A DNA stretch of 24,000 nucleotides, from the NCBI GenBank assembly GCA_003484265.1, contig DNDO01000049.1, positions 1 to 24,000 of the forward strand. Direction: 5' to 3'. The translations under genes and the position numbers were made by a program. Origin of the DNA: Anaerolineae bacterium (lineage in GTDB: Bacteria > Chloroflexota > Anaerolineae > Anaerolineales > Villigracilaceae). The notes under the pieces are model-generated. The model was not told the origin of the DNA, did no database searches, and saw nothing but the letters and a program-made list of their open reading frames with translations. Positions within the stretch are counted from its first letter, which is position 1. The number at the start of each line of letters is the position of its first letter. Below are positions 1-24,000 of this stretch, one piece after another.

Positions 1-373
1 GTACAATTCTCTTGTTCGGCTTGAACTCTGTTGGAGGAGGAGATAACCTGCGAGACAAAAACCACCACCATAATCCTGCAAGGACTGTTTCCACTACGAA
101 GAAAGTATATTCTTCAATGGGAACATATCCGAGAACAATTCCTGTCACCAGGTCGGGGTTGTAAGACCAGACGCCTGTCGCAACGAGATAATTGTCCCAC
201 GGAGTGGTGTATGCGACCGCAAGAAAAACATGGATGCCGATGGCGATCCATACCGCACGTCCATTGCGAAAACCTTGAATCTGTTTACGATTCCTGTTAT
301 CCCTTAGCGTGAGGGCAAGGAAAATTAGAATGGGGAAGAATAAAAAACGAAGTAAAAATCCGAAATAGGTCAT
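1..373 (-). CDS. Lycopene cyclase domain protein (CrtYc/CrtYd-type), N-terminal part only; gene continues past the left window edge
   Basis: Not in the ORF track because no stop lies in the window. Manual translation from ATG (complement of 371-373) gives MTYFGFLLRFLFFPILIFLALTL...AVAYTTPWDNYLVATGVWSYNPDLVTGIVLGYVPIEEYTFFVVETVLAGLWWWF. It is hydrophobic, and the TPWDNYLV...G.W.Y and PIEEY.FF motifs are typical of the small membrane lycopene cyclase domain family. It lies downstream of and co-directional with crtI and the P450. Confidence 0.72.
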   Translation of the reverse strand, partial: MTYFGFLLRFLFFPILIFLALTLRDNRNRKQIQGFRNGRAVWIAIGIHVFLAVAYTTPWDNYLVATGVWSYNPDLVTGIVLGYVPIEEYTFFVVETVLAGLWWWFLSRRLSPPPTEFKPNKRIV

Positions 374-445
374 TATGTTCCTCTGCCATCGCGAGGCGGT
401 GATCATCCGCCCGAAGCCATGGCCGTCAGCGAGTTATAGATTGCT

Positions 446-1714
446 TTATCCCAATCGGTGCTCACAATCACGGCTTGTTACTTTCATCATCACCCCAGGG
501 CGCGGTTCCAGCGTTGCACCCATGTGGGGATGGATCTTGTGATCGGCAAATTCAAATTTATATGTGCGAAGCAATTGTGCCAGCACAACTCGTGCCTCTG
601 CCTGACCGAACGCCGCACCGATGCACGTCCGTGGGCCGCCGCCGAAAGGCACATATGCGAATGGCGGTGTCTTTTGCCCGCGGGCAAAACGTTCGGGGCA
701 AAAGTTTTCAGCGTTCTCCCAGATTTCAGGGTCCCGGTGAGTGAGGTAGATGGAATAGAACATACGCTCATCTGTGGGGACTTTCCCTTCATTGAATTCC
801 ATCTCCTCAGCCACGCTCCGATTGCCGATGTGAATGGGCGGATACAAGCGGAGACTCTCCTTGATAACCTGGTCGAGCAATGGCGACTTTTCCATCGAAT
901 CCACTTCTTCGATTACGCGTTTATGAACATCTGGGTGCTGTCCAAGCAATACAAAAACCCATGCCAGAAGGGCAGTGGATGTGTCATGACCCGCAATGAG
1001 CATCGTTAACATCTGGTCGCGGATGATATCGTCTGTAAGATCGGCGTCAATGAGGTGTTGTAGCAAGTCTTGATTCTTGTCTGCCTTCTGCCTTCTGCGA
1101 TCTGCAATAATTCCATACAAATATTTATCCAATACGTTCAACGGTTTACGAAATCCAAACCGCGGCATTTTTCTCCACAAGATCCACATCCCCGGCGAGA
1201 TGTATTTGATGGCTTTGAGTATGGGCGTCCAGACAAGAGGAATGTCATCCCAAACATCTTTGCTGAATAAAGTGTCCATGATGATGAGCAGAGCGATCTT
1301 GCGCGACTCGACGAGCATATCTACAACATCACCGTCCTGCCATTTGGAGGTCACTCTCTCCGTGTGGGAGATGAATTTCGATGTGAACCCAGATAATTGA
1401 GAAGGGTGAAGCGGCGGCTCCATCAGTTTACGATAGAGGTCGTGTTCGTCGCCGTCCACGATTAATACACCTTGACGCAATAGATCAGTCACAGGGTCGG
1501 TGTTGCGCCACAGAACCTTATCGCGTTCAGTGACCAACACTTTGCGATTCGCTTCAGGACCAAAGACCACATACGGGCGAAATCCAGGCAGTGGAATTTG
1601 AAAGAAGCGGCCGATGTGTGATGCCATCACTTTCAACGGACCCAGCGGCGAGCCTTCCTTGATGAGCGCTCGCAGTGCCGCACGCCCTAAATCTGGGGAA
1701 ATACTTTTTGCCAT
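446..1714 (-). CDS. Cytochrome P450 monooxygenase (possibly carotenoid/retinoid modifying; substrate not determinable)
   Basis: 422 aa. Heme-thiolate signature FGGGPRTCIGAAFG, I-helix AGHDTS, and ExxR in KESLRLYPP. The start is only 3 nt after the photolyase stop. Confidence 0.9.
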   Translation of the reverse strand: MAKSISPDLGRAALRALIKEGSPLGPLKVMASHIGRFFQIPLPGFRPYVVFGPEANRKVLVTERDKVLWRNTDPVTDLLRQGVLIVDGDEHDLYRKLMEPPLHPSQLSGFTSKFISHTERVTSKWQDGDVVDMLVESRKIALLIIMDTLFSKDVWDDIPLVWTPILKAIKYISPGMWILWRKMPRFGFRKPLNVLDKYLYGIIADRRRQKADKNQDLLQHLIDADLTDDIIRDQMLTMLIAGHDTSTALLAWVFVLLGQHPDVHKRVIEEVDSMEKSPLLDQVIKESLRLYPPIHIGNRSVAEEMEFNEGKVPTDERMFYSIYLTHRDPEIWENAENFCPERFARGQKTPPFAYVPFGGGPRTCIGAAFGQAEARVVLAQLLRTYKFEFADHKIHPHMGATLEPRPGVMMKVTSRDCEHRLG

Positions 1715-1717
1715 TAA

Positions 1718-3067
1718 CTATTCTTTGACACTTTCTTTTGAAAATTTATACGCTTGCAATGTTCTTTCTTTATCACGCTCGATGATCGGCTTTTCAGGGT
1801 AACCTTTTGCTTTGATTCCTTTTTCCCACGGCGCGTGAATGACCTTTGCATCCACATCGCGCAGTTCGGGAATCCAATTGCGGATGTAATCCCCGTTCGG
1901 GTCGAACTTTTTACTTTGCAGGGTTGGGTTGAAAATTCTAAAATAGGGCGCGGCATCGGTGCCTGTGCCAGCCGTCCATTGCCAGCCGCCATTATTTGCG
2001 GCGATGTCGCCATCGAGCAGGTTTTCCAGGAACCATGCCTCGCCCCAACGCCAGTCGATCAGCAGGTCTTTGACCAAATAAGACGCAACAATCATGCGCG
2101 CACGGTTGTGCATCCAGCCGGAACCTTTAAGTTGACGCATTCCTGCGTCGACAATCGGCACGCCGGTCCTGCCATCTTTCCATGCCTGGAATTCAGTCCG
2201 GTCATTACGCCAGGCGATATTTGCCAGCGATGATTTGAATGAAGTCTTTGCAATGTGCGGGAAGTGATACAGGATCTGGATATAGAACTCGCGCCAGATC
2301 AATTCATTCAACCAGACTTCAGCCCCCGCCCCCTTTTTTTGACTGATAGCCTGCCGCGCTTCACTGACAGCCTGTCTCAGCCCGAGCATTCCAAACCGCA
2401 GATACGGTGAAAGTGAGGATGTGCCATCCAGATCCATGCGGTTGCGGTCTTCGCCATAGGCATGAATTTTTCTGAATAGGAATTCTTCCAGCCGAACGAG
2501 CGCTTCCTTTTCACCCGCAGGAAAAAGGGGGTCCGCTTGGAATGGCGGCAGATGCCCGGACGTGAGCTTAAACGGTGTATTGATTTTTTCAGGTGCAGGG
2601 TAAAGTTCCAACTTTGATGGAAGTTTTGTCTTCCATATTTTTGAGTATGGTGTGTACACGGTATATGGTTTCCCATCCGCTTTGAGAACTTTATTTGGGT
2701 GGTGTACGGTTTGCCCGCTGACGAGGCTCAGGGGGAGATGATTTTTGATTTCCAGGTCCCGTTTACGGGCGTAAGGGGTGAAATCTTCCTCGGCAAATAT
2801 CTGTTTGGCATTAGTCTCTTGTATTAATTGACGTAATACATTTAGCGGTTTTCCCGTACGAATTACGAGATATGATTGATGTTTACGTAAATTTTTGTCA
2901 AGCGCGTCTAAACCTGCGTAAAGAAAGTCCTTCCGACGCGGAGACTGGGAGGAAAAGGCTGGATCGAGGATAAAGACGGGCAGGACGGATCCAACTTTGA
3001 GCGCGGAATGAAGCGCAGCGTTATCTGTCAGCCGCAAGTCACGTCGGATCCACCAGATCGCAGTCAT
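1718..3067 (-). CDS. phrB: Deoxyribodipyrimidine (CPD) photolyase / cryptochrome-photolyase family
   Basis: 449 aa. N-terminal WWIRRDLRLTDNAAL. C-terminal FAD-binding block DGDIAANNGGWQWTAGTGTDAAPYFRIFNPTLQSKKFDP. Its ATG overlaps the stop of the upstream small membrane gene (ATGA, 3064-3067). Confidence 0.93.
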   Translation of the reverse strand: MTAIWWIRRDLRLTDNAALHSALKVGSVLPVFILDPAFSSQSPRRKDFLYAGLDALDKNLRKHQSYLVIRTGKPLNVLRQLIQETNAKQIFAEEDFTPYARKRDLEIKNHLPLSLVSGQTVHHPNKVLKADGKPYTVYTPYSKIWKTKLPSKLELYPAPEKINTPFKLTSGHLPPFQADPLFPAGEKEALVRLEEFLFRKIHAYGEDRNRMDLDGTSSLSPYLRFGMLGLRQAVSEARQAISQKKGAGAEVWLNELIWREFYIQILYHFPHIAKTSFKSSLANIAWRNDRTEFQAWKDGRTGVPIVDAGMRQLKGSGWMHNRARMIVASYLVKDLLIDWRWGEAWFLENLLDGDIAANNGGWQWTAGTGTDAAPYFRIFNPTLQSKKFDPNGDYIRNWIPELRDVDAKVIHAPWEKGIKAKGYPEKPIIERDKERTLQAYKFSKESVKE

Positions 3068-3411
3068 GCCGGTATCACCAGAATGATACCGAACACTACC
3101 TCCACAATGAGGCTAATGATGTTCGACGAGACCGCCGATTTATCTACCACCATGGAAACCCCGCGCACCAGGGCGATGGCGAGATAGGTGATGCCAAGCA
3201 TCAGATACGCAGCAGGTGCATCGAGCGCCAACGGGACTGCTCCCAAAGCGATGAACACGCCTCCGAGAATTGAACGGATTTCTGTGATACCGCGTCCGCC
3301 AACGGGTTGCAGACCGGTAAAGGCTGTGATGGCTGTCGGCTTGATCAGAGAATACAAGCCCGTGAGTATGGTTGCAATGGCAGCGATTATGTGCATAATT
3401 TGAATGATCAT
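3064..3411 (-). CDS. Small integral membrane protein (DUF4345-like, about 4 TM)
   Basis: 115 aa and almost entirely hydrophobic helices. AGGAAAA SD upstream of the ATG. Translationally coupled to the photolyase. The family assignment is from memory of the pattern only. Confidence 0.6.
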   Translation of the reverse strand: MIIQIMHIIAAIATILTGLYSLIKPTAITAFTGLQPVGGRGITEIRSILGGVFIALGAVPLALDAPAAYLMLGITYLAIALVRGVSMVVDKSAVSSNIISLIVEVVFGIILVIPA

Positions 3412-3444
3412 AGGTTTTCCTAATTCTGAGTTCCTTATTGAATA

Positions 3445-4311
3445 TCAGAGTCGCGGGATTAATACAGGCGTTCTCTTTTTATATAACTCATAGTTTTCCT
3501 GTCCGCCCCATTTATTGTCTGCTTTTTTCTCAAGCTGAGGAACCCCACTAACGCGGGTAAGAAGCAATGCGACGAAGACAGGGGAAATCAGGGCAATCCA
3601 TTGCCAACCCTGCAGAACAGGCAGGGCGATTATTGACACGCCGACCCAGAGGACGATCTCACCAAAATAATTGGGATGGCGGGATCGCGACCATAATCCT
3701 GTTTGAATGAACCTGCCTTTATTGGCTGGATTTGCGTTAAATTTACTTTTCTGAGAGTCGGCAATAACCTCGAACGTAAAACCGATAGCCCAAACCAGAA
3801 AACCAACGACGGCAAACAGGTCTAATTCTTTTCTGGCGGTCGTTGTGATGGCAACCAGCGCCGCCGCCATTGTGAACGTTACCCACAAGCCCTGGATGGT
3901 CCATACATTTAGGAAGCGGATAAATGATGGTTTGAGTTCATCGAATCGATCATCCTTGCCCGCTTTTTTTATCCTGCCAAACAGGAATGTTCCGAGTCGG
4001 ATTGCCCAGATAATGACAAGACCTGATAAAAGGATTGATCTGGGGTCTACACCTGTGCTGAAAAAGAGGGCGAGAATGATTCCAGAAATATAAGTGATGC
4101 TTCCCGTCAGGTCAAAAAATTTTTCGGTTTGCCGCAAATATGCGGGGATAAATGCCAGCCACTGGATCATAAATACCATCCCAACCAACAAGGCGAATAA
4201 TGGAATGCCAGCTATAGAAGTTCCATTCTGGCTGCCTGCCCAGGCGACCAAAGCGCCGATCAATATCAAGATGGGAAATGTAAGTAGTGCATTACGATCT
4301 GATTTCTTCAT
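3445..4311 (-). CDS. DUF1295 / steroid-5-alpha-reductase-like polytopic membrane protein
   Basis: The track ORF extends to 4569, but that N-terminus overlaps the upstream gene. Start re-set to MKKSDRNALL (ATG = complement of 4309-4311), preceded by an AGGAA SD. 288 aa, multi-TM, with the C-terminal signature WSRSRHPNYFGEIVLWVG typical of DUF1295/ICMT-like reductase-methyltransferase folds. Confidence 0.8.
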   Translation of the reverse strand: MKKSDRNALLTFPILILIGALVAWAGSQNGTSIAGIPLFALLVGMVFMIQWLAFIPAYLRQTEKFFDLTGSITYISGIILALFFSTGVDPRSILLSGLVIIWAIRLGTFLFGRIKKAGKDDRFDELKPSFIRFLNVWTIQGLWVTFTMAAALVAITTTARKELDLFAVVGFLVWAIGFTFEVIADSQKSKFNANPANKGRFIQTGLWSRSRHPNYFGEIVLWVGVSIIALPVLQGWQWIALISPVFVALLLTRVSGVPQLEKKADNKWGGQENYELYKKRTPVLIPRL

Positions 4312-4334
4312 GGGAAATTTCCTTTTGAAGCGGG

Positions 4335-5009
4335 TTAAAACCCGCGTCTTTGACCCTGCCATGGGGCGGGGGAATCGTTTTTGAACTCTTCCACGCTGGG
4401 ACCACTCAGAGTGACAAGCCGCCAGGCCCCATAGATGTAACTGACGATGAGCAGGACGATGGTCGCAGGCCAGCCTGTCAATGCGTTGACCATCGCCAAC
4501 TGGCTTGTGTCCTGCCCTTGAAAGAGCGTCACCTGCCACCACAAACGAAGTGTGAAAAAGACAGTCCATACCAGAGTGACTTCAGTATAAGCAGGACGTA
4601 CCTGGGCATGCCAATACCATTCCAGGGGCCAACGGCGGGCGAAGTAGCTTGTCCATGCCACCATGGGTTTGCGGATAAGCAGGCTGACCAGTGCAAGCGC
4701 GATCGTGATTCCTCCGTTGACAATGCCCGGGAGAAAGTAGCCTTCAGAACGTCCGAGCAGAAGCGCGAGTGCAAATGCCAGCGCGACACTTCCCATGCCT
4801 GCAAGGGCATACATTAGAGATTGTTTGCGGCGCAAGCGCATGATGGCTATCACGATTGCTGTACCGAGCGCTCCGTACATTGCGGCTTGGAAACCAACTA
4901 GTCCATTTAATAACAAAAATAAAACCGGCGGCAGGATGGTATCCAGTACGCCAACTCCATTGGTGACGGAGCGGAGTTCCTCCATCAGTTCGCGTGTTTT
5001 GTCACGCAT
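4335..5009 (-). CDS. Polytopic membrane protein (DUF3159-like)
   Basis: 224 aa. The pattern LDTILPPVLFLLLN ... MRLRRKQS ... YFLPGIVNGG ... IRKPMVAW resembles DUF3159 as I recall it. The start overlaps the stop of the upstream gene by 8 nt. Confidence 0.62.
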   Translation of the reverse strand: MRDKTRELMEELRSVTNGVGVLDTILPPVLFLLLNGLVGFQAAMYGALGTAIVIAIMRLRRKQSLMYALAGMGSVALAFALALLLGRSEGYFLPGIVNGGITIALALVSLLIRKPMVAWTSYFARRWPLEWYWHAQVRPAYTEVTLVWTVFFTLRLWWQVTLFQGQDTSQLAMVNALTGWPATIVLLIVSYIYGAWRLVTLSGPSVEEFKNDSPAPWQGQRRGF

Positions 5010-5328
5010 GCTTTCCCAGCCAGAATTTGCGCCAGTCGTTTTCGCTGTTTTGGAGGGTAATGAAAGCGTAGAGACTGCCCGCGAGGAATCCGAGGATCAT
5101 CACGGCAGCTGTCCATACGATCGCCACAGGCAGGGATTTCTCGCGGAAGATGATCCATCCTGAGAAAAGCACGAAGCCCGTGTATAAGTCTACGAGTGAG
5201 ACGATGCCCCAGGGCATGGATGCCAACTGTTTTCCTTCGGCGAAAAAGTCACCCACGATGAAGCCATAAATCAGGGCGGCAGCCATTGCAAGCACACCCA
5301 GAGCGGATACGATTTTTGCATTGCGCAT
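5002..5328 (-). CDS. Small membrane protein (DUF1475-like, about 3-4 TM)
   Basis: Start re-set to MRNAKIVSALGVL (ATG = complement of 5326-5328), giving 108 aa. The motif MPWGIVSLVDLYTGFVLFSGWIIFRE is recalled as DUF1475-like. It begins 31 nt downstream of the heliorhodopsin stop. Confidence 0.58.
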   Translation of the reverse strand: MRNAKIVSALGVLAMAAALIYGFIVGDFFAEGKQLASMPWGIVSLVDLYTGFVLFSGWIIFREKSLPVAIVWTAAVMILGFLAGSLYAFITLQNSENDWRKFWLGKHA

Positions 5329-5359
5329 ATTGTTTTTCACTTTGTACGTCAGATTCTTC

Positions 5360-6139
5360 CTATACCGGTGCCAGCGTGCCAGCAAAGATCATCCAGGCTA
5401 ATACTGTTTTTGCAACCAAACTGAGAATTACGAAAGCCCGTTCTCCATATAAGTAGTTTTTCCATGGTCCGACCTTTTTATATTGCAGGTACATGTTGAC
5501 TGCGAAAGTATTGAAGAACACGAACAGGGTTGGGATGATGGCGTACACAAAGGCAGGCGGCTTGGCTTCCCCGCCGGATGCAATGGAGCCAAAGAAGTAG
5601 ATGAATATCACCAGCCAGGGGATAATTCCAGCGATCGAGCCGAAAGTGAATGGCGACCAATCCGGTTTTGCTCTCCCTTGATTAAGGCTCTCCATCAATA
5701 AGCCGAACAGGTTCATCATGGCATTCAATCCAAACATAAGGATGATGGCGCCCAAATCCCAGACGCCCGCCAGCATGCCTATTAGTACAATCATAAGAGA
5801 TGAACTAAGGGCATATTCGTAAAAACGAATGGGATTTTTTCCCTGCTGTAGGTTTTCCACATAGCTTGTGTAACCGATGGTGGAAAGATAGAAGTGGGCG
5901 ATAGCGGAAAGCAGCAGGAAGATGGCAACCGATGGACCGAGAGGCAGTTCGTAGAACAGGTCAGCCACTGGGGAAAGTGAGAAGGTGGATGTATTGAAAC
6001 TAAGGAAGTTCGTAAATACAGGGTAGGTAGTATCGTTGCTGACGACCCACATAAATACTCCCTGAATCAAATGTAAGAATCCCATGATCAGGTTGAATCG
6101 TCGAAGTTTTGAGAAAGTTTGATCGGTTTGGACAGGCAT
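5360..6139 (-). CDS. Heliorhodopsin (7-TM retinal protein, inverted-topology rhodopsin family)
   Basis: 259 aa and colinear with heliorhodopsin 48C12 as recalled. RFYEYALSSSLMIVLI matches RWVEYSLSSSVMIVLI. YGERAFVILSLVAKTVLAWMIFAGTLAPV matches RGERAYIVLSLVAKSALAWQIFSGTLIPA. FGLNAMMNLFG, GSIAGIIPW and FVFFNTFAVNMYLQYKK also match. Putative Schiff-base Lys K244 (codon 5408-5410), counterion Glu E108 (5816-5818), and conserved His23 and His82. AAGGAG SD 8 nt upstream of the ATG. Confidence 0.9.
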   Translation of the reverse strand: MPVQTDQTFSKLRRFNLIMGFLHLIQGVFMWVVSNDTTYPVFTNFLSFNTSTFSLSPVADLFYELPLGPSVAIFLLLSAIAHFYLSTIGYTSYVENLQQGKNPIRFYEYALSSSLMIVLIGMLAGVWDLGAIILMFGLNAMMNLFGLLMESLNQGRAKPDWSPFTFGSIAGIIPWLVIFIYFFGSIASGGEAKPPAFVYAIIPTLFVFFNTFAVNMYLQYKKVGPWKNYLYGERAFVILSLVAKTVLAWMIFAGTLAPV

Positions 6140-6191
6140 TAATATAGCTCCTTTTGCTTATTGGTTTATGTAAATAGAAAGTGTTTTTCGA

Positions 6192-7490
6192 TTAGGCGAA
6201 TTTTTGGGACTCGAGAGTCAACCAGTCGCTTATTTCATTTCCATCTTCATTCATCACTCCTTTAACAGAGACGGCGTACATTTCCAGGTAGATCGGTAAT
6301 ATGGCGGTGGATACGTTTTGGGTGATGAGTAAGTTGCTCAACCACTGCATGTCTGTGGAGAGAAAATTGATATCGCCGAGTTTGAGGGTTGCGATCAGGC
6401 TGTCGCCGAGGAATTGGTTGGCAGTGTCGAGAAAGTCGATGGATTGACCCTGCGATGCAATAATGTGGGATAAGGTGGTTTCGATCTGAGTTCTGTGTTG
6501 ATGAAATTCATCTGCGAGGAGAAGGGTACCGTTTTTGGCGGTTTCCTCTTTTACCATAGGGACAGAGTTTACGATCAGGTTTTCGATGGCGGGGACAGCA
6601 CTTCCGATGCTGTTGCCGAGAAAATGGGCAGGGATCCGTTTTTCAAGTCCGTTGATGTCATTGAAAACCCTGCCTCCAAATGCTGATTGAATCCCTTTTT
6701 TATTTAGTGTTCGCGCCATCTCGCGCAAGTGGACGGCGTTCACCAGGGTCTGCGCGGAGAGCACAACCAGTTTGGGCTTGGTGGTTTTGACCGTTTCATC
6801 GATGCGGGCTGTCGGTACGTTTGCGCCAAGATAGACCACATTCCAGCCGCGTCTTCGTAATAAGAGATTGGTCAGTAACAATGGGAAGGCGTGCCATTCA
6901 TTAGGCGGGCAGGCAAGCACGATGGTCTCGTTGCGGGTTGGAGAAGGGGTTGCGCTTATGAGTGCTTCGAGCCTGCGTGTGGCGAGGCCCGATGCGAAGT
7001 GTTCCTGTTGGACGGACGCCGAGCCTTTGTGCCAGTATTCACCGACTTCGTATAATCCGCGCATGATGATCTCTGTGCAGGCTATCTCAATGGAATGAGC
7101 GGCAAATGCCTGATTCAATATTTGTTCCGCGGCGACCGTATTATAGTTGAAGCAAGCAGTCAGCCACTCTCTGCGCAAGGCTTCGATGTTCAAGTTGTCA
7201 ACAGGGATATTGTTTTTTGGTTGCGAATCAGCCAGAGGGTCTGTACCCGAAGCGATGGTTTCGTTCCACAAGTCTACTGCGCGGGAGATCGAAAGTCCTT
7301 CCTCCTGTTTTGCGAGCAGCCATTTGATCGTCGCGATATCGCGATCGGAATACAGGCGATGCCCGCCTGATGTGCGCTGTGGAACGGGGAGACCGTAGCG
7401 GCGTTCCCATGCACGTAGTGTGTCGGCGGCAATGCCCGTTTGGTTGAGCACGACTTTGATATTGTAGGTGGGTGTCTGGCTGATTATCAT
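6192..7490 (-). CDS. litR: MerR-family, B12-binding light-responsive transcription regulator (LitR/CarH type) with an extra C-terminal domain
   Basis: 432 aa. N-terminal MerR HTH (YNIKVVLNQTGIAADTLRAWERRYGLP...GGHRLYSDRDI). W153-x9-E163-H164 (EYWHKGSASVQQEHF) is the CarH-type AdoB12 cap motif. Rossmann B12-binding domain with E198-W-H200-A-F-P203 in place of ExHxxG. About 125 residues follow the B12 domain, which canonical ~300-aa CarH lacks. Confidence 0.87.
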   Translation of the reverse strand: MIISQTPTYNIKVVLNQTGIAADTLRAWERRYGLPVPQRTSGGHRLYSDRDIATIKWLLAKQEEGLSISRAVDLWNETIASGTDPLADSQPKNNIPVDNLNIEALRREWLTACFNYNTVAAEQILNQAFAAHSIEIACTEIIMRGLYEVGEYWHKGSASVQQEHFASGLATRRLEALISATPSPTRNETIVLACPPNEWHAFPLLLTNLLLRRRGWNVVYLGANVPTARIDETVKTTKPKLVVLSAQTLVNAVHLREMARTLNKKGIQSAFGGRVFNDINGLEKRIPAHFLGNSIGSAVPAIENLIVNSVPMVKEETAKNGTLLLADEFHQHRTQIETTLSHIIASQGQSIDFLDTANQFLGDSLIATLKLGDINFLSTDMQWLSNLLITQNVSTAILPIYLEMYAVSVKGVMNEDGNEISDWLTLESQKFA

Positions 7491-7512
7491 TTATCTTTCC
7501 AATTATTTGAGT

Positions 7513-9045
7513 TTAGACGCGTGCGGCAGCAACCGCATTTGCCATATTTTGAACCGATATTGTATCTTTTTCTTTGAGGATTCTCTCGGTCGTCAGGCGG
7601 GCAGATAACAGCACGATGGGAAGCCCCGTGCCTGGATGGGTGGACGCACCAGCGAAGTAGAGATTTTTATATTTCTTATGACGGTTCTGCGGACGCAAAT
7701 AGCCAACCTGCAAGAAGTTGTGACTGAGACCAAACGCAGAGCCCTTCTCAAGGTTAAAACGTTCTTTCCAAACTTTGGGTTGATACACGATCTCGAACTT
7801 GATATGTTCTCTGAGATCATCCACGCCTAATTCCGTAGCGAGGCGTTTGAACACGATTTCGCGAGCACGTTTTACCAGCGCATCCCAGTCCTGTTCACTG
7901 CGTGCATCAAGGTGACCGACAGGCATCAACACGTAGAGAGTATCCTGACCTTTTGGAGCGGCGGCTTTATCAGTGCGTGTTGGCGCATGGACATAGAAAG
8001 ACGGCACATCAGGTAATGTGTGATCCTCGAATATTCGGTCAAACGAAGCCTTGTAATCGCCGCCGAGGAATACGTTGTGATGCGCGATCTGTTCATACTC
8101 CTTGTCCACGCCCCAGTAGAACATTATCGTGGAGCAGGTGTAGAGTTTGTTTTCGAGTTTTTTTGATTCATTTACATCGGGCAATAATTCTTTATAAATA
8201 TAGGGCAGGTCTGCATTGCCGATGAAGATGTCGGCTGTTAATTCTCGTCCATCATTTAACTGAACACCTTCAACTCTTGAACCTGCAACTTTCATACGTT
8301 TTACAGGTGAGTTGTAGATGAACTTGACACCCAGTTTTTCAGCAACCTTGACCAACGCCTGAATGCCCGCGTACATCCCGCCCATGGGGTACCAAACACC
8401 TTCGGCTAATTCCGTGTATTGCAAAAGGGAGTATGTGGCAGGCGCATCGTAAGGGCTGAGACCAAGATACATATTCTGGAAAGTGAATGCTGCTTTGAGC
8501 CTTTCATCTTTGAAGTATTTACCGACATTGGCAAAATGTTTCTGTAATGCTTTGAGGTTGAATATGAGGGGCAGATTACGCAGTGATAGGTACTCGAAGA
8601 TGTTGTAAAAATTGCGCCCCACAAACTTCTCAACGGATACCTTGTAATGTTTGCCGCCTTCCGCGATGTAATTCAGGAAGCCCGTGAAGGCGGTCTTCTC
8701 AACCTTCTCCAGTTGTTCCTGCATTTTTCCGATGTCCGACGTCAACTCCAATTTCAAGCCGTCGATAAAATGGACTTTATATGTGGGGTCGATGCGGCGC
8801 AGGTCGAGGTGGTCATTCATTTTCTCGCCGAGGGAGGCAAAGGTTTCCTCCCAAATTTCGGGCATCAAGAACAGGGTTGGACCAATATCGAAGCGGTGAC
8901 CGTCGCGTACGATCTGGTTGGCGCGCCCGCCAGGGGTCGCCTCCTTTTCGAGCACTGTCACGTCATATCCGTTTTTGGCGAGGCGGGCGGCAGTGGCAAT
9001 CCCGCCAATGCCTGCCCCGATCACGATTGCAGTTCGTTTTTTCAT
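7513..9045 (-). CDS. crtI: Phytoene desaturase
   Basis: 510 aa. N-terminal FAD fold IVIGAGIGGIATAARLAKNGYDVTVLEKEATPGGRA. C-terminal NLYFAGASTHPGTGLPIVLLSA, typical of CrtI. AAGGAAG SD. First gene after the divergent promoter. Confidence 0.92.
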   Translation of the reverse strand: MKKRTAIVIGAGIGGIATAARLAKNGYDVTVLEKEATPGGRANQIVRDGHRFDIGPTLFLMPEIWEETFASLGEKMNDHLDLRRIDPTYKVHFIDGLKLELTSDIGKMQEQLEKVEKTAFTGFLNYIAEGGKHYKVSVEKFVGRNFYNIFEYLSLRNLPLIFNLKALQKHFANVGKYFKDERLKAAFTFQNMYLGLSPYDAPATYSLLQYTELAEGVWYPMGGMYAGIQALVKVAEKLGVKFIYNSPVKRMKVAGSRVEGVQLNDGRELTADIFIGNADLPYIYKELLPDVNESKKLENKLYTCSTIMFYWGVDKEYEQIAHHNVFLGGDYKASFDRIFEDHTLPDVPSFYVHAPTRTDKAAAPKGQDTLYVLMPVGHLDARSEQDWDALVKRAREIVFKRLATELGVDDLREHIKFEIVYQPKVWKERFNLEKGSAFGLSHNFLQVGYLRPQNRHKKYKNLYFAGASTHPGTGLPIVLLSARLTTERILKEKDTISVQNMANAVAAARV

Positions 9046-9103
9046 GTTTCTTCCTTAGCTCCCCTCTCTCGTTTTAGGAAAGGGGTTGGGTGTCATTTCA
9101 AGC

Positions 9104-9131
9104 ATTATACACAATGCACAGAATTTGTCAA
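9104..9131 (-). promoter_or_regulatory. Sigma-70-type promoter reading toward crtI: -35 TTGACA (complement of 9126-9131), 16-bp spacer, -10 TATAAT (complement of 9104-9109)
   Basis: Read directly from the reverse complement. Both hexamers match the consensus exactly. The implied leader to the crtI ATG (9045) is about 50 nt. Confidence 0.7.
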
Positions 9132-9145
9132 GATTATCTTGACAA
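9125..9145. promoter_or_regulatory. Perfect inverted repeat TTGTCAAGA-TTA-TCTTGACAA; candidate operator covering both divergent -35 boxes
   Basis: 9-bp arms with a 3-bp spacer and no mismatches. Each arm contains a TTGACA, one per strand. Confidence 0.75.
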
Positions 9146-9167
9146 AAGAACACAAAACATGTACAAT
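9139..9167 (+). promoter_or_regulatory. Sigma-70-type promoter reading toward crtB: -35 TTGACA (9139-9144), 17-bp spacer, -10 TACAAT (9162-9167)
   Basis: Read directly from the sequence. GGAGG SD at 9185-9189 and crtB ATG at 9194. Confidence 0.7.
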
Positions 9168-9193
9168 GAATCAATTCTACCTTTGGAGGTCAA

Positions 9194-10138
9194 ATGCAGG
9201 TACAAGCGAAATGGGAAAACCAACTACTCGATTTGGCGGGGAAAATCCCGCACTCATCAACCCGCCCCTTCTTTTCATATTGGGCTGGCGATGCCGCACT
9301 TCGCAAAGCCTACAATCTCGCCGAAAAGATCACGGCGAGACAGAGCAAATCCTTCCATTTTGCATCCTCGCTCCTCCCAGAAGAGAAACGTTTAGCCGTT
9401 CGCGCCTTGTATGCCTTTTGCCGCACAGTGGATGACATTGTGGATACGTCCACGGACGATACGCGAGAGTCCCAACTCGATTACTGGCGTGGGATGGTGG
9501 AGCACGCCTCTTTTCTCGACGGGGATCTGGTTGCCGCTGCATGGGCTGATACCTTATCCCGTTACCAAATTCCCCGGCACTATGCCCTTCAATTGATAGA
9601 CGGCGTCAACCGCGACTTGACCCAGTCCCGGTATCAAACCTTCGAAGAGCTTGCCACATATTGCTACGGTGTGGCATCTACGGTTGGATTGATGAGCATG
9701 TACATAATTGGTTTCAACAGCAATAAAGCAGTTCCGTACGCGATCAAACTCGGTGTCGCCCTCCAAATGACCAACATCCTGCGCGATGTGGGGGAGGACT
9801 TCCAAAATGGACGGCTCTATTTGCCGCGTGAAGAACTCGCCTACTACGGTATTCGTGAACAGGATATCGTTGAGGGGCATGTCACCGACAACTGGCGACA
9901 GTTCATGAAGTTCCAGATCGAACGTACACGTCAGCTTTATGAAGATTCATGGGAAGGCGTAAAGATGCTTGAACGCGAAGGACAATTTGCCATCGGCGCC
10001 GCATCCGTTTTTTATCAGGGTATCTTGGATGAGATCGAAAAGAACGACTATGATGTATTTACGCAAAGAGCGAATTTATCCGCATTGAGCAAACTAAGAA
10101 AAGTTCCAGCCTTATGGTTGAAGATCAAAGCTTTGTAA
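9194..10138 (+). CDS. crtB: Phytoene synthase
   Basis: 314 aa. SKSFHFASSLLP, the Asp-rich motif YAFCRTVDDIVD, and the second motif LQMTNILRDVGEDFQNGRLYLPREEL. Confidence 0.93.
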   Translation: MQVQAKWENQLLDLAGKIPHSSTRPFFSYWAGDAALRKAYNLAEKITARQSKSFHFASSLLPEEKRLAVRALYAFCRTVDDIVDTSTDDTRESQLDYWRGMVEHASFLDGDLVAAAWADTLSRYQIPRHYALQLIDGVNRDLTQSRYQTFEELATYCYGVASTVGLMSMYIIGFNSNKAVPYAIKLGVALQMTNILRDVGEDFQNGRLYLPREELAYYGIREQDIVEGHVTDNWRQFMKFQIERTRQLYEDSWEGVKMLEREGQFAIGAASVFYQGILDEIEKNDYDVFTQRANLSALSKLRKVPALWLKIKAL

Positions 10139-10163
10139 ATCGAAGCATAATAGGAGAAATAAA

Positions 10164-10913
10164 TTGAAAGACACGTTACGACAAATCACCAATCTTGTTA
10201 CCGTCATCATTGCGCTGACGATTAACATCCTGGCCTCTGCTTTGCCCCTCAACGGACAGAACACAGGCGAAATTTCAGACCGCTTCGAAGTGTTTTTCGT
10301 CCCCGCTGGTTATGTATTTTTAATCTGGTTCTTCATCTTCGCCGGCTGGATCGCATTTTCCATTTTCCAGTCTCTGCCGGCACAAAAGGAAAAGCCCCGT
10401 CTACGCAGACTTGGTTATTTATTTGCCCTGAGCAATATTGCCAACGCAGGCTGGTTATTCATGTGGCACTACAATTATTTTGGATTGAGCGTGATCTTCA
10501 TGCTGTCCTTGCTGGGACTGCTCATCGCCTGCTACCTGCGTCTCGATGTGAACCGCTCTGGCGCCAAAGGTGCCGAATGGTGGTCGGTTGATTTGCCCTT
10601 CAGCGTCTATCTCGGCTGGATTACCGTAGCTACTGTCGCAAACATCACAGCCTGGTTGTCCTTTGTCAACTGGAACGGCCTGGGTATCTCAGAGCCGATC
10701 TGGGCGGTTATCATGCTTGCGGTCGCGTCCATCCTCGGTTTTGGCATGGCATTTACGAGGCGGGACGCAGGCTATCTGCTCGTCCTTGTCTGGGCATTTA
10801 TCGGCATCGCAGTTAAGCAGACACCTGCTCTAGTAGTCACCGGTGCATGGATCGCGGCAGGTGCCATGCTCGTGCTTGCCTTGTACAACTTGATCCGCCG
10901 CCAATCCGCATAG
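10164..10913 (+). CDS. Trp-rich polytopic membrane protein, TspO/MBR-related (long form)
   Basis: 249 aa with a TTG start and an AGGAG SD at 10152-10156. Motifs PAGYVFLIWFFIFAGW, NAGWLFMWHYNYF and VYLGWITVATVANITAWL resemble the tryptophan-rich sensory protein family. It begins 25 nt after crtB. Confidence 0.5.
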   Translation: MKDTLRQITNLVTVIIALTINILASALPLNGQNTGEISDRFEVFFVPAGYVFLIWFFIFAGWIAFSIFQSLPAQKEKPRLRRLGYLFALSNIANAGWLFMWHYNYFGLSVIFMLSLLGLLIACYLRLDVNRSGAKGAEWWSVDLPFSVYLGWITVATVANITAWLSFVNWNGLGISEPIWAVIMLAVASILGFGMAFTRRDAGYLLVLVWAFIGIAVKQTPALVVTGAWIAAGAMLVLALYNLIRRQSA

Positions 10914-11184
10914 GTAATTTAAGCTGAACGCAGCTTATCAACTTGGTTCGCCATGGTTGGGGTGGCCTTCTTTGACATTATTCATGGATAAGCACTTGGT
11001 GGTGCATCAGGAAAGTTTGAAATATAGTGTTGGGATGAATAATTTATGAATATCGAAGATTCTCTCACGATGGTTCCAGCATTTGCGCCGAGCAGGGAAC
11101 TGATAGGATTTACCCCAATGGAGATTACTTTATTATAGTTTATATCATAATTATCTAAATGAAAACTCAAAAAAGGTCATATAA

Positions 11185-12477
11185 ATGACAATGAAAAAGC
11201 CAACTAGTTTGGTAATCGTCGGGTCGGGTCCCGTTGGAATGGTTGCCGCGTTGATGTTTAAGCAACATTTCAAGAAAGTCATCCTGCTTGAACGTCAATC
11301 AAAGGAGAGTTTCCTTCGAACCCATGGCTTTACATTTCCGATCGTGTTTTCCCCCGCTTCGATAAAAATTCTAAAAGAGATCGGTGTCTGGGAAGGGATC
11401 AGTTCACAGCGGTCTGAATTCTTCGGTGTGGTCATACATAAACGAATTTTTGGCAGGGAATTCAGGTTTACATCTTCGAGAGAGGGGGTGTATTCCCACT
11501 GGAGAAATCATGCCATCACAAAGCTTTATGAGCGGATGGTTGAATTAGGAATCCCGATTCATTTCAATGCCCGTGTTGAAAGTATAGACTTCCAGGGTAA
11601 TGTTTGCAGGGAATCAAATTTGGGGGAGATCCCATTCGATCTCCTGTTGGGTGCAGATGGCATCAACAGTCAAACTCGCGGACTTATGGCAAAGGCACAT
11701 CCAGAATTTGAAGAAAACCAGTTCAGTTTGACATTTTTAGACAACTGGTATGCCTATCGTCTCCCATCAGAGGGTGTCATGCGTGAAAAATTTTCTGGGG
11801 GGAATCGCTTCCTGGCATCAAATGTCTTTGTCGACAATCTGGCCGATCACCCCTCTGAAAAATTCCGCATAGTGACTACAGGGATGCGGCAACCAGAGGA
11901 AGAGATCAGCATCCTAATCAAATATGGCGCAGACGTGAGTTTTCCCCGCCTCAAGTATTTGAACGAGAGTTATTTTGGTCGATTTGTGGAATCAAAACAG
12001 GAATTGGATGCAGCCTGGGAAGCCGGATATGCCGGTAAGTTTGAGCAAGCTTATGCGCCAACTTTCCACTTAAACAACGTGCTGCTTATAGGTGATGCAG
12101 CTCATGGATTTGAGAGTACTGGAGATCTAATCAATCTCGGTATCGCCTCCATTGGATCGTTTTATGAAATCTTCACCCGTCAATCGGATTTGGCTGGCGC
12201 TTTGAAAGAGTATGACAACACTGTTGGCGAAGACTTACGTTTCTATGCAGGATTTTCCTATCGCAGAAGCAAAGAAAAGGTTGCATTTGAAATAGGATCG
12301 ATTGAATTTGCTGGATGGTTGGGGATTACAAAGCGCCACCCTACTTTATTTGGTATCTATGAAGATGATTTTGAGATTTCCAGTTATATGAAAGCTTATA
12401 AGAAGGACATTCTAAAGAGTAGGTTGGTAGTATTTGGTTTTATACTCGCCATCATCCTACTGATCTTAGTATGCTAA
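11185..12477 (+). CDS. FAD-dependent aromatic-ring monooxygenase (UbiH/KMO-like) with a C-terminal TM anchor
   Basis: 430 aa. GxGxxG in LVIVGSGPVGMVAA, the GADG motif LLLGADGINS, and GDAAH in LLIGDAAHGF. Hydrophobic C-terminal tail VVFGFILAIILLILV. Confidence 0.8.
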   Translation: MTMKKPTSLVIVGSGPVGMVAALMFKQHFKKVILLERQSKESFLRTHGFTFPIVFSPASIKILKEIGVWEGISSQRSEFFGVVIHKRIFGREFRFTSSREGVYSHWRNHAITKLYERMVELGIPIHFNARVESIDFQGNVCRESNLGEIPFDLLLGADGINSQTRGLMAKAHPEFEENQFSLTFLDNWYAYRLPSEGVMREKFSGGNRFLASNVFVDNLADHPSEKFRIVTTGMRQPEEEISILIKYGADVSFPRLKYLNESYFGRFVESKQELDAAWEAGYAGKFEQAYAPTFHLNNVLLIGDAAHGFESTGDLINLGIASIGSFYEIFTRQSDLAGALKEYDNTVGEDLRFYAGFSYRRSKEKVAFEIGSIEFAGWLGITKRHPTLFGIYEDDFEISSYMKAYKKDILKSRLVVFGFILAIILLILVC

Positions 12478-12516
12478 TTGACATCCGTCTTGTACTCGAT
12501 TAAGGAATATAATCTC

Positions 12517-13230
12517 ATGGATTTAAGCCTTTATTTACTCATCGCTCTATTGTTGACTTCCTGCACAACCGCCTCTTCGTTGCCAACCGAAACATCGGTT
12601 CCCATGCTCAATCAGGAGACTACTTCCATGCCGAAGATTCGATATCTTGCACTGGGTGATTCGTATACCATAGGTGAAAAAGTCCCTGAACGGGACCGTT
12701 GGTCCAACCAACTCGAGAAATTACTTGAAGGGAATGGTATTTACTCGGATGTAACCATCATCGCCCGTACAGGCTGGACGGTCAACGAACTTTGGGAAGG
12801 AATCCAAGCCACTCCTCCGGAGGGATCGTATGACATGGTCACGTTATTAATAGGTGTCAATGACCAGTACCGCGGCTATCCCGTGGACGGTTATCGCGAA
12901 GATTTCCGTTTTATACTCGGGAAAGCCATCGAATATGCGGGTGGTGACCCGGAACGAGTGGTAGTGTTGTCCATTCCTGATTGGGGATTTACTCCTTTTG
13001 CAGGAAGTCAGGACACCGAACCCATCAGCAAAAAAATCGACGAGTTCAATGCCGTCAACCTTGAAGAATCTGAATCGGCGGGAGTATATTATGTGAATGT
13101 AACCCTCATCTCCCGCATGGCAATGGACGATTTTGATTTGCTTGCTTCGGATCGATTGCATCCATCAGGTAAAATGTATGCCATGTGGGCGGAGAAGACT
13201 TTGCCGATCGCTTTGGAAATATTGAAATAA
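12517..13230 (+). CDS. SGNH/GDSL-family hydrolase, probable lipoprotein
   Basis: Start re-set to MDLSLYLLIALLLTSC (lipobox-like LTSC), with an AAGGA SD at 12502-12506. Block I is LALGDSYTIGE, block III is LLIGVNDQ, and block V is DRLHPS. Confidence 0.8.
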   Translation: MDLSLYLLIALLLTSCTTASSLPTETSVPMLNQETTSMPKIRYLALGDSYTIGEKVPERDRWSNQLEKLLEGNGIYSDVTIIARTGWTVNELWEGIQATPPEGSYDMVTLLIGVNDQYRGYPVDGYREDFRFILGKAIEYAGGDPERVVVLSIPDWGFTPFAGSQDTEPISKKIDEFNAVNLEESESAGVYYVNVTLISRMAMDDFDLLASDRLHPSGKMYAMWAEKTLPIALEILK

Positions 13231-13284
13231 TGATAGTAGGGCTTGGTCACCCCGCCCGTAGTACAAAAATATGAGGAGAATGAC

Positions 13285-13923
13285 ATGTCTAAAATAGATT
13301 ACGACAAAACGCAGGAATATTTAGAAACTCTCATTCCCCCGCGCGAAGAAGAGATTCAAAGGATGGAGGAGTATGCAAAAGAAAAAGGTTTCCCGATCAT
13401 CGGTCCTGCATGCGGATATTATTGTTACCAACTCGCGAGAATGATCGGGGCGAAATCCATCTTTGAACTGGGATCAGGATATGGCTATTCAACGGCATGG
13501 TTTGCAAAGGCAGTGAAAGAAAATGGGGGAGGGGTAGTGCACCACACCGTCTGGGACGATGATCTGTCGAAGCGTGCGAAAGGACATTTGTCCGCGTTGG
13601 GGAGCGACGATGTCGTCAAGTTCCATATAGCGGAGGCGGTTGAGACTCTTCGCAAGACGAGCGGTCCGTTTGACATCATCTTCAACGATATTGATAAGGA
13701 TGCATATCCAACTTCCTTGCCTCATATCAAAGAGAAATTACGCTCAGGCGGATTGCTCATCATTGACAACATGATATGGCATGGACAGATCCTCGACCCG
13801 AACGACCGCGAAAAGACCACGGAAGCTATCCGCGAATTCACGAAGATGATAACGACCGATCCTGATTGGATCGTTTCACTAACCCCCATGCGAGACGGGA
13901 TGATCGTTGCATTTAAAAAATAA
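13285..13923 (+). CDS. Class I SAM-dependent O-methyltransferase (family 3, caffeoyl-CoA OMT-like)
   Basis: Start re-set to MSKIDYDK after a GAGGAG SD (13273-13278). SAM motif IFELGSGYGYST and the metal/acidic motif IIFNDIDKDAYP. Confidence 0.85.
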   Translation: MSKIDYDKTQEYLETLIPPREEEIQRMEEYAKEKGFPIIGPACGYYCYQLARMIGAKSIFELGSGYGYSTAWFAKAVKENGGGVVHHTVWDDDLSKRAKGHLSALGSDDVVKFHIAEAVETLRKTSGPFDIIFNDIDKDAYPTSLPHIKEKLRSGGLLIIDNMIWHGQILDPNDREKTTEAIREFTKMITTDPDWIVSLTPMRDGMIVAFKK

Positions 13924-13931
13924 CAGAGACT

Positions 13932-15092
13932 ATGAAATACAGTTTTTATGCCACCCCAAACCGCCGCAACCTGAATATTCTGAACAAATGGACTTACTAT
14001 CCAAAAGATGTGCTTCCCATGTGGGTGGCAGATATGGATTTTCCAGCTCCAATACCTATTCTAAATGAACTTCATCGGGTGGTGGATCAAGGCGTACTTG
14101 GTTATGAGATCCCGTCAAAATCCTTGAGCGAGACGGTCGCCGCCCGCATGGACCATCTATACCAATGGAAAGTGAGACCTGAGTCTGTGGTCACTGTGAC
14201 GGGCATCGTAAGCGGGTTCAACGTGGCGGCGCGAGTGTTCTGTTCACTGAAGAAGGGGGTGCTCATTCAGACGCCGGTGTTTAACGAGTTCCATGAGGTT
14301 AAAAACAATATCGGTATTCCGCAAATCGATGTTCCACTCGTTAAAAGCGTGGACGGGAACATTTTGCACTACGAGATCGATTGGGATGTTTTTAGAAAAC
14401 AGGTGAAGAAGGCGGGCATGTTCCTATTATGCAATCCGCATAACCCGCTCGGTATCATCTTTTCTCATAAAGACCTGTTGCGTATGGCTGAATTTTGTAT
14501 TGAGAACGGCGTCGTGATCGTTTCCGATGAGATTCATTCAGAACTGTTGCTTGGCGGCAATCAATTCACCCCAATGGCGAAACTCTCGCCAGAGATCGCA
14601 AAACATACAATTACACTCGTATCGCCTTCGAAGACGTTTAATGTACCTGGTTTGTTCTGTGGCTTTGCAATCATCCAAAATAAGGAGTTGCGTGAGCGGT
14701 ATAAAAAAGAAGTGGAACATTTGCGTCTGCATGTGAACAGCATGGGATTGCATGCTGCTCAGGTTGCGTTCTCCGGTCAATGTGACGGCTGGTTGAGAGA
14801 ATTACGCCGCTACCTGACCGCGAACCGGGATTTCCTCGTGAAATACATTACAGAGAATATGCCCAATGTGAGAACAACCATCTCAGAAGCCACTTATTTG
14901 GGCTGGCTCGATTTTACGCGAACAGGAATTAAAGGCTCCCCCTACAAATATCTCATAAAAAATGCCAAGGTGGCATTAAGCGAGGGGAAAATATTTGGCA
15001 GTGATGGGAAAGGTCATACCCGCATCAACTTCGGCACGTCGCGCAAAATTCTCAAACAGGGATTGGACCGCATTCGCAGAGCGCTGCCATAA
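13932..15092 (+). CDS. PLP-dependent C-S lyase / aminotransferase class I-II (PatB/MalY type)
   Basis: 386 aa. N-terminal LPMWVADMDFPAP and the PLP-lysine motif SPSKTFNVPGL. Confidence 0.85.
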   Translation: MKYSFYATPNRRNLNILNKWTYYPKDVLPMWVADMDFPAPIPILNELHRVVDQGVLGYEIPSKSLSETVAARMDHLYQWKVRPESVVTVTGIVSGFNVAARVFCSLKKGVLIQTPVFNEFHEVKNNIGIPQIDVPLVKSVDGNILHYEIDWDVFRKQVKKAGMFLLCNPHNPLGIIFSHKDLLRMAEFCIENGVVIVSDEIHSELLLGGNQFTPMAKLSPEIAKHTITLVSPSKTFNVPGLFCGFAIIQNKELRERYKKEVEHLRLHVNSMGLHAAQVAFSGQCDGWLRELRRYLTANRDFLVKYITENMPNVRTTISEATYLGWLDFTRTGIKGSPYKYLIKNAKVALSEGKIFGSDGKGHTRINFGTSRKILKQGLDRIRRALP

Positions 15093-15136
15093 AAAAAGAC
15101 GAATGGGGAACCTTGTTACAGGAACACCCATCCGTC
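15091..15136 (-). terminator. Rho-independent terminator oriented for the - strand
   Basis: On the - strand RNA, GACGGAUGGG (15136-15127) pairs with CCCAUUCGUC (15107-15098), one G-U pair included, and is followed by U7 (15097-15091). No U-tract follows the stem in the + orientation. Confidence 0.65.
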
Positions 15137-15363
15137 GAATAAGTCTTACTATTAAGATGGCTGAAAGGAGCGGGGGAACTGCGCCTTCCTATCGTTAGGA
15201 GAACGTCTGGTAACAAAGCCGAGCTTCGTCCAGCTTAAGGCAACCCGGTCCTTCCGTAGGTAAAAATGTCAGGTGGTGTTTCTATGGGTACCTCCTTTCT
15301 CTTATTTACATCATACACCCAATTAACTGCGATACATTAAATTCAGTTTACAGACTCCTTAAA

Positions 15364-15813
15364 TTATCTTGGTTCTATGTATTGAGCCACGTTCGGTTTT
15401 TTCATGCGGTTGATTAACTTTGCGATCAATATACCCGCCGGGGCGGCGAATACAAAAGCAAGCAAACCGGCAATAACAACACCGATCACGGCAAGGATGC
15501 CCATCCAGATAAAAGCATAAGCGACAGGATCTTCCTTTACAACGTTTCCATCTGAATCCAGGCATTGCAGGACATACCCAGTGGAAGGCTGTCTGTTGCC
15601 GAATTCATCCGTAGATGTCGTGGCATAGGTGCGAATGTTCGTTGTTGTGTTCTCAGGGCAGACGATTGGCGCAACGGTGCGAACCGCCAGCCCGCTTGTG
15701 GCTGAGATTCCACCACCTATCATCACAACTGTGAAAACGCATAAACTGAGTATCCCAAATAAAATGAACCAAACGATACAGCCTGATAAAGTGCCTGTTG
15801 TTGCAGATTTCAT
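15364..15813 (-). CDS. Hypothetical 2-TM membrane protein with a Cys-containing extracytoplasmic loop
   Basis: Start re-set to MKSATTG (ATG = complement of 15811-15813), preceded by a GAGGAG SD. 149 aa, with an N-terminal TM, a loop of about 60 aa and a C-terminal TM. No recognisable family. Confidence 0.55.
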   Translation of the reverse strand: MKSATTGTLSGCIVWFILFGILSLCVFTVVMIGGGISATSGLAVRTVAPIVCPENTTTNIRTYATTSTDEFGNRQPSTGYVLQCLDSDGNVVKEDPVAYAFIWMGILAVIGVVIAGLLAFVFAAPAGILIAKLINRMKKPNVAQYIEPR

Positions 15814-15968
15814 AATATCTCCTCGTTGATTTGACATGACAAGTACAATACACCCTAACACTCGTAATAGTAATAGGATACTGGTCATTCTCCGTTGTTA
15901 TTTTGAGCGTAAACTCATATTGTGACTGAAATTGTTGTACGCTACAATAAGTGCATCAAGGAGAAACC

Positions 15969-17435
15969 ATGACAATAATTGACCTGACCATCGAAAAATC
16001 CCGCCGTGCGAATGCCATCAAACGAGCCAAAGAACGCAATATTATTATTCCCACATACGCACAAATGAAAGACCCGGCGAAGATTCCTTCCAAGATCAAG
16101 GATGAATTGAAAAATATCGGACTCTGGGACATTCATCCGCGCAACCTATTTCGTATAAACTGGCACAATCAGCCCACCGCTTCAGGCGGGACTTTCGGCG
16201 GAGTCAACTATCTGGAACTTCCTTCTTCGTTGACAGGGATCCCCGCGCGCATCATTGCCATCGTTGGCAAATGGTTTCCAACGGGAGCGCACAAGGTCGG
16301 CGCGGCGTTTAGCTGTCTAGTGCCGCGGCTGGTCACAGGTCAGTTTGACCCGACGACCCAGAAAGCAGTCTGGCCCTCCACAGGGAACTATTGTCGCGGC
16401 GGCGCATACGACTCCGCTTTGCTGGGGTGTGAGTCCATCGCGATTTTGCCTGAGGGTATGTCCAAGGAAAGGTTCGAATGGCTTGAAAAGGTTGCGGGCG
16501 AGACGATCAAAACGCCTGGTTCCGAATCGAACGTGAAGGAGATTTTCGATAAATGTTGGGAGTTGAAAAAATCAGGACAAGACTTGATGATCTTCAATCA
16601 ATTTGAAGAGATGGGTAATTACCTGTGGCATTATGAAGTCACGGGGCACGCAATGGCAGAAGTGCTCGAGCAGGTCATGCGTCCGAATGACCGCTTCCGC
16701 GGTATGGCATCCGCCACAGGCTCGGCAGGGACGATTGCCAGCGGCGATTATCTGAAACAACTTTTCCCCGACAGCAAGATCGTCGCGAGTGAGGCATTGC
16801 AATGCCCGACACTGCTCGAAAACGGATTTGGCGCGCATCGAATCGAAGGCATCGGCGACAAACACGTGCCGTGGGTGCATAACGTGAAGAACACGGATGT
16901 GGTTACCGCGATTGACGATAACGCCGTTGTCAACATTGCCCGCCTTTTCAACGAAGAAAATGGACGTGCCCACCTTGTTGAGAAAGGCGTTCCCGAATCT
17001 GTTATTTCCAATCTCGATCTGCTGGGTTTCTCTGGCATCTCAAATGTATTGTCTTGTATCAAGACTGCAAAATATTACGAAATGGACGAGAACGATATTA
17101 TGGTCACCATGTTGACCGACTCGATGGAACTCTATCGTTCGCGCCTTCACGAAATGCATCAGGAGTTTGGTGAATATTCTGAATTGAACGCCGCCGCAGA
17201 CTTGGCCCGCTACCTGCACGGCGAATCAACTGATAACATGCTCGAACTCCGCTACACCGATAAACGACGCGTGCATAATCTGAAATACTATACCTGGGTT
17301 GAGCAACAAGGACGCACGTATGAAGAAATCCAACAACAATGGTATGAACCGAATTACTGGACCGATGTCCAGAAACAGGCAAACGAGATCGATGAGTTAA
17401 TCGTTGAGTTCAATAGTGAAGTTGGAATCGCATAA
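15969..17435 (+). CDS. Fold-type II PLP-dependent enzyme (TrpB/CysK-like, long form)
   Basis: Start re-set to MTIIDL after an AAGGAG SD (15958-15963). 488 aa. PLP-lysine motif FPTGAHKVGAA (compare TrpB TGAHK) and the glycine loop ATGSAGTIASG. Confidence 0.75.
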   Translation: MTIIDLTIEKSRRANAIKRAKERNIIIPTYAQMKDPAKIPSKIKDELKNIGLWDIHPRNLFRINWHNQPTASGGTFGGVNYLELPSSLTGIPARIIAIVGKWFPTGAHKVGAAFSCLVPRLVTGQFDPTTQKAVWPSTGNYCRGGAYDSALLGCESIAILPEGMSKERFEWLEKVAGETIKTPGSESNVKEIFDKCWELKKSGQDLMIFNQFEEMGNYLWHYEVTGHAMAEVLEQVMRPNDRFRGMASATGSAGTIASGDYLKQLFPDSKIVASEALQCPTLLENGFGAHRIEGIGDKHVPWVHNVKNTDVVTAIDDNAVVNIARLFNEENGRAHLVEKGVPESVISNLDLLGFSGISNVLSCIKTAKYYEMDENDIMVTMLTDSMELYRSRLHEMHQEFGEYSELNAAADLARYLHGESTDNMLELRYTDKRRVHNLKYYTWVEQQGRTYEEIQQQWYEPNYWTDVQKQANEIDELIVEFNSEVGIA

Positions 17436-17442
17436 AGATTAT

Positions 17443-17476
17443 CAGGGCGAGGCGAAAGACCTCGTCCTGAGTTTTC
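17443..17476 (+). terminator. Rho-independent terminator after the PLP enzyme gene
   Basis: CAGGGCGAGG (17443-17452), 7-nt loop, CCTCGTCCTG (17460-17469), one G-U pair, followed by AGTTTTC. Confidence 0.6.
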
Positions 17477-17576
17477 TATACAAGTTTCTTCTGGTAGGTT
17501 GGATGTAACTTTTCCTTCTCTATCTGTGTTGTAATCCATAAAGTGTGGCTCCCTTTGAAGATTTTGCGGAGGTCTC

Positions 17577-18203
17577 ATGGCACTTATTCAATTCACTCGA
17601 AACTATCGTGACTTAAGTACGGATGCAGGTTTCCAATTCGAATTCTTTTGTGATCGCTGCGGCAACGGTTATCAAACCGAATTTCAAGCGTCGGCGCTGG
17701 GAACCGCGACGAATGTTCTTGATGCCGCTAACAATCTCTTCGGAGGCGTGTTGGGAAAAGCCGCGAACGTAGCGCGCGGAGTCCGTTCGGCAGGATGGGA
17801 GAAGGCGCATGACAAAGCTTTTGCTGAAGCCGTCAAGGAAGCCAAACCTCACTTTCACAAATGCAAACGTTCGGGGCATTGGGTCGATGGCGACTGCTGG
17901 AACAACGAACGCGGTCTCTGCAAGGAATGTGCACCAGATATGCAGGAAGAAATGTCCTCCATCCAAGTGCAAGCCGCGGTCGCCGATGTGCGCGAAAAAG
18001 CCAATCAGGTCGATTACGTCTCTGCCGATCAATTCAAACAAGACATCATTGCCACATGTCCGCATTGCGGAGCAAAGGCAAGCGGTGGAAAATTCTGCCA
18101 GGAATGCGGCAAACTATTAGCCGCTGAAAAATTCTGCAAAAACTGCGGCGCGAAAATAGACATGAGTGCAAAATTCTGCGACGAATGCGGAACCAAACAA
18201 TAA
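17577..18203 (+). CDS. Multi-zinc-ribbon protein (double zinc ribbon repeats at the C-terminus)
   Basis: 208 aa with a GGAGG SD. CxxC pairs: CDRCGNGY, CKRSGH...CKECAP, then CPHCGAK...FCQECGK...FCKNCGAK...FCDECGTK. Confidence 0.72.
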   Translation: MALIQFTRNYRDLSTDAGFQFEFFCDRCGNGYQTEFQASALGTATNVLDAANNLFGGVLGKAANVARGVRSAGWEKAHDKAFAEAVKEAKPHFHKCKRSGHWVDGDCWNNERGLCKECAPDMQEEMSSIQVQAAVADVREKANQVDYVSADQFKQDIIATCPHCGAKASGGKFCQECGKLLAAEKFCKNCGAKIDMSAKFCDECGTKQ

Positions 18204-18240
18204 ACAATCGGGCGAGGATTTCCTCGCCCGATTGTTTATA
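18204..18240 (+). terminator. Rho-independent terminator
   Basis: Perfect 14-bp complementary arms CAATCGGGCGAGGA (18205-18218) and TCCTCGCCCGATTG (18221-18234), followed by TTTAT. Confidence 0.75.
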
Positions 18241-18249
18241 ATACAGACG

Positions 18250-18834
18250 ATGCTCAAGCCAACAGATTTGATCCTCGTCTGCCTGCTCCCAACTCCGCGT
18301 GATCTGGAAATCGCGAGGCTTCTCGGATGGTACCGCATCCCGCTTCGAACCGCACCGAAAGTTGTAGCTGTAGACTATCTGGCTTTTTACCAGCCATCGA
18401 CATTCGGCGATCGCGGCGGACAGATCGAGTTCATCTCCCAGGTCCGCGGACATGAATTGACCACTCGCGGTGAACTCCTCAAAGAGGAAGCAGATCATCC
18501 GCGCGCGAAAGAGGAATATTACAAAATCCAGATCGGCGCATTGGAAAAAATGAACGAGCCAGTCAAGTCTGATAGGTGGAAACGATTGACATTTCTATAC
18601 ACAACGGGGGAATACTTATTGAAATCAAAATCACTAAATGATCTTGTAGTGAATGGAGATGAACGTCAACTTCTCTGGCGATCCCTGCGAGAACGTGCTG
18701 AAAACCAACAACTCTATACTGCTGGTCTTCCCGAAGCCGACATTCCACCTGAGGTGTTGATTGCATTGCTGGGGATAAAGGATATGCAAGAGCCATACGA
18801 TGCGAAGGAGCAAGCCAATGGCGATTCTGATTAA
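18250..18834 (+). CDS. Conserved hypothetical protein (no recognisable domain)
   Basis: The track ORF starts at 18166, inside the upstream gene and terminator. Start re-set to MLKPTDLILVCLL (ATG at 18250). 194 aa. Its 3' end overlaps the dihydropyrimidinase start by 17 nt. Confidence 0.55.
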   Translation: MLKPTDLILVCLLPTPRDLEIARLLGWYRIPLRTAPKVVAVDYLAFYQPSTFGDRGGQIEFISQVRGHELTTRGELLKEEADHPRAKEEYYKIQIGALEKMNEPVKSDRWKRLTFLYTTGEYLLKSKSLNDLVVNGDERQLLWRSLRERAENQQLYTAGLPEADIPPEVLIALLGIKDMQEPYDAKEQANGDSD

Positions 18835-20230
18835 GAATGGCACTCTGGTGACAGCCACCGAAACTATCGAAGCAGATATTTTGATCGAAGGGGAAACCAT
18901 CGTGCAAATCGGCAACAAACTCCAACACCCTAACGCGGACATCATAGATGCAGGAGGCAAACTCATCATGCCTGGCGGCATCGACCCTCACGTGCATCTC
19001 GACCTGCCCATGTTTGGCACTGTTTCGTCTGACGATCATTATACAGGTCATAAAGCCGCGGCATTCGGCGGGACCACAACAGTCATGGACTTTGTTGTGC
19101 TTGAAGAAAAGGGTTTTGAATTTTCTGCGGACCTGTGGATGAAGAAAGCCGAAAAGGCCGCAATTGACTATTCCTTCCATATGAACCTGACGCAGTTCAA
19201 TGAGAGAATCGCAAAAGAGATTCCATCTTTGATGAAAATGGGAATTCAAACCCTCAAAGTCTTTACCGCATACAACGGACGCCTCCGCATCGACGACGGG
19301 AGCATCTTCAAGGCAATGCAGATCGCCAGGGACAACGGAATGCTGGTCATGGCGCATTGCGAGAACGGAGATGTCATTGATACGCTGACAGAACAAGCCT
19401 TAATAGCAGGGCATACTTCACCAGAATGGCACGCGTTGACCAGACCTGCCTGGGGCGCAGTCGAGGCTGGTTTGCGGGTGGCAGGCATGGCGTCCGCGGC
19501 GGACGCGAGCGTATACATCGTCCATATGAACGCAGGCGGTGAAGTGGATATGCTGCAGTACACACGAGAGCGAGGCATTAAGGTGATGGGGGAGACCTGT
19601 CCGCAATATCTGTTCTTTACAGAAGATGACCTGAGAAAGCCCGATGGCGCGAAATGGATCTGTTCTCCGCCGGTGCGGACGAAGAACGATAACACTCGTC
19701 TGTGGGAAGGGTTGACTGATGGTATTTTGCAGACAATAGGCACGGATCATTGCCCATTCTTTTTTAACGGGACCAAGCCCATCGTCTATGAAGGAAGCGA
19801 GATCGCCATCCCCGGTAAGGAACTGGGGAAGGATGATTTCACAAAGATCCCGAACGGTCTACCGGGTATTCAAGATCGTATGCCCGTGTTATGGACAAAG
19901 GGTGTGGGAACAGGGCAGATCACAAAGAATCAATTTGTTGCTTATATGAGCACGAACCCTGCGAAGATATTTGGTTTGTATCCTCGAAAGGGTGCATTGA
20001 TGGAAGGCTCGGATGCTGACATCGTGATCTGGGATGCGGAAAAGAAAGTAAAGTATGGCATGACGATGTCGCATCAACGCACGGACTATAACCTGTACGA
20101 AGGCTGGGAGTTGACCGGCTACCCCGAAAAAGTTTTCCTGCGCGGGCAGATGATCGTGGACAGCGATGAGTGGAAGGGCAGGAGAGGGATGGGCCAGTTT
20201 ATAAAAAGAAGCGACGGAATGGTTATCTAG
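18818..20230 (+). CDS. Dihydropyrimidinase / D-hydantoinase (cyclic amidohydrolase)
   Basis: Start re-set to MAILIKNGTLV after a GAAGGAG SD (18804-18810). 470 aa. Metal motif GGIDPHVHL, carboxylated-Lys context LKVFTAY, and HCENG. Confidence 0.9.
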   Translation: MAILIKNGTLVTATETIEADILIEGETIVQIGNKLQHPNADIIDAGGKLIMPGGIDPHVHLDLPMFGTVSSDDHYTGHKAAAFGGTTTVMDFVVLEEKGFEFSADLWMKKAEKAAIDYSFHMNLTQFNERIAKEIPSLMKMGIQTLKVFTAYNGRLRIDDGSIFKAMQIARDNGMLVMAHCENGDVIDTLTEQALIAGHTSPEWHALTRPAWGAVEAGLRVAGMASAADASVYIVHMNAGGEVDMLQYTRERGIKVMGETCPQYLFFTEDDLRKPDGAKWICSPPVRTKNDNTRLWEGLTDGILQTIGTDHCPFFFNGTKPIVYEGSEIAIPGKELGKDDFTKIPNGLPGIQDRMPVLWTKGVGTGQITKNQFVAYMSTNPAKIFGLYPRKGALMEGSDADIVIWDAEKKVKYGMTMSHQRTDYNLYEGWELTGYPEKVFLRGQMIVDSDEWKGRRGMGQFIKRSDGMVI

Positions 20231-20231
20231 G

Positions 20232-22724
20232 TTATTTTGCCAACAGCTTATCGATGGTCCTGACCAGTGCCTTTAAACTTACCGGCTTGCTCATATATTC
20301 ATTCGCTCCGGCTTCGATGCAACGCTCGCGGTCGCCTGGCATCGCGAGAGCAGTAAGGGCGATGATCGGGGTGGAATCGAAGCGAGAATCTGCGCGCAAT
20401 TGGCGGATCGCCTCCAGGCCGTTCATTTTTGGCATTTGGATATCCATCAGGATCAAGGCGGGTAAAATTTCTTTTGCGCGGGCGATAGCTTCTAACCCGT
20501 CCGGAACGTCAATAACTTCATATCCGTAATCGGACAGATACGCTTGAATCGTCATGACGTTGGATTCGATGTCTTCAGCAAGCAGGATCAAATCGCGTTT
20601 GGGAGATTGAGCGCGATTTCGGATATCAATTAGATCGGGTGAATTCGGTTTGTTCTCAGGAGACAAAGATTCATCCAGCTTCCACGGTAATACAACATTG
20701 AAGCGACTGCCTTTTCCAAATTCACTCTCGACTTGGATACTGCCACCATGCAGTTCCGTCAGCTTGTAGACGATCACTAATCCGAGTCCGGTTCCCTCCT
20801 GCCGGCGGGACAGACTATTGTCCACCTGTGTAAATGGTGAGAATAGCTTATTCAAATCATTCTGCTTGATGCCAATCCCAGTGTCGCTTACGGAGAATAG
20901 GATTTGCTCCCTTTCGGCAGAAATTTTCACCTCGAGCGAAACCCTGCCTTTTTCGGGTGTGAATTTGACTGCATTGTTGAGCAGATTGACGAGAATTTGT
21001 TTCAATCGCTGCGGGTCGGCACGCATGGTGGTAGTGGATGTGTCGTTAATGAACTCGACCGAGATGGATTTCTTGATGGCTTCAGTTTTAATGAAATTGA
21101 GGCTGGATTCGCAAATTTCCGTAACTGATATGATTTCCGGGTGGATATTTAGTTTTCCGGCTTCGATCTTGGAGACATCCAGAATGTCATTAATTAAAAC
21201 CAGCAGGTGACTACCGCTGGAAGAAATCATTTGAATATATTGTTCCTGCTTCTCGTTGAGTGGACCACGCCTCTGTTCGAGCAGGTATTCAGAGAAGCCG
21301 AGAATGCTGTTGAGCGGTGTGCGAAGTTCGTGACTCATAGTCGCCAGGAATTCATCCTTGGCGCGGTTCGCGTGTTCCAGTTCGAGATTGAGGCGGTTTA
21401 ACTCTGCTGTGCGTTCCTTGACGCGATTTTCCAGGTCGATGTTGGAAAGCTGCAACTCCTTAAAGAGGTTGGAGTTATCGATCGCGATGGCGGCTTGTTT
21501 ACCAAGTGCATTGAAAAAATTCAGCCACCCCTCGTCTGCTTCGAATGGTTTGCGATAATAAACTTCCATTACACCCAGGATTTCGTCTTTTGCGATCAGG
21601 GGAATGCAGTAATAGGAGACGAATTCTTCCGGTACGAATTTTGATGCACGCAAAAAACCCGTTTCACTCACCTGTATGTTCGGGATATAAGCCATTTGTC
21701 GTAAAGCAGCTACACGCCCTGCATAACCTTCGCCCAGCGATAAACTTGTGTATTGTGATGCCTGTGTTCGAAAGCCATGCCCGGCTGCGAAGTTTAGGAT
21801 CTGGCTGTTTTTATCATATAAAAGCAGGATTGCCGCATCGGCGTTCAATTGGGGAAGTCCCTGTTCAAGGATCGTCTTGAATACATGATTCTGATCCATG
21901 CTCCCCGCTATTGCCTCGTCAATAGCATGCAGTGCCTCCAGTCGCTTTAGATGACGATGGATTTCTTCTTCCGCTTTTCTTTGGTCGGTTATATCGCGGA
22001 TTACAGAGATCGCCATTTGACCTTGGTCGGTCTCTATTGCGCTCATGCTAATGTCTACCGGGAATAAACTGCCATCTTTCCGTTGCGCATACAGATCCAG
22101 ACCAAGCCCGATCGTGCGAATCGCAGGTGCGGCGAGATCCTGATCACGATGTCCCAGTGAGACAATGCTTTTAAATTCGGAAATTAGATTTTCGATGGGT
22201 TTACCAAGAAGATCCTCACGCCGATAGCCAAAAACCACCTCGGTTTGGGAGTTGACAATGTTTATGTTCCACGCGGAGTCCACCACAACCACGCCGTCCG
22301 GCATGGCTTCCAACATAATTTGCATTTGTTTTTCGTTCCGTTTGCGCTCGATGGCATACTGTAAGACACGCCCCAGTATCTGGCTGGTTACTTCACCCTT
22401 GACCAGGTAATCCTGAGCGCCCTGCCTGATCGCTTCGATGGTAGTCTGGTCGTCAGCCAAACCGCTGAGTACTATGACCGGAATTATCGTTGCCTGATGA
22501 AGCAAACTTCTCAATGTATCCAAACCACGGCTGTCTGGTAGATTGAGATCCAGGAGGACAACGTCAAATGGCTGGTTAAGGATGCGTCGCAAGCCTTCCG
22601 ACAAAGTGCCAGCGAGTTCGAGTTTGCTCGTAACTGTCCTTGCTTCTGCCAGGGATTCTCTAAATAGAAGAACGTCATCGGGATCGTCTTCGATCAATAA
22701 GATTTGAAGTTGGCTCTGTTCCAT
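20232..22724 (-). CDS. Hybrid sensor histidine kinase: REC-PAS-GAF-HisKA-HATPase_c-REC
   Basis: Start re-set to MEQSQLQILLIEDD (ATG = complement of 22722-22724). N-terminal receiver (VVLLDLNLPD), a PAS-like block (LEAMPDGVVVVD), and a GAF-like block (GEGYAGRVA). H-box SHELRTPLNSILGF, N and G boxes NLLNNAVKFT and DTGIGI ... GTGLGL. C-terminal receiver ILMDIQMPKMNG. Confidence 0.9.
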   Translation of the reverse strand: MEQSQLQILLIEDDPDDVLLFRESLAEARTVTSKLELAGTLSEGLRRILNQPFDVVLLDLNLPDSRGLDTLRSLLHQATIIPVIVLSGLADDQTTIEAIRQGAQDYLVKGEVTSQILGRVLQYAIERKRNEKQMQIMLEAMPDGVVVVDSAWNINIVNSQTEVVFGYRREDLLGKPIENLISEFKSIVSLGHRDQDLAAPAIRTIGLGLDLYAQRKDGSLFPVDISMSAIETDQGQMAISVIRDITDQRKAEEEIHRHLKRLEALHAIDEAIAGSMDQNHVFKTILEQGLPQLNADAAILLLYDKNSQILNFAAGHGFRTQASQYTSLSLGEGYAGRVAALRQMAYIPNIQVSETGFLRASKFVPEEFVSYYCIPLIAKDEILGVMEVYYRKPFEADEGWLNFFNALGKQAAIAIDNSNLFKELQLSNIDLENRVKERTAELNRLNLELEHANRAKDEFLATMSHELRTPLNSILGFSEYLLEQRRGPLNEKQEQYIQMISSSGSHLLVLINDILDVSKIEAGKLNIHPEIISVTEICESSLNFIKTEAIKKSISVEFINDTSTTTMRADPQRLKQILVNLLNNAVKFTPEKGRVSLEVKISAEREQILFSVSDTGIGIKQNDLNKLFSPFTQVDNSLSRRQEGTGLGLVIVYKLTELHGGSIQVESEFGKGSRFNVVLPWKLDESLSPENKPNSPDLIDIRNRAQSPKRDLILLAEDIESNVMTIQAYLSDYGYEVIDVPDGLEAIARAKEILPALILMDIQMPKMNGLEAIRQLRADSRFDSTPIIALTALAMPGDRERCIEAGANEYMSKPVSLKALVRTIDKLLAK

Positions 22725-22828
22725 TTTACTAATCCATCCACTCACTGAGGGGTAAATTAACGACCGATCGCACATTGACAGGCGATGTATGGCAGTGTAC
22801 TAACTGCGGCGGGTGTGGTCTCCGCGCT

Positions 22829-23296
22829 TTACGTATTGCCTTTCTTATCCTTTGAAGGTAGCTTGACGATCTGCACCCAGTATTCACCAAGCCCCTTGAT
22901 GATTTCAACCAGAGATTCAAACGTAACAGGTTTGGTGATAAAGCCAGCCGCGCCGAGGTCGTAACTGCGAAGGATATCTTCATCGGCCTTGGATGTCGTC
23001 AGCACAACCGCTGGAAGTTTCTTCAATCGTGGGTCGACTTTGATCTCTTTGAGCGCTTCGCGACCATCCTTGCGTGGCATATTCAAATCGAGCAGGAGCA
23101 GGTCCGGAAATGGAAAGGTATCCCGGTTTGAATACTCTCCTCGTCCATGTAGATAATCAAGGAGTTCGATTCCGTCTCCCACAAAATGCAGGCTGTTGGC
23201 TACATGGCTCTCGGCAAACGCCTCCTTGACCAATAGACGATCATCTGCATCGTCCTCGGCCATAAGGATAACAACAATTTTTAGATCATGGTTCAT
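22829..23296 (-). CDS. Single-domain response regulator, Rcp1/phytochrome-associated type
   Basis: 155 aa. EDDADD ... LLLLDLNMPRKDGREALKEIK ... LPAVVLTTSKADEDILRSYDLGAAGFITKP ... YW. This closely follows the cyanobacterial Rcp1-type RR pattern as recalled. ATGA overlap with the upstream kinase stop. Confidence 0.88.
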   Translation of the reverse strand: MNHDLKIVVILMAEDDADDRLLVKEAFAESHVANSLHFVGDGIELLDYLHGRGEYSNRDTFPFPDLLLLDLNMPRKDGREALKEIKVDPRLKKLPAVVLTTSKADEDILRSYDLGAAGFITKPVTFESLVEIIKGLGEYWVQIVKLPSKDKKGNT

Positions 23297-24000
23297 GTGG
23301 AAGATCCTCCGTTGGGATTGCGGTTGGATAATGTCACAAGGAAGGTAGTTCCTTCACCAGGTCTGCTGGTGGCGGTGATATTGCCCTCGTGGCGTTCAAC
23401 GATACGCCGGCAGATGGCCAGCCCCATGCCAGAGCCTTCAAATTCATCACGGTTGTGCAGACGCTGGAAGGGTTTGAAGATGCGGTCAAGGTATTGTATG
23501 TCAAAGCCGATTCCATTGTCTGCAACCGAAATCCGGCAGAAATCTTTTTCGATTTCAGCAGAGACCTTGATGCGAGGAGGATTTCCATTCTTCTGGAACT
23601 TCAACGCATTACCGATCAGGTTTTGTAGTAACTGATGCATCTGGGTTGAGTCAGCCTGGATCGTGGGCAGATTGCTGATCTCCACGCGGGCACCTGTCCG
23701 CTCCATGATGTTTTCTAGATTGGAAAGTACCTCACGGATGATCACATTTAGGTCAACTTTAGTAAACGGCTGGGCGCGTGTGGAAACGCGCGAGAGGCTG
23801 AGCAGGTCGCCAATTAAAACCTGCATTCGTTGGCTGGCATTTTGCATGCGCAGCAAGTAATCTTTCCCGGTATCATCAAGTACGTCTGCATATTTGTTTG
23901 CCAATCTGTCACCAAAAGCCAGCACTTTTCGCAATGGTTCCTGTAAGTCATGTGAAGCTACGTAGGCAAATTCCTGCAAATCACGGTTACTTTGCTCGAG
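23293..24000 (-). CDS. Sensor histidine kinase, C-terminal transmitter only (sensor domains lie beyond the right window edge)
   Basis: The frame is open to position 24000 (LEQSNRDLQEFAYVASHDLQEPLRKV). This H-box is the type common in phytochrome and PAS/GAF kinases. N box LIGNALKF, G boxes DNGIGF and GSGMGLAICRRIV. Confidence 0.85.
   Translation of the reverse strand, partial: LEQSNRDLQEFAYVASHDLQEPLRKVLAFGDRLANKYADVLDDTGKDYLLRMQNASQRMQVLIGDLLSLSRVSTRAQPFTKVDLNVIIREVLSNLENIMERTGARVEISNLPTIQADSTQMHQLLQNLIGNALKFQKNGNPPRIKVSAEIEKDFCRISVADNGIGFDIQYLDRIFKPFQRLHNRDEFEGSGMGLAICRRIVERHEGNITATSRPGEGTTFLVTLSNRNPNGGSST

Follow-up and report, generated by a model that had tools for sequence, protein, structure and literature searches.

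The first 9,167 nt of the analysed window, a 24,000 nt stretch of DNA from an Anaerolineales bacterium, are occupied by ten minus-strand genes arranged head to tail (1-9167). Judged from its sequence, this array is probably a CarH/LitR-type photoprotection operon that is de-repressed by light in a beach-sand bacterium. The source contig (L083) is 59,384 bp in length and belongs to a beach-sand metagenome. The heliorhodopsin gene within the array is an optional passenger and not its organising element, and most of the related operons are without heliorhodopsin. The array would be a variant of the known CarH/LitR photoprotection operon, with heliorhodopsin as optional cargo.

The identities of the ten genes are backed by Pfam and NCBIfam models. 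The first gene, crtI (7513-9045), encodes a phytoene desaturase family protein (TIGR02734, 500 bits, cutoff 238; Pfam Amino_oxidase). The next gene encodes a 432 aa CarH/LitR-like regulator with MerR and B12 domains (6192-7490), identified by invariant motifs and by similarity to CarH in the PDB (E 3e-27), and is followed by the gene for a 259 aa heliorhodopsin (5360-6139; PF18761, E 1e-98; NF038020, 354 bits, cutoff 100). Four membrane proteins are encoded next: a 108 aa DUF1475-like protein (5002-5328) with a weak model match (25.5 bits, cutoff 22.3), a DUF3159 protein (4335-5009; PF11361, E 9e-32, and synteny), a DUF1295 protein of the steroid-reductase/ICMT-like superfamily (3445-4311; PF06966, E 2e-63) and a small DUF4345 protein (3064-3411; PF14248, 28.8 bits, cutoff 26.5). 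Alignment of the DUF1475-like protein gives a mean column identity of 75% and the invariant motif PWGIVSLVDLYxGFxLFSxW. The phr gene (1718-3067) encodes a class-I-type CPD photolyase (PF00875 and PF03441; PRK10674, E 3e-118) that reaches only 79 bits with the class II model TIGR00591. It is followed by a cytochrome P450 gene (446-1714; PF00067) whose product has as its closest solved chain an unnamed putative P450 (7WZL), then CYP97 LUT5/LUT1 and CYP120A1, with CYP175A1 further down; nearest to carotenoid- and retinoid-active P450s, it is a candidate carotenoid hydroxylase. The final gene encodes a lycopene cyclase domain (TIGR03462), and its 5' part only lies within the window (1-373). On the source contig the full gene (L083:17118-17939) encodes a fused 273 aa protein in which the TIGR03462 domain occurs twice (E 2e-34).

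The junctions between these genes measure 22, 52, 31, -8, 23, 33, -4, 3 and 72 nt, exactly the values that the earlier note had given for a compact co-directional array. They hold with the DUF1475-like start set at 5328 by alignment and the DUF1295 start at 4311 by gene calls. The DUF3159 and DUF1475-like genes overlap by 8 nt, the DUF4345 gene and phr by 4 nt (ATGA), and phr is separated from the P450 gene by 3 nt. The array stops after its tenth gene, where on the source contig a convergent MatE gene overlaps the 3' end. The same note had seen no hairpin with a U tract in the gaps, and the terminator scan of the window agrees: no minus-strand terminator-like site lies in any array gap, and the two weak minus-strand matches are both intragenic. 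The 72 nt P450-cyclase gap contains a hairpin that is rich in GC and lacks a U tract (-30 kcal/mol, z -1.7), and this gap is 166-223 nt long in relatives L001 and L069. Minus-strand promoter-like sites with 10 of 12 consensus matches are located at 4115-4087, 2901-2872 and 1050-1023, inside the DUF1295, phr and P450 genes. The hairpin, the longer gap in relatives and these internal sites all count against a single transcript.

Synteny of the ten-gene neighbourhood extends to the closest relatives only, in which the full order is kept; in other relatives the phr, P450 and cyclase genes stand apart from the rest or are encoded on the other strand. The phr gene of such relatives lies 3-4 kb from the DUF4345 gene with other genes between, or adjoins carH on the opposite strand. 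Together with the hairpin, the long P450-cyclase gaps and the internal promoter-like sites, this favours a reading in which the genes from crtI and carH through heliorhodopsin to the DUFs form one unit and phr-P450-cyclase one or two others, merely abutting through genome compaction that has no regulatory meaning. We consider this unlikely, given the overlap of DUF4345 with phr and the 3 nt before the P450 gene, which leave the last gap alone able to hold a promoter, and given gaps free of terminator-like sites. Promoter-like matches are also at chance level overall, with 14 found against 11.4 +/- 2.9 expected from shuffled sequence, and internal promoters are therefore neither indicated nor excluded.

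The photoprotection operon would be controlled from a promoter upstream of crtI (9104..9131, minus strand; TTGACAaattcTGTGCAttgtgTATAAT), which the earlier note had picked out as strong and as a candidate for photoregulation. It is the unique 12/12 match to the sigma-70 consensus, and its 16 nt spacer carries part of an embedded candidate CarH operator. This operator is composed of three TnnACA-like repeats in 11 bp phase: TTGACA, the sole perfect one, TGTGCA in the middle (TnnGCA) and TATAAT, the -10 box. Since -35 and -10 boxes fit TnnACA-like patterns trivially, the independent evidence for an operator is the middle repeat and its conservation. Among 16 orthologous promoters, spacer positions T12 and C16 and a purine at 15 and 17 are present in 16/16 while the other spacer positions vary, giving an invariant TnnRCR (spacer 12-17) in 11 bp phase with TTGACA and TATAAT. 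This motif matches the consensus of experimentally mapped CarH operators, nnnnTnnACAn / TnnRCR (PMC9304148). In a tandem-repeat scan of 1.22 Mb, 13 loci had sites no more than 200 nt ahead of carH or crtI-carH, including a distant group with CarH only 39-43% identical, and the array-type promoter is found in all eight independent metagenome crtB/crtI intergenic regions (8/8). A similar operator-promoter stands directly upstream of the heliorhodopsin gene in L017. The conserved CarH-type operator supports, at the level of sequence, the idea of a photoregulated promoter and makes control of the array by the co-encoded B12 photoreceptor-repressor well founded.

A divergent promoter (9139..9167, plus strand; TTGACA-N17-TACAAT, 11/12 match) precedes crtB and its downstream genes. 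The two extended -35 boxes form the arms of a perfect 11+1+11 inverted repeat (9124..9146; TTTGTCAAGAT-T-ATCTTGACAAA). The arms lie approximately 22 nt apart in relatives, where the extended -35 boxes are kept and the palindrome as such is not. The back-to-back promoter pair itself is conserved in relatives.

The regulator keeps the CarH motifs, with RxWERRY, W153-x9-E163-H164, E198-x-H200 (ExHxxP) and G272-G273 invariant in 31 homologues, and is homologous to TtCarH. Its earlier description as litR/carH-like stands to that extent, but it is not a plain CarH: the C-terminal region (approximately 300-432) is predicted to form an extra photoglobin-like helical domain, which was not detected from the regulator sequence alone. 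Foldseek analysis of the AF2 model (pLDDT 88) identified the photocobilins 8J2Y/8J2W (TM 0.82-0.84 over 330-342 columns), onto which the predicted four-helix bundle, Rossmann B12 and C-terminal globin-like domains superimpose (PMC10979010, PMC8717448). The B12 motif is SxQ and not SxT/V. With the extra domain, the photochemistry and oligomerisation of this protein may differ from those of CarH. The architecture of MerR-HTH, B12 and photoglobin domains is already catalogued in the photocobilin literature; characterised photocobilins are stand-alone or fused to a diguanylate cyclase and do not bind DNA, whereas the window regulator is of the MerR type.

The arrangement resembles the CarH/LitR operons of Myxococcus xanthus (carB), Thermus thermophilus (litR-crtB) and Bacillus megaterium (LitR), in which a MerR-B12 repressor is encoded in or beside its carotenoid genes, the operator consists of tandem 11 bp TnnACA repeats overlapping the -35 and -10 boxes, and crtB and crtI lie at divergent promoters. 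A photolyase and CYP175A1, a carotenoid hydroxylase, likewise belong to the light-inducible megaplasmid cluster of T. thermophilus. The window array differs from these operons in the predicted photoglobin-like domain of its regulator, in a cargo that adds heliorhodopsin and four DUF membrane proteins, and in its Chloroflexota host (Anaerolineales). Divergent promoter pairs with crtI-carH are described in myxobacteria (PMC9304148). The class II LitR proteins of Pseudomonas (PplR/PmlR) likewise are LitR-family repressors of a light-induced set, which includes a photolyase, the lipid-modifying UfaM, an SDR, an FAD oxidoreductase and several genes without a known function (PMC9758184), so that photolyase, lipid-modifying enzymes and unknown genes are all precedented in LitR regulons. 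PplR/PmlR differ in working without B12 binding and depending on a LOV partner, and the light-induced genes listed for them include no carotenoid genes and no rhodopsins (PMC9758184).

On the photoprotection reading, the regulator with adenosylcobalamin would in the dark occupy the three phased repeats from the -35 to the -10 box of the crtI promoter, and probably also the back-to-back crtB promoter, blocking RNA polymerase. On illumination the Co-C bond would be photolysed and the repressor released, allowing one long transcript for crtI, the lycopene cyclase and the carotenoid-type P450 (with crtB transcribed divergently), the regulator itself, the DUF1475-like, DUF3159, DUF1295 and DUF4345 membrane proteins, and the photolyase. 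Heliorhodopsin, as an optional cargo cassette directly after the regulator gene, would be made only in already lit cells. Like characterised heliorhodopsins, it would most likely be activated by light and, as a partner of proteins expressed with it, regulate them; candidate partners are the membrane/lipid module and/or the photolyase.

The heliorhodopsin aligns with TaHeR (6IS6, E 4e-72) and is intact, retaining the Lys of the Schiff base (SLVAKT) as well as the Glu counterion (FYEY). A backbone search seeded on its DUF1475-like neighbour identified the conserved order crtI-carH-(DegV)-DUF1475-like-DUF3159-DUF1295-DUF4345, with heliorhodopsin in 3 of 17 module loci linked to carH and, among the 27 loci that reach 6 kb or more, in 5. 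One MAG (L068) has its heliorhodopsin gene split by a MITE-like insert. The commonness of the backbone without heliorhodopsin and this disruption argue against heliorhodopsin as the organising element. The earlier note had the carotenoid pathway feeding the heliorhodopsin chromophore, and a related reading has these genes co-transcribed to provide its pigments, beta-carotene as retinal precursor and/or a P450-hydroxylated xanthophyll as a second antenna in the lateral fenestration. In its favour, crtB, crtI, the fused lycopene cyclase and the P450 (closest to CYP97, CYP120 and CYP175) lie under one promoter pair, and residues mapped from the 6IS6 alignment fit the proposed fenestration carotenoid-binding site (bioRxiv 10.1101/2025.11.27.691015), namely the F164/F209 aromatic pair, G171, the small S168 and A213, and N210. 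This supply role is nevertheless quite improbable. No Blh/Brp or CCD carotene-cleaving enzyme was found in the window plus the L083 stretch (approximately 28 kb in all), so self-contained chromophore supply is not supported, and blh is generally rare in heliorhodopsin genomes, as published surveys report. Carotenoid genes also head operons without heliorhodopsin (L086, L087, L104, L106, L108, L114, L136), and so are not there for its sake; the binding motif occurs in 91% of heliorhodopsins and does not discriminate; and no bacterial heliorhodopsin is known from experiment to bind a carotenoid. The proposed self-contained light-damage unit keeps its carotenoid, photolyase and membrane-protein cargo, but with heliorhodopsin optional and no cleavage enzyme in these approximately 28 kb.

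Operons without heliorhodopsin also suggest normal light induction in its absence. This bears on heliorhodopsin as a primary light sensor signalling to the MerR regulator or to a nearby two-component system, as might be supposed since heliorhodopsins are often called sensory, MerR regulators are a published class of their neighbours, and a PAS-GAF hybrid histidine kinase is encoded in the window (20232-22775). Such a role is highly improbable: the regulator itself contains a full set of B12 photoreceptor motifs, operon and operator are conserved without heliorhodopsin, and the kinase gene, at a distance of 11 kb, shows no synteny with the cluster in relatives.

A somewhat stronger, though still doubtful, possibility is a light-gated lipid or isoprenoid complex of heliorhodopsin, DUF1295, the small DUFs and, in relatives, DegV, with photolyase and carotenoid genes as co-regulated neighbours only. 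DegV is the commonest heliorhodopsin neighbour (33 of 74 heliorhodopsin-seeded loci), the four DUF genes share the strand of heliorhodopsin at every locus where they occur (DUF1475-like in 26/26), the literature already contains both the association of DegV, DUF2177 and DUF1295 and the idea of lipid remodelling, and DUF1295 and DUF2177 genes are reported to be induced by singlet oxygen in Chlamydomonas. Against it, the module mostly occurs without heliorhodopsin and thus functions independently, DegV is absent from the window, and the DUFs have no known biochemical activity.

The literature already describes heliorhodopsin neighbourhoods with photolyase, MerR or cobalamin proteins, DUF1295/DegV and carotenoid genes. 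Surveys of Chloroflexi and other phyla (Chazan et al. bioRxiv 10.1101/2021.02.16.431466; Bulzu et al. PMC8612252; Cho et al. PMC11109279), in their accessible parts, list photolyase, cobalamin-binding proteins, MerR, DegV, DUF1295, SDRs and alpha/beta hydrolases as recurrent neighbours, with carotenoid genes for Znf-HeRs. Those parts identify no CarH operator, predict no B12-dependent light induction of heliorhodopsin, do not name the DUF1475-like, DUF3159 and DUF4345 proteins, and do not report the backbone that is mostly without heliorhodopsin. MerR-group operons are there described as holding none of the other grouped genes (PMC11109279), whereas MerR and photolyase share one array in the window. 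The statement that heliorhodopsins lack a generally accepted function is outdated: photolyase helper, glutamine synthetase regulation and ABC-transporter regulation are published (PMC9769723, PMC9529153, PMC11109279), and heliorhodopsins exert regulation through binding (PMC9769723, PMC11109279). In Trichococcus flocculiformis, TfHeR shares a putative operon with a CPD photolyase, TfPHR, which it binds and enhances (PMC9769723). TfPHR is a class II photolyase and the window enzyme is class-I-type; four genes separate heliorhodopsin from photolyase in the window, and the link is looser in relatives. An actinobacterial heliorhodopsin transcript, the sole bacterial heliorhodopsin transcript data found, rises in the dark (PMC8591293), which counts against the light-induced-operon reading.

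The divergent unit (9194-10913, plus strand) is composed of crtB (9194-10138; SQS_PSY, E 4e-78) and unk10164 (10164-10913), which encodes a Trp-rich membrane protein of no family that is recurrent in the cluster. Homologues are found in L001, L008, L009, L013, L014, L024 and L029, plus L139, L142 and L159. The conserved promoter pair drives either crtB or an unk10164 homologue, the latter being the gene divergent from carH in L008 and L009.

The heliorhodopsin (HeR) gene lies in an array of ten minus-strand ORFs, and the identities proposed for them in the earlier note were borne out by profile matches to Pfam and NCBIfam. [quoted passage not shown] The HeR gene (5360–6139, −; PF18761, E 1e-98; NF038020, 354 bits) precedes a DUF1475-like gene (5002–5328, −), for which the match is weak and barely over the Pfam cutoff, and genes for DUF3159 (4335–5009, −; PF11361), DUF1295 (3445–4311, −; PF06966) and DUF4345 (3064–3411, −; PF14248) proteins. 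The remaining genes encode a class-I-type photolyase (phr; 1718–3067, −; PF00875, PF03441), a cytochrome P450 (446–1714, −; PF00067) and a lycopene cyclase that is cut by the window end (1–373, −; TIGR03462 on the full gene). The junctions of 22, 52, 31, −8, 23, 33, −4, 3 and 72 nt were reproduced exactly; two of the gene starts are shorter than the longest ORF and are backed by a 14-homologue alignment and by independent gene calls. A 59,384 bp contig from a beach-sand metagenome (L083) carries the exact regulator sequence and the complete tenth gene, a 273-aa fused lycopene cyclase that has two TIGR03462 domains (E 2e-34). On this contig a convergent MatE gene overlaps the 3′ end of the cyclase gene, and the array is therefore composed of exactly ten genes spanning about 9.5 kb.

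The reported lack of a hairpin followed by a U tract in the gaps held up in a consensus scan, in which none of the gaps contained a terminator-like site on the minus strand. Promoter-like matches in the window are at chance level (14 found vs 11.4 expected) and so neither point to internal promoters nor exclude them. The gap between the P450 and cyclase genes (374–445, −) contains a GC-rich imperfect hairpin without a U tract, with an inner stem of GGGCGG...CCGCCU and an outer stem of CCAUG...CGAUGG; the surrounding 101 nt fold at −30 kcal/mol (z −1.7). This hairpin could be a processing or attenuation site. The same gap measures 166–223 nt in two related loci (L001 and L069), compared with 72 nt in the window. 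An Rfam scan of the window identified no riboswitch or known RNA. The HeR and photolyase genes share one co-directional array with no terminator-like site between them, and we infer that they are co-transcribed.

The strong promoter described upstream of crtI is a 12/12 consensus match at 9131–9104. A second promoter (11/12) at 9139–9167 is positioned back to back with it and faces crtB, which diverges from crtI. The conjecture that the crtI promoter is photoregulated gains support from a comparison of orthologous promoters, which points to a conserved CarH-type operator design. A search of GTDB genomes seeded on HeR provided 80 loci, the best being 91% identical; most are from Anaerolineales MAGs, and Ca. 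Villigracilis is included. Sixteen promoters located upstream of crtI-carH or of carH alone were compared, six of them from an independent metagenome search, and these conform to TTGACA-AAT-nn-T(G/A)(G/A)AC(A/G)-n5-TA(T/C)AAT with the spacer fixed at 16 nt. All 16 have T at spacer position 12, C at position 16 and a purine at positions 15 and 17, and they vary at the remaining spacer positions. The conserved pattern therefore forms three TnnACA-like repeats in 11-bp phase, running from the −35 to the −10. Experimentally mapped CarH operators share this design, with the consensus nnnnTnnACAn, relaxed to TnnRCR, and some consist of one perfect repeat and two pseudo-repeats (PMC9304148). The site in the window, TTGACAaattcTGTGCAttgtgTATAAT, contains a single perfect repeat and two pseudo-repeats, a TnnGCA and the −10 box, whereas most relatives feature two perfect repeats and the −10 box.

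Loci totalling 1.22 Mb were scanned by motif alone, with two perfect tandem repeats and a partial third required, and 40 partly overlapping sites were found. Sites at most 200 nt upstream of carH or crtI-carH were present in 13 loci, including a distant group with CarH proteins 39–43% identical to the window regulator. In one HeR-seeded locus, L017, the HeR gene itself is directly preceded by a similar operator-promoter. A PWM scan of the window array returned the crtI promoter as the sole operator-promoter above threshold, and by our own reading the carH-HeR gap of the window holds a single isolated TnnACA. This gap is approximately 150 nt in L002:2212–2369, L003:8048–8197 and L008:5846–5993, compared with 52–66 nt elsewhere; the lineage of these three loci has the CarH closest to that of the window (61–63% identity). 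In L002 and L008 a second tandem TnnACA site stands in the gap, immediately ahead of the HeR gene, which suggests a separate CarH-controlled HeR promoter in these two loci.

The two promoters of the window also generate a perfect 11+1+11-bp palindrome at 9124–9146, TTTGTCAAGAT-T-ATCTTGACAAA, which arises from two abutting extended −35 boxes. Its reading as an operator for a dimeric MerR protein was ruled out as a conserved element, since the arms are approximately 22 nt apart in relatives, where the extended −35 boxes are spaced by that distance; the divergent promoter pair of the window is unusually compressed. Conservation applies instead to the design of each promoter, with its direct repeats in 11-bp phase.

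The regulator of 432 aa begins with a MerR-type HTH (PF13411, PF00376), and its motifs were examined in an alignment of 31 homologues (49–83% identity). The recognition-helix motif RxWERRY (R26-A-W28-E29-R30-R31-Y32) is invariant in all 31, as is the Wx9EH motif (W153-HKGSASVQQ-E163-H164), which by the published definition lies in the four-helix bundle and contacts the 5′-deoxyadenosyl group (PMC9304148). By our own reading, the B12 segment is composed of E198-W-H200-A-F-P203, 41 residues, S245-A-Q247, 24 residues and G272-G273. Compared with the motif D/ExHx2G/P-x41-SxT/V-x22-27-GG, there is one departure, Q in place of T/V (SxQ); the ExHxxP and GG elements are invariant in the 31 homologues and the spacing is right. 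Among PDB entries, TtCarH is matched at E 3e-27.

The regulator does not have the plain two-module build of an HTH and a B12-binding domain, which takes about 280–300 aa, and is approximately 130–150 residues longer than CarH. The additional region, residues ~300–432 (window 6192–6590, −), is a C-terminal four-helix domain in the AlphaFold (AF2) model, with a pLDDT of 88, and is common to a large Chloroflexota family with homologues of 425–450 aa. Searches with residues ~271–432 against Pfam, NCBIfam and the PDB (phmmer) provided no match, so the C-terminal domain was identified by fold comparison alone. In Foldseek, residues ~100–432 of the model superimpose on almost all of 8J2Y and 8J2W (target TM-score 0.82–0.84, rmsd 3.3–3.4 Å, 330–342 columns). 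These two structures are photocobilins, B12 photoreceptors in which a globin-like domain binds biliverdin (PMC10979010), and the predicted order of the regulator, a B12-binding domain followed by a C-terminal globin-like domain packed on it, fits theirs. By its predicted fold, the regulator is a DNA-binding photocobilin relative, as yet uncharacterised, and could be a dual-chromophore transcription factor that uses both B12 and a bilin. The MerR-B12-photoglobin architecture has already been catalogued (PMC8717448), and no characterisation of a protein with this architecture was found in the literature. The regulator would be of interest for B12 photobiology and optogenetics.

The earlier note described HeR as part of a ten-gene array. 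The full order holds in the closest relatives only, and a shuffled core is found elsewhere. Among the HeR-seeded loci, the complete arrangement, with crtB divergent from crtI-carH-HeR and ending in phr-P450-cyclase, is present only in L001 and L012 and in part in L005 and L068, while L069 has most of the array genes in a rearranged order. The wider core of HeR, DUF1475-like, DUF4345, DUF3159 and DUF1295 genes is kept to about 63% HeR identity with its orders shuffled, and the four DUF genes are on the HeR strand in every locus where they are present. The carH and phr genes are often near HeR and at times divergent from it. The commonest HeR neighbour is a gene for the fatty-acid-binding protein DegV (33/74 HeR-seeded loci), which in most close relatives lies between HeR and the DUF1475-like gene. 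The distance between these two genes is about 870 nt in L004, L005, L007, L009, L012 and L068. The window (5329–5359) and L001 are without DegV at this position, and tblastn across the 24-kb window found no DegV. Further recurrent neighbours in the HeR-seeded loci (L001–L080) encode an alpha/beta hydrolase, an SDR, an AhpC/TSA peroxiredoxin fragment, a pyrimidine-dimer DNA glycosylase and a Rieske oxygenase; each fits a theme of light or oxidative damage. The DUF1475-like and DUF4345 proteins were considered as DUF2177, a published HeR neighbour, and neither matched DUF2177 in Pfam at E up to 10.

A second search, seeded on the DUF1475-like protein, was made among metagenome loci. The backbone of crtB divergent from crtI-carH-(DegV)-DUF1475-like-DUF3159-DUF1295-DUF4345, with phr further along, is common without HeR (L086, L087, L094, L098, L104, L106, L108, L114, L116, L118, L123, L130 and L136), and the HeR-less operons have the same promoter-operator wherever the crtB/crtI intergenic region is present. 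HeR is situated between carH and the module of DUF membrane-protein genes, with or without DegV, in 3/17 carH-linked loci, and anywhere in 5/27 loci of at least 6 kb. Where it does lie between carH and the module it is always directly after carH, and operons with and without HeR are interleaved by sequence similarity. In a Chloroflexota MAG from Lac Pavin, an insert of about 230 nt (L068:10346–10572) splits the HeR gene; the terminal inverted repeats of this insert, TACAAGTTAAGG...CCTTAACTTGTGA, and the duplicated target, GCCCTCAGTTCATC, make it resemble a MITE. HeR is therefore an optional cassette added to an already existing light-stress operon of the CarH type, rather than the element around which the array is organised.

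The HeR gene of the window is, by its sequence, intact and encodes a predicted retinal protein. It scores 329.6 bits against PF18761 (cutoff 26.7) and 353.9 bits against the equivalog NF038020 (cutoff 100). When aligned with the solved heliorhodopsin TaHeR (6IS6), SLVAKT stands opposite SLVAKS, which holds the Schiff-base Lys, and FYEY opposite WFEY, which holds the counterion Glu. As crtB, crtI and the lycopene cyclase are all present, their products can be predicted to make beta-carotene. No Blh/Brp (PF15461) or CCD (PF03055) cleavage enzyme was found in the scanned ORFs of the window or the called genes of L083, about 28 kb together, and the same carotenoid genes also head HeR-less operons. 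In addition, blh is rare in HeR genomes according to published surveys. These results do not establish that the array supplies its own retinal, and the carotenoid genes are more simply explained by photoprotection.

Carotenoids could also serve HeR as an antenna. A 2025 preprint proposes that 91% of HeRs have a lateral carotenoid-binding fenestration (bioRxiv 10.1101/2025.11.27.691015), and by our own mapping onto the TaHeR alignment the window HeR retains all the fenestration-defining residues (F164, S168, G171, F209, N210 and A213). The closest solved relative of the P450 is an unnamed putative P450 (7WZL), followed by CYP97, CYP120 and CYP175, which are carotenoid- and retinoid-active P450s. 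A xanthophyll made by the operon is a conceivable HeR antenna, though the motif does not discriminate.

Operons of the CarH/LitR kind are textbook cases. In the most likely mechanism, the AdoCbl-loaded regulator would in the dark sit on the phased repeats of the crtI promoter, and probably on those of the crtB promoter that abuts it; in the light it would be released and the array transcribed. The circuit would be autoregulated, because the array includes the regulator gene. The products, namely carotenoids, photolyase and membrane proteins, would guard against light damage. Genes for DUF1295 and DUF2177 proteins are induced in the singlet-oxygen response of Chlamydomonas, and LitR regulons of Pseudomonas contain photolyase, lipid-modifying enzymes and genes of unknown function (PMC9758184). 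Where present, HeR would be made in the light only; HeR transcripts that rise in the dark in an actinobacterium (PMC8591293) are cautionary here. Characterised HeRs act as binding regulators (PMC9769723, PMC11109279), and by analogy the window HeR would most plausibly be a light-activated binding regulator of co-expressed proteins. The statistics of the neighbourhood favour the membrane/DegV module as its partner. Precedent would favour the photolyase, as in the helper pair TfHeR/TfPHR, although the partner there is a class II CPD photolyase. The best models for the window enzyme are PRK10674 and TIGR03556 of the class I/8-HDF type (E about 1e-117), and it scores 79 bits against the class II model TIGR00591 (cutoff 550). 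Conserved features of the sequence are the basis for the regulatory part of this mechanism, whereas we infer both the single transcript and the role of HeR.

A bolder combination of these elements, which we consider improbable, would place four light-absorbing systems on one transcript, with HeR using the xanthophyll of the operon as a second antenna and gating its partners. The four would be the B12 domain with a possible bilin photoglobin, the retinal-binding HeR, the flavin photolyase and the enzymes for hydroxylated carotenoids. Beta-carotene from the operon would perhaps be the retinal precursor through an unknown cleavage step, and HeR would act at the protein level, gating either the co-expressed membrane/lipid module or the photolyase. 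If true, a non-phototrophic Chloroflexota bacterium would have a two-tier response to light damage, transcriptional and then post-translational, the "exogenous antenna" proposed for HeR would become an endogenous and genetically linked one, and a tractable partner set would be available for working out HeR function.

The function of HeR is still debated, and to our knowledge almost nothing is known of the regulation of its genes. The gene neighbourhood has in large part been described before, and its regulatory logic is that of classical CarH; published reports list photolyase, cobalamin-binding or MerR proteins, DegV, DUF1295, SDRs, hydrolases and carotenoid genes around HeR. No paper linking heliorhodopsin with CarH or LitR was found in the literature searched. 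An explicit CarH operator ahead of HeR-containing operons appears to be new, and hence B12-dependent light induction is predicted. The finding that a conserved carH-DegV-DUF operon carries HeR as a passenger it can do without, the membership of DUF1475-like, DUF3159 and DUF4345 genes in that operon, and the photocobilin-like nature of the modelled regulator also appear to be new. HeR stands behind a CarH-type operator in many Anaerolineales, so its expression is predicted in UV-to-green light only, with B12 required; the locus and its relatives thus provide a concrete, testable prediction on HeR gene regulation. The question changes as well, because HeR is an optional add-on, and not the centre, of a conserved light-stress operon that comprises carH, DegV and the genes for four DUF membrane proteins. 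Naturally occurring operons that differ in the presence of HeR and are otherwise alike can therefore be paired for comparative or heterologous experiments.

At the far end of the window (20232–23979, −) are genes for a hybrid histidine kinase of 847 aa (PAS-GAF-HisKA-HATPase-2xREC), a response regulator and a second kinase, a set with no synteny with the HeR cluster in relatives. On the divergent side, crtB is followed by a gene (10164–10913, +) encoding a Trp-rich, multi-pass membrane protein of 249 aa that belongs to no Pfam or NCBIfam family; a guess from its Trp-rich sequence that it is TspO-like found no support. Homologues of this gene are found repeatedly in the cluster, and the one in L008 and in L009 is the gene divergent from carH, so this gene probably belongs to the same light regulon. 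Downstream, at 11185–15092 (+), genes for a UbiH-like FAD monooxygenase, a GDSL hydrolase, an O-methyltransferase and an aminotransferase are arranged head to tail. Homologues of the GDSL hydrolase and O-methyltransferase genes accompany crtB in L001, L004, L068, L104 and L136, so this group may be a second arm of the regulon.

What the first reader, a model, noticed from the sequence alone, without database searches (positions are those of the whole stretch)
3064..5328. Four uncharacterised membrane proteins lie between heliorhodopsin and photolyase and may be heliorhodopsin partners
Downstream of the heliorhodopsin stop come a 108-aa DUF1475-like protein (31-nt gap), a 224-aa DUF3159-like protein (8-nt overlap), a 288-aa DUF1295 reductase/methyltransferase-like protein and a 115-aa DUF4345-like protein. 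The last of these overlaps the photolyase ATG (ATGA). Heliorhodopsins are thought to signal or modulate partners rather than pump ions, and a membrane-embedded partner is a plausible missing component. I also recall DUF1295-type genes recurring near photolyase and cfa genes in light and singlet-oxygen regulons, but I cannot verify that here.
Basis: inference. Interest (0 to 1): 0.65.

Follow-up and report, generated by a model that had tools for sequence, protein, structure and literature searches.

The report
Membrane-protein block of a light operon
The four small membrane-protein genes behind the heliorhodopsin gene are real, but they are regular members of a vitamin-B12 light-switch (CarH-type) photoprotection operon that most relatives carry without any heliorhodopsin, so they are not specific heliorhodopsin partners.

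Summary
Observation confirmed.

Interpretation mostly not supported. All four lie on the minus strand in one ten-gene array: crtI, MerR-B12 (CarH-like) regulator, heliorhodopsin (HeR), A (half-length DUF1475), B (DUF3159), C (DUF1295), D (DUF4345), photolyase, P450, lycopene cyclase.

- **Block without HeR.** 56 species-level loci anchored on A have at least 5 kb on both sides. C lies within 5 kb in 86%, the regulator in 84%, B in 77%, DegV in 75%, D in 71% and HeR in only 16%.
- **Close relatives.** At least six congeners without a detectable HeR gene keep the same operon.
- **HeR without the block.** In 40 other Chloroflexota HeR loci, A, B and D never occur. DUF2177, the published HeR neighbour, lies next to HeR in 7.
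- **HeR is optional.** Its presence needs 5-8 gains or losses on the regulator tree, and no residue of A-D tracks it.

C is best read as an NAD(P)H-dependent membrane C=C reductase. Its family also sits in proteobacterial sigmaE-ChrR singlet-oxygen clusters.

The published HeR-DegV-DUF1295 link covers C. This scan reached the same reading earlier on other genomes. What is modestly new is the conserved A-B / C-D module.

The parts
9104..9131 (-). Candidate promoter of the ten-gene array (TTGACA-16-TATAAT, 12 of 12), back to back with the crtB promoter and overlapping a perfect palindrome
   Evidence: the only 12/12 and 11/12 promoter matches in 1-10200. Sequence. An earlier scan note reads the palindrome as CarH-type operators; that was not re-tested here.
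7513..9045 (-). crtI (phytoene desaturase), first gene of the array
   Evidence: Amino_oxidase 1.9e-28. 82-88% identical in nearly all syntenic loci that hold it.
6192..7490 (-). MerR-HTH plus B12-binding regulator (CarH/LitR-like, 432 aa)
   Evidence: MerR_1, B12-binding_2, B12-binding. (NCBIfam CarH 2.4e-42, below the equivalog cut-off). Lies within 5 kb upstream of the block in 84% of complete loci.
5360..6139 (-). Heliorhodopsin, an optional member of the operon
   Evidence: PF18761, 1.3e-98. Present in 11 of 80 A-anchored loci. 5-8 gains or losses on the regulator tree.
5002..5328 (-). A: 108-aa three-helix membrane protein, half-length DUF1475
   Evidence: 799 cluster representatives, nearly all stand-alone proteins of about 110 aa. 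(relatives in prasinophyte algae).
4335..5009 (-). B: 224-aa polytopic membrane protein, DUF3159; overlaps the end of A by 8 nt
   Evidence: A is followed directly by B in all 63 loci that hold B, median gap 14 nt. The model has no match among solved structures.
3445..4311 (-). C: 288-aa DUF1295 protein, predicted NAD(P)H-dependent membrane C=C reductase
   Evidence: Model pLDDT 85. Best folds are SRD5A2 and PbSRD5A. The profile hits only NADPH reductases among PDB sequences.
3064..3411 (-). D: 115-aa four-helix membrane protein, DUF4345; its stop overlaps the photolyase start (ATGA)
   Evidence: NCBIfam relative AGROH133_08824 at 4.9e-16, below cut-off.
1718..3067 (-). CPD photolyase
446..1714 (-). 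Cytochrome P450
2..406 (-). Lycopene cyclase domain protein (runs off the window)
   Evidence: weak Pfam hit. 60-84% identical in nearly all syntenic loci that hold it.

Best explanation
The four genes are core structural genes of a CarH/LitR-type photoprotection operon of Anaerolineales. They are not accessories of heliorhodopsin.

**Shown.**
- One co-directional, tightly spaced ten-gene array lies behind the only strong promoter.
- A MerR-B12 regulator gene heads it.
- The A-B and C-D gene pairs are conserved in this operon across dozens of species, mostly without HeR.

**Inferred, from what is established for CarH (not tested here).**
- In the dark the B12-bound repressor sits on the divergent crtI/crtB promoters.
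- Light releases it, and carotenoid genes, photolyase and the membrane block are made together.

**Inferred function.**
- C is an NAD(P)H-dependent, membrane-embedded C=C reductase acting on a lipid. The substrate could be a fatty-acyl or oxidised lipid, less likely an isoprenoid.
- A, B and D are small polytopic proteins with invariant charged residues. They probably work in the same membrane-lipid handling step, which in most relatives also includes a DegV fatty-acid-binding protein.
- The module is the Chloroflexota counterpart of the DUF1295/DUF2177/cfa gene sets that proteobacteria place under sigmaE-ChrR and that Chlamydomonas induces with singlet oxygen.
- HeR is an optional extra gene in the same light-induced transcript.
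For: **Operon anatomy.**
- Gaps of -8 to 33 nt between neighbouring genes from HeR to photolyase.
- The only 12/12 promoter lies at 9131-9104, and no convincing minus-strand terminator lies inside the array.
- The regulator has MerR and B12-binding domains and a CarH profile hit.

**Conservation without HeR.**
- Congeners without a detectable HeR gene (G019, G023, G005, G001, G009, G011) keep regulator-[DegV]-A,B,C,D-...-photolyase.
- In 80 A-anchored loci: B 63, C 63, regulator 61, DegV 60, D 53, HeR 11.
- In 56 complete loci: C 86%, regulator 84%, B 77%, DegV 75%, D 71%, HeR 16%.

**HeR side.**
- 0 of 40 phylum HeR loci hold A, B or D, while DUF2177 is adjacent in 7 of 40.
- HeR needs 5-8 state changes on the regulator tree.
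- No residue in A-D is specific to HeR-carrying operons.

**C as a reductase.**
- PF06966 at 215 bits.
- The model's best solved folds are SRD5A2 and PbSRD5A, ahead of ICMT.
- The profile matches only sterol and steroid reductases in the PDB and aligns GLWsrsRHPNYFGE with their cofactor motif.
- A DUF1295-like fungal enzyme is a proven ene-reductase (PMC8597850).

**Photo-oxidative context of the family.**
- DUF1295 lies beside ChrR, an ECF sigma factor, cfa, DUF2177 and DUF1365 on Shinella and Rhizobium replicons.
- DUF1295, DUF2177, DUF1365 and CFA genes are induced by singlet oxygen through SAK1 in Chlamydomonas (PMC4067076).
- In relatives, DegV, an AhpC-like protein, an SDR and a Rieske protein share the operon.
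Against: - No expression data.
- The regulator scores far below NCBIfam's CarH equivalog cut-off (145 against 400 bits) and has an extra C-terminal domain.
- The exact operator palindrome is kept in only 17 of 41 related intergenic regions.
- No substrate is known for any DUF1295 protein of bacteria.
- A, B and D have no characterised relative, and B's model is only moderately confident (pTM 0.52).
- This window's operon lacks DegV, although three copies lie elsewhere in the genome.
- The 80 loci are the closest relatives of A (69-80% identity), so the counts describe Anaerolineales, not the whole family.
- Kin are not independent, so the percentages overstate the number of independent observations.
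Confidence: 0.6

Rival explanations
1. The four proteins, or some of them, are physical or signalling partners of heliorhodopsin. Light-activated HeR binds them in the membrane and modulates their activity.
For: - Direct adjacency and probable co-transcription here.
- When HeR occurs in an Anaerolineales genome that has the operon, it lies inside it in 4 of 6 genomes: G000, G017, G025 and G039, against G024 and G083.
- In 9 of 11 cases it sits just upstream of DegV/A.
- An independent lineage has DUF2177-HeR-DegV-(179-aa membrane protein)-DUF1295.
- The published neighbour analysis links HeR with DegV, DUF2177 and DUF1295.
- HeRs are known to act through partner proteins such as photolyase, glutamine synthetase and an ABC transporter (titles listed).
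Against: - 84% of complete block loci have no HeR within 5 kb.
- At least six congeners without a detectable HeR gene keep the block.
- A, B and D were found in 0 of 40 other HeR loci.
- The A family was found in only 8 of 401 phylum genomes against 54 with HeR, and in one of the three genomes with both the genes lie 380 kb apart.
- No residue in A-D correlates with HeR presence.
- Shared CarH regulation explains the linkage equally well. It also brings in photolyase and carotenoid genes.
Confidence: 0.08
2. The block belongs to carotenoid metabolism. C saturates or otherwise modifies a carotenoid or its precursor. A, B and D help to insert, bind or export carotenoids in the membrane.
For: - In the window the block lies between crtI on one side and P450 plus lycopene cyclase on the other, opposite crtB.
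- The same arrangement is seen in about half of related loci (crtI 43, crtB 42, P450 34, cyclase 33 of 80).
- Relatives of C (SRD5A3, sterol reductases) act on isoprenoid-derived lipids. This rests on general knowledge of the superfamily; only the fold and profile matches come.
Against: - The module also occurs with no crt gene or regulator within 10 kb, as in L075, L079, L081, L092 and L111.
- It usually carries a fatty-acid-binding DegV next to it.
- DUF1295 in proteobacteria sits with fatty-acid-modifying cfa-family genes, not crt genes.
Confidence: 0.15
3. The four are unrelated housekeeping membrane proteins that merely happen to lie in this array.
For: - None of A, B and D has a known function.
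- The Pfam scores of A and D are marginal.
- In two Acidobacteriota loci A stands alone among unrelated genes.
Against: - Tight spacing and overlaps.
- A is followed by B in 63 of 63 loci that hold B, and C by D in 39.
- The set stays together although gene order changes: A-B-C-D, C-D-A-B and C'-A-D.
- The set stays together with the regulator across species whose synonymous sites are saturated.
Confidence: 0.05

Closest known systems
Published heliorhodopsin gene neighbourhood HeR-DegV-DUF2177-DUF1295 (Chazan et al., bioRxiv 10.1101/2021.02.16.431466)
   Same: HeR lies close to a DUF1295 gene, in a setting with photolyase and a cobalamin-binding regulator. That paper lists these near HeRs and also near proton-pump rhodopsins. 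The full triad was re-found here in another Chloroflexota family.
   Different: - This window's operon has no DegV, and no DUF2177 was found in the genome.
- Three other small membrane families (half-DUF1475, DUF3159, DUF4345) stand there instead. None of them is named in that paper's main text.
- They follow the operon, not HeR.
CarH/LitR B12-dependent light-induced carotenoid and photolyase regulons (Thermus, Myxococcus, Bacillus)
   Same: A MerR-HTH plus B12-binding regulator sits next to crtB and crtI with divergent promoters, and photolyase and a P450 lie in the same unit.
   Different: - The regulator is 432 aa with an extra C-terminal part and scores below the CarH equivalog cut-off.
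- To my knowledge the described CarH regulons are not reported to include a DUF1295, DUF3159, DUF4345 or half-DUF1475 block or a heliorhodopsin. This was not checked here.
SigmaE-ChrR singlet-oxygen regulon of Alphaproteobacteria, and the SAK1 regulon of Chlamydomonas
   Same: - They hold the same uncharacterised membrane families: DUF1295, plus DUF2177 in some relatives of this window.
- They also hold SDR, TspO-type and lipid-modifying genes, induced by light-derived oxidative stress.
   Different: - The sensor is different: an anti-sigma factor or a phosphoprotein instead of a B12 photoreceptor.
- The cfa, UfaD and UfaO (DUF1365) furan-fatty-acid genes are not in this window.
- DegV, A, B and D are not annotated by name in the proteobacterial clusters viewed; their unnamed 'hypothetical protein' genes were not compared.
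Steroid 5-alpha-reductase / sterol reductase superfamily (SRD5A2 7BW1, PbSRD5A 7C83, MaSR1 4QUV)
   Same: - C's model has this fold (probability 1.0, TM-score 0.48-0.55).
- Its C-terminal half aligns with their NADPH-binding motif.
   Different: - About 15% identity.
- Foldseek E-values are only 0.05-0.08.
- Catalytic residues were not mapped and the substrate is unknown.

Membership tests
DUF1295 (PF06966), for C | Score over Pfam's gathering cut-off across the whole profile | tested here: met
   214.8 bits against a cut-off of 20.4; profile positions 3-235 of 235.
NADPH-dependent membrane reductases (SRD5A / sterol reductase), for C | Shared fold and C-terminal cofactor-binding motif | tested here: met
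   - Foldseek top hits are 7bw1 and 7c83 (probability 1.0, TM-score 0.48-0.55).
- The profile hits 4quv at 2.8e-5, 7c83 at 9e-5, 9l5r and 7bw1, with RHPNYFGE aligned to RHMNYFGD and CPNYLGE.
NADPH-dependent membrane reductases (SRD5A / sterol reductase), for C | Catalytic proton-donor residues and NADPH-dependent C=C reduction | not testable with these tools
   No structural superposition or assay was available. Pfam Steroid_dh passes its cut-off (26.7 against 22.6 bits), while ERG4_ERG24 does not (20.2 against 27).
Isoprenylcysteine carboxyl methyltransferase (ICMT), for C | Score over the curated cut-off of the equivalog model | tested here: not met
   - NCBIfam isopcys_mtase: 19.8 bits against a cut-off of 160.
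- Pfam ICMT: 26 bits against 24, on 55 of 95 profile positions only.
- No ICMT sequence was hit by the profile in the PDB at E up to 10.
DUF3159 (PF11361), for B | Score over the gathering cut-off across the profile | tested here: met
   110.8 bits against 34.2; profile positions 6-179 of 188.
DUF1475 (PF07343), for A | Full-length match to the profile of about 236 positions | tested here: not met
   - 25.5 bits passes the cut-off of 22.3, but only profile positions 133-216 of 236 are covered.
- A and nearly all of its listed relatives are stand-alone proteins of about 110 aa.
- NCBI names close relatives 'DUF1475 family protein'.
DUF4345 (PF14248), for D | Score over the gathering cut-off across the profile | tested here: met
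   28.8 bits against 26.5 (marginal); profile positions 2-116 of 119.
CarH/LitR-type light-regulated operon | MerR HTH plus B12-binding domains in a regulator encoded with its target genes | tested here: met
   MerR_1, B12-binding_2 and B12-binding domains. The regulator gene lies within 5 kb upstream of the block in 47 of 56 complete loci.
CarH/LitR-type light-regulated operon | Membership of the regulator in the CarH equivalog; operator repeats at the promoter; light induction | tested here: inconclusive
   - CarH model: 145 bits against a cut-off of 400.
- The palindrome over both -35 boxes was seen but is kept in only 17 of 41 relatives.
Published HeR-DegV-DUF2177-DUF1295 neighbourhood | All three partner families near the HeR gene | tested here: not met
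   - DUF1295 is present.
- DegV is absent from the operon, with three copies elsewhere in the genome.
- DUF2177 was not found in the genome, which is 87% complete.
   - 0 of 40 other HeR loci hold them.
- The block is kept without HeR in 84% of complete loci.
- Positive control: DUF2177 lies next to HeR in 7 of 40 loci.

The most novel reading that the evidence does not exclude
DegV, DUF1295 and a changing set of small polytopic proteins (half-DUF1475, DUF3159, DUF4345, DUF2177) form one membrane-lipid repair or remodelling machine. Different sensors switch it on under light-derived oxidative stress: B12-CarH in Chloroflexota, sigmaE-ChrR in proteobacteria and SAK1 in green algae. Where a heliorhodopsin gene has been added, HeR gives that machine a second, direct light input.
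Probability: 0.2. Interest if true: 0.65.

Novelty: new member of a known kind. Interest (0 to 1): 0.35.

Why it matters
**For heliorhodopsin.** Its function is still open, and gene neighbours are the main source of partner hypotheses. This case shows that adjacency to HeR can be produced by a shared light switch. Three of the four candidate 'partners' here follow the operon and not HeR. That spares a misdirected interaction screen and points it at DegV, DUF1295 and DUF2177 instead.

**For the four families.** The work defines a compact, strongly conserved set of uncharacterised membrane proteins that very probably belongs to the light and singlet-oxygen response. One member (C) has a testable enzyme prediction.

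Tried and rejected
- **Fusion search for A.** The profile search against 1.84 billion representatives gave 799 hits. Nearly all of the 150 listed are stand-alone proteins of about 110 aa. The longer ones inspected are algal proteins with N-terminal extensions or look like read-through artefacts, and none is fused to B, C, D or HeR.
- **Fold of B.** No solved structure matches it (best E 2.5).
- **Direct sequence search of C against the PDB.** No hit. Only the profile worked.
- **D as the missing half of DUF1475.** D has no DUF1475 hit even at E up to 10.
- **Recent horizontal spread of HeR** as the reason for its 89-91% identity. Rejected: fourfold-degenerate sites are as saturated as in the neighbouring genes.
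- **Residue-level co-variation of A-D with HeR presence.** Nothing consistent was found.
- **Context of A in two Acidobacteriota genomes.** Uninformative.
- **Conservation of the exact promoter palindrome.** Partial, 17 of 41, and left to the report on that feature.
- **Literature on A, B and D.** Searches for DUF3159, DUF4345, DUF1475 and VC0807 found no paper whose title or abstract is about these families; the five hits were not opened.

Full report
**1. Observation**

The minus strand of window 1-9045 carries ten co-directional genes:

| Gene | Coordinates |
|---|---|
| crtI | 9045..7513 |
| MerR-HTH/B12-binding regulator | 7490..6192 |
| heliorhodopsin (HeR) | 6139..5360 |
| A | 5328..5002 |
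| B | 5009..4335 |
| C | 4311..3445 |
| D | 3411..3064 |
| photolyase | 3067..1718 |
| P450 | 1714..446 |
| lycopene cyclase domain gene | 406..2 |

- crtB lies divergently at 9194.
- The Pfam calls are also as written. A is DUF1475 at 1.4e-5, but on only the second half of that profile. B is DUF3159 at 9e-32. C is DUF1295 at 1.6e-63. D is DUF4345 at 1.3e-6.
- The only near-perfect promoter pair is the back-to-back one at 9104-9167.
- No convincing minus-strand terminator lies inside the array.

**2. The natural experiment in close relatives**

The window lies in an 87%-complete MAG. Record titles of the closest loci place it among Anaerolineales near Candidatus Villigracilis.

- HeR was found in only 2 of 24 congeners. 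The orthologue of C was found in at least 13.
- I fetched the surroundings and searched them with all operon proteins.
- Congeners without a detectable HeR gene (G019, G023, G005, G001, G009, G011) carry the same operon with A, B, C and D. Gene order is A-B-C-D or C-D-A-B.
- In several of them a DegV fatty-acid-binding gene (PF02645, 1.4e-75) stands directly behind the regulator, in the slot where HeR stands here.

So the block does not depend on HeR.

**3. Wider sample anchored on the block**

A profile of A found at least 597 loci among GTDB species genomes. The best 80 are almost all Anaerolineales.

Counts in those 80 loci:

| Gene | Loci (of 80) |
|---|---|
| B | 63 |
| C | 63 |
| regulator | 61 |
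| DegV | 60 |
| D | 53 |
| crtI | 43 |
| crtB | 42 |
| photolyase | 41 |
| HeR | 11 |

Counts in the 56 loci with at least 5 kb on both sides of A, within 5 kb on the same strand:

| Gene | Share |
|---|---|
| C | 86% |
| regulator | 84% |
| B | 77% |
| DegV | 75% |
| D | 71% |
| HeR | 16% |

- A is followed directly by B in all 63 loci that hold B, with a median gap of 14 nt. C is followed by D in 39 loci.
- HeR, when present, sits between the regulator and DegV or A in 9 of 11 loci. In the other two it sits just before the photolyase group.
- On a tree of the regulator, the HeR label needs 8 changes, and at least 5 are forced by well-supported branches.
- HeR is the best-conserved protein of the operon, at 89-91% identity to the window's copy in 8 of the 11 HeR-carrying loci.
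- Fourfold-degenerate sites are as saturated as in neighbouring genes. This reflects purifying selection, not recent transfer.
- No residue of A, B, C or D consistently separates operons with HeR from those without.

**4. Sample anchored on HeR**

- In an even draw of 401 Chloroflexota genomes, HeR occurs in 54 and the A family in 8, all in the window's own order.
- Of the three genomes with both, two have them adjacent and one has them 380 kb apart.
- I fetched 40 further HeR loci with 9.5 kb on each side where the contig allowed, and searched them with profiles built from the operon proteins.
- Result: A, B and D in 0 of 40, DUF1295 in 5, DegV in 5, a MerR-B12 regulator in 6 and photolyase in 3.
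- Three of these loci, in a family with small genomes, hold HeR, DegV and DUF1295 together. The one read in full runs DUF2177-HeR-DegV-(179-aa membrane protein)-DUF1295.
- As a positive control, a DUF2177 profile finds that family directly beside HeR in 7 of 40 loci. It finds it in only 1 of the 80 block-anchored loci.
- DUF2177 was not found in this genome.

These results reproduce the published neighbour analysis of thousands of HeR genes. That analysis singled out DegV, DUF2177 and, with them, DUF1295. It noted that photolyase and cobalamin-binding proteins are equally common near proton-pump rhodopsins (bioRxiv 10.1101/2021.02.16.431466).

**5. What the four proteins are**

*C (DUF1295).*
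- The model is confident (pLDDT 85, pTM 0.84).
- Its best solved-structure matches are steroid 5-alpha-reductases 7BW1 and 7C83, followed by ICMT.
- A profile of the family hits only NADPH-dependent reductases among PDB sequences: MaSR1 4QUV, 7C83, 9L5R and 7BW1. The conserved GLWxxSRHPNYFGE aligns to their cofactor motif.
- The ICMT equivalog model is far below its cut-off.
- A fungal DUF1295-like protein is a proven ene-reductase (PMC8597850).
- I therefore read C as an NAD(P)H-dependent membrane C=C reductase. The substrate is unknown.

*A (half-length DUF1475).*
- It has three predicted helices and a strongly conserved PWGIVSLVDLYTGF...W..RE core.
- Its family has 799 representatives at 50% clustering. 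Nearly all of the 150 listed are stand-alone proteins of about 110 aa.
- It includes proteins of the green algae Micromonas, Pycnococcus and Pseudoscourfieldia.

*B (DUF3159).*
- It has about six helices and conserved ARRWPLxWYWH and GPSVEE motifs.
- Its model matches no solved fold.
- It weakly resembles NCBIfam's VC0807 family.

*D (DUF4345).*
- It has four helices with invariant Arg, Glu and Asp residues.
- It is a sub-threshold relative of AGROH133_08824. Deleting that gene changes the lipopolysaccharide of Agrobacterium.

**6. Context of the families elsewhere**

- On Shinella and Rhizobium johnstonii replicons, DUF1295 lies within about 5 kb of an ECF sigma factor and its ChrR anti-sigma factor, directly behind them in Shinella. 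It is followed by a cfa-family gene, with DUF2177 close by in both. DUF1365 lies in the Shinella cluster, and an SDR, a lipocalin and TspO in the Rhizobium one.
- That regulon makes furan fatty acids in response to singlet oxygen (PMC7380195).
- In Chlamydomonas, DUF1295, DUF2177, DUF1365 and two CFA genes are among the SAK1-dependent genes induced by singlet oxygen (PMC4067076).
- In one Anaerolineales genome the module reads DUF2177-DegV-A-B-C with no regulator or HeR nearby.
- In relatives of the window, an AhpC-like protein, an SDR, a Rieske protein and a DICT-domain protein are further operon members.

The common theme is membrane-lipid chemistry under light-derived oxidative stress.

**7. 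Verdict**

- For C the proposal reduces to an association that is already published.
- The best-supported reading is that the four are core genes of a B12/CarH-type light-induced photoprotection operon, in which HeR is an optional insert.
- The biochemical part (C as a lipid C=C reductase, with A, B and D as accessories of the same step) is inference.
- Two earlier follow-ups of this scan on other genomes reached the same operon-level reading. I arrived at it here from independent searches.
- The conserved A-B / C-D module and its reach into green algae are the modestly new elements.

Noticed in passing
window 5329-6191, compared with L010 11918-12847, L011 4120-5058 and L012 7091-7930: The slot directly behind the MerR-B12 regulator holds heliorhodopsin here. 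In congeners without a detectable HeR gene it holds a DegV fatty-acid-binding gene. This window's operon has no DegV at all, although the genome has three DegV genes on other contigs (C172, C105, C102).
   Followed up: partly
window 5360-6139: Heliorhodopsin is the most conserved protein of the operon. It is 89-91% identical in 8 of the 11 HeR-carrying loci, whose regulator is only 41-64% identical and whose fourfold-degenerate sites are saturated. So it is under unusually strong purifying selection for an optional gene.
   Followed up: partly
L031, L032, L033 (G024 contigs C27, C32, C36): One congener carries three heliorhodopsin copies, each 69% identical to the window's, on three contigs. 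None is near the block. One has a DUF2177 gene just upstream.
   Followed up: no
L122 9033-12425 (also L121 and L147): A small-genome Chloroflexota family has the cluster DUF2177-HeR-DegV-(179-aa membrane protein with no family)-DUF1295. The 179-aa protein stands where A and B stand in Anaerolineales.
   Followed up: partly
window 5002-5328 (A); proteins P0054, P0299, P0300: Relatives of A occur in prasinophyte green algae (Micromonas commoda, Pycnococcus provasolii, Pseudoscourfieldia marina) with N-terminal extensions that look like targeting peptides.
   Followed up: partly
window 3064-3411 (D): D's nearest named relative is NCBIfam's AGROH133_08824 'phage infection protein' family (4.9e-16, below cut-off). 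Deleting that Agrobacterium gene gives altered lipopolysaccharide.
   Followed up: partly
L010 8305-9493, L012 3974-4342, L016 11421-11990, L034 7400-8068: In relatives, the stretch between D and the photolyase gene holds further genes that this window lacks. They are an AhpC/TSA-like protein, an SDR, a Rieske ferredoxin, a DICT-domain protein, an MFS-like transporter and a conserved 222-aa protein without any Pfam family. The 222-aa gene directly precedes the photolyase gene in 28 loci.
   Followed up: partly
L056, L067, L070, L082, L085, L104, L109, L113 and L026: In some operons the DUF1295 orthologue is replaced by a paralogue of only 32-39% identity, placed directly after DegV and before A or D. 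A DUF1295 gene of some kind is thus kept while its subtype changes.
   Followed up: no

Follow-up and report, generated by a model that had tools for sequence, protein, structure and literature searches.

A predicted CarH-type promoter–operator between the divergent crtI and crtB operons of an Anaerolineae bacterium

Positions 9104–9167 of the 24,000-nucleotide stretch of Anaerolineae DNA analyzed here (the window) probably constitute a compact divergent promoter–operator of ~63 bp. Two diverging repeat arrays within it would be bound by the CarH/LitR-type repressor encoded at 6192–7490, giving an AdoCbl light switch of both flanking operons, a reading to which we assign a probability of roughly 0.7. 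A preliminary description of this DNA had marked the same span, which matches the predicted operator, and had proposed one light switch acting on both promoters. As the linked protein is of the CarH/LitR type and carries AdoCbl motifs, a single B12-dependent switch of both promoters is also the best reading of our data. The same description placed a single symmetric repressor on a palindrome. We do not retain that element of the model, since 29 of 32 related regions have no palindrome and the conserved positions outside the promoter boxes fit the direct-repeat rule of CarH. Two diverging repeat arrays, to which two or more oligomers probably bind, describe the site better.

Results

The genes and sequence elements of the site are collected in Table 1. 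The minus-strand array had been described as containing ten genes; we count nine open reading frames of at least 100 aa within the window, and across the rest of the leftward array (446–5385) the intergenic gaps are short or the genes overlap. The heliorhodopsin gene occupies the same position in the related loci L087 and L090. On the rightward side, homologues of the TspO-like protein (67–78% identity) are found in the same position in nine related loci, and the gene downstream of crtB in L087 gives a weak match to PF03073 (TspO_MBR). The window and the relatives show no second regulator gene in synteny with the site.

Table 1. Genes, promoters and repeat elements at and around the crtI/crtB intergenic region (coordinates of the window).
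Feature	Position	Strand	Remarks
Rest of leftward array	446–5385	−	DUF1475-like gene, DUF3159, DUF1295, DUF4345, DNA photolyase (1718–3067), cytochrome P450 (446–1714)
Heliorhodopsin	5360–6139	−	Third gene of leftward operon; Pfam PF18761, E = 1.3e-98
Regulator, 432 aa	6192–7490	−	Predicted repressor of both promoters; in crtI operon
crtI (phytoene desaturase)	7513–9045	−	First gene of leftward operon; Pfam Amino_oxidase, E = 1.9e-28
crtI promoter	TTGACA 9131–9126, TATAAT 9109–9104	−	16-bp spacer
crtI −10 TATAAT (9109–9104) with 5′ TG	9104–9111	−	TGTATA (9111–9106); weak third repeat, +20
crtI-spacer pseudo-repeat ATTCTGTGCAT	9114–9124	−	TGTGCA against TnGACA consensus; 11 bp downstream of crtI −35
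Perfect 11-1-11 palindrome TTTGTCAAGAT-T-ATCTTGACAAA	9124–9146		Two head-to-head CarH-type 11-bp repeats, base pair 9135 common to both
Repeat DR1′ AATCTTGACAA	9125–9135	−	Exact nAnnTnnACAn; holds crtI −35 TTGACA (9131–9126)
Repeat DR1 TATCTTGACAA	9135–9145	+	Exact nAnnTnnACAn; holds crtB −35 TTGACA (9139–9144)
crtB promoter	TTGACA 9139–9144, TACAAT 9162–9167	+	17-bp spacer
crtB-spacer pseudo-repeat	9145–9155	+	ACA at 9152–9154, 10 bp past the DR1 ACA; A at the T position
Repeat DR3 AACATGTACAA	9156–9166	+	Exact nAnnTnnACAn; overlaps crtB −10 TACAAT (9162–9167)
crtB ribosome-binding site GGAGG	9183–9187
crtB (phytoene synthase)	9194–10138	+	First gene of rightward operon; Pfam SQS_PSY, E = 3.5e-78
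TspO-like membrane protein	10164–10913	+	Second gene of rightward operon; without Pfam match

Two near-consensus promoters had been reported at the site, one directed toward the crtI operon and the other toward crtB and the TspO-like gene. Their boxes and spacers agree with the sequence (Table 1), and both directions are conserved in relatives. A consensus scan of positions 5000–24000 ranks the pair first and second, with 12/12 and 11/12 matches, while every other sigma-70-like site scores ≤10/12; the total number of promoter-like matches in this interval is no higher than in shuffles. The scan found no TG in the extended −10 register at either promoter. A candidate extended −10 element formed by the TG before TACAAT was rejected because that TG is one base out of register.

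The comparison set comprised 32 non-redundant related intergenic regions, from Anaerolineales/Chloroflexota where named, and assignment of a −35 box required a −10 box 16–18 bp downstream. Loci L002 and L003, whose sequence stops before or inside the intergenic region, were left out of the full comparison. Exact TTGACA hexamers occur on the two strands of all 32 regions, and a TAnnnT −10 box lies 16–17 bp downstream of each hexamer. This two-strand conservation is the strongest evidence against a chance origin, and both promoters can be taken as real and as maintained among the relatives. Promoter function, and not an operator, accounts for part of the signal, since sigma-70 selection alone would conserve TTGACA and TAnnnT. 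The crtB −10 box reads TACAAT in 18/32 regions, with TG directly 5′ (out of the extended −10 register) in 22/32; the crtI −10 box reads TATAAT in 24/32 and is preceded by TG in 18/32.

The 9-3-9 inverted repeat TTGTCAAGA-TTA-TCTTGACAA noted earlier at 9125–9145 is present at those coordinates, but its length was understated, the full palindrome being 11-1-11. The hexamer centres of the two −35 boxes lie 13 bp apart. Taken alone, the palindrome is only mildly unusual per window, because 14 of 300 first-order Markov randomisations of these 24 kb contain at least one mismatch-free palindrome whose arms reach 11 nt or more around a loop of up to 5 nt. The improbable part is its placement within the 148-bp crtI/crtB intergenic region with both −35 boxes on it. 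Neither the palindrome arm nor the repeat arrays have further copies above chance within the window, so we identify no further operators in these 24 kb. An RNA hairpin or terminator was considered and rejected: the palindrome lies upstream of both predicted start sites, and the window has no Rfam match.

In two published accounts (PMC9304148, PMC8156234), CarH binds tandem 11-bp repeats, nAnnTnnACAn or nnnnTnnACAn, that overlap the −35 or −10 element. According to the same accounts, the number of repeats per operator is four for BmCarH and three for TtCarH and falls in myxobacteria to one or two good repeats plus pseudo-repeats, and some CarH operators are expected to control divergent promoters (PMC9304148, PMC8156234). 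The pattern AnnTnnACA has 30 matches in the 24 kb, three of which fall at the present site, at 9126–9134 (−), 9136–9144 (+) and 9157–9165 (+), and three-repeat arrangements were found within the window only here. Repeats run downstream from each −35 box, one embedding the box itself and more following ~9–11 and 20–21 bp on, where they reach the −10 box. Counted from the −35 repeat, the crtB-side repeats stand at 0, +10 (degenerate) and +21 and those of the crtI side at 0, +11 (TGTGCA) and +20 (TGTATA). The non-consensus C of the crtB −10 box TACAAT supplies the ACA of DR3. At the position of the crtB-spacer pseudo-repeat, the close relatives L004 and L084 have a perfect TTGACA, and the degenerate TGTGCA of the crtI spacer is common to the window, L004, L028 and L084.

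The geometry departs from that of a canonical tandem array, which weighs to some extent against the preferred reading. The best two repeats face in opposite directions, those in the middle are degenerate (ACACA without T; TGTGCA), and the crtB-side spacing is 9–10 bp followed by 11 bp, as against a strict 11 + 11.

Conservation among the 32 relatives falls on repeat positions 2, 5 and 8–10. Position 2, which lies 3 bp before the hexamer, is A in 32/32 regions on the crtB side and in 27/32 on the crtI side, and position 4 is C in 27/32 on each side; the flanking C and AA(T) are conserved at positions outside the canonical −35 hexamer. Further downstream, the crtI spacer has TnGACA (TnnACA) at +11 in 26/32 regions, and on the crtB side 15/32 regions have an in-phase ACA at +9/+10 and 18/32 have one at +20/+21. 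Only in the window, L004/L093 and L084 are the −35 hexamers separated by 7 bp; the separation is 16–30 bp in the other 29/32, where there is no palindrome. The palindrome takes the form 12-1-12 in L084 and 9-5-9 in L004/L093. Its inner positions coincide with two conserved positions of the repeat, 2 (A) and 4 (C), and therefore only one extra symmetric pair is left to explain. The comparison indicates that the conserved unit is the CarH-type repeat, nAnnTnnACAn, rather than the palindrome, which follows from known rules and does not represent a novel type of element.

Of the 47 copies of the composite motif TTGACA-N5-TnnACA across 536 kb of related loci, 38 lie just upstream of the crtI/regulator operon on the same strand, 8 on the opposite strand of that region and 1 elsewhere. 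Where a regulator gene lacks an upstream crtI, TTGACA-N5-TnGACA followed by a −10 box stands directly upstream of it in L050, L062 and L080, and L067 has the same layout with CAGACA as the second repeat; in L080, three tandem repeats precede the gene. Judged from these loci, the motif appears to track the regulator gene and not crtI.

Pfam assigns to the regulator a MerR_1 HTH (residues 9–73, E = 6.5e-13), a B12-binding_2 domain (PF02607, 106–177) and a B12-binding domain (PF02310, 189–277). The best PDB sequence match is Thermus thermophilus CarH (TtCarH, E = 2.4e-27), with residues 6–72 aligning to its DNA-binding domain. The Wx9EH motif, which in this class caps the adenosyl group (W153, E163, H164), and E198-W-H200 (ExH, with H200 as lower-axial His) align with the TtCarH motifs, and these residues are invariant in 64 homologues. 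The link made earlier between the 432-aa protein and B12 light sensing holds up: it is a CarH/LitR-type MerR-B12 regulator with AdoCbl photoreceptor motifs. For the AF2 model (pLDDT 90.4), Foldseek matched TtCarH cobalamin-binding-domain structures at a target-normalised TM of 0.82–0.87.

At 432 aa, the protein is not of the two-module CarH form of ~280–330 aa that ends at the Rossmann fold. The preliminary description missed a confidently modelled, photoglobin-like helical domain of ~130 aa that follows the Rossmann fold at the C terminus. The best 120 of 4,866 database homologues are all 424–450 aa in length, and the extension aligns across relatives. Foldseek searches against the photocobilins 8J2W and 8J2Y gave E values of ~5e-16 to 4e-15, a target-normalised TM of 0.82–0.84 and an rmsd of ~3.5 Å over ~330–340 columns. 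The extension is accordingly predicted to be a photocobilin-type five-helix globin-like domain packed on the CarH-like B12 domain. This resemblance is seen via the predicted structure only, as neither phmmer with the last 148 aa nor an HMM built from 41 homologues gave a significant PDB match for the domain. The SasPcob Trp that contacts both the corrin and biliverdin (SEQRES 290, author numbering 296) aligns with W383, a residue that does not vary among 64 homologues; the alignment is poor around the key SasPcob residue Asp270, for whose equivalent F360, A357 and D363 are candidates. The extra ~130 aa could alter the oligomeric state, the DNA-binding mode or even the sign of regulation.

Discussion

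The analysis establishes the sequence features and how far they are conserved, the domains and motifs of the regulator, and the association of the motif with the regulator gene; from these, we infer how binding, repression, light response and stoichiometry at 9104–9167 would be organized. Each −35 hexamer forms the core of an 11-bp nAnnTnnACAn repeat, with further repeats or pseudo-repeats about one turn apart extending through the spacer into the −10 box. The two arrays face away from each other, and in this lineage they have come so close that the −35 repeats share base pair 9135, which accounts for the perfect palindrome. Repressor oligomers loaded with AdoCbl would, in the dark, sit on both arrays and block RNA polymerase at the −35 and −10 boxes of both promoters. 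Light would photolyse AdoCbl and dissociate the oligomers, switching on crtB and the TspO-like gene in one direction and crtI, the regulator, heliorhodopsin, photolyase and P450 in the other. The regulator would also control its own synthesis, because its gene sits in the leftward operon.

T. thermophilus CarH (LitR; PDB 5C8D, 5C8E, 5C8F) resembles the regulator in its MerR winged helix, four-helix bundle, Rossmann B12 domain, Wx9EH motif and lower-axial His. Its operator likewise has 11-bp nAnnTnnACAn repeats, one of which holds the −35 box, and controls carotenoid genes. However, TtCarH has ~290–305 aa and no C-terminal globin-like domain, the window regulator being ~130 residues longer, and its operator consists of three tandem direct repeats for one tetramer, whereas the window has two arrays that diverge from a shared base pair and contain degenerate middle repeats. 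The operators of Bacillus megaterium CarH and of myxobacterial CarH proteins (Cystobacter, Sorangium, Haliangium), as described in excerpts of PMC9304148, are plastic and, like the window site, have good repeats and pseudo-repeats over the −35 and/or −10 box. Pseudo-repeats are tolerated in these operators, but the window geometry is unmatched among those in the excerpts, none of which shows a pair of −35 repeats merged head to head to give a perfect palindrome. The proteins themselves are without a photoglobin domain and come from phyla different from that of the window. The same excerpts report that a Cystobacter CarH dimer needs two tandem repeats per dimer (PMC9304148), a requirement resembled by the 11-bp pairs seen here (crtI side 0/+11; crtB side −11/0 and +9/+20 in relatives).

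The palindrome itself could instead be the operator, with one symmetric dimer or tetramer on both arms of a MerR-style pseudo-palindrome blocking both −35 boxes, as first proposed for this site. We consider this unlikely, even though the palindrome is perfect over 23 bp, sets the two hexamer centres 13 bp apart and is kept in variant form in L084 and L004/L093. The 29 palindrome-free regions accompany orthologous regulators (45–72% identical) with their elements 16–30 bp apart, conservation reaches downstream of each −35 box instead of lying symmetrically about the dyad, and the inner palindrome bases are accounted for by the conserved repeat positions. MerR DNA-binding domains typically read palindromes or pseudo-palindromes, and the CarH domain keeps most of the same DNA contacts (PMC8156234); CarH-type proteins, by contrast, have been reported on tandem direct repeats (PMC8156234), and a B12 module of the CarH/photocobilin type oligomerises head to tail, binding direct repeats in the case of CarH (PMC8156234, PMC10979010). 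In this clade, a single oligomer bridging both arms might still occur, as inverted half-sites 13 bp apart centre to centre might, by our own estimate of the half-site spacing in MerR, suit a MerR-like symmetric contact.

Classical MerR operators (MerR, CueR, BmrR type) share the MerR-family DNA-binding domain and a palindrome in the promoter region; their dyad lies inside an over-long spacer of 19–20 bp, and transcription is activated by DNA distortion. We rejected an activator site of this kind, as the spacers here are 16 and 17 bp and the dyad lies between the two divergent −35 boxes, not inside a spacer.

Two strong back-to-back sigma-70 promoters, unregulated or otherwise regulated, would suffice to explain the near-consensus boxes, the TTGACA and TAnnnT that sigma-70 selects and the AT-richness of the regions, with the palindrome and its flanks reflecting promoter and UP-element selection. 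Such selection does not reach several conserved positions that have no sigma-70 consensus, namely the A 3 bp before the hexamer (32/32, 27/32) and the TnGACA midway along the crtI spacer (26/32), and the non-consensus C of the crtB −10 box (TACAAT, 18/32) is what a TnnACA repeat needs. The composite motif is, moreover, almost absent elsewhere in the 536 kb and follows the regulator gene even without crtI. We regard promoters alone as a very unlikely explanation.

It is more improbable still that the MerR-B12 protein acts elsewhere and that the palindrome, or the TTGACAAA elements, are read by an unlinked protein, such as a TetR/PadR-type repressor or a CRP/FNR-type activator of the kind of Thermus LdrP: we infer the link between the MerR-B12 protein and the site, and Thermus has in LdrP a second regulator acting downstream of LitR, yet the window and its relatives hold no other syntenic regulator gene, and the motif fits the published CarH repeat consensus and precedes the gene of the regulator itself in all architectures examined.

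Two diverging CarH-type arrays remain our preferred reading, and the predicted C-terminal domain bears on what kind of CarH relative would occupy them. Predicted regulator residues ~100–432 superpose (TM 0.82–0.84) on the photocobilins SasPcob (8J2W/8J2X) and AbPcob (8J2Y), which are described in PMC10979010. The characterised photocobilins stand alone or are fused to a diguanylate cyclase and regulate enzymes, whereas the window protein has a MerR HTH. The MerR-B12-photoglobin architecture has already been catalogued bioinformatically (PMC8717448). Our search returned no paper characterising it as a transcription factor; among the photocobilin papers searched, no title or abstract concerned a DNA-binding photocobilin, and the two examined for DNA binding or transcription describe none. 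We tentatively suggest, as a possible if doubtful extension, that the regulator is a DNA-binding photocobilin. Carrying AdoCbl and a bilin, it would bind as head-to-tail dimers on 11-bp repeat pairs, and not as a CarH-like tetramer, and would make transcription of the carotenoid, heliorhodopsin and photolyase genes in Anaerolineae responsive to green as well as red/far-red light.

Conclusions

The site is best read as a compact version of a known light switch whose repressor has an unusual extra domain, predicted to bind a pigment. B12 photoreceptors of the CarH type are textbook examples of a light switch and have found wide use as an optogenetic part. The regulator belongs to a large conserved family of CarH relatives, from Anaerolineales/Chloroflexota where the source is named, with an extension whose predicted fold resembles that of the photocobilin bilin-binding domain; if the regulator binds bilin, B12-based gene control would be extended to red light. 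The comparative operator map presents the 11-bp TnnACA repeats as two diverging arrays whose separation steps by about one repeat (7, 19, 30 bp), and it provides testable DNA substrates together with a natural minimal version of 63 bp. The separations in the relatives suggest that an extra 12 or 23 bp between the arms is tolerated. Should the DNA-binding photocobilin reading be true, such a protein would have in the fused-palindrome operator a naturally occurring minimal target.

The function of heliorhodopsin is still debated. Here its gene sits in an apparently light-induced photoprotection operon together with carotenoid synthesis and photolyase, and if the regulator is indeed a DNA-binding photocobilin, this would provide a first physiological setting in which light gates the expression of heliorhodopsin itself.

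Results

A mismatch-free 9-3-9 inverted repeat had been described between crtI and crtB, and its coordinates proved correct; the full symmetry is longer still, a perfect palindrome that contains both -35 boxes and lies in the 148-bp gap separating the two divergent genes. The two back-to-back, near-consensus promoters also have the hexamers and spacers assigned to them. In a consensus scan of 5000-24000, they ranked first (12/12 and 11/12; third best site, 10/12), and the total of promoter-like matches was not above that of shuffled sequences. Because a perfect palindrome whose arms reach 11 nt or more arose in 14 of 300 Markov randomizations of the window, it is the location of this one that is improbable, not its existence. 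Rfam and repeat scans detected nothing else at the site.

Features of the window
Feature	Position	Strand	Remark
TTGTCAAGA-TTA-TCTTGACAA	9125-9145		inverted repeat, read from the window sequence
Full palindrome	9124-9146		11-1-11
crtB-side promoter	9139-9144, 9162-9167	+	TTGACA, 17-bp spacer, TACAAT
crtI-side promoter	9131-9126, 9109-9104	-	TTGACA, 16-bp spacer, TATAAT
Repeat TATCTTGACAA	9135-9145	+	exact match
Degenerate repeat	9145-9155	+	ACA at 9152-9154; perfect TTGACA here in L004 and L084
Repeat AACATGTACAA	9156-9166	+	exact match
Repeat AATCTTGACAA	9135-9125	-	exact match
Repeat ATTCTGTGCAT	9124-9114	-	degenerate
Repeat TGTATA	9111-9106	-	weak, overlaps -10
crtB	9194-10138	+
Membrane protein	10164-10913	+	downstream of crtB; same-position gene in L087 is a weak TspO_MBR match
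crtI	7513-9045	-
MerR/B12 regulator	6192-7490	-	432 aa
Photoglobin-like domain (predicted)	6192-6600	-	residues about 300-432
Heliorhodopsin	5360-6139	-
DUF1475-like, DUF3159, DUF1295, DUF4345	3064-5385	-
DUF1475-like, longest ORF	5002-5385	-	overlaps upstream neighbour by about 25 nt
DUF1295, longest ORF	3445-4569	-	overlaps upstream neighbour by about 230 nt
Photolyase	1718-3067	-
Cytochrome P450	446-1714	-
Zinc-ribbon gene	17577-18203
GC-rich perfect inverted repeat	18200-18239	-	19 bp, 2-nt loop; at end of zinc-ribbon gene
Hybrid histidine kinase	20232-22775	-	847 aa; PAS, GAF, HisKA, HATPase, two receiver domains

Regulator scans found 3 genome loci and 80 metagenome loci (L-numbers), with closer relatives added through exact-protein look-ups; where a source is named it belongs to Anaerolineales or Chloroflexota, and regulator identities span 45% to 83%. 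The divergent arrangement of crtB and crtI-regulator is retained in about 30 loci, and 32 non-redundant intergenic regions were used for promoter comparison. All 32 have an exact TTGACA at both -35 positions, with a TAnnnT -10 located 16 bp downstream in 28-30 and 17 bp downstream otherwise. The gap between hexamers is 7 bp in the window, L004/L093 (regulator 83% identical) and L084 (78%), 16 or 18 bp in two regions, 19 bp in ten, and 26-30 bp in 17. Only the 7-bp class carries the palindrome (9-5-9 in L004, 12-1-12 in L084), and relatives whose regulators are 72%, 70% and 67% identical have gaps of 30, 19 and 19 bp, respectively; for these reasons, the palindrome reads as a lineage-specific compaction and not as a conserved unit.

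Gap lengths group around 7, 19 and 29-30 bp, in steps of about one repeat. Most relatives strongly conserve cTTTGCAAAACC between the two hexamers, 11 bp 5' of the crtB -35 (e.g., L001, 2410-2440). This element, which the window, L004 and L084 lack, may be a fourth pseudo-repeat, an UP element or a site for another factor. The crtI 5' leader, about 50 nt in the window, is 60-200 nt longer in several relatives (L003, L009, L010, L028, L084), and these longer leaders contain GC-rich inverted repeats, such as GGTGGTCTCGAC...TCGAGACCACC in L003 (100-200), which may fold in the leader RNA or represent a small repeat element.

Across the 32 regions, it is direct CarH-type repeats that are conserved instead, which argues against the palindrome as the recognition unit. 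CarH sites are 11-bp repeats (nAnnTnnACAn), three or four of which overlap the -35 and/or -10 in tandem; pseudo-repeats are tolerated, and divergent promoters are expected for some operators (PMC8156234; PMC9304148). Beyond the canonical -35 hexamer, the 32 regions conserve an A three bases before it (repeat position 2; all 32 on the crtB side, 27 on the crtI side), a C immediately 5' (27/32 on each side) and AA(T) 3' of it. On the crtI side (consensus C-TTGACA-AAtanTnGACA..gtg-TAtAAT), TnnACA recurs mid-spacer at exactly +11, counted in bp from the -35 repeat, in 26/32. The crtB side (consensus tcTTTGCAAAACC-TTGACA-AAt...a.AAAa.cTGTAcAAT) has an in-phase ACA at +9/+10 in 15/32 and at +20/+21 in 18/32, its -10 is TACAAT in 18/32, and TG immediately precedes this -10 in 22/32. 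The +20/+21 ACA, the TACAAT and the preceding TG together mark the non-consensus C of the -10 as the base needed by a TnnACA repeat. An extended -10 reading of the TG was ruled out, as it is out of register.

Within the 24 kb, AnnTnnACA has 30 matches, three of them at the promoter site, the only place with a three-repeat pattern. Base pair 9135 is common to both -35 repeats. Around it, the palindrome's inner bases (G-A-T/T/A-T-C) correspond, strand by strand, to the C, T and A of repeat positions 4, 3 and 2. Because two of these three positions are conserved in the repeat, the perfect symmetry is almost entirely the product of two abutting consensus repeats.

Across 536 kb of related loci, TTGACA-N5-TnnACA occurs 47 times: 38 immediately 5' of the crtI/regulator operon on the same strand, eight on the opposite strand of that intergenic region and one elsewhere. 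Regulator genes lacking an upstream crtI still have TTGACA-N5-TnGACA and then a -10 directly upstream (L050, L062, L080); L067 has the same motif with CAGACA as second repeat, and L080 has three tandem repeats. The motif thus goes with the regulator gene.

Among solved proteins, the regulator is closest to T. thermophilus CarH (E = 2.4e-27), with which its Wx9EH motif (W153, E163, H164) and lower-axial His (E198-x-H200) align; these residues are invariant among 64 homologues. Compared with CarH, it has about 130 additional C-terminal residues, for which sequence searches returned no PDB match. All of the best 120 of 4,866 homologue matches are 424-450 aa long. An AlphaFold2 model built with 64 homologues as input (pLDDT 90.4) superposes on CarH and on photocobilins 8J2W and 8J2Y (target TM 0.82-0.84, about 330-340 columns), and a photoglobin-like domain like that of photocobilins is predicted for the extension; photocobilins are photoreceptors that use B12 and biliverdin and carry a globin-like domain at the C terminus (PMC10979010). 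The invariant W383 aligns with the SasPcob tryptophan contacting both chromophores; the equivalent of the key SasPcob Asp could not be placed by alignment. The MerR-B12-photoglobin architecture has already been listed bioinformatically (PMC8717448). In the photocobilin papers searched, mostly by title and abstract, we found no photocobilin or MerR-B12-photoglobin protein characterized as a transcription factor.

The leftward genes overlap or are separated by short gaps, and nine ORFs of 100 aa or more were counted, one fewer than the ten described. Relatives have shorter called orthologues of the DUF1295 and DUF1475-like genes (the latter 108 aa in L087), so the real starts are probably internal to the longest ORFs. 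Heliorhodopsin is an optional operon member, placed after the regulator in L038, L083, L087 and L090 as in the window; the closest same-palindrome relatives, L004/L093 and L084, have photolyase directly after the regulator. Farther away, the inverted repeat at the zinc-ribbon gene is the window's top-scoring intrinsic-terminator-like site, and the hybrid histidine kinase, about 11 kb from the photoprotection cluster, may be a further sensory input.

Discussion

By its sequence, the element appears to be a compact variant of the known CarH-type operator. The preliminary description's single light switch for both operons holds as to the kind of switch and its targets, given the CarH motifs and the motif-regulator link, and fails as to the recognition unit. 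In the dark, AdoCbl-loaded repressor on both arrays (about 9104-9166) would keep RNA polymerase off both promoters; in light, Co-C bond cleavage would disrupt the head-to-tail interface and turn both operons on. The circuit would be autoregulated, since the regulator is encoded in the leftward operon.

As for stoichiometry, dimers would fit the 11-bp repeat pairs: photocobilins form head-to-tail dimers in the dark (SasPcob is monomeric after illumination; PMC10979010), and Cystobacter CarH dimers require two tandem repeats each (PMC9304148). Such pairs lie at 0/+11 on the crtI side and, in relatives, at -11/0 and +9/+20 on the crtB side, with a 9-bp step between. Two tetramers on the arrays are equally possible. 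With two arrays predicted, the single repressor unit originally proposed at the palindrome is probably wrong. One oligomer could conceivably bridge both inverted arms in the compact clade.

The greater novelty lies in the regulator, predicted from its model to be a DNA-binding photocobilin, and in the heliorhodopsin-containing operon that it would place under light control.
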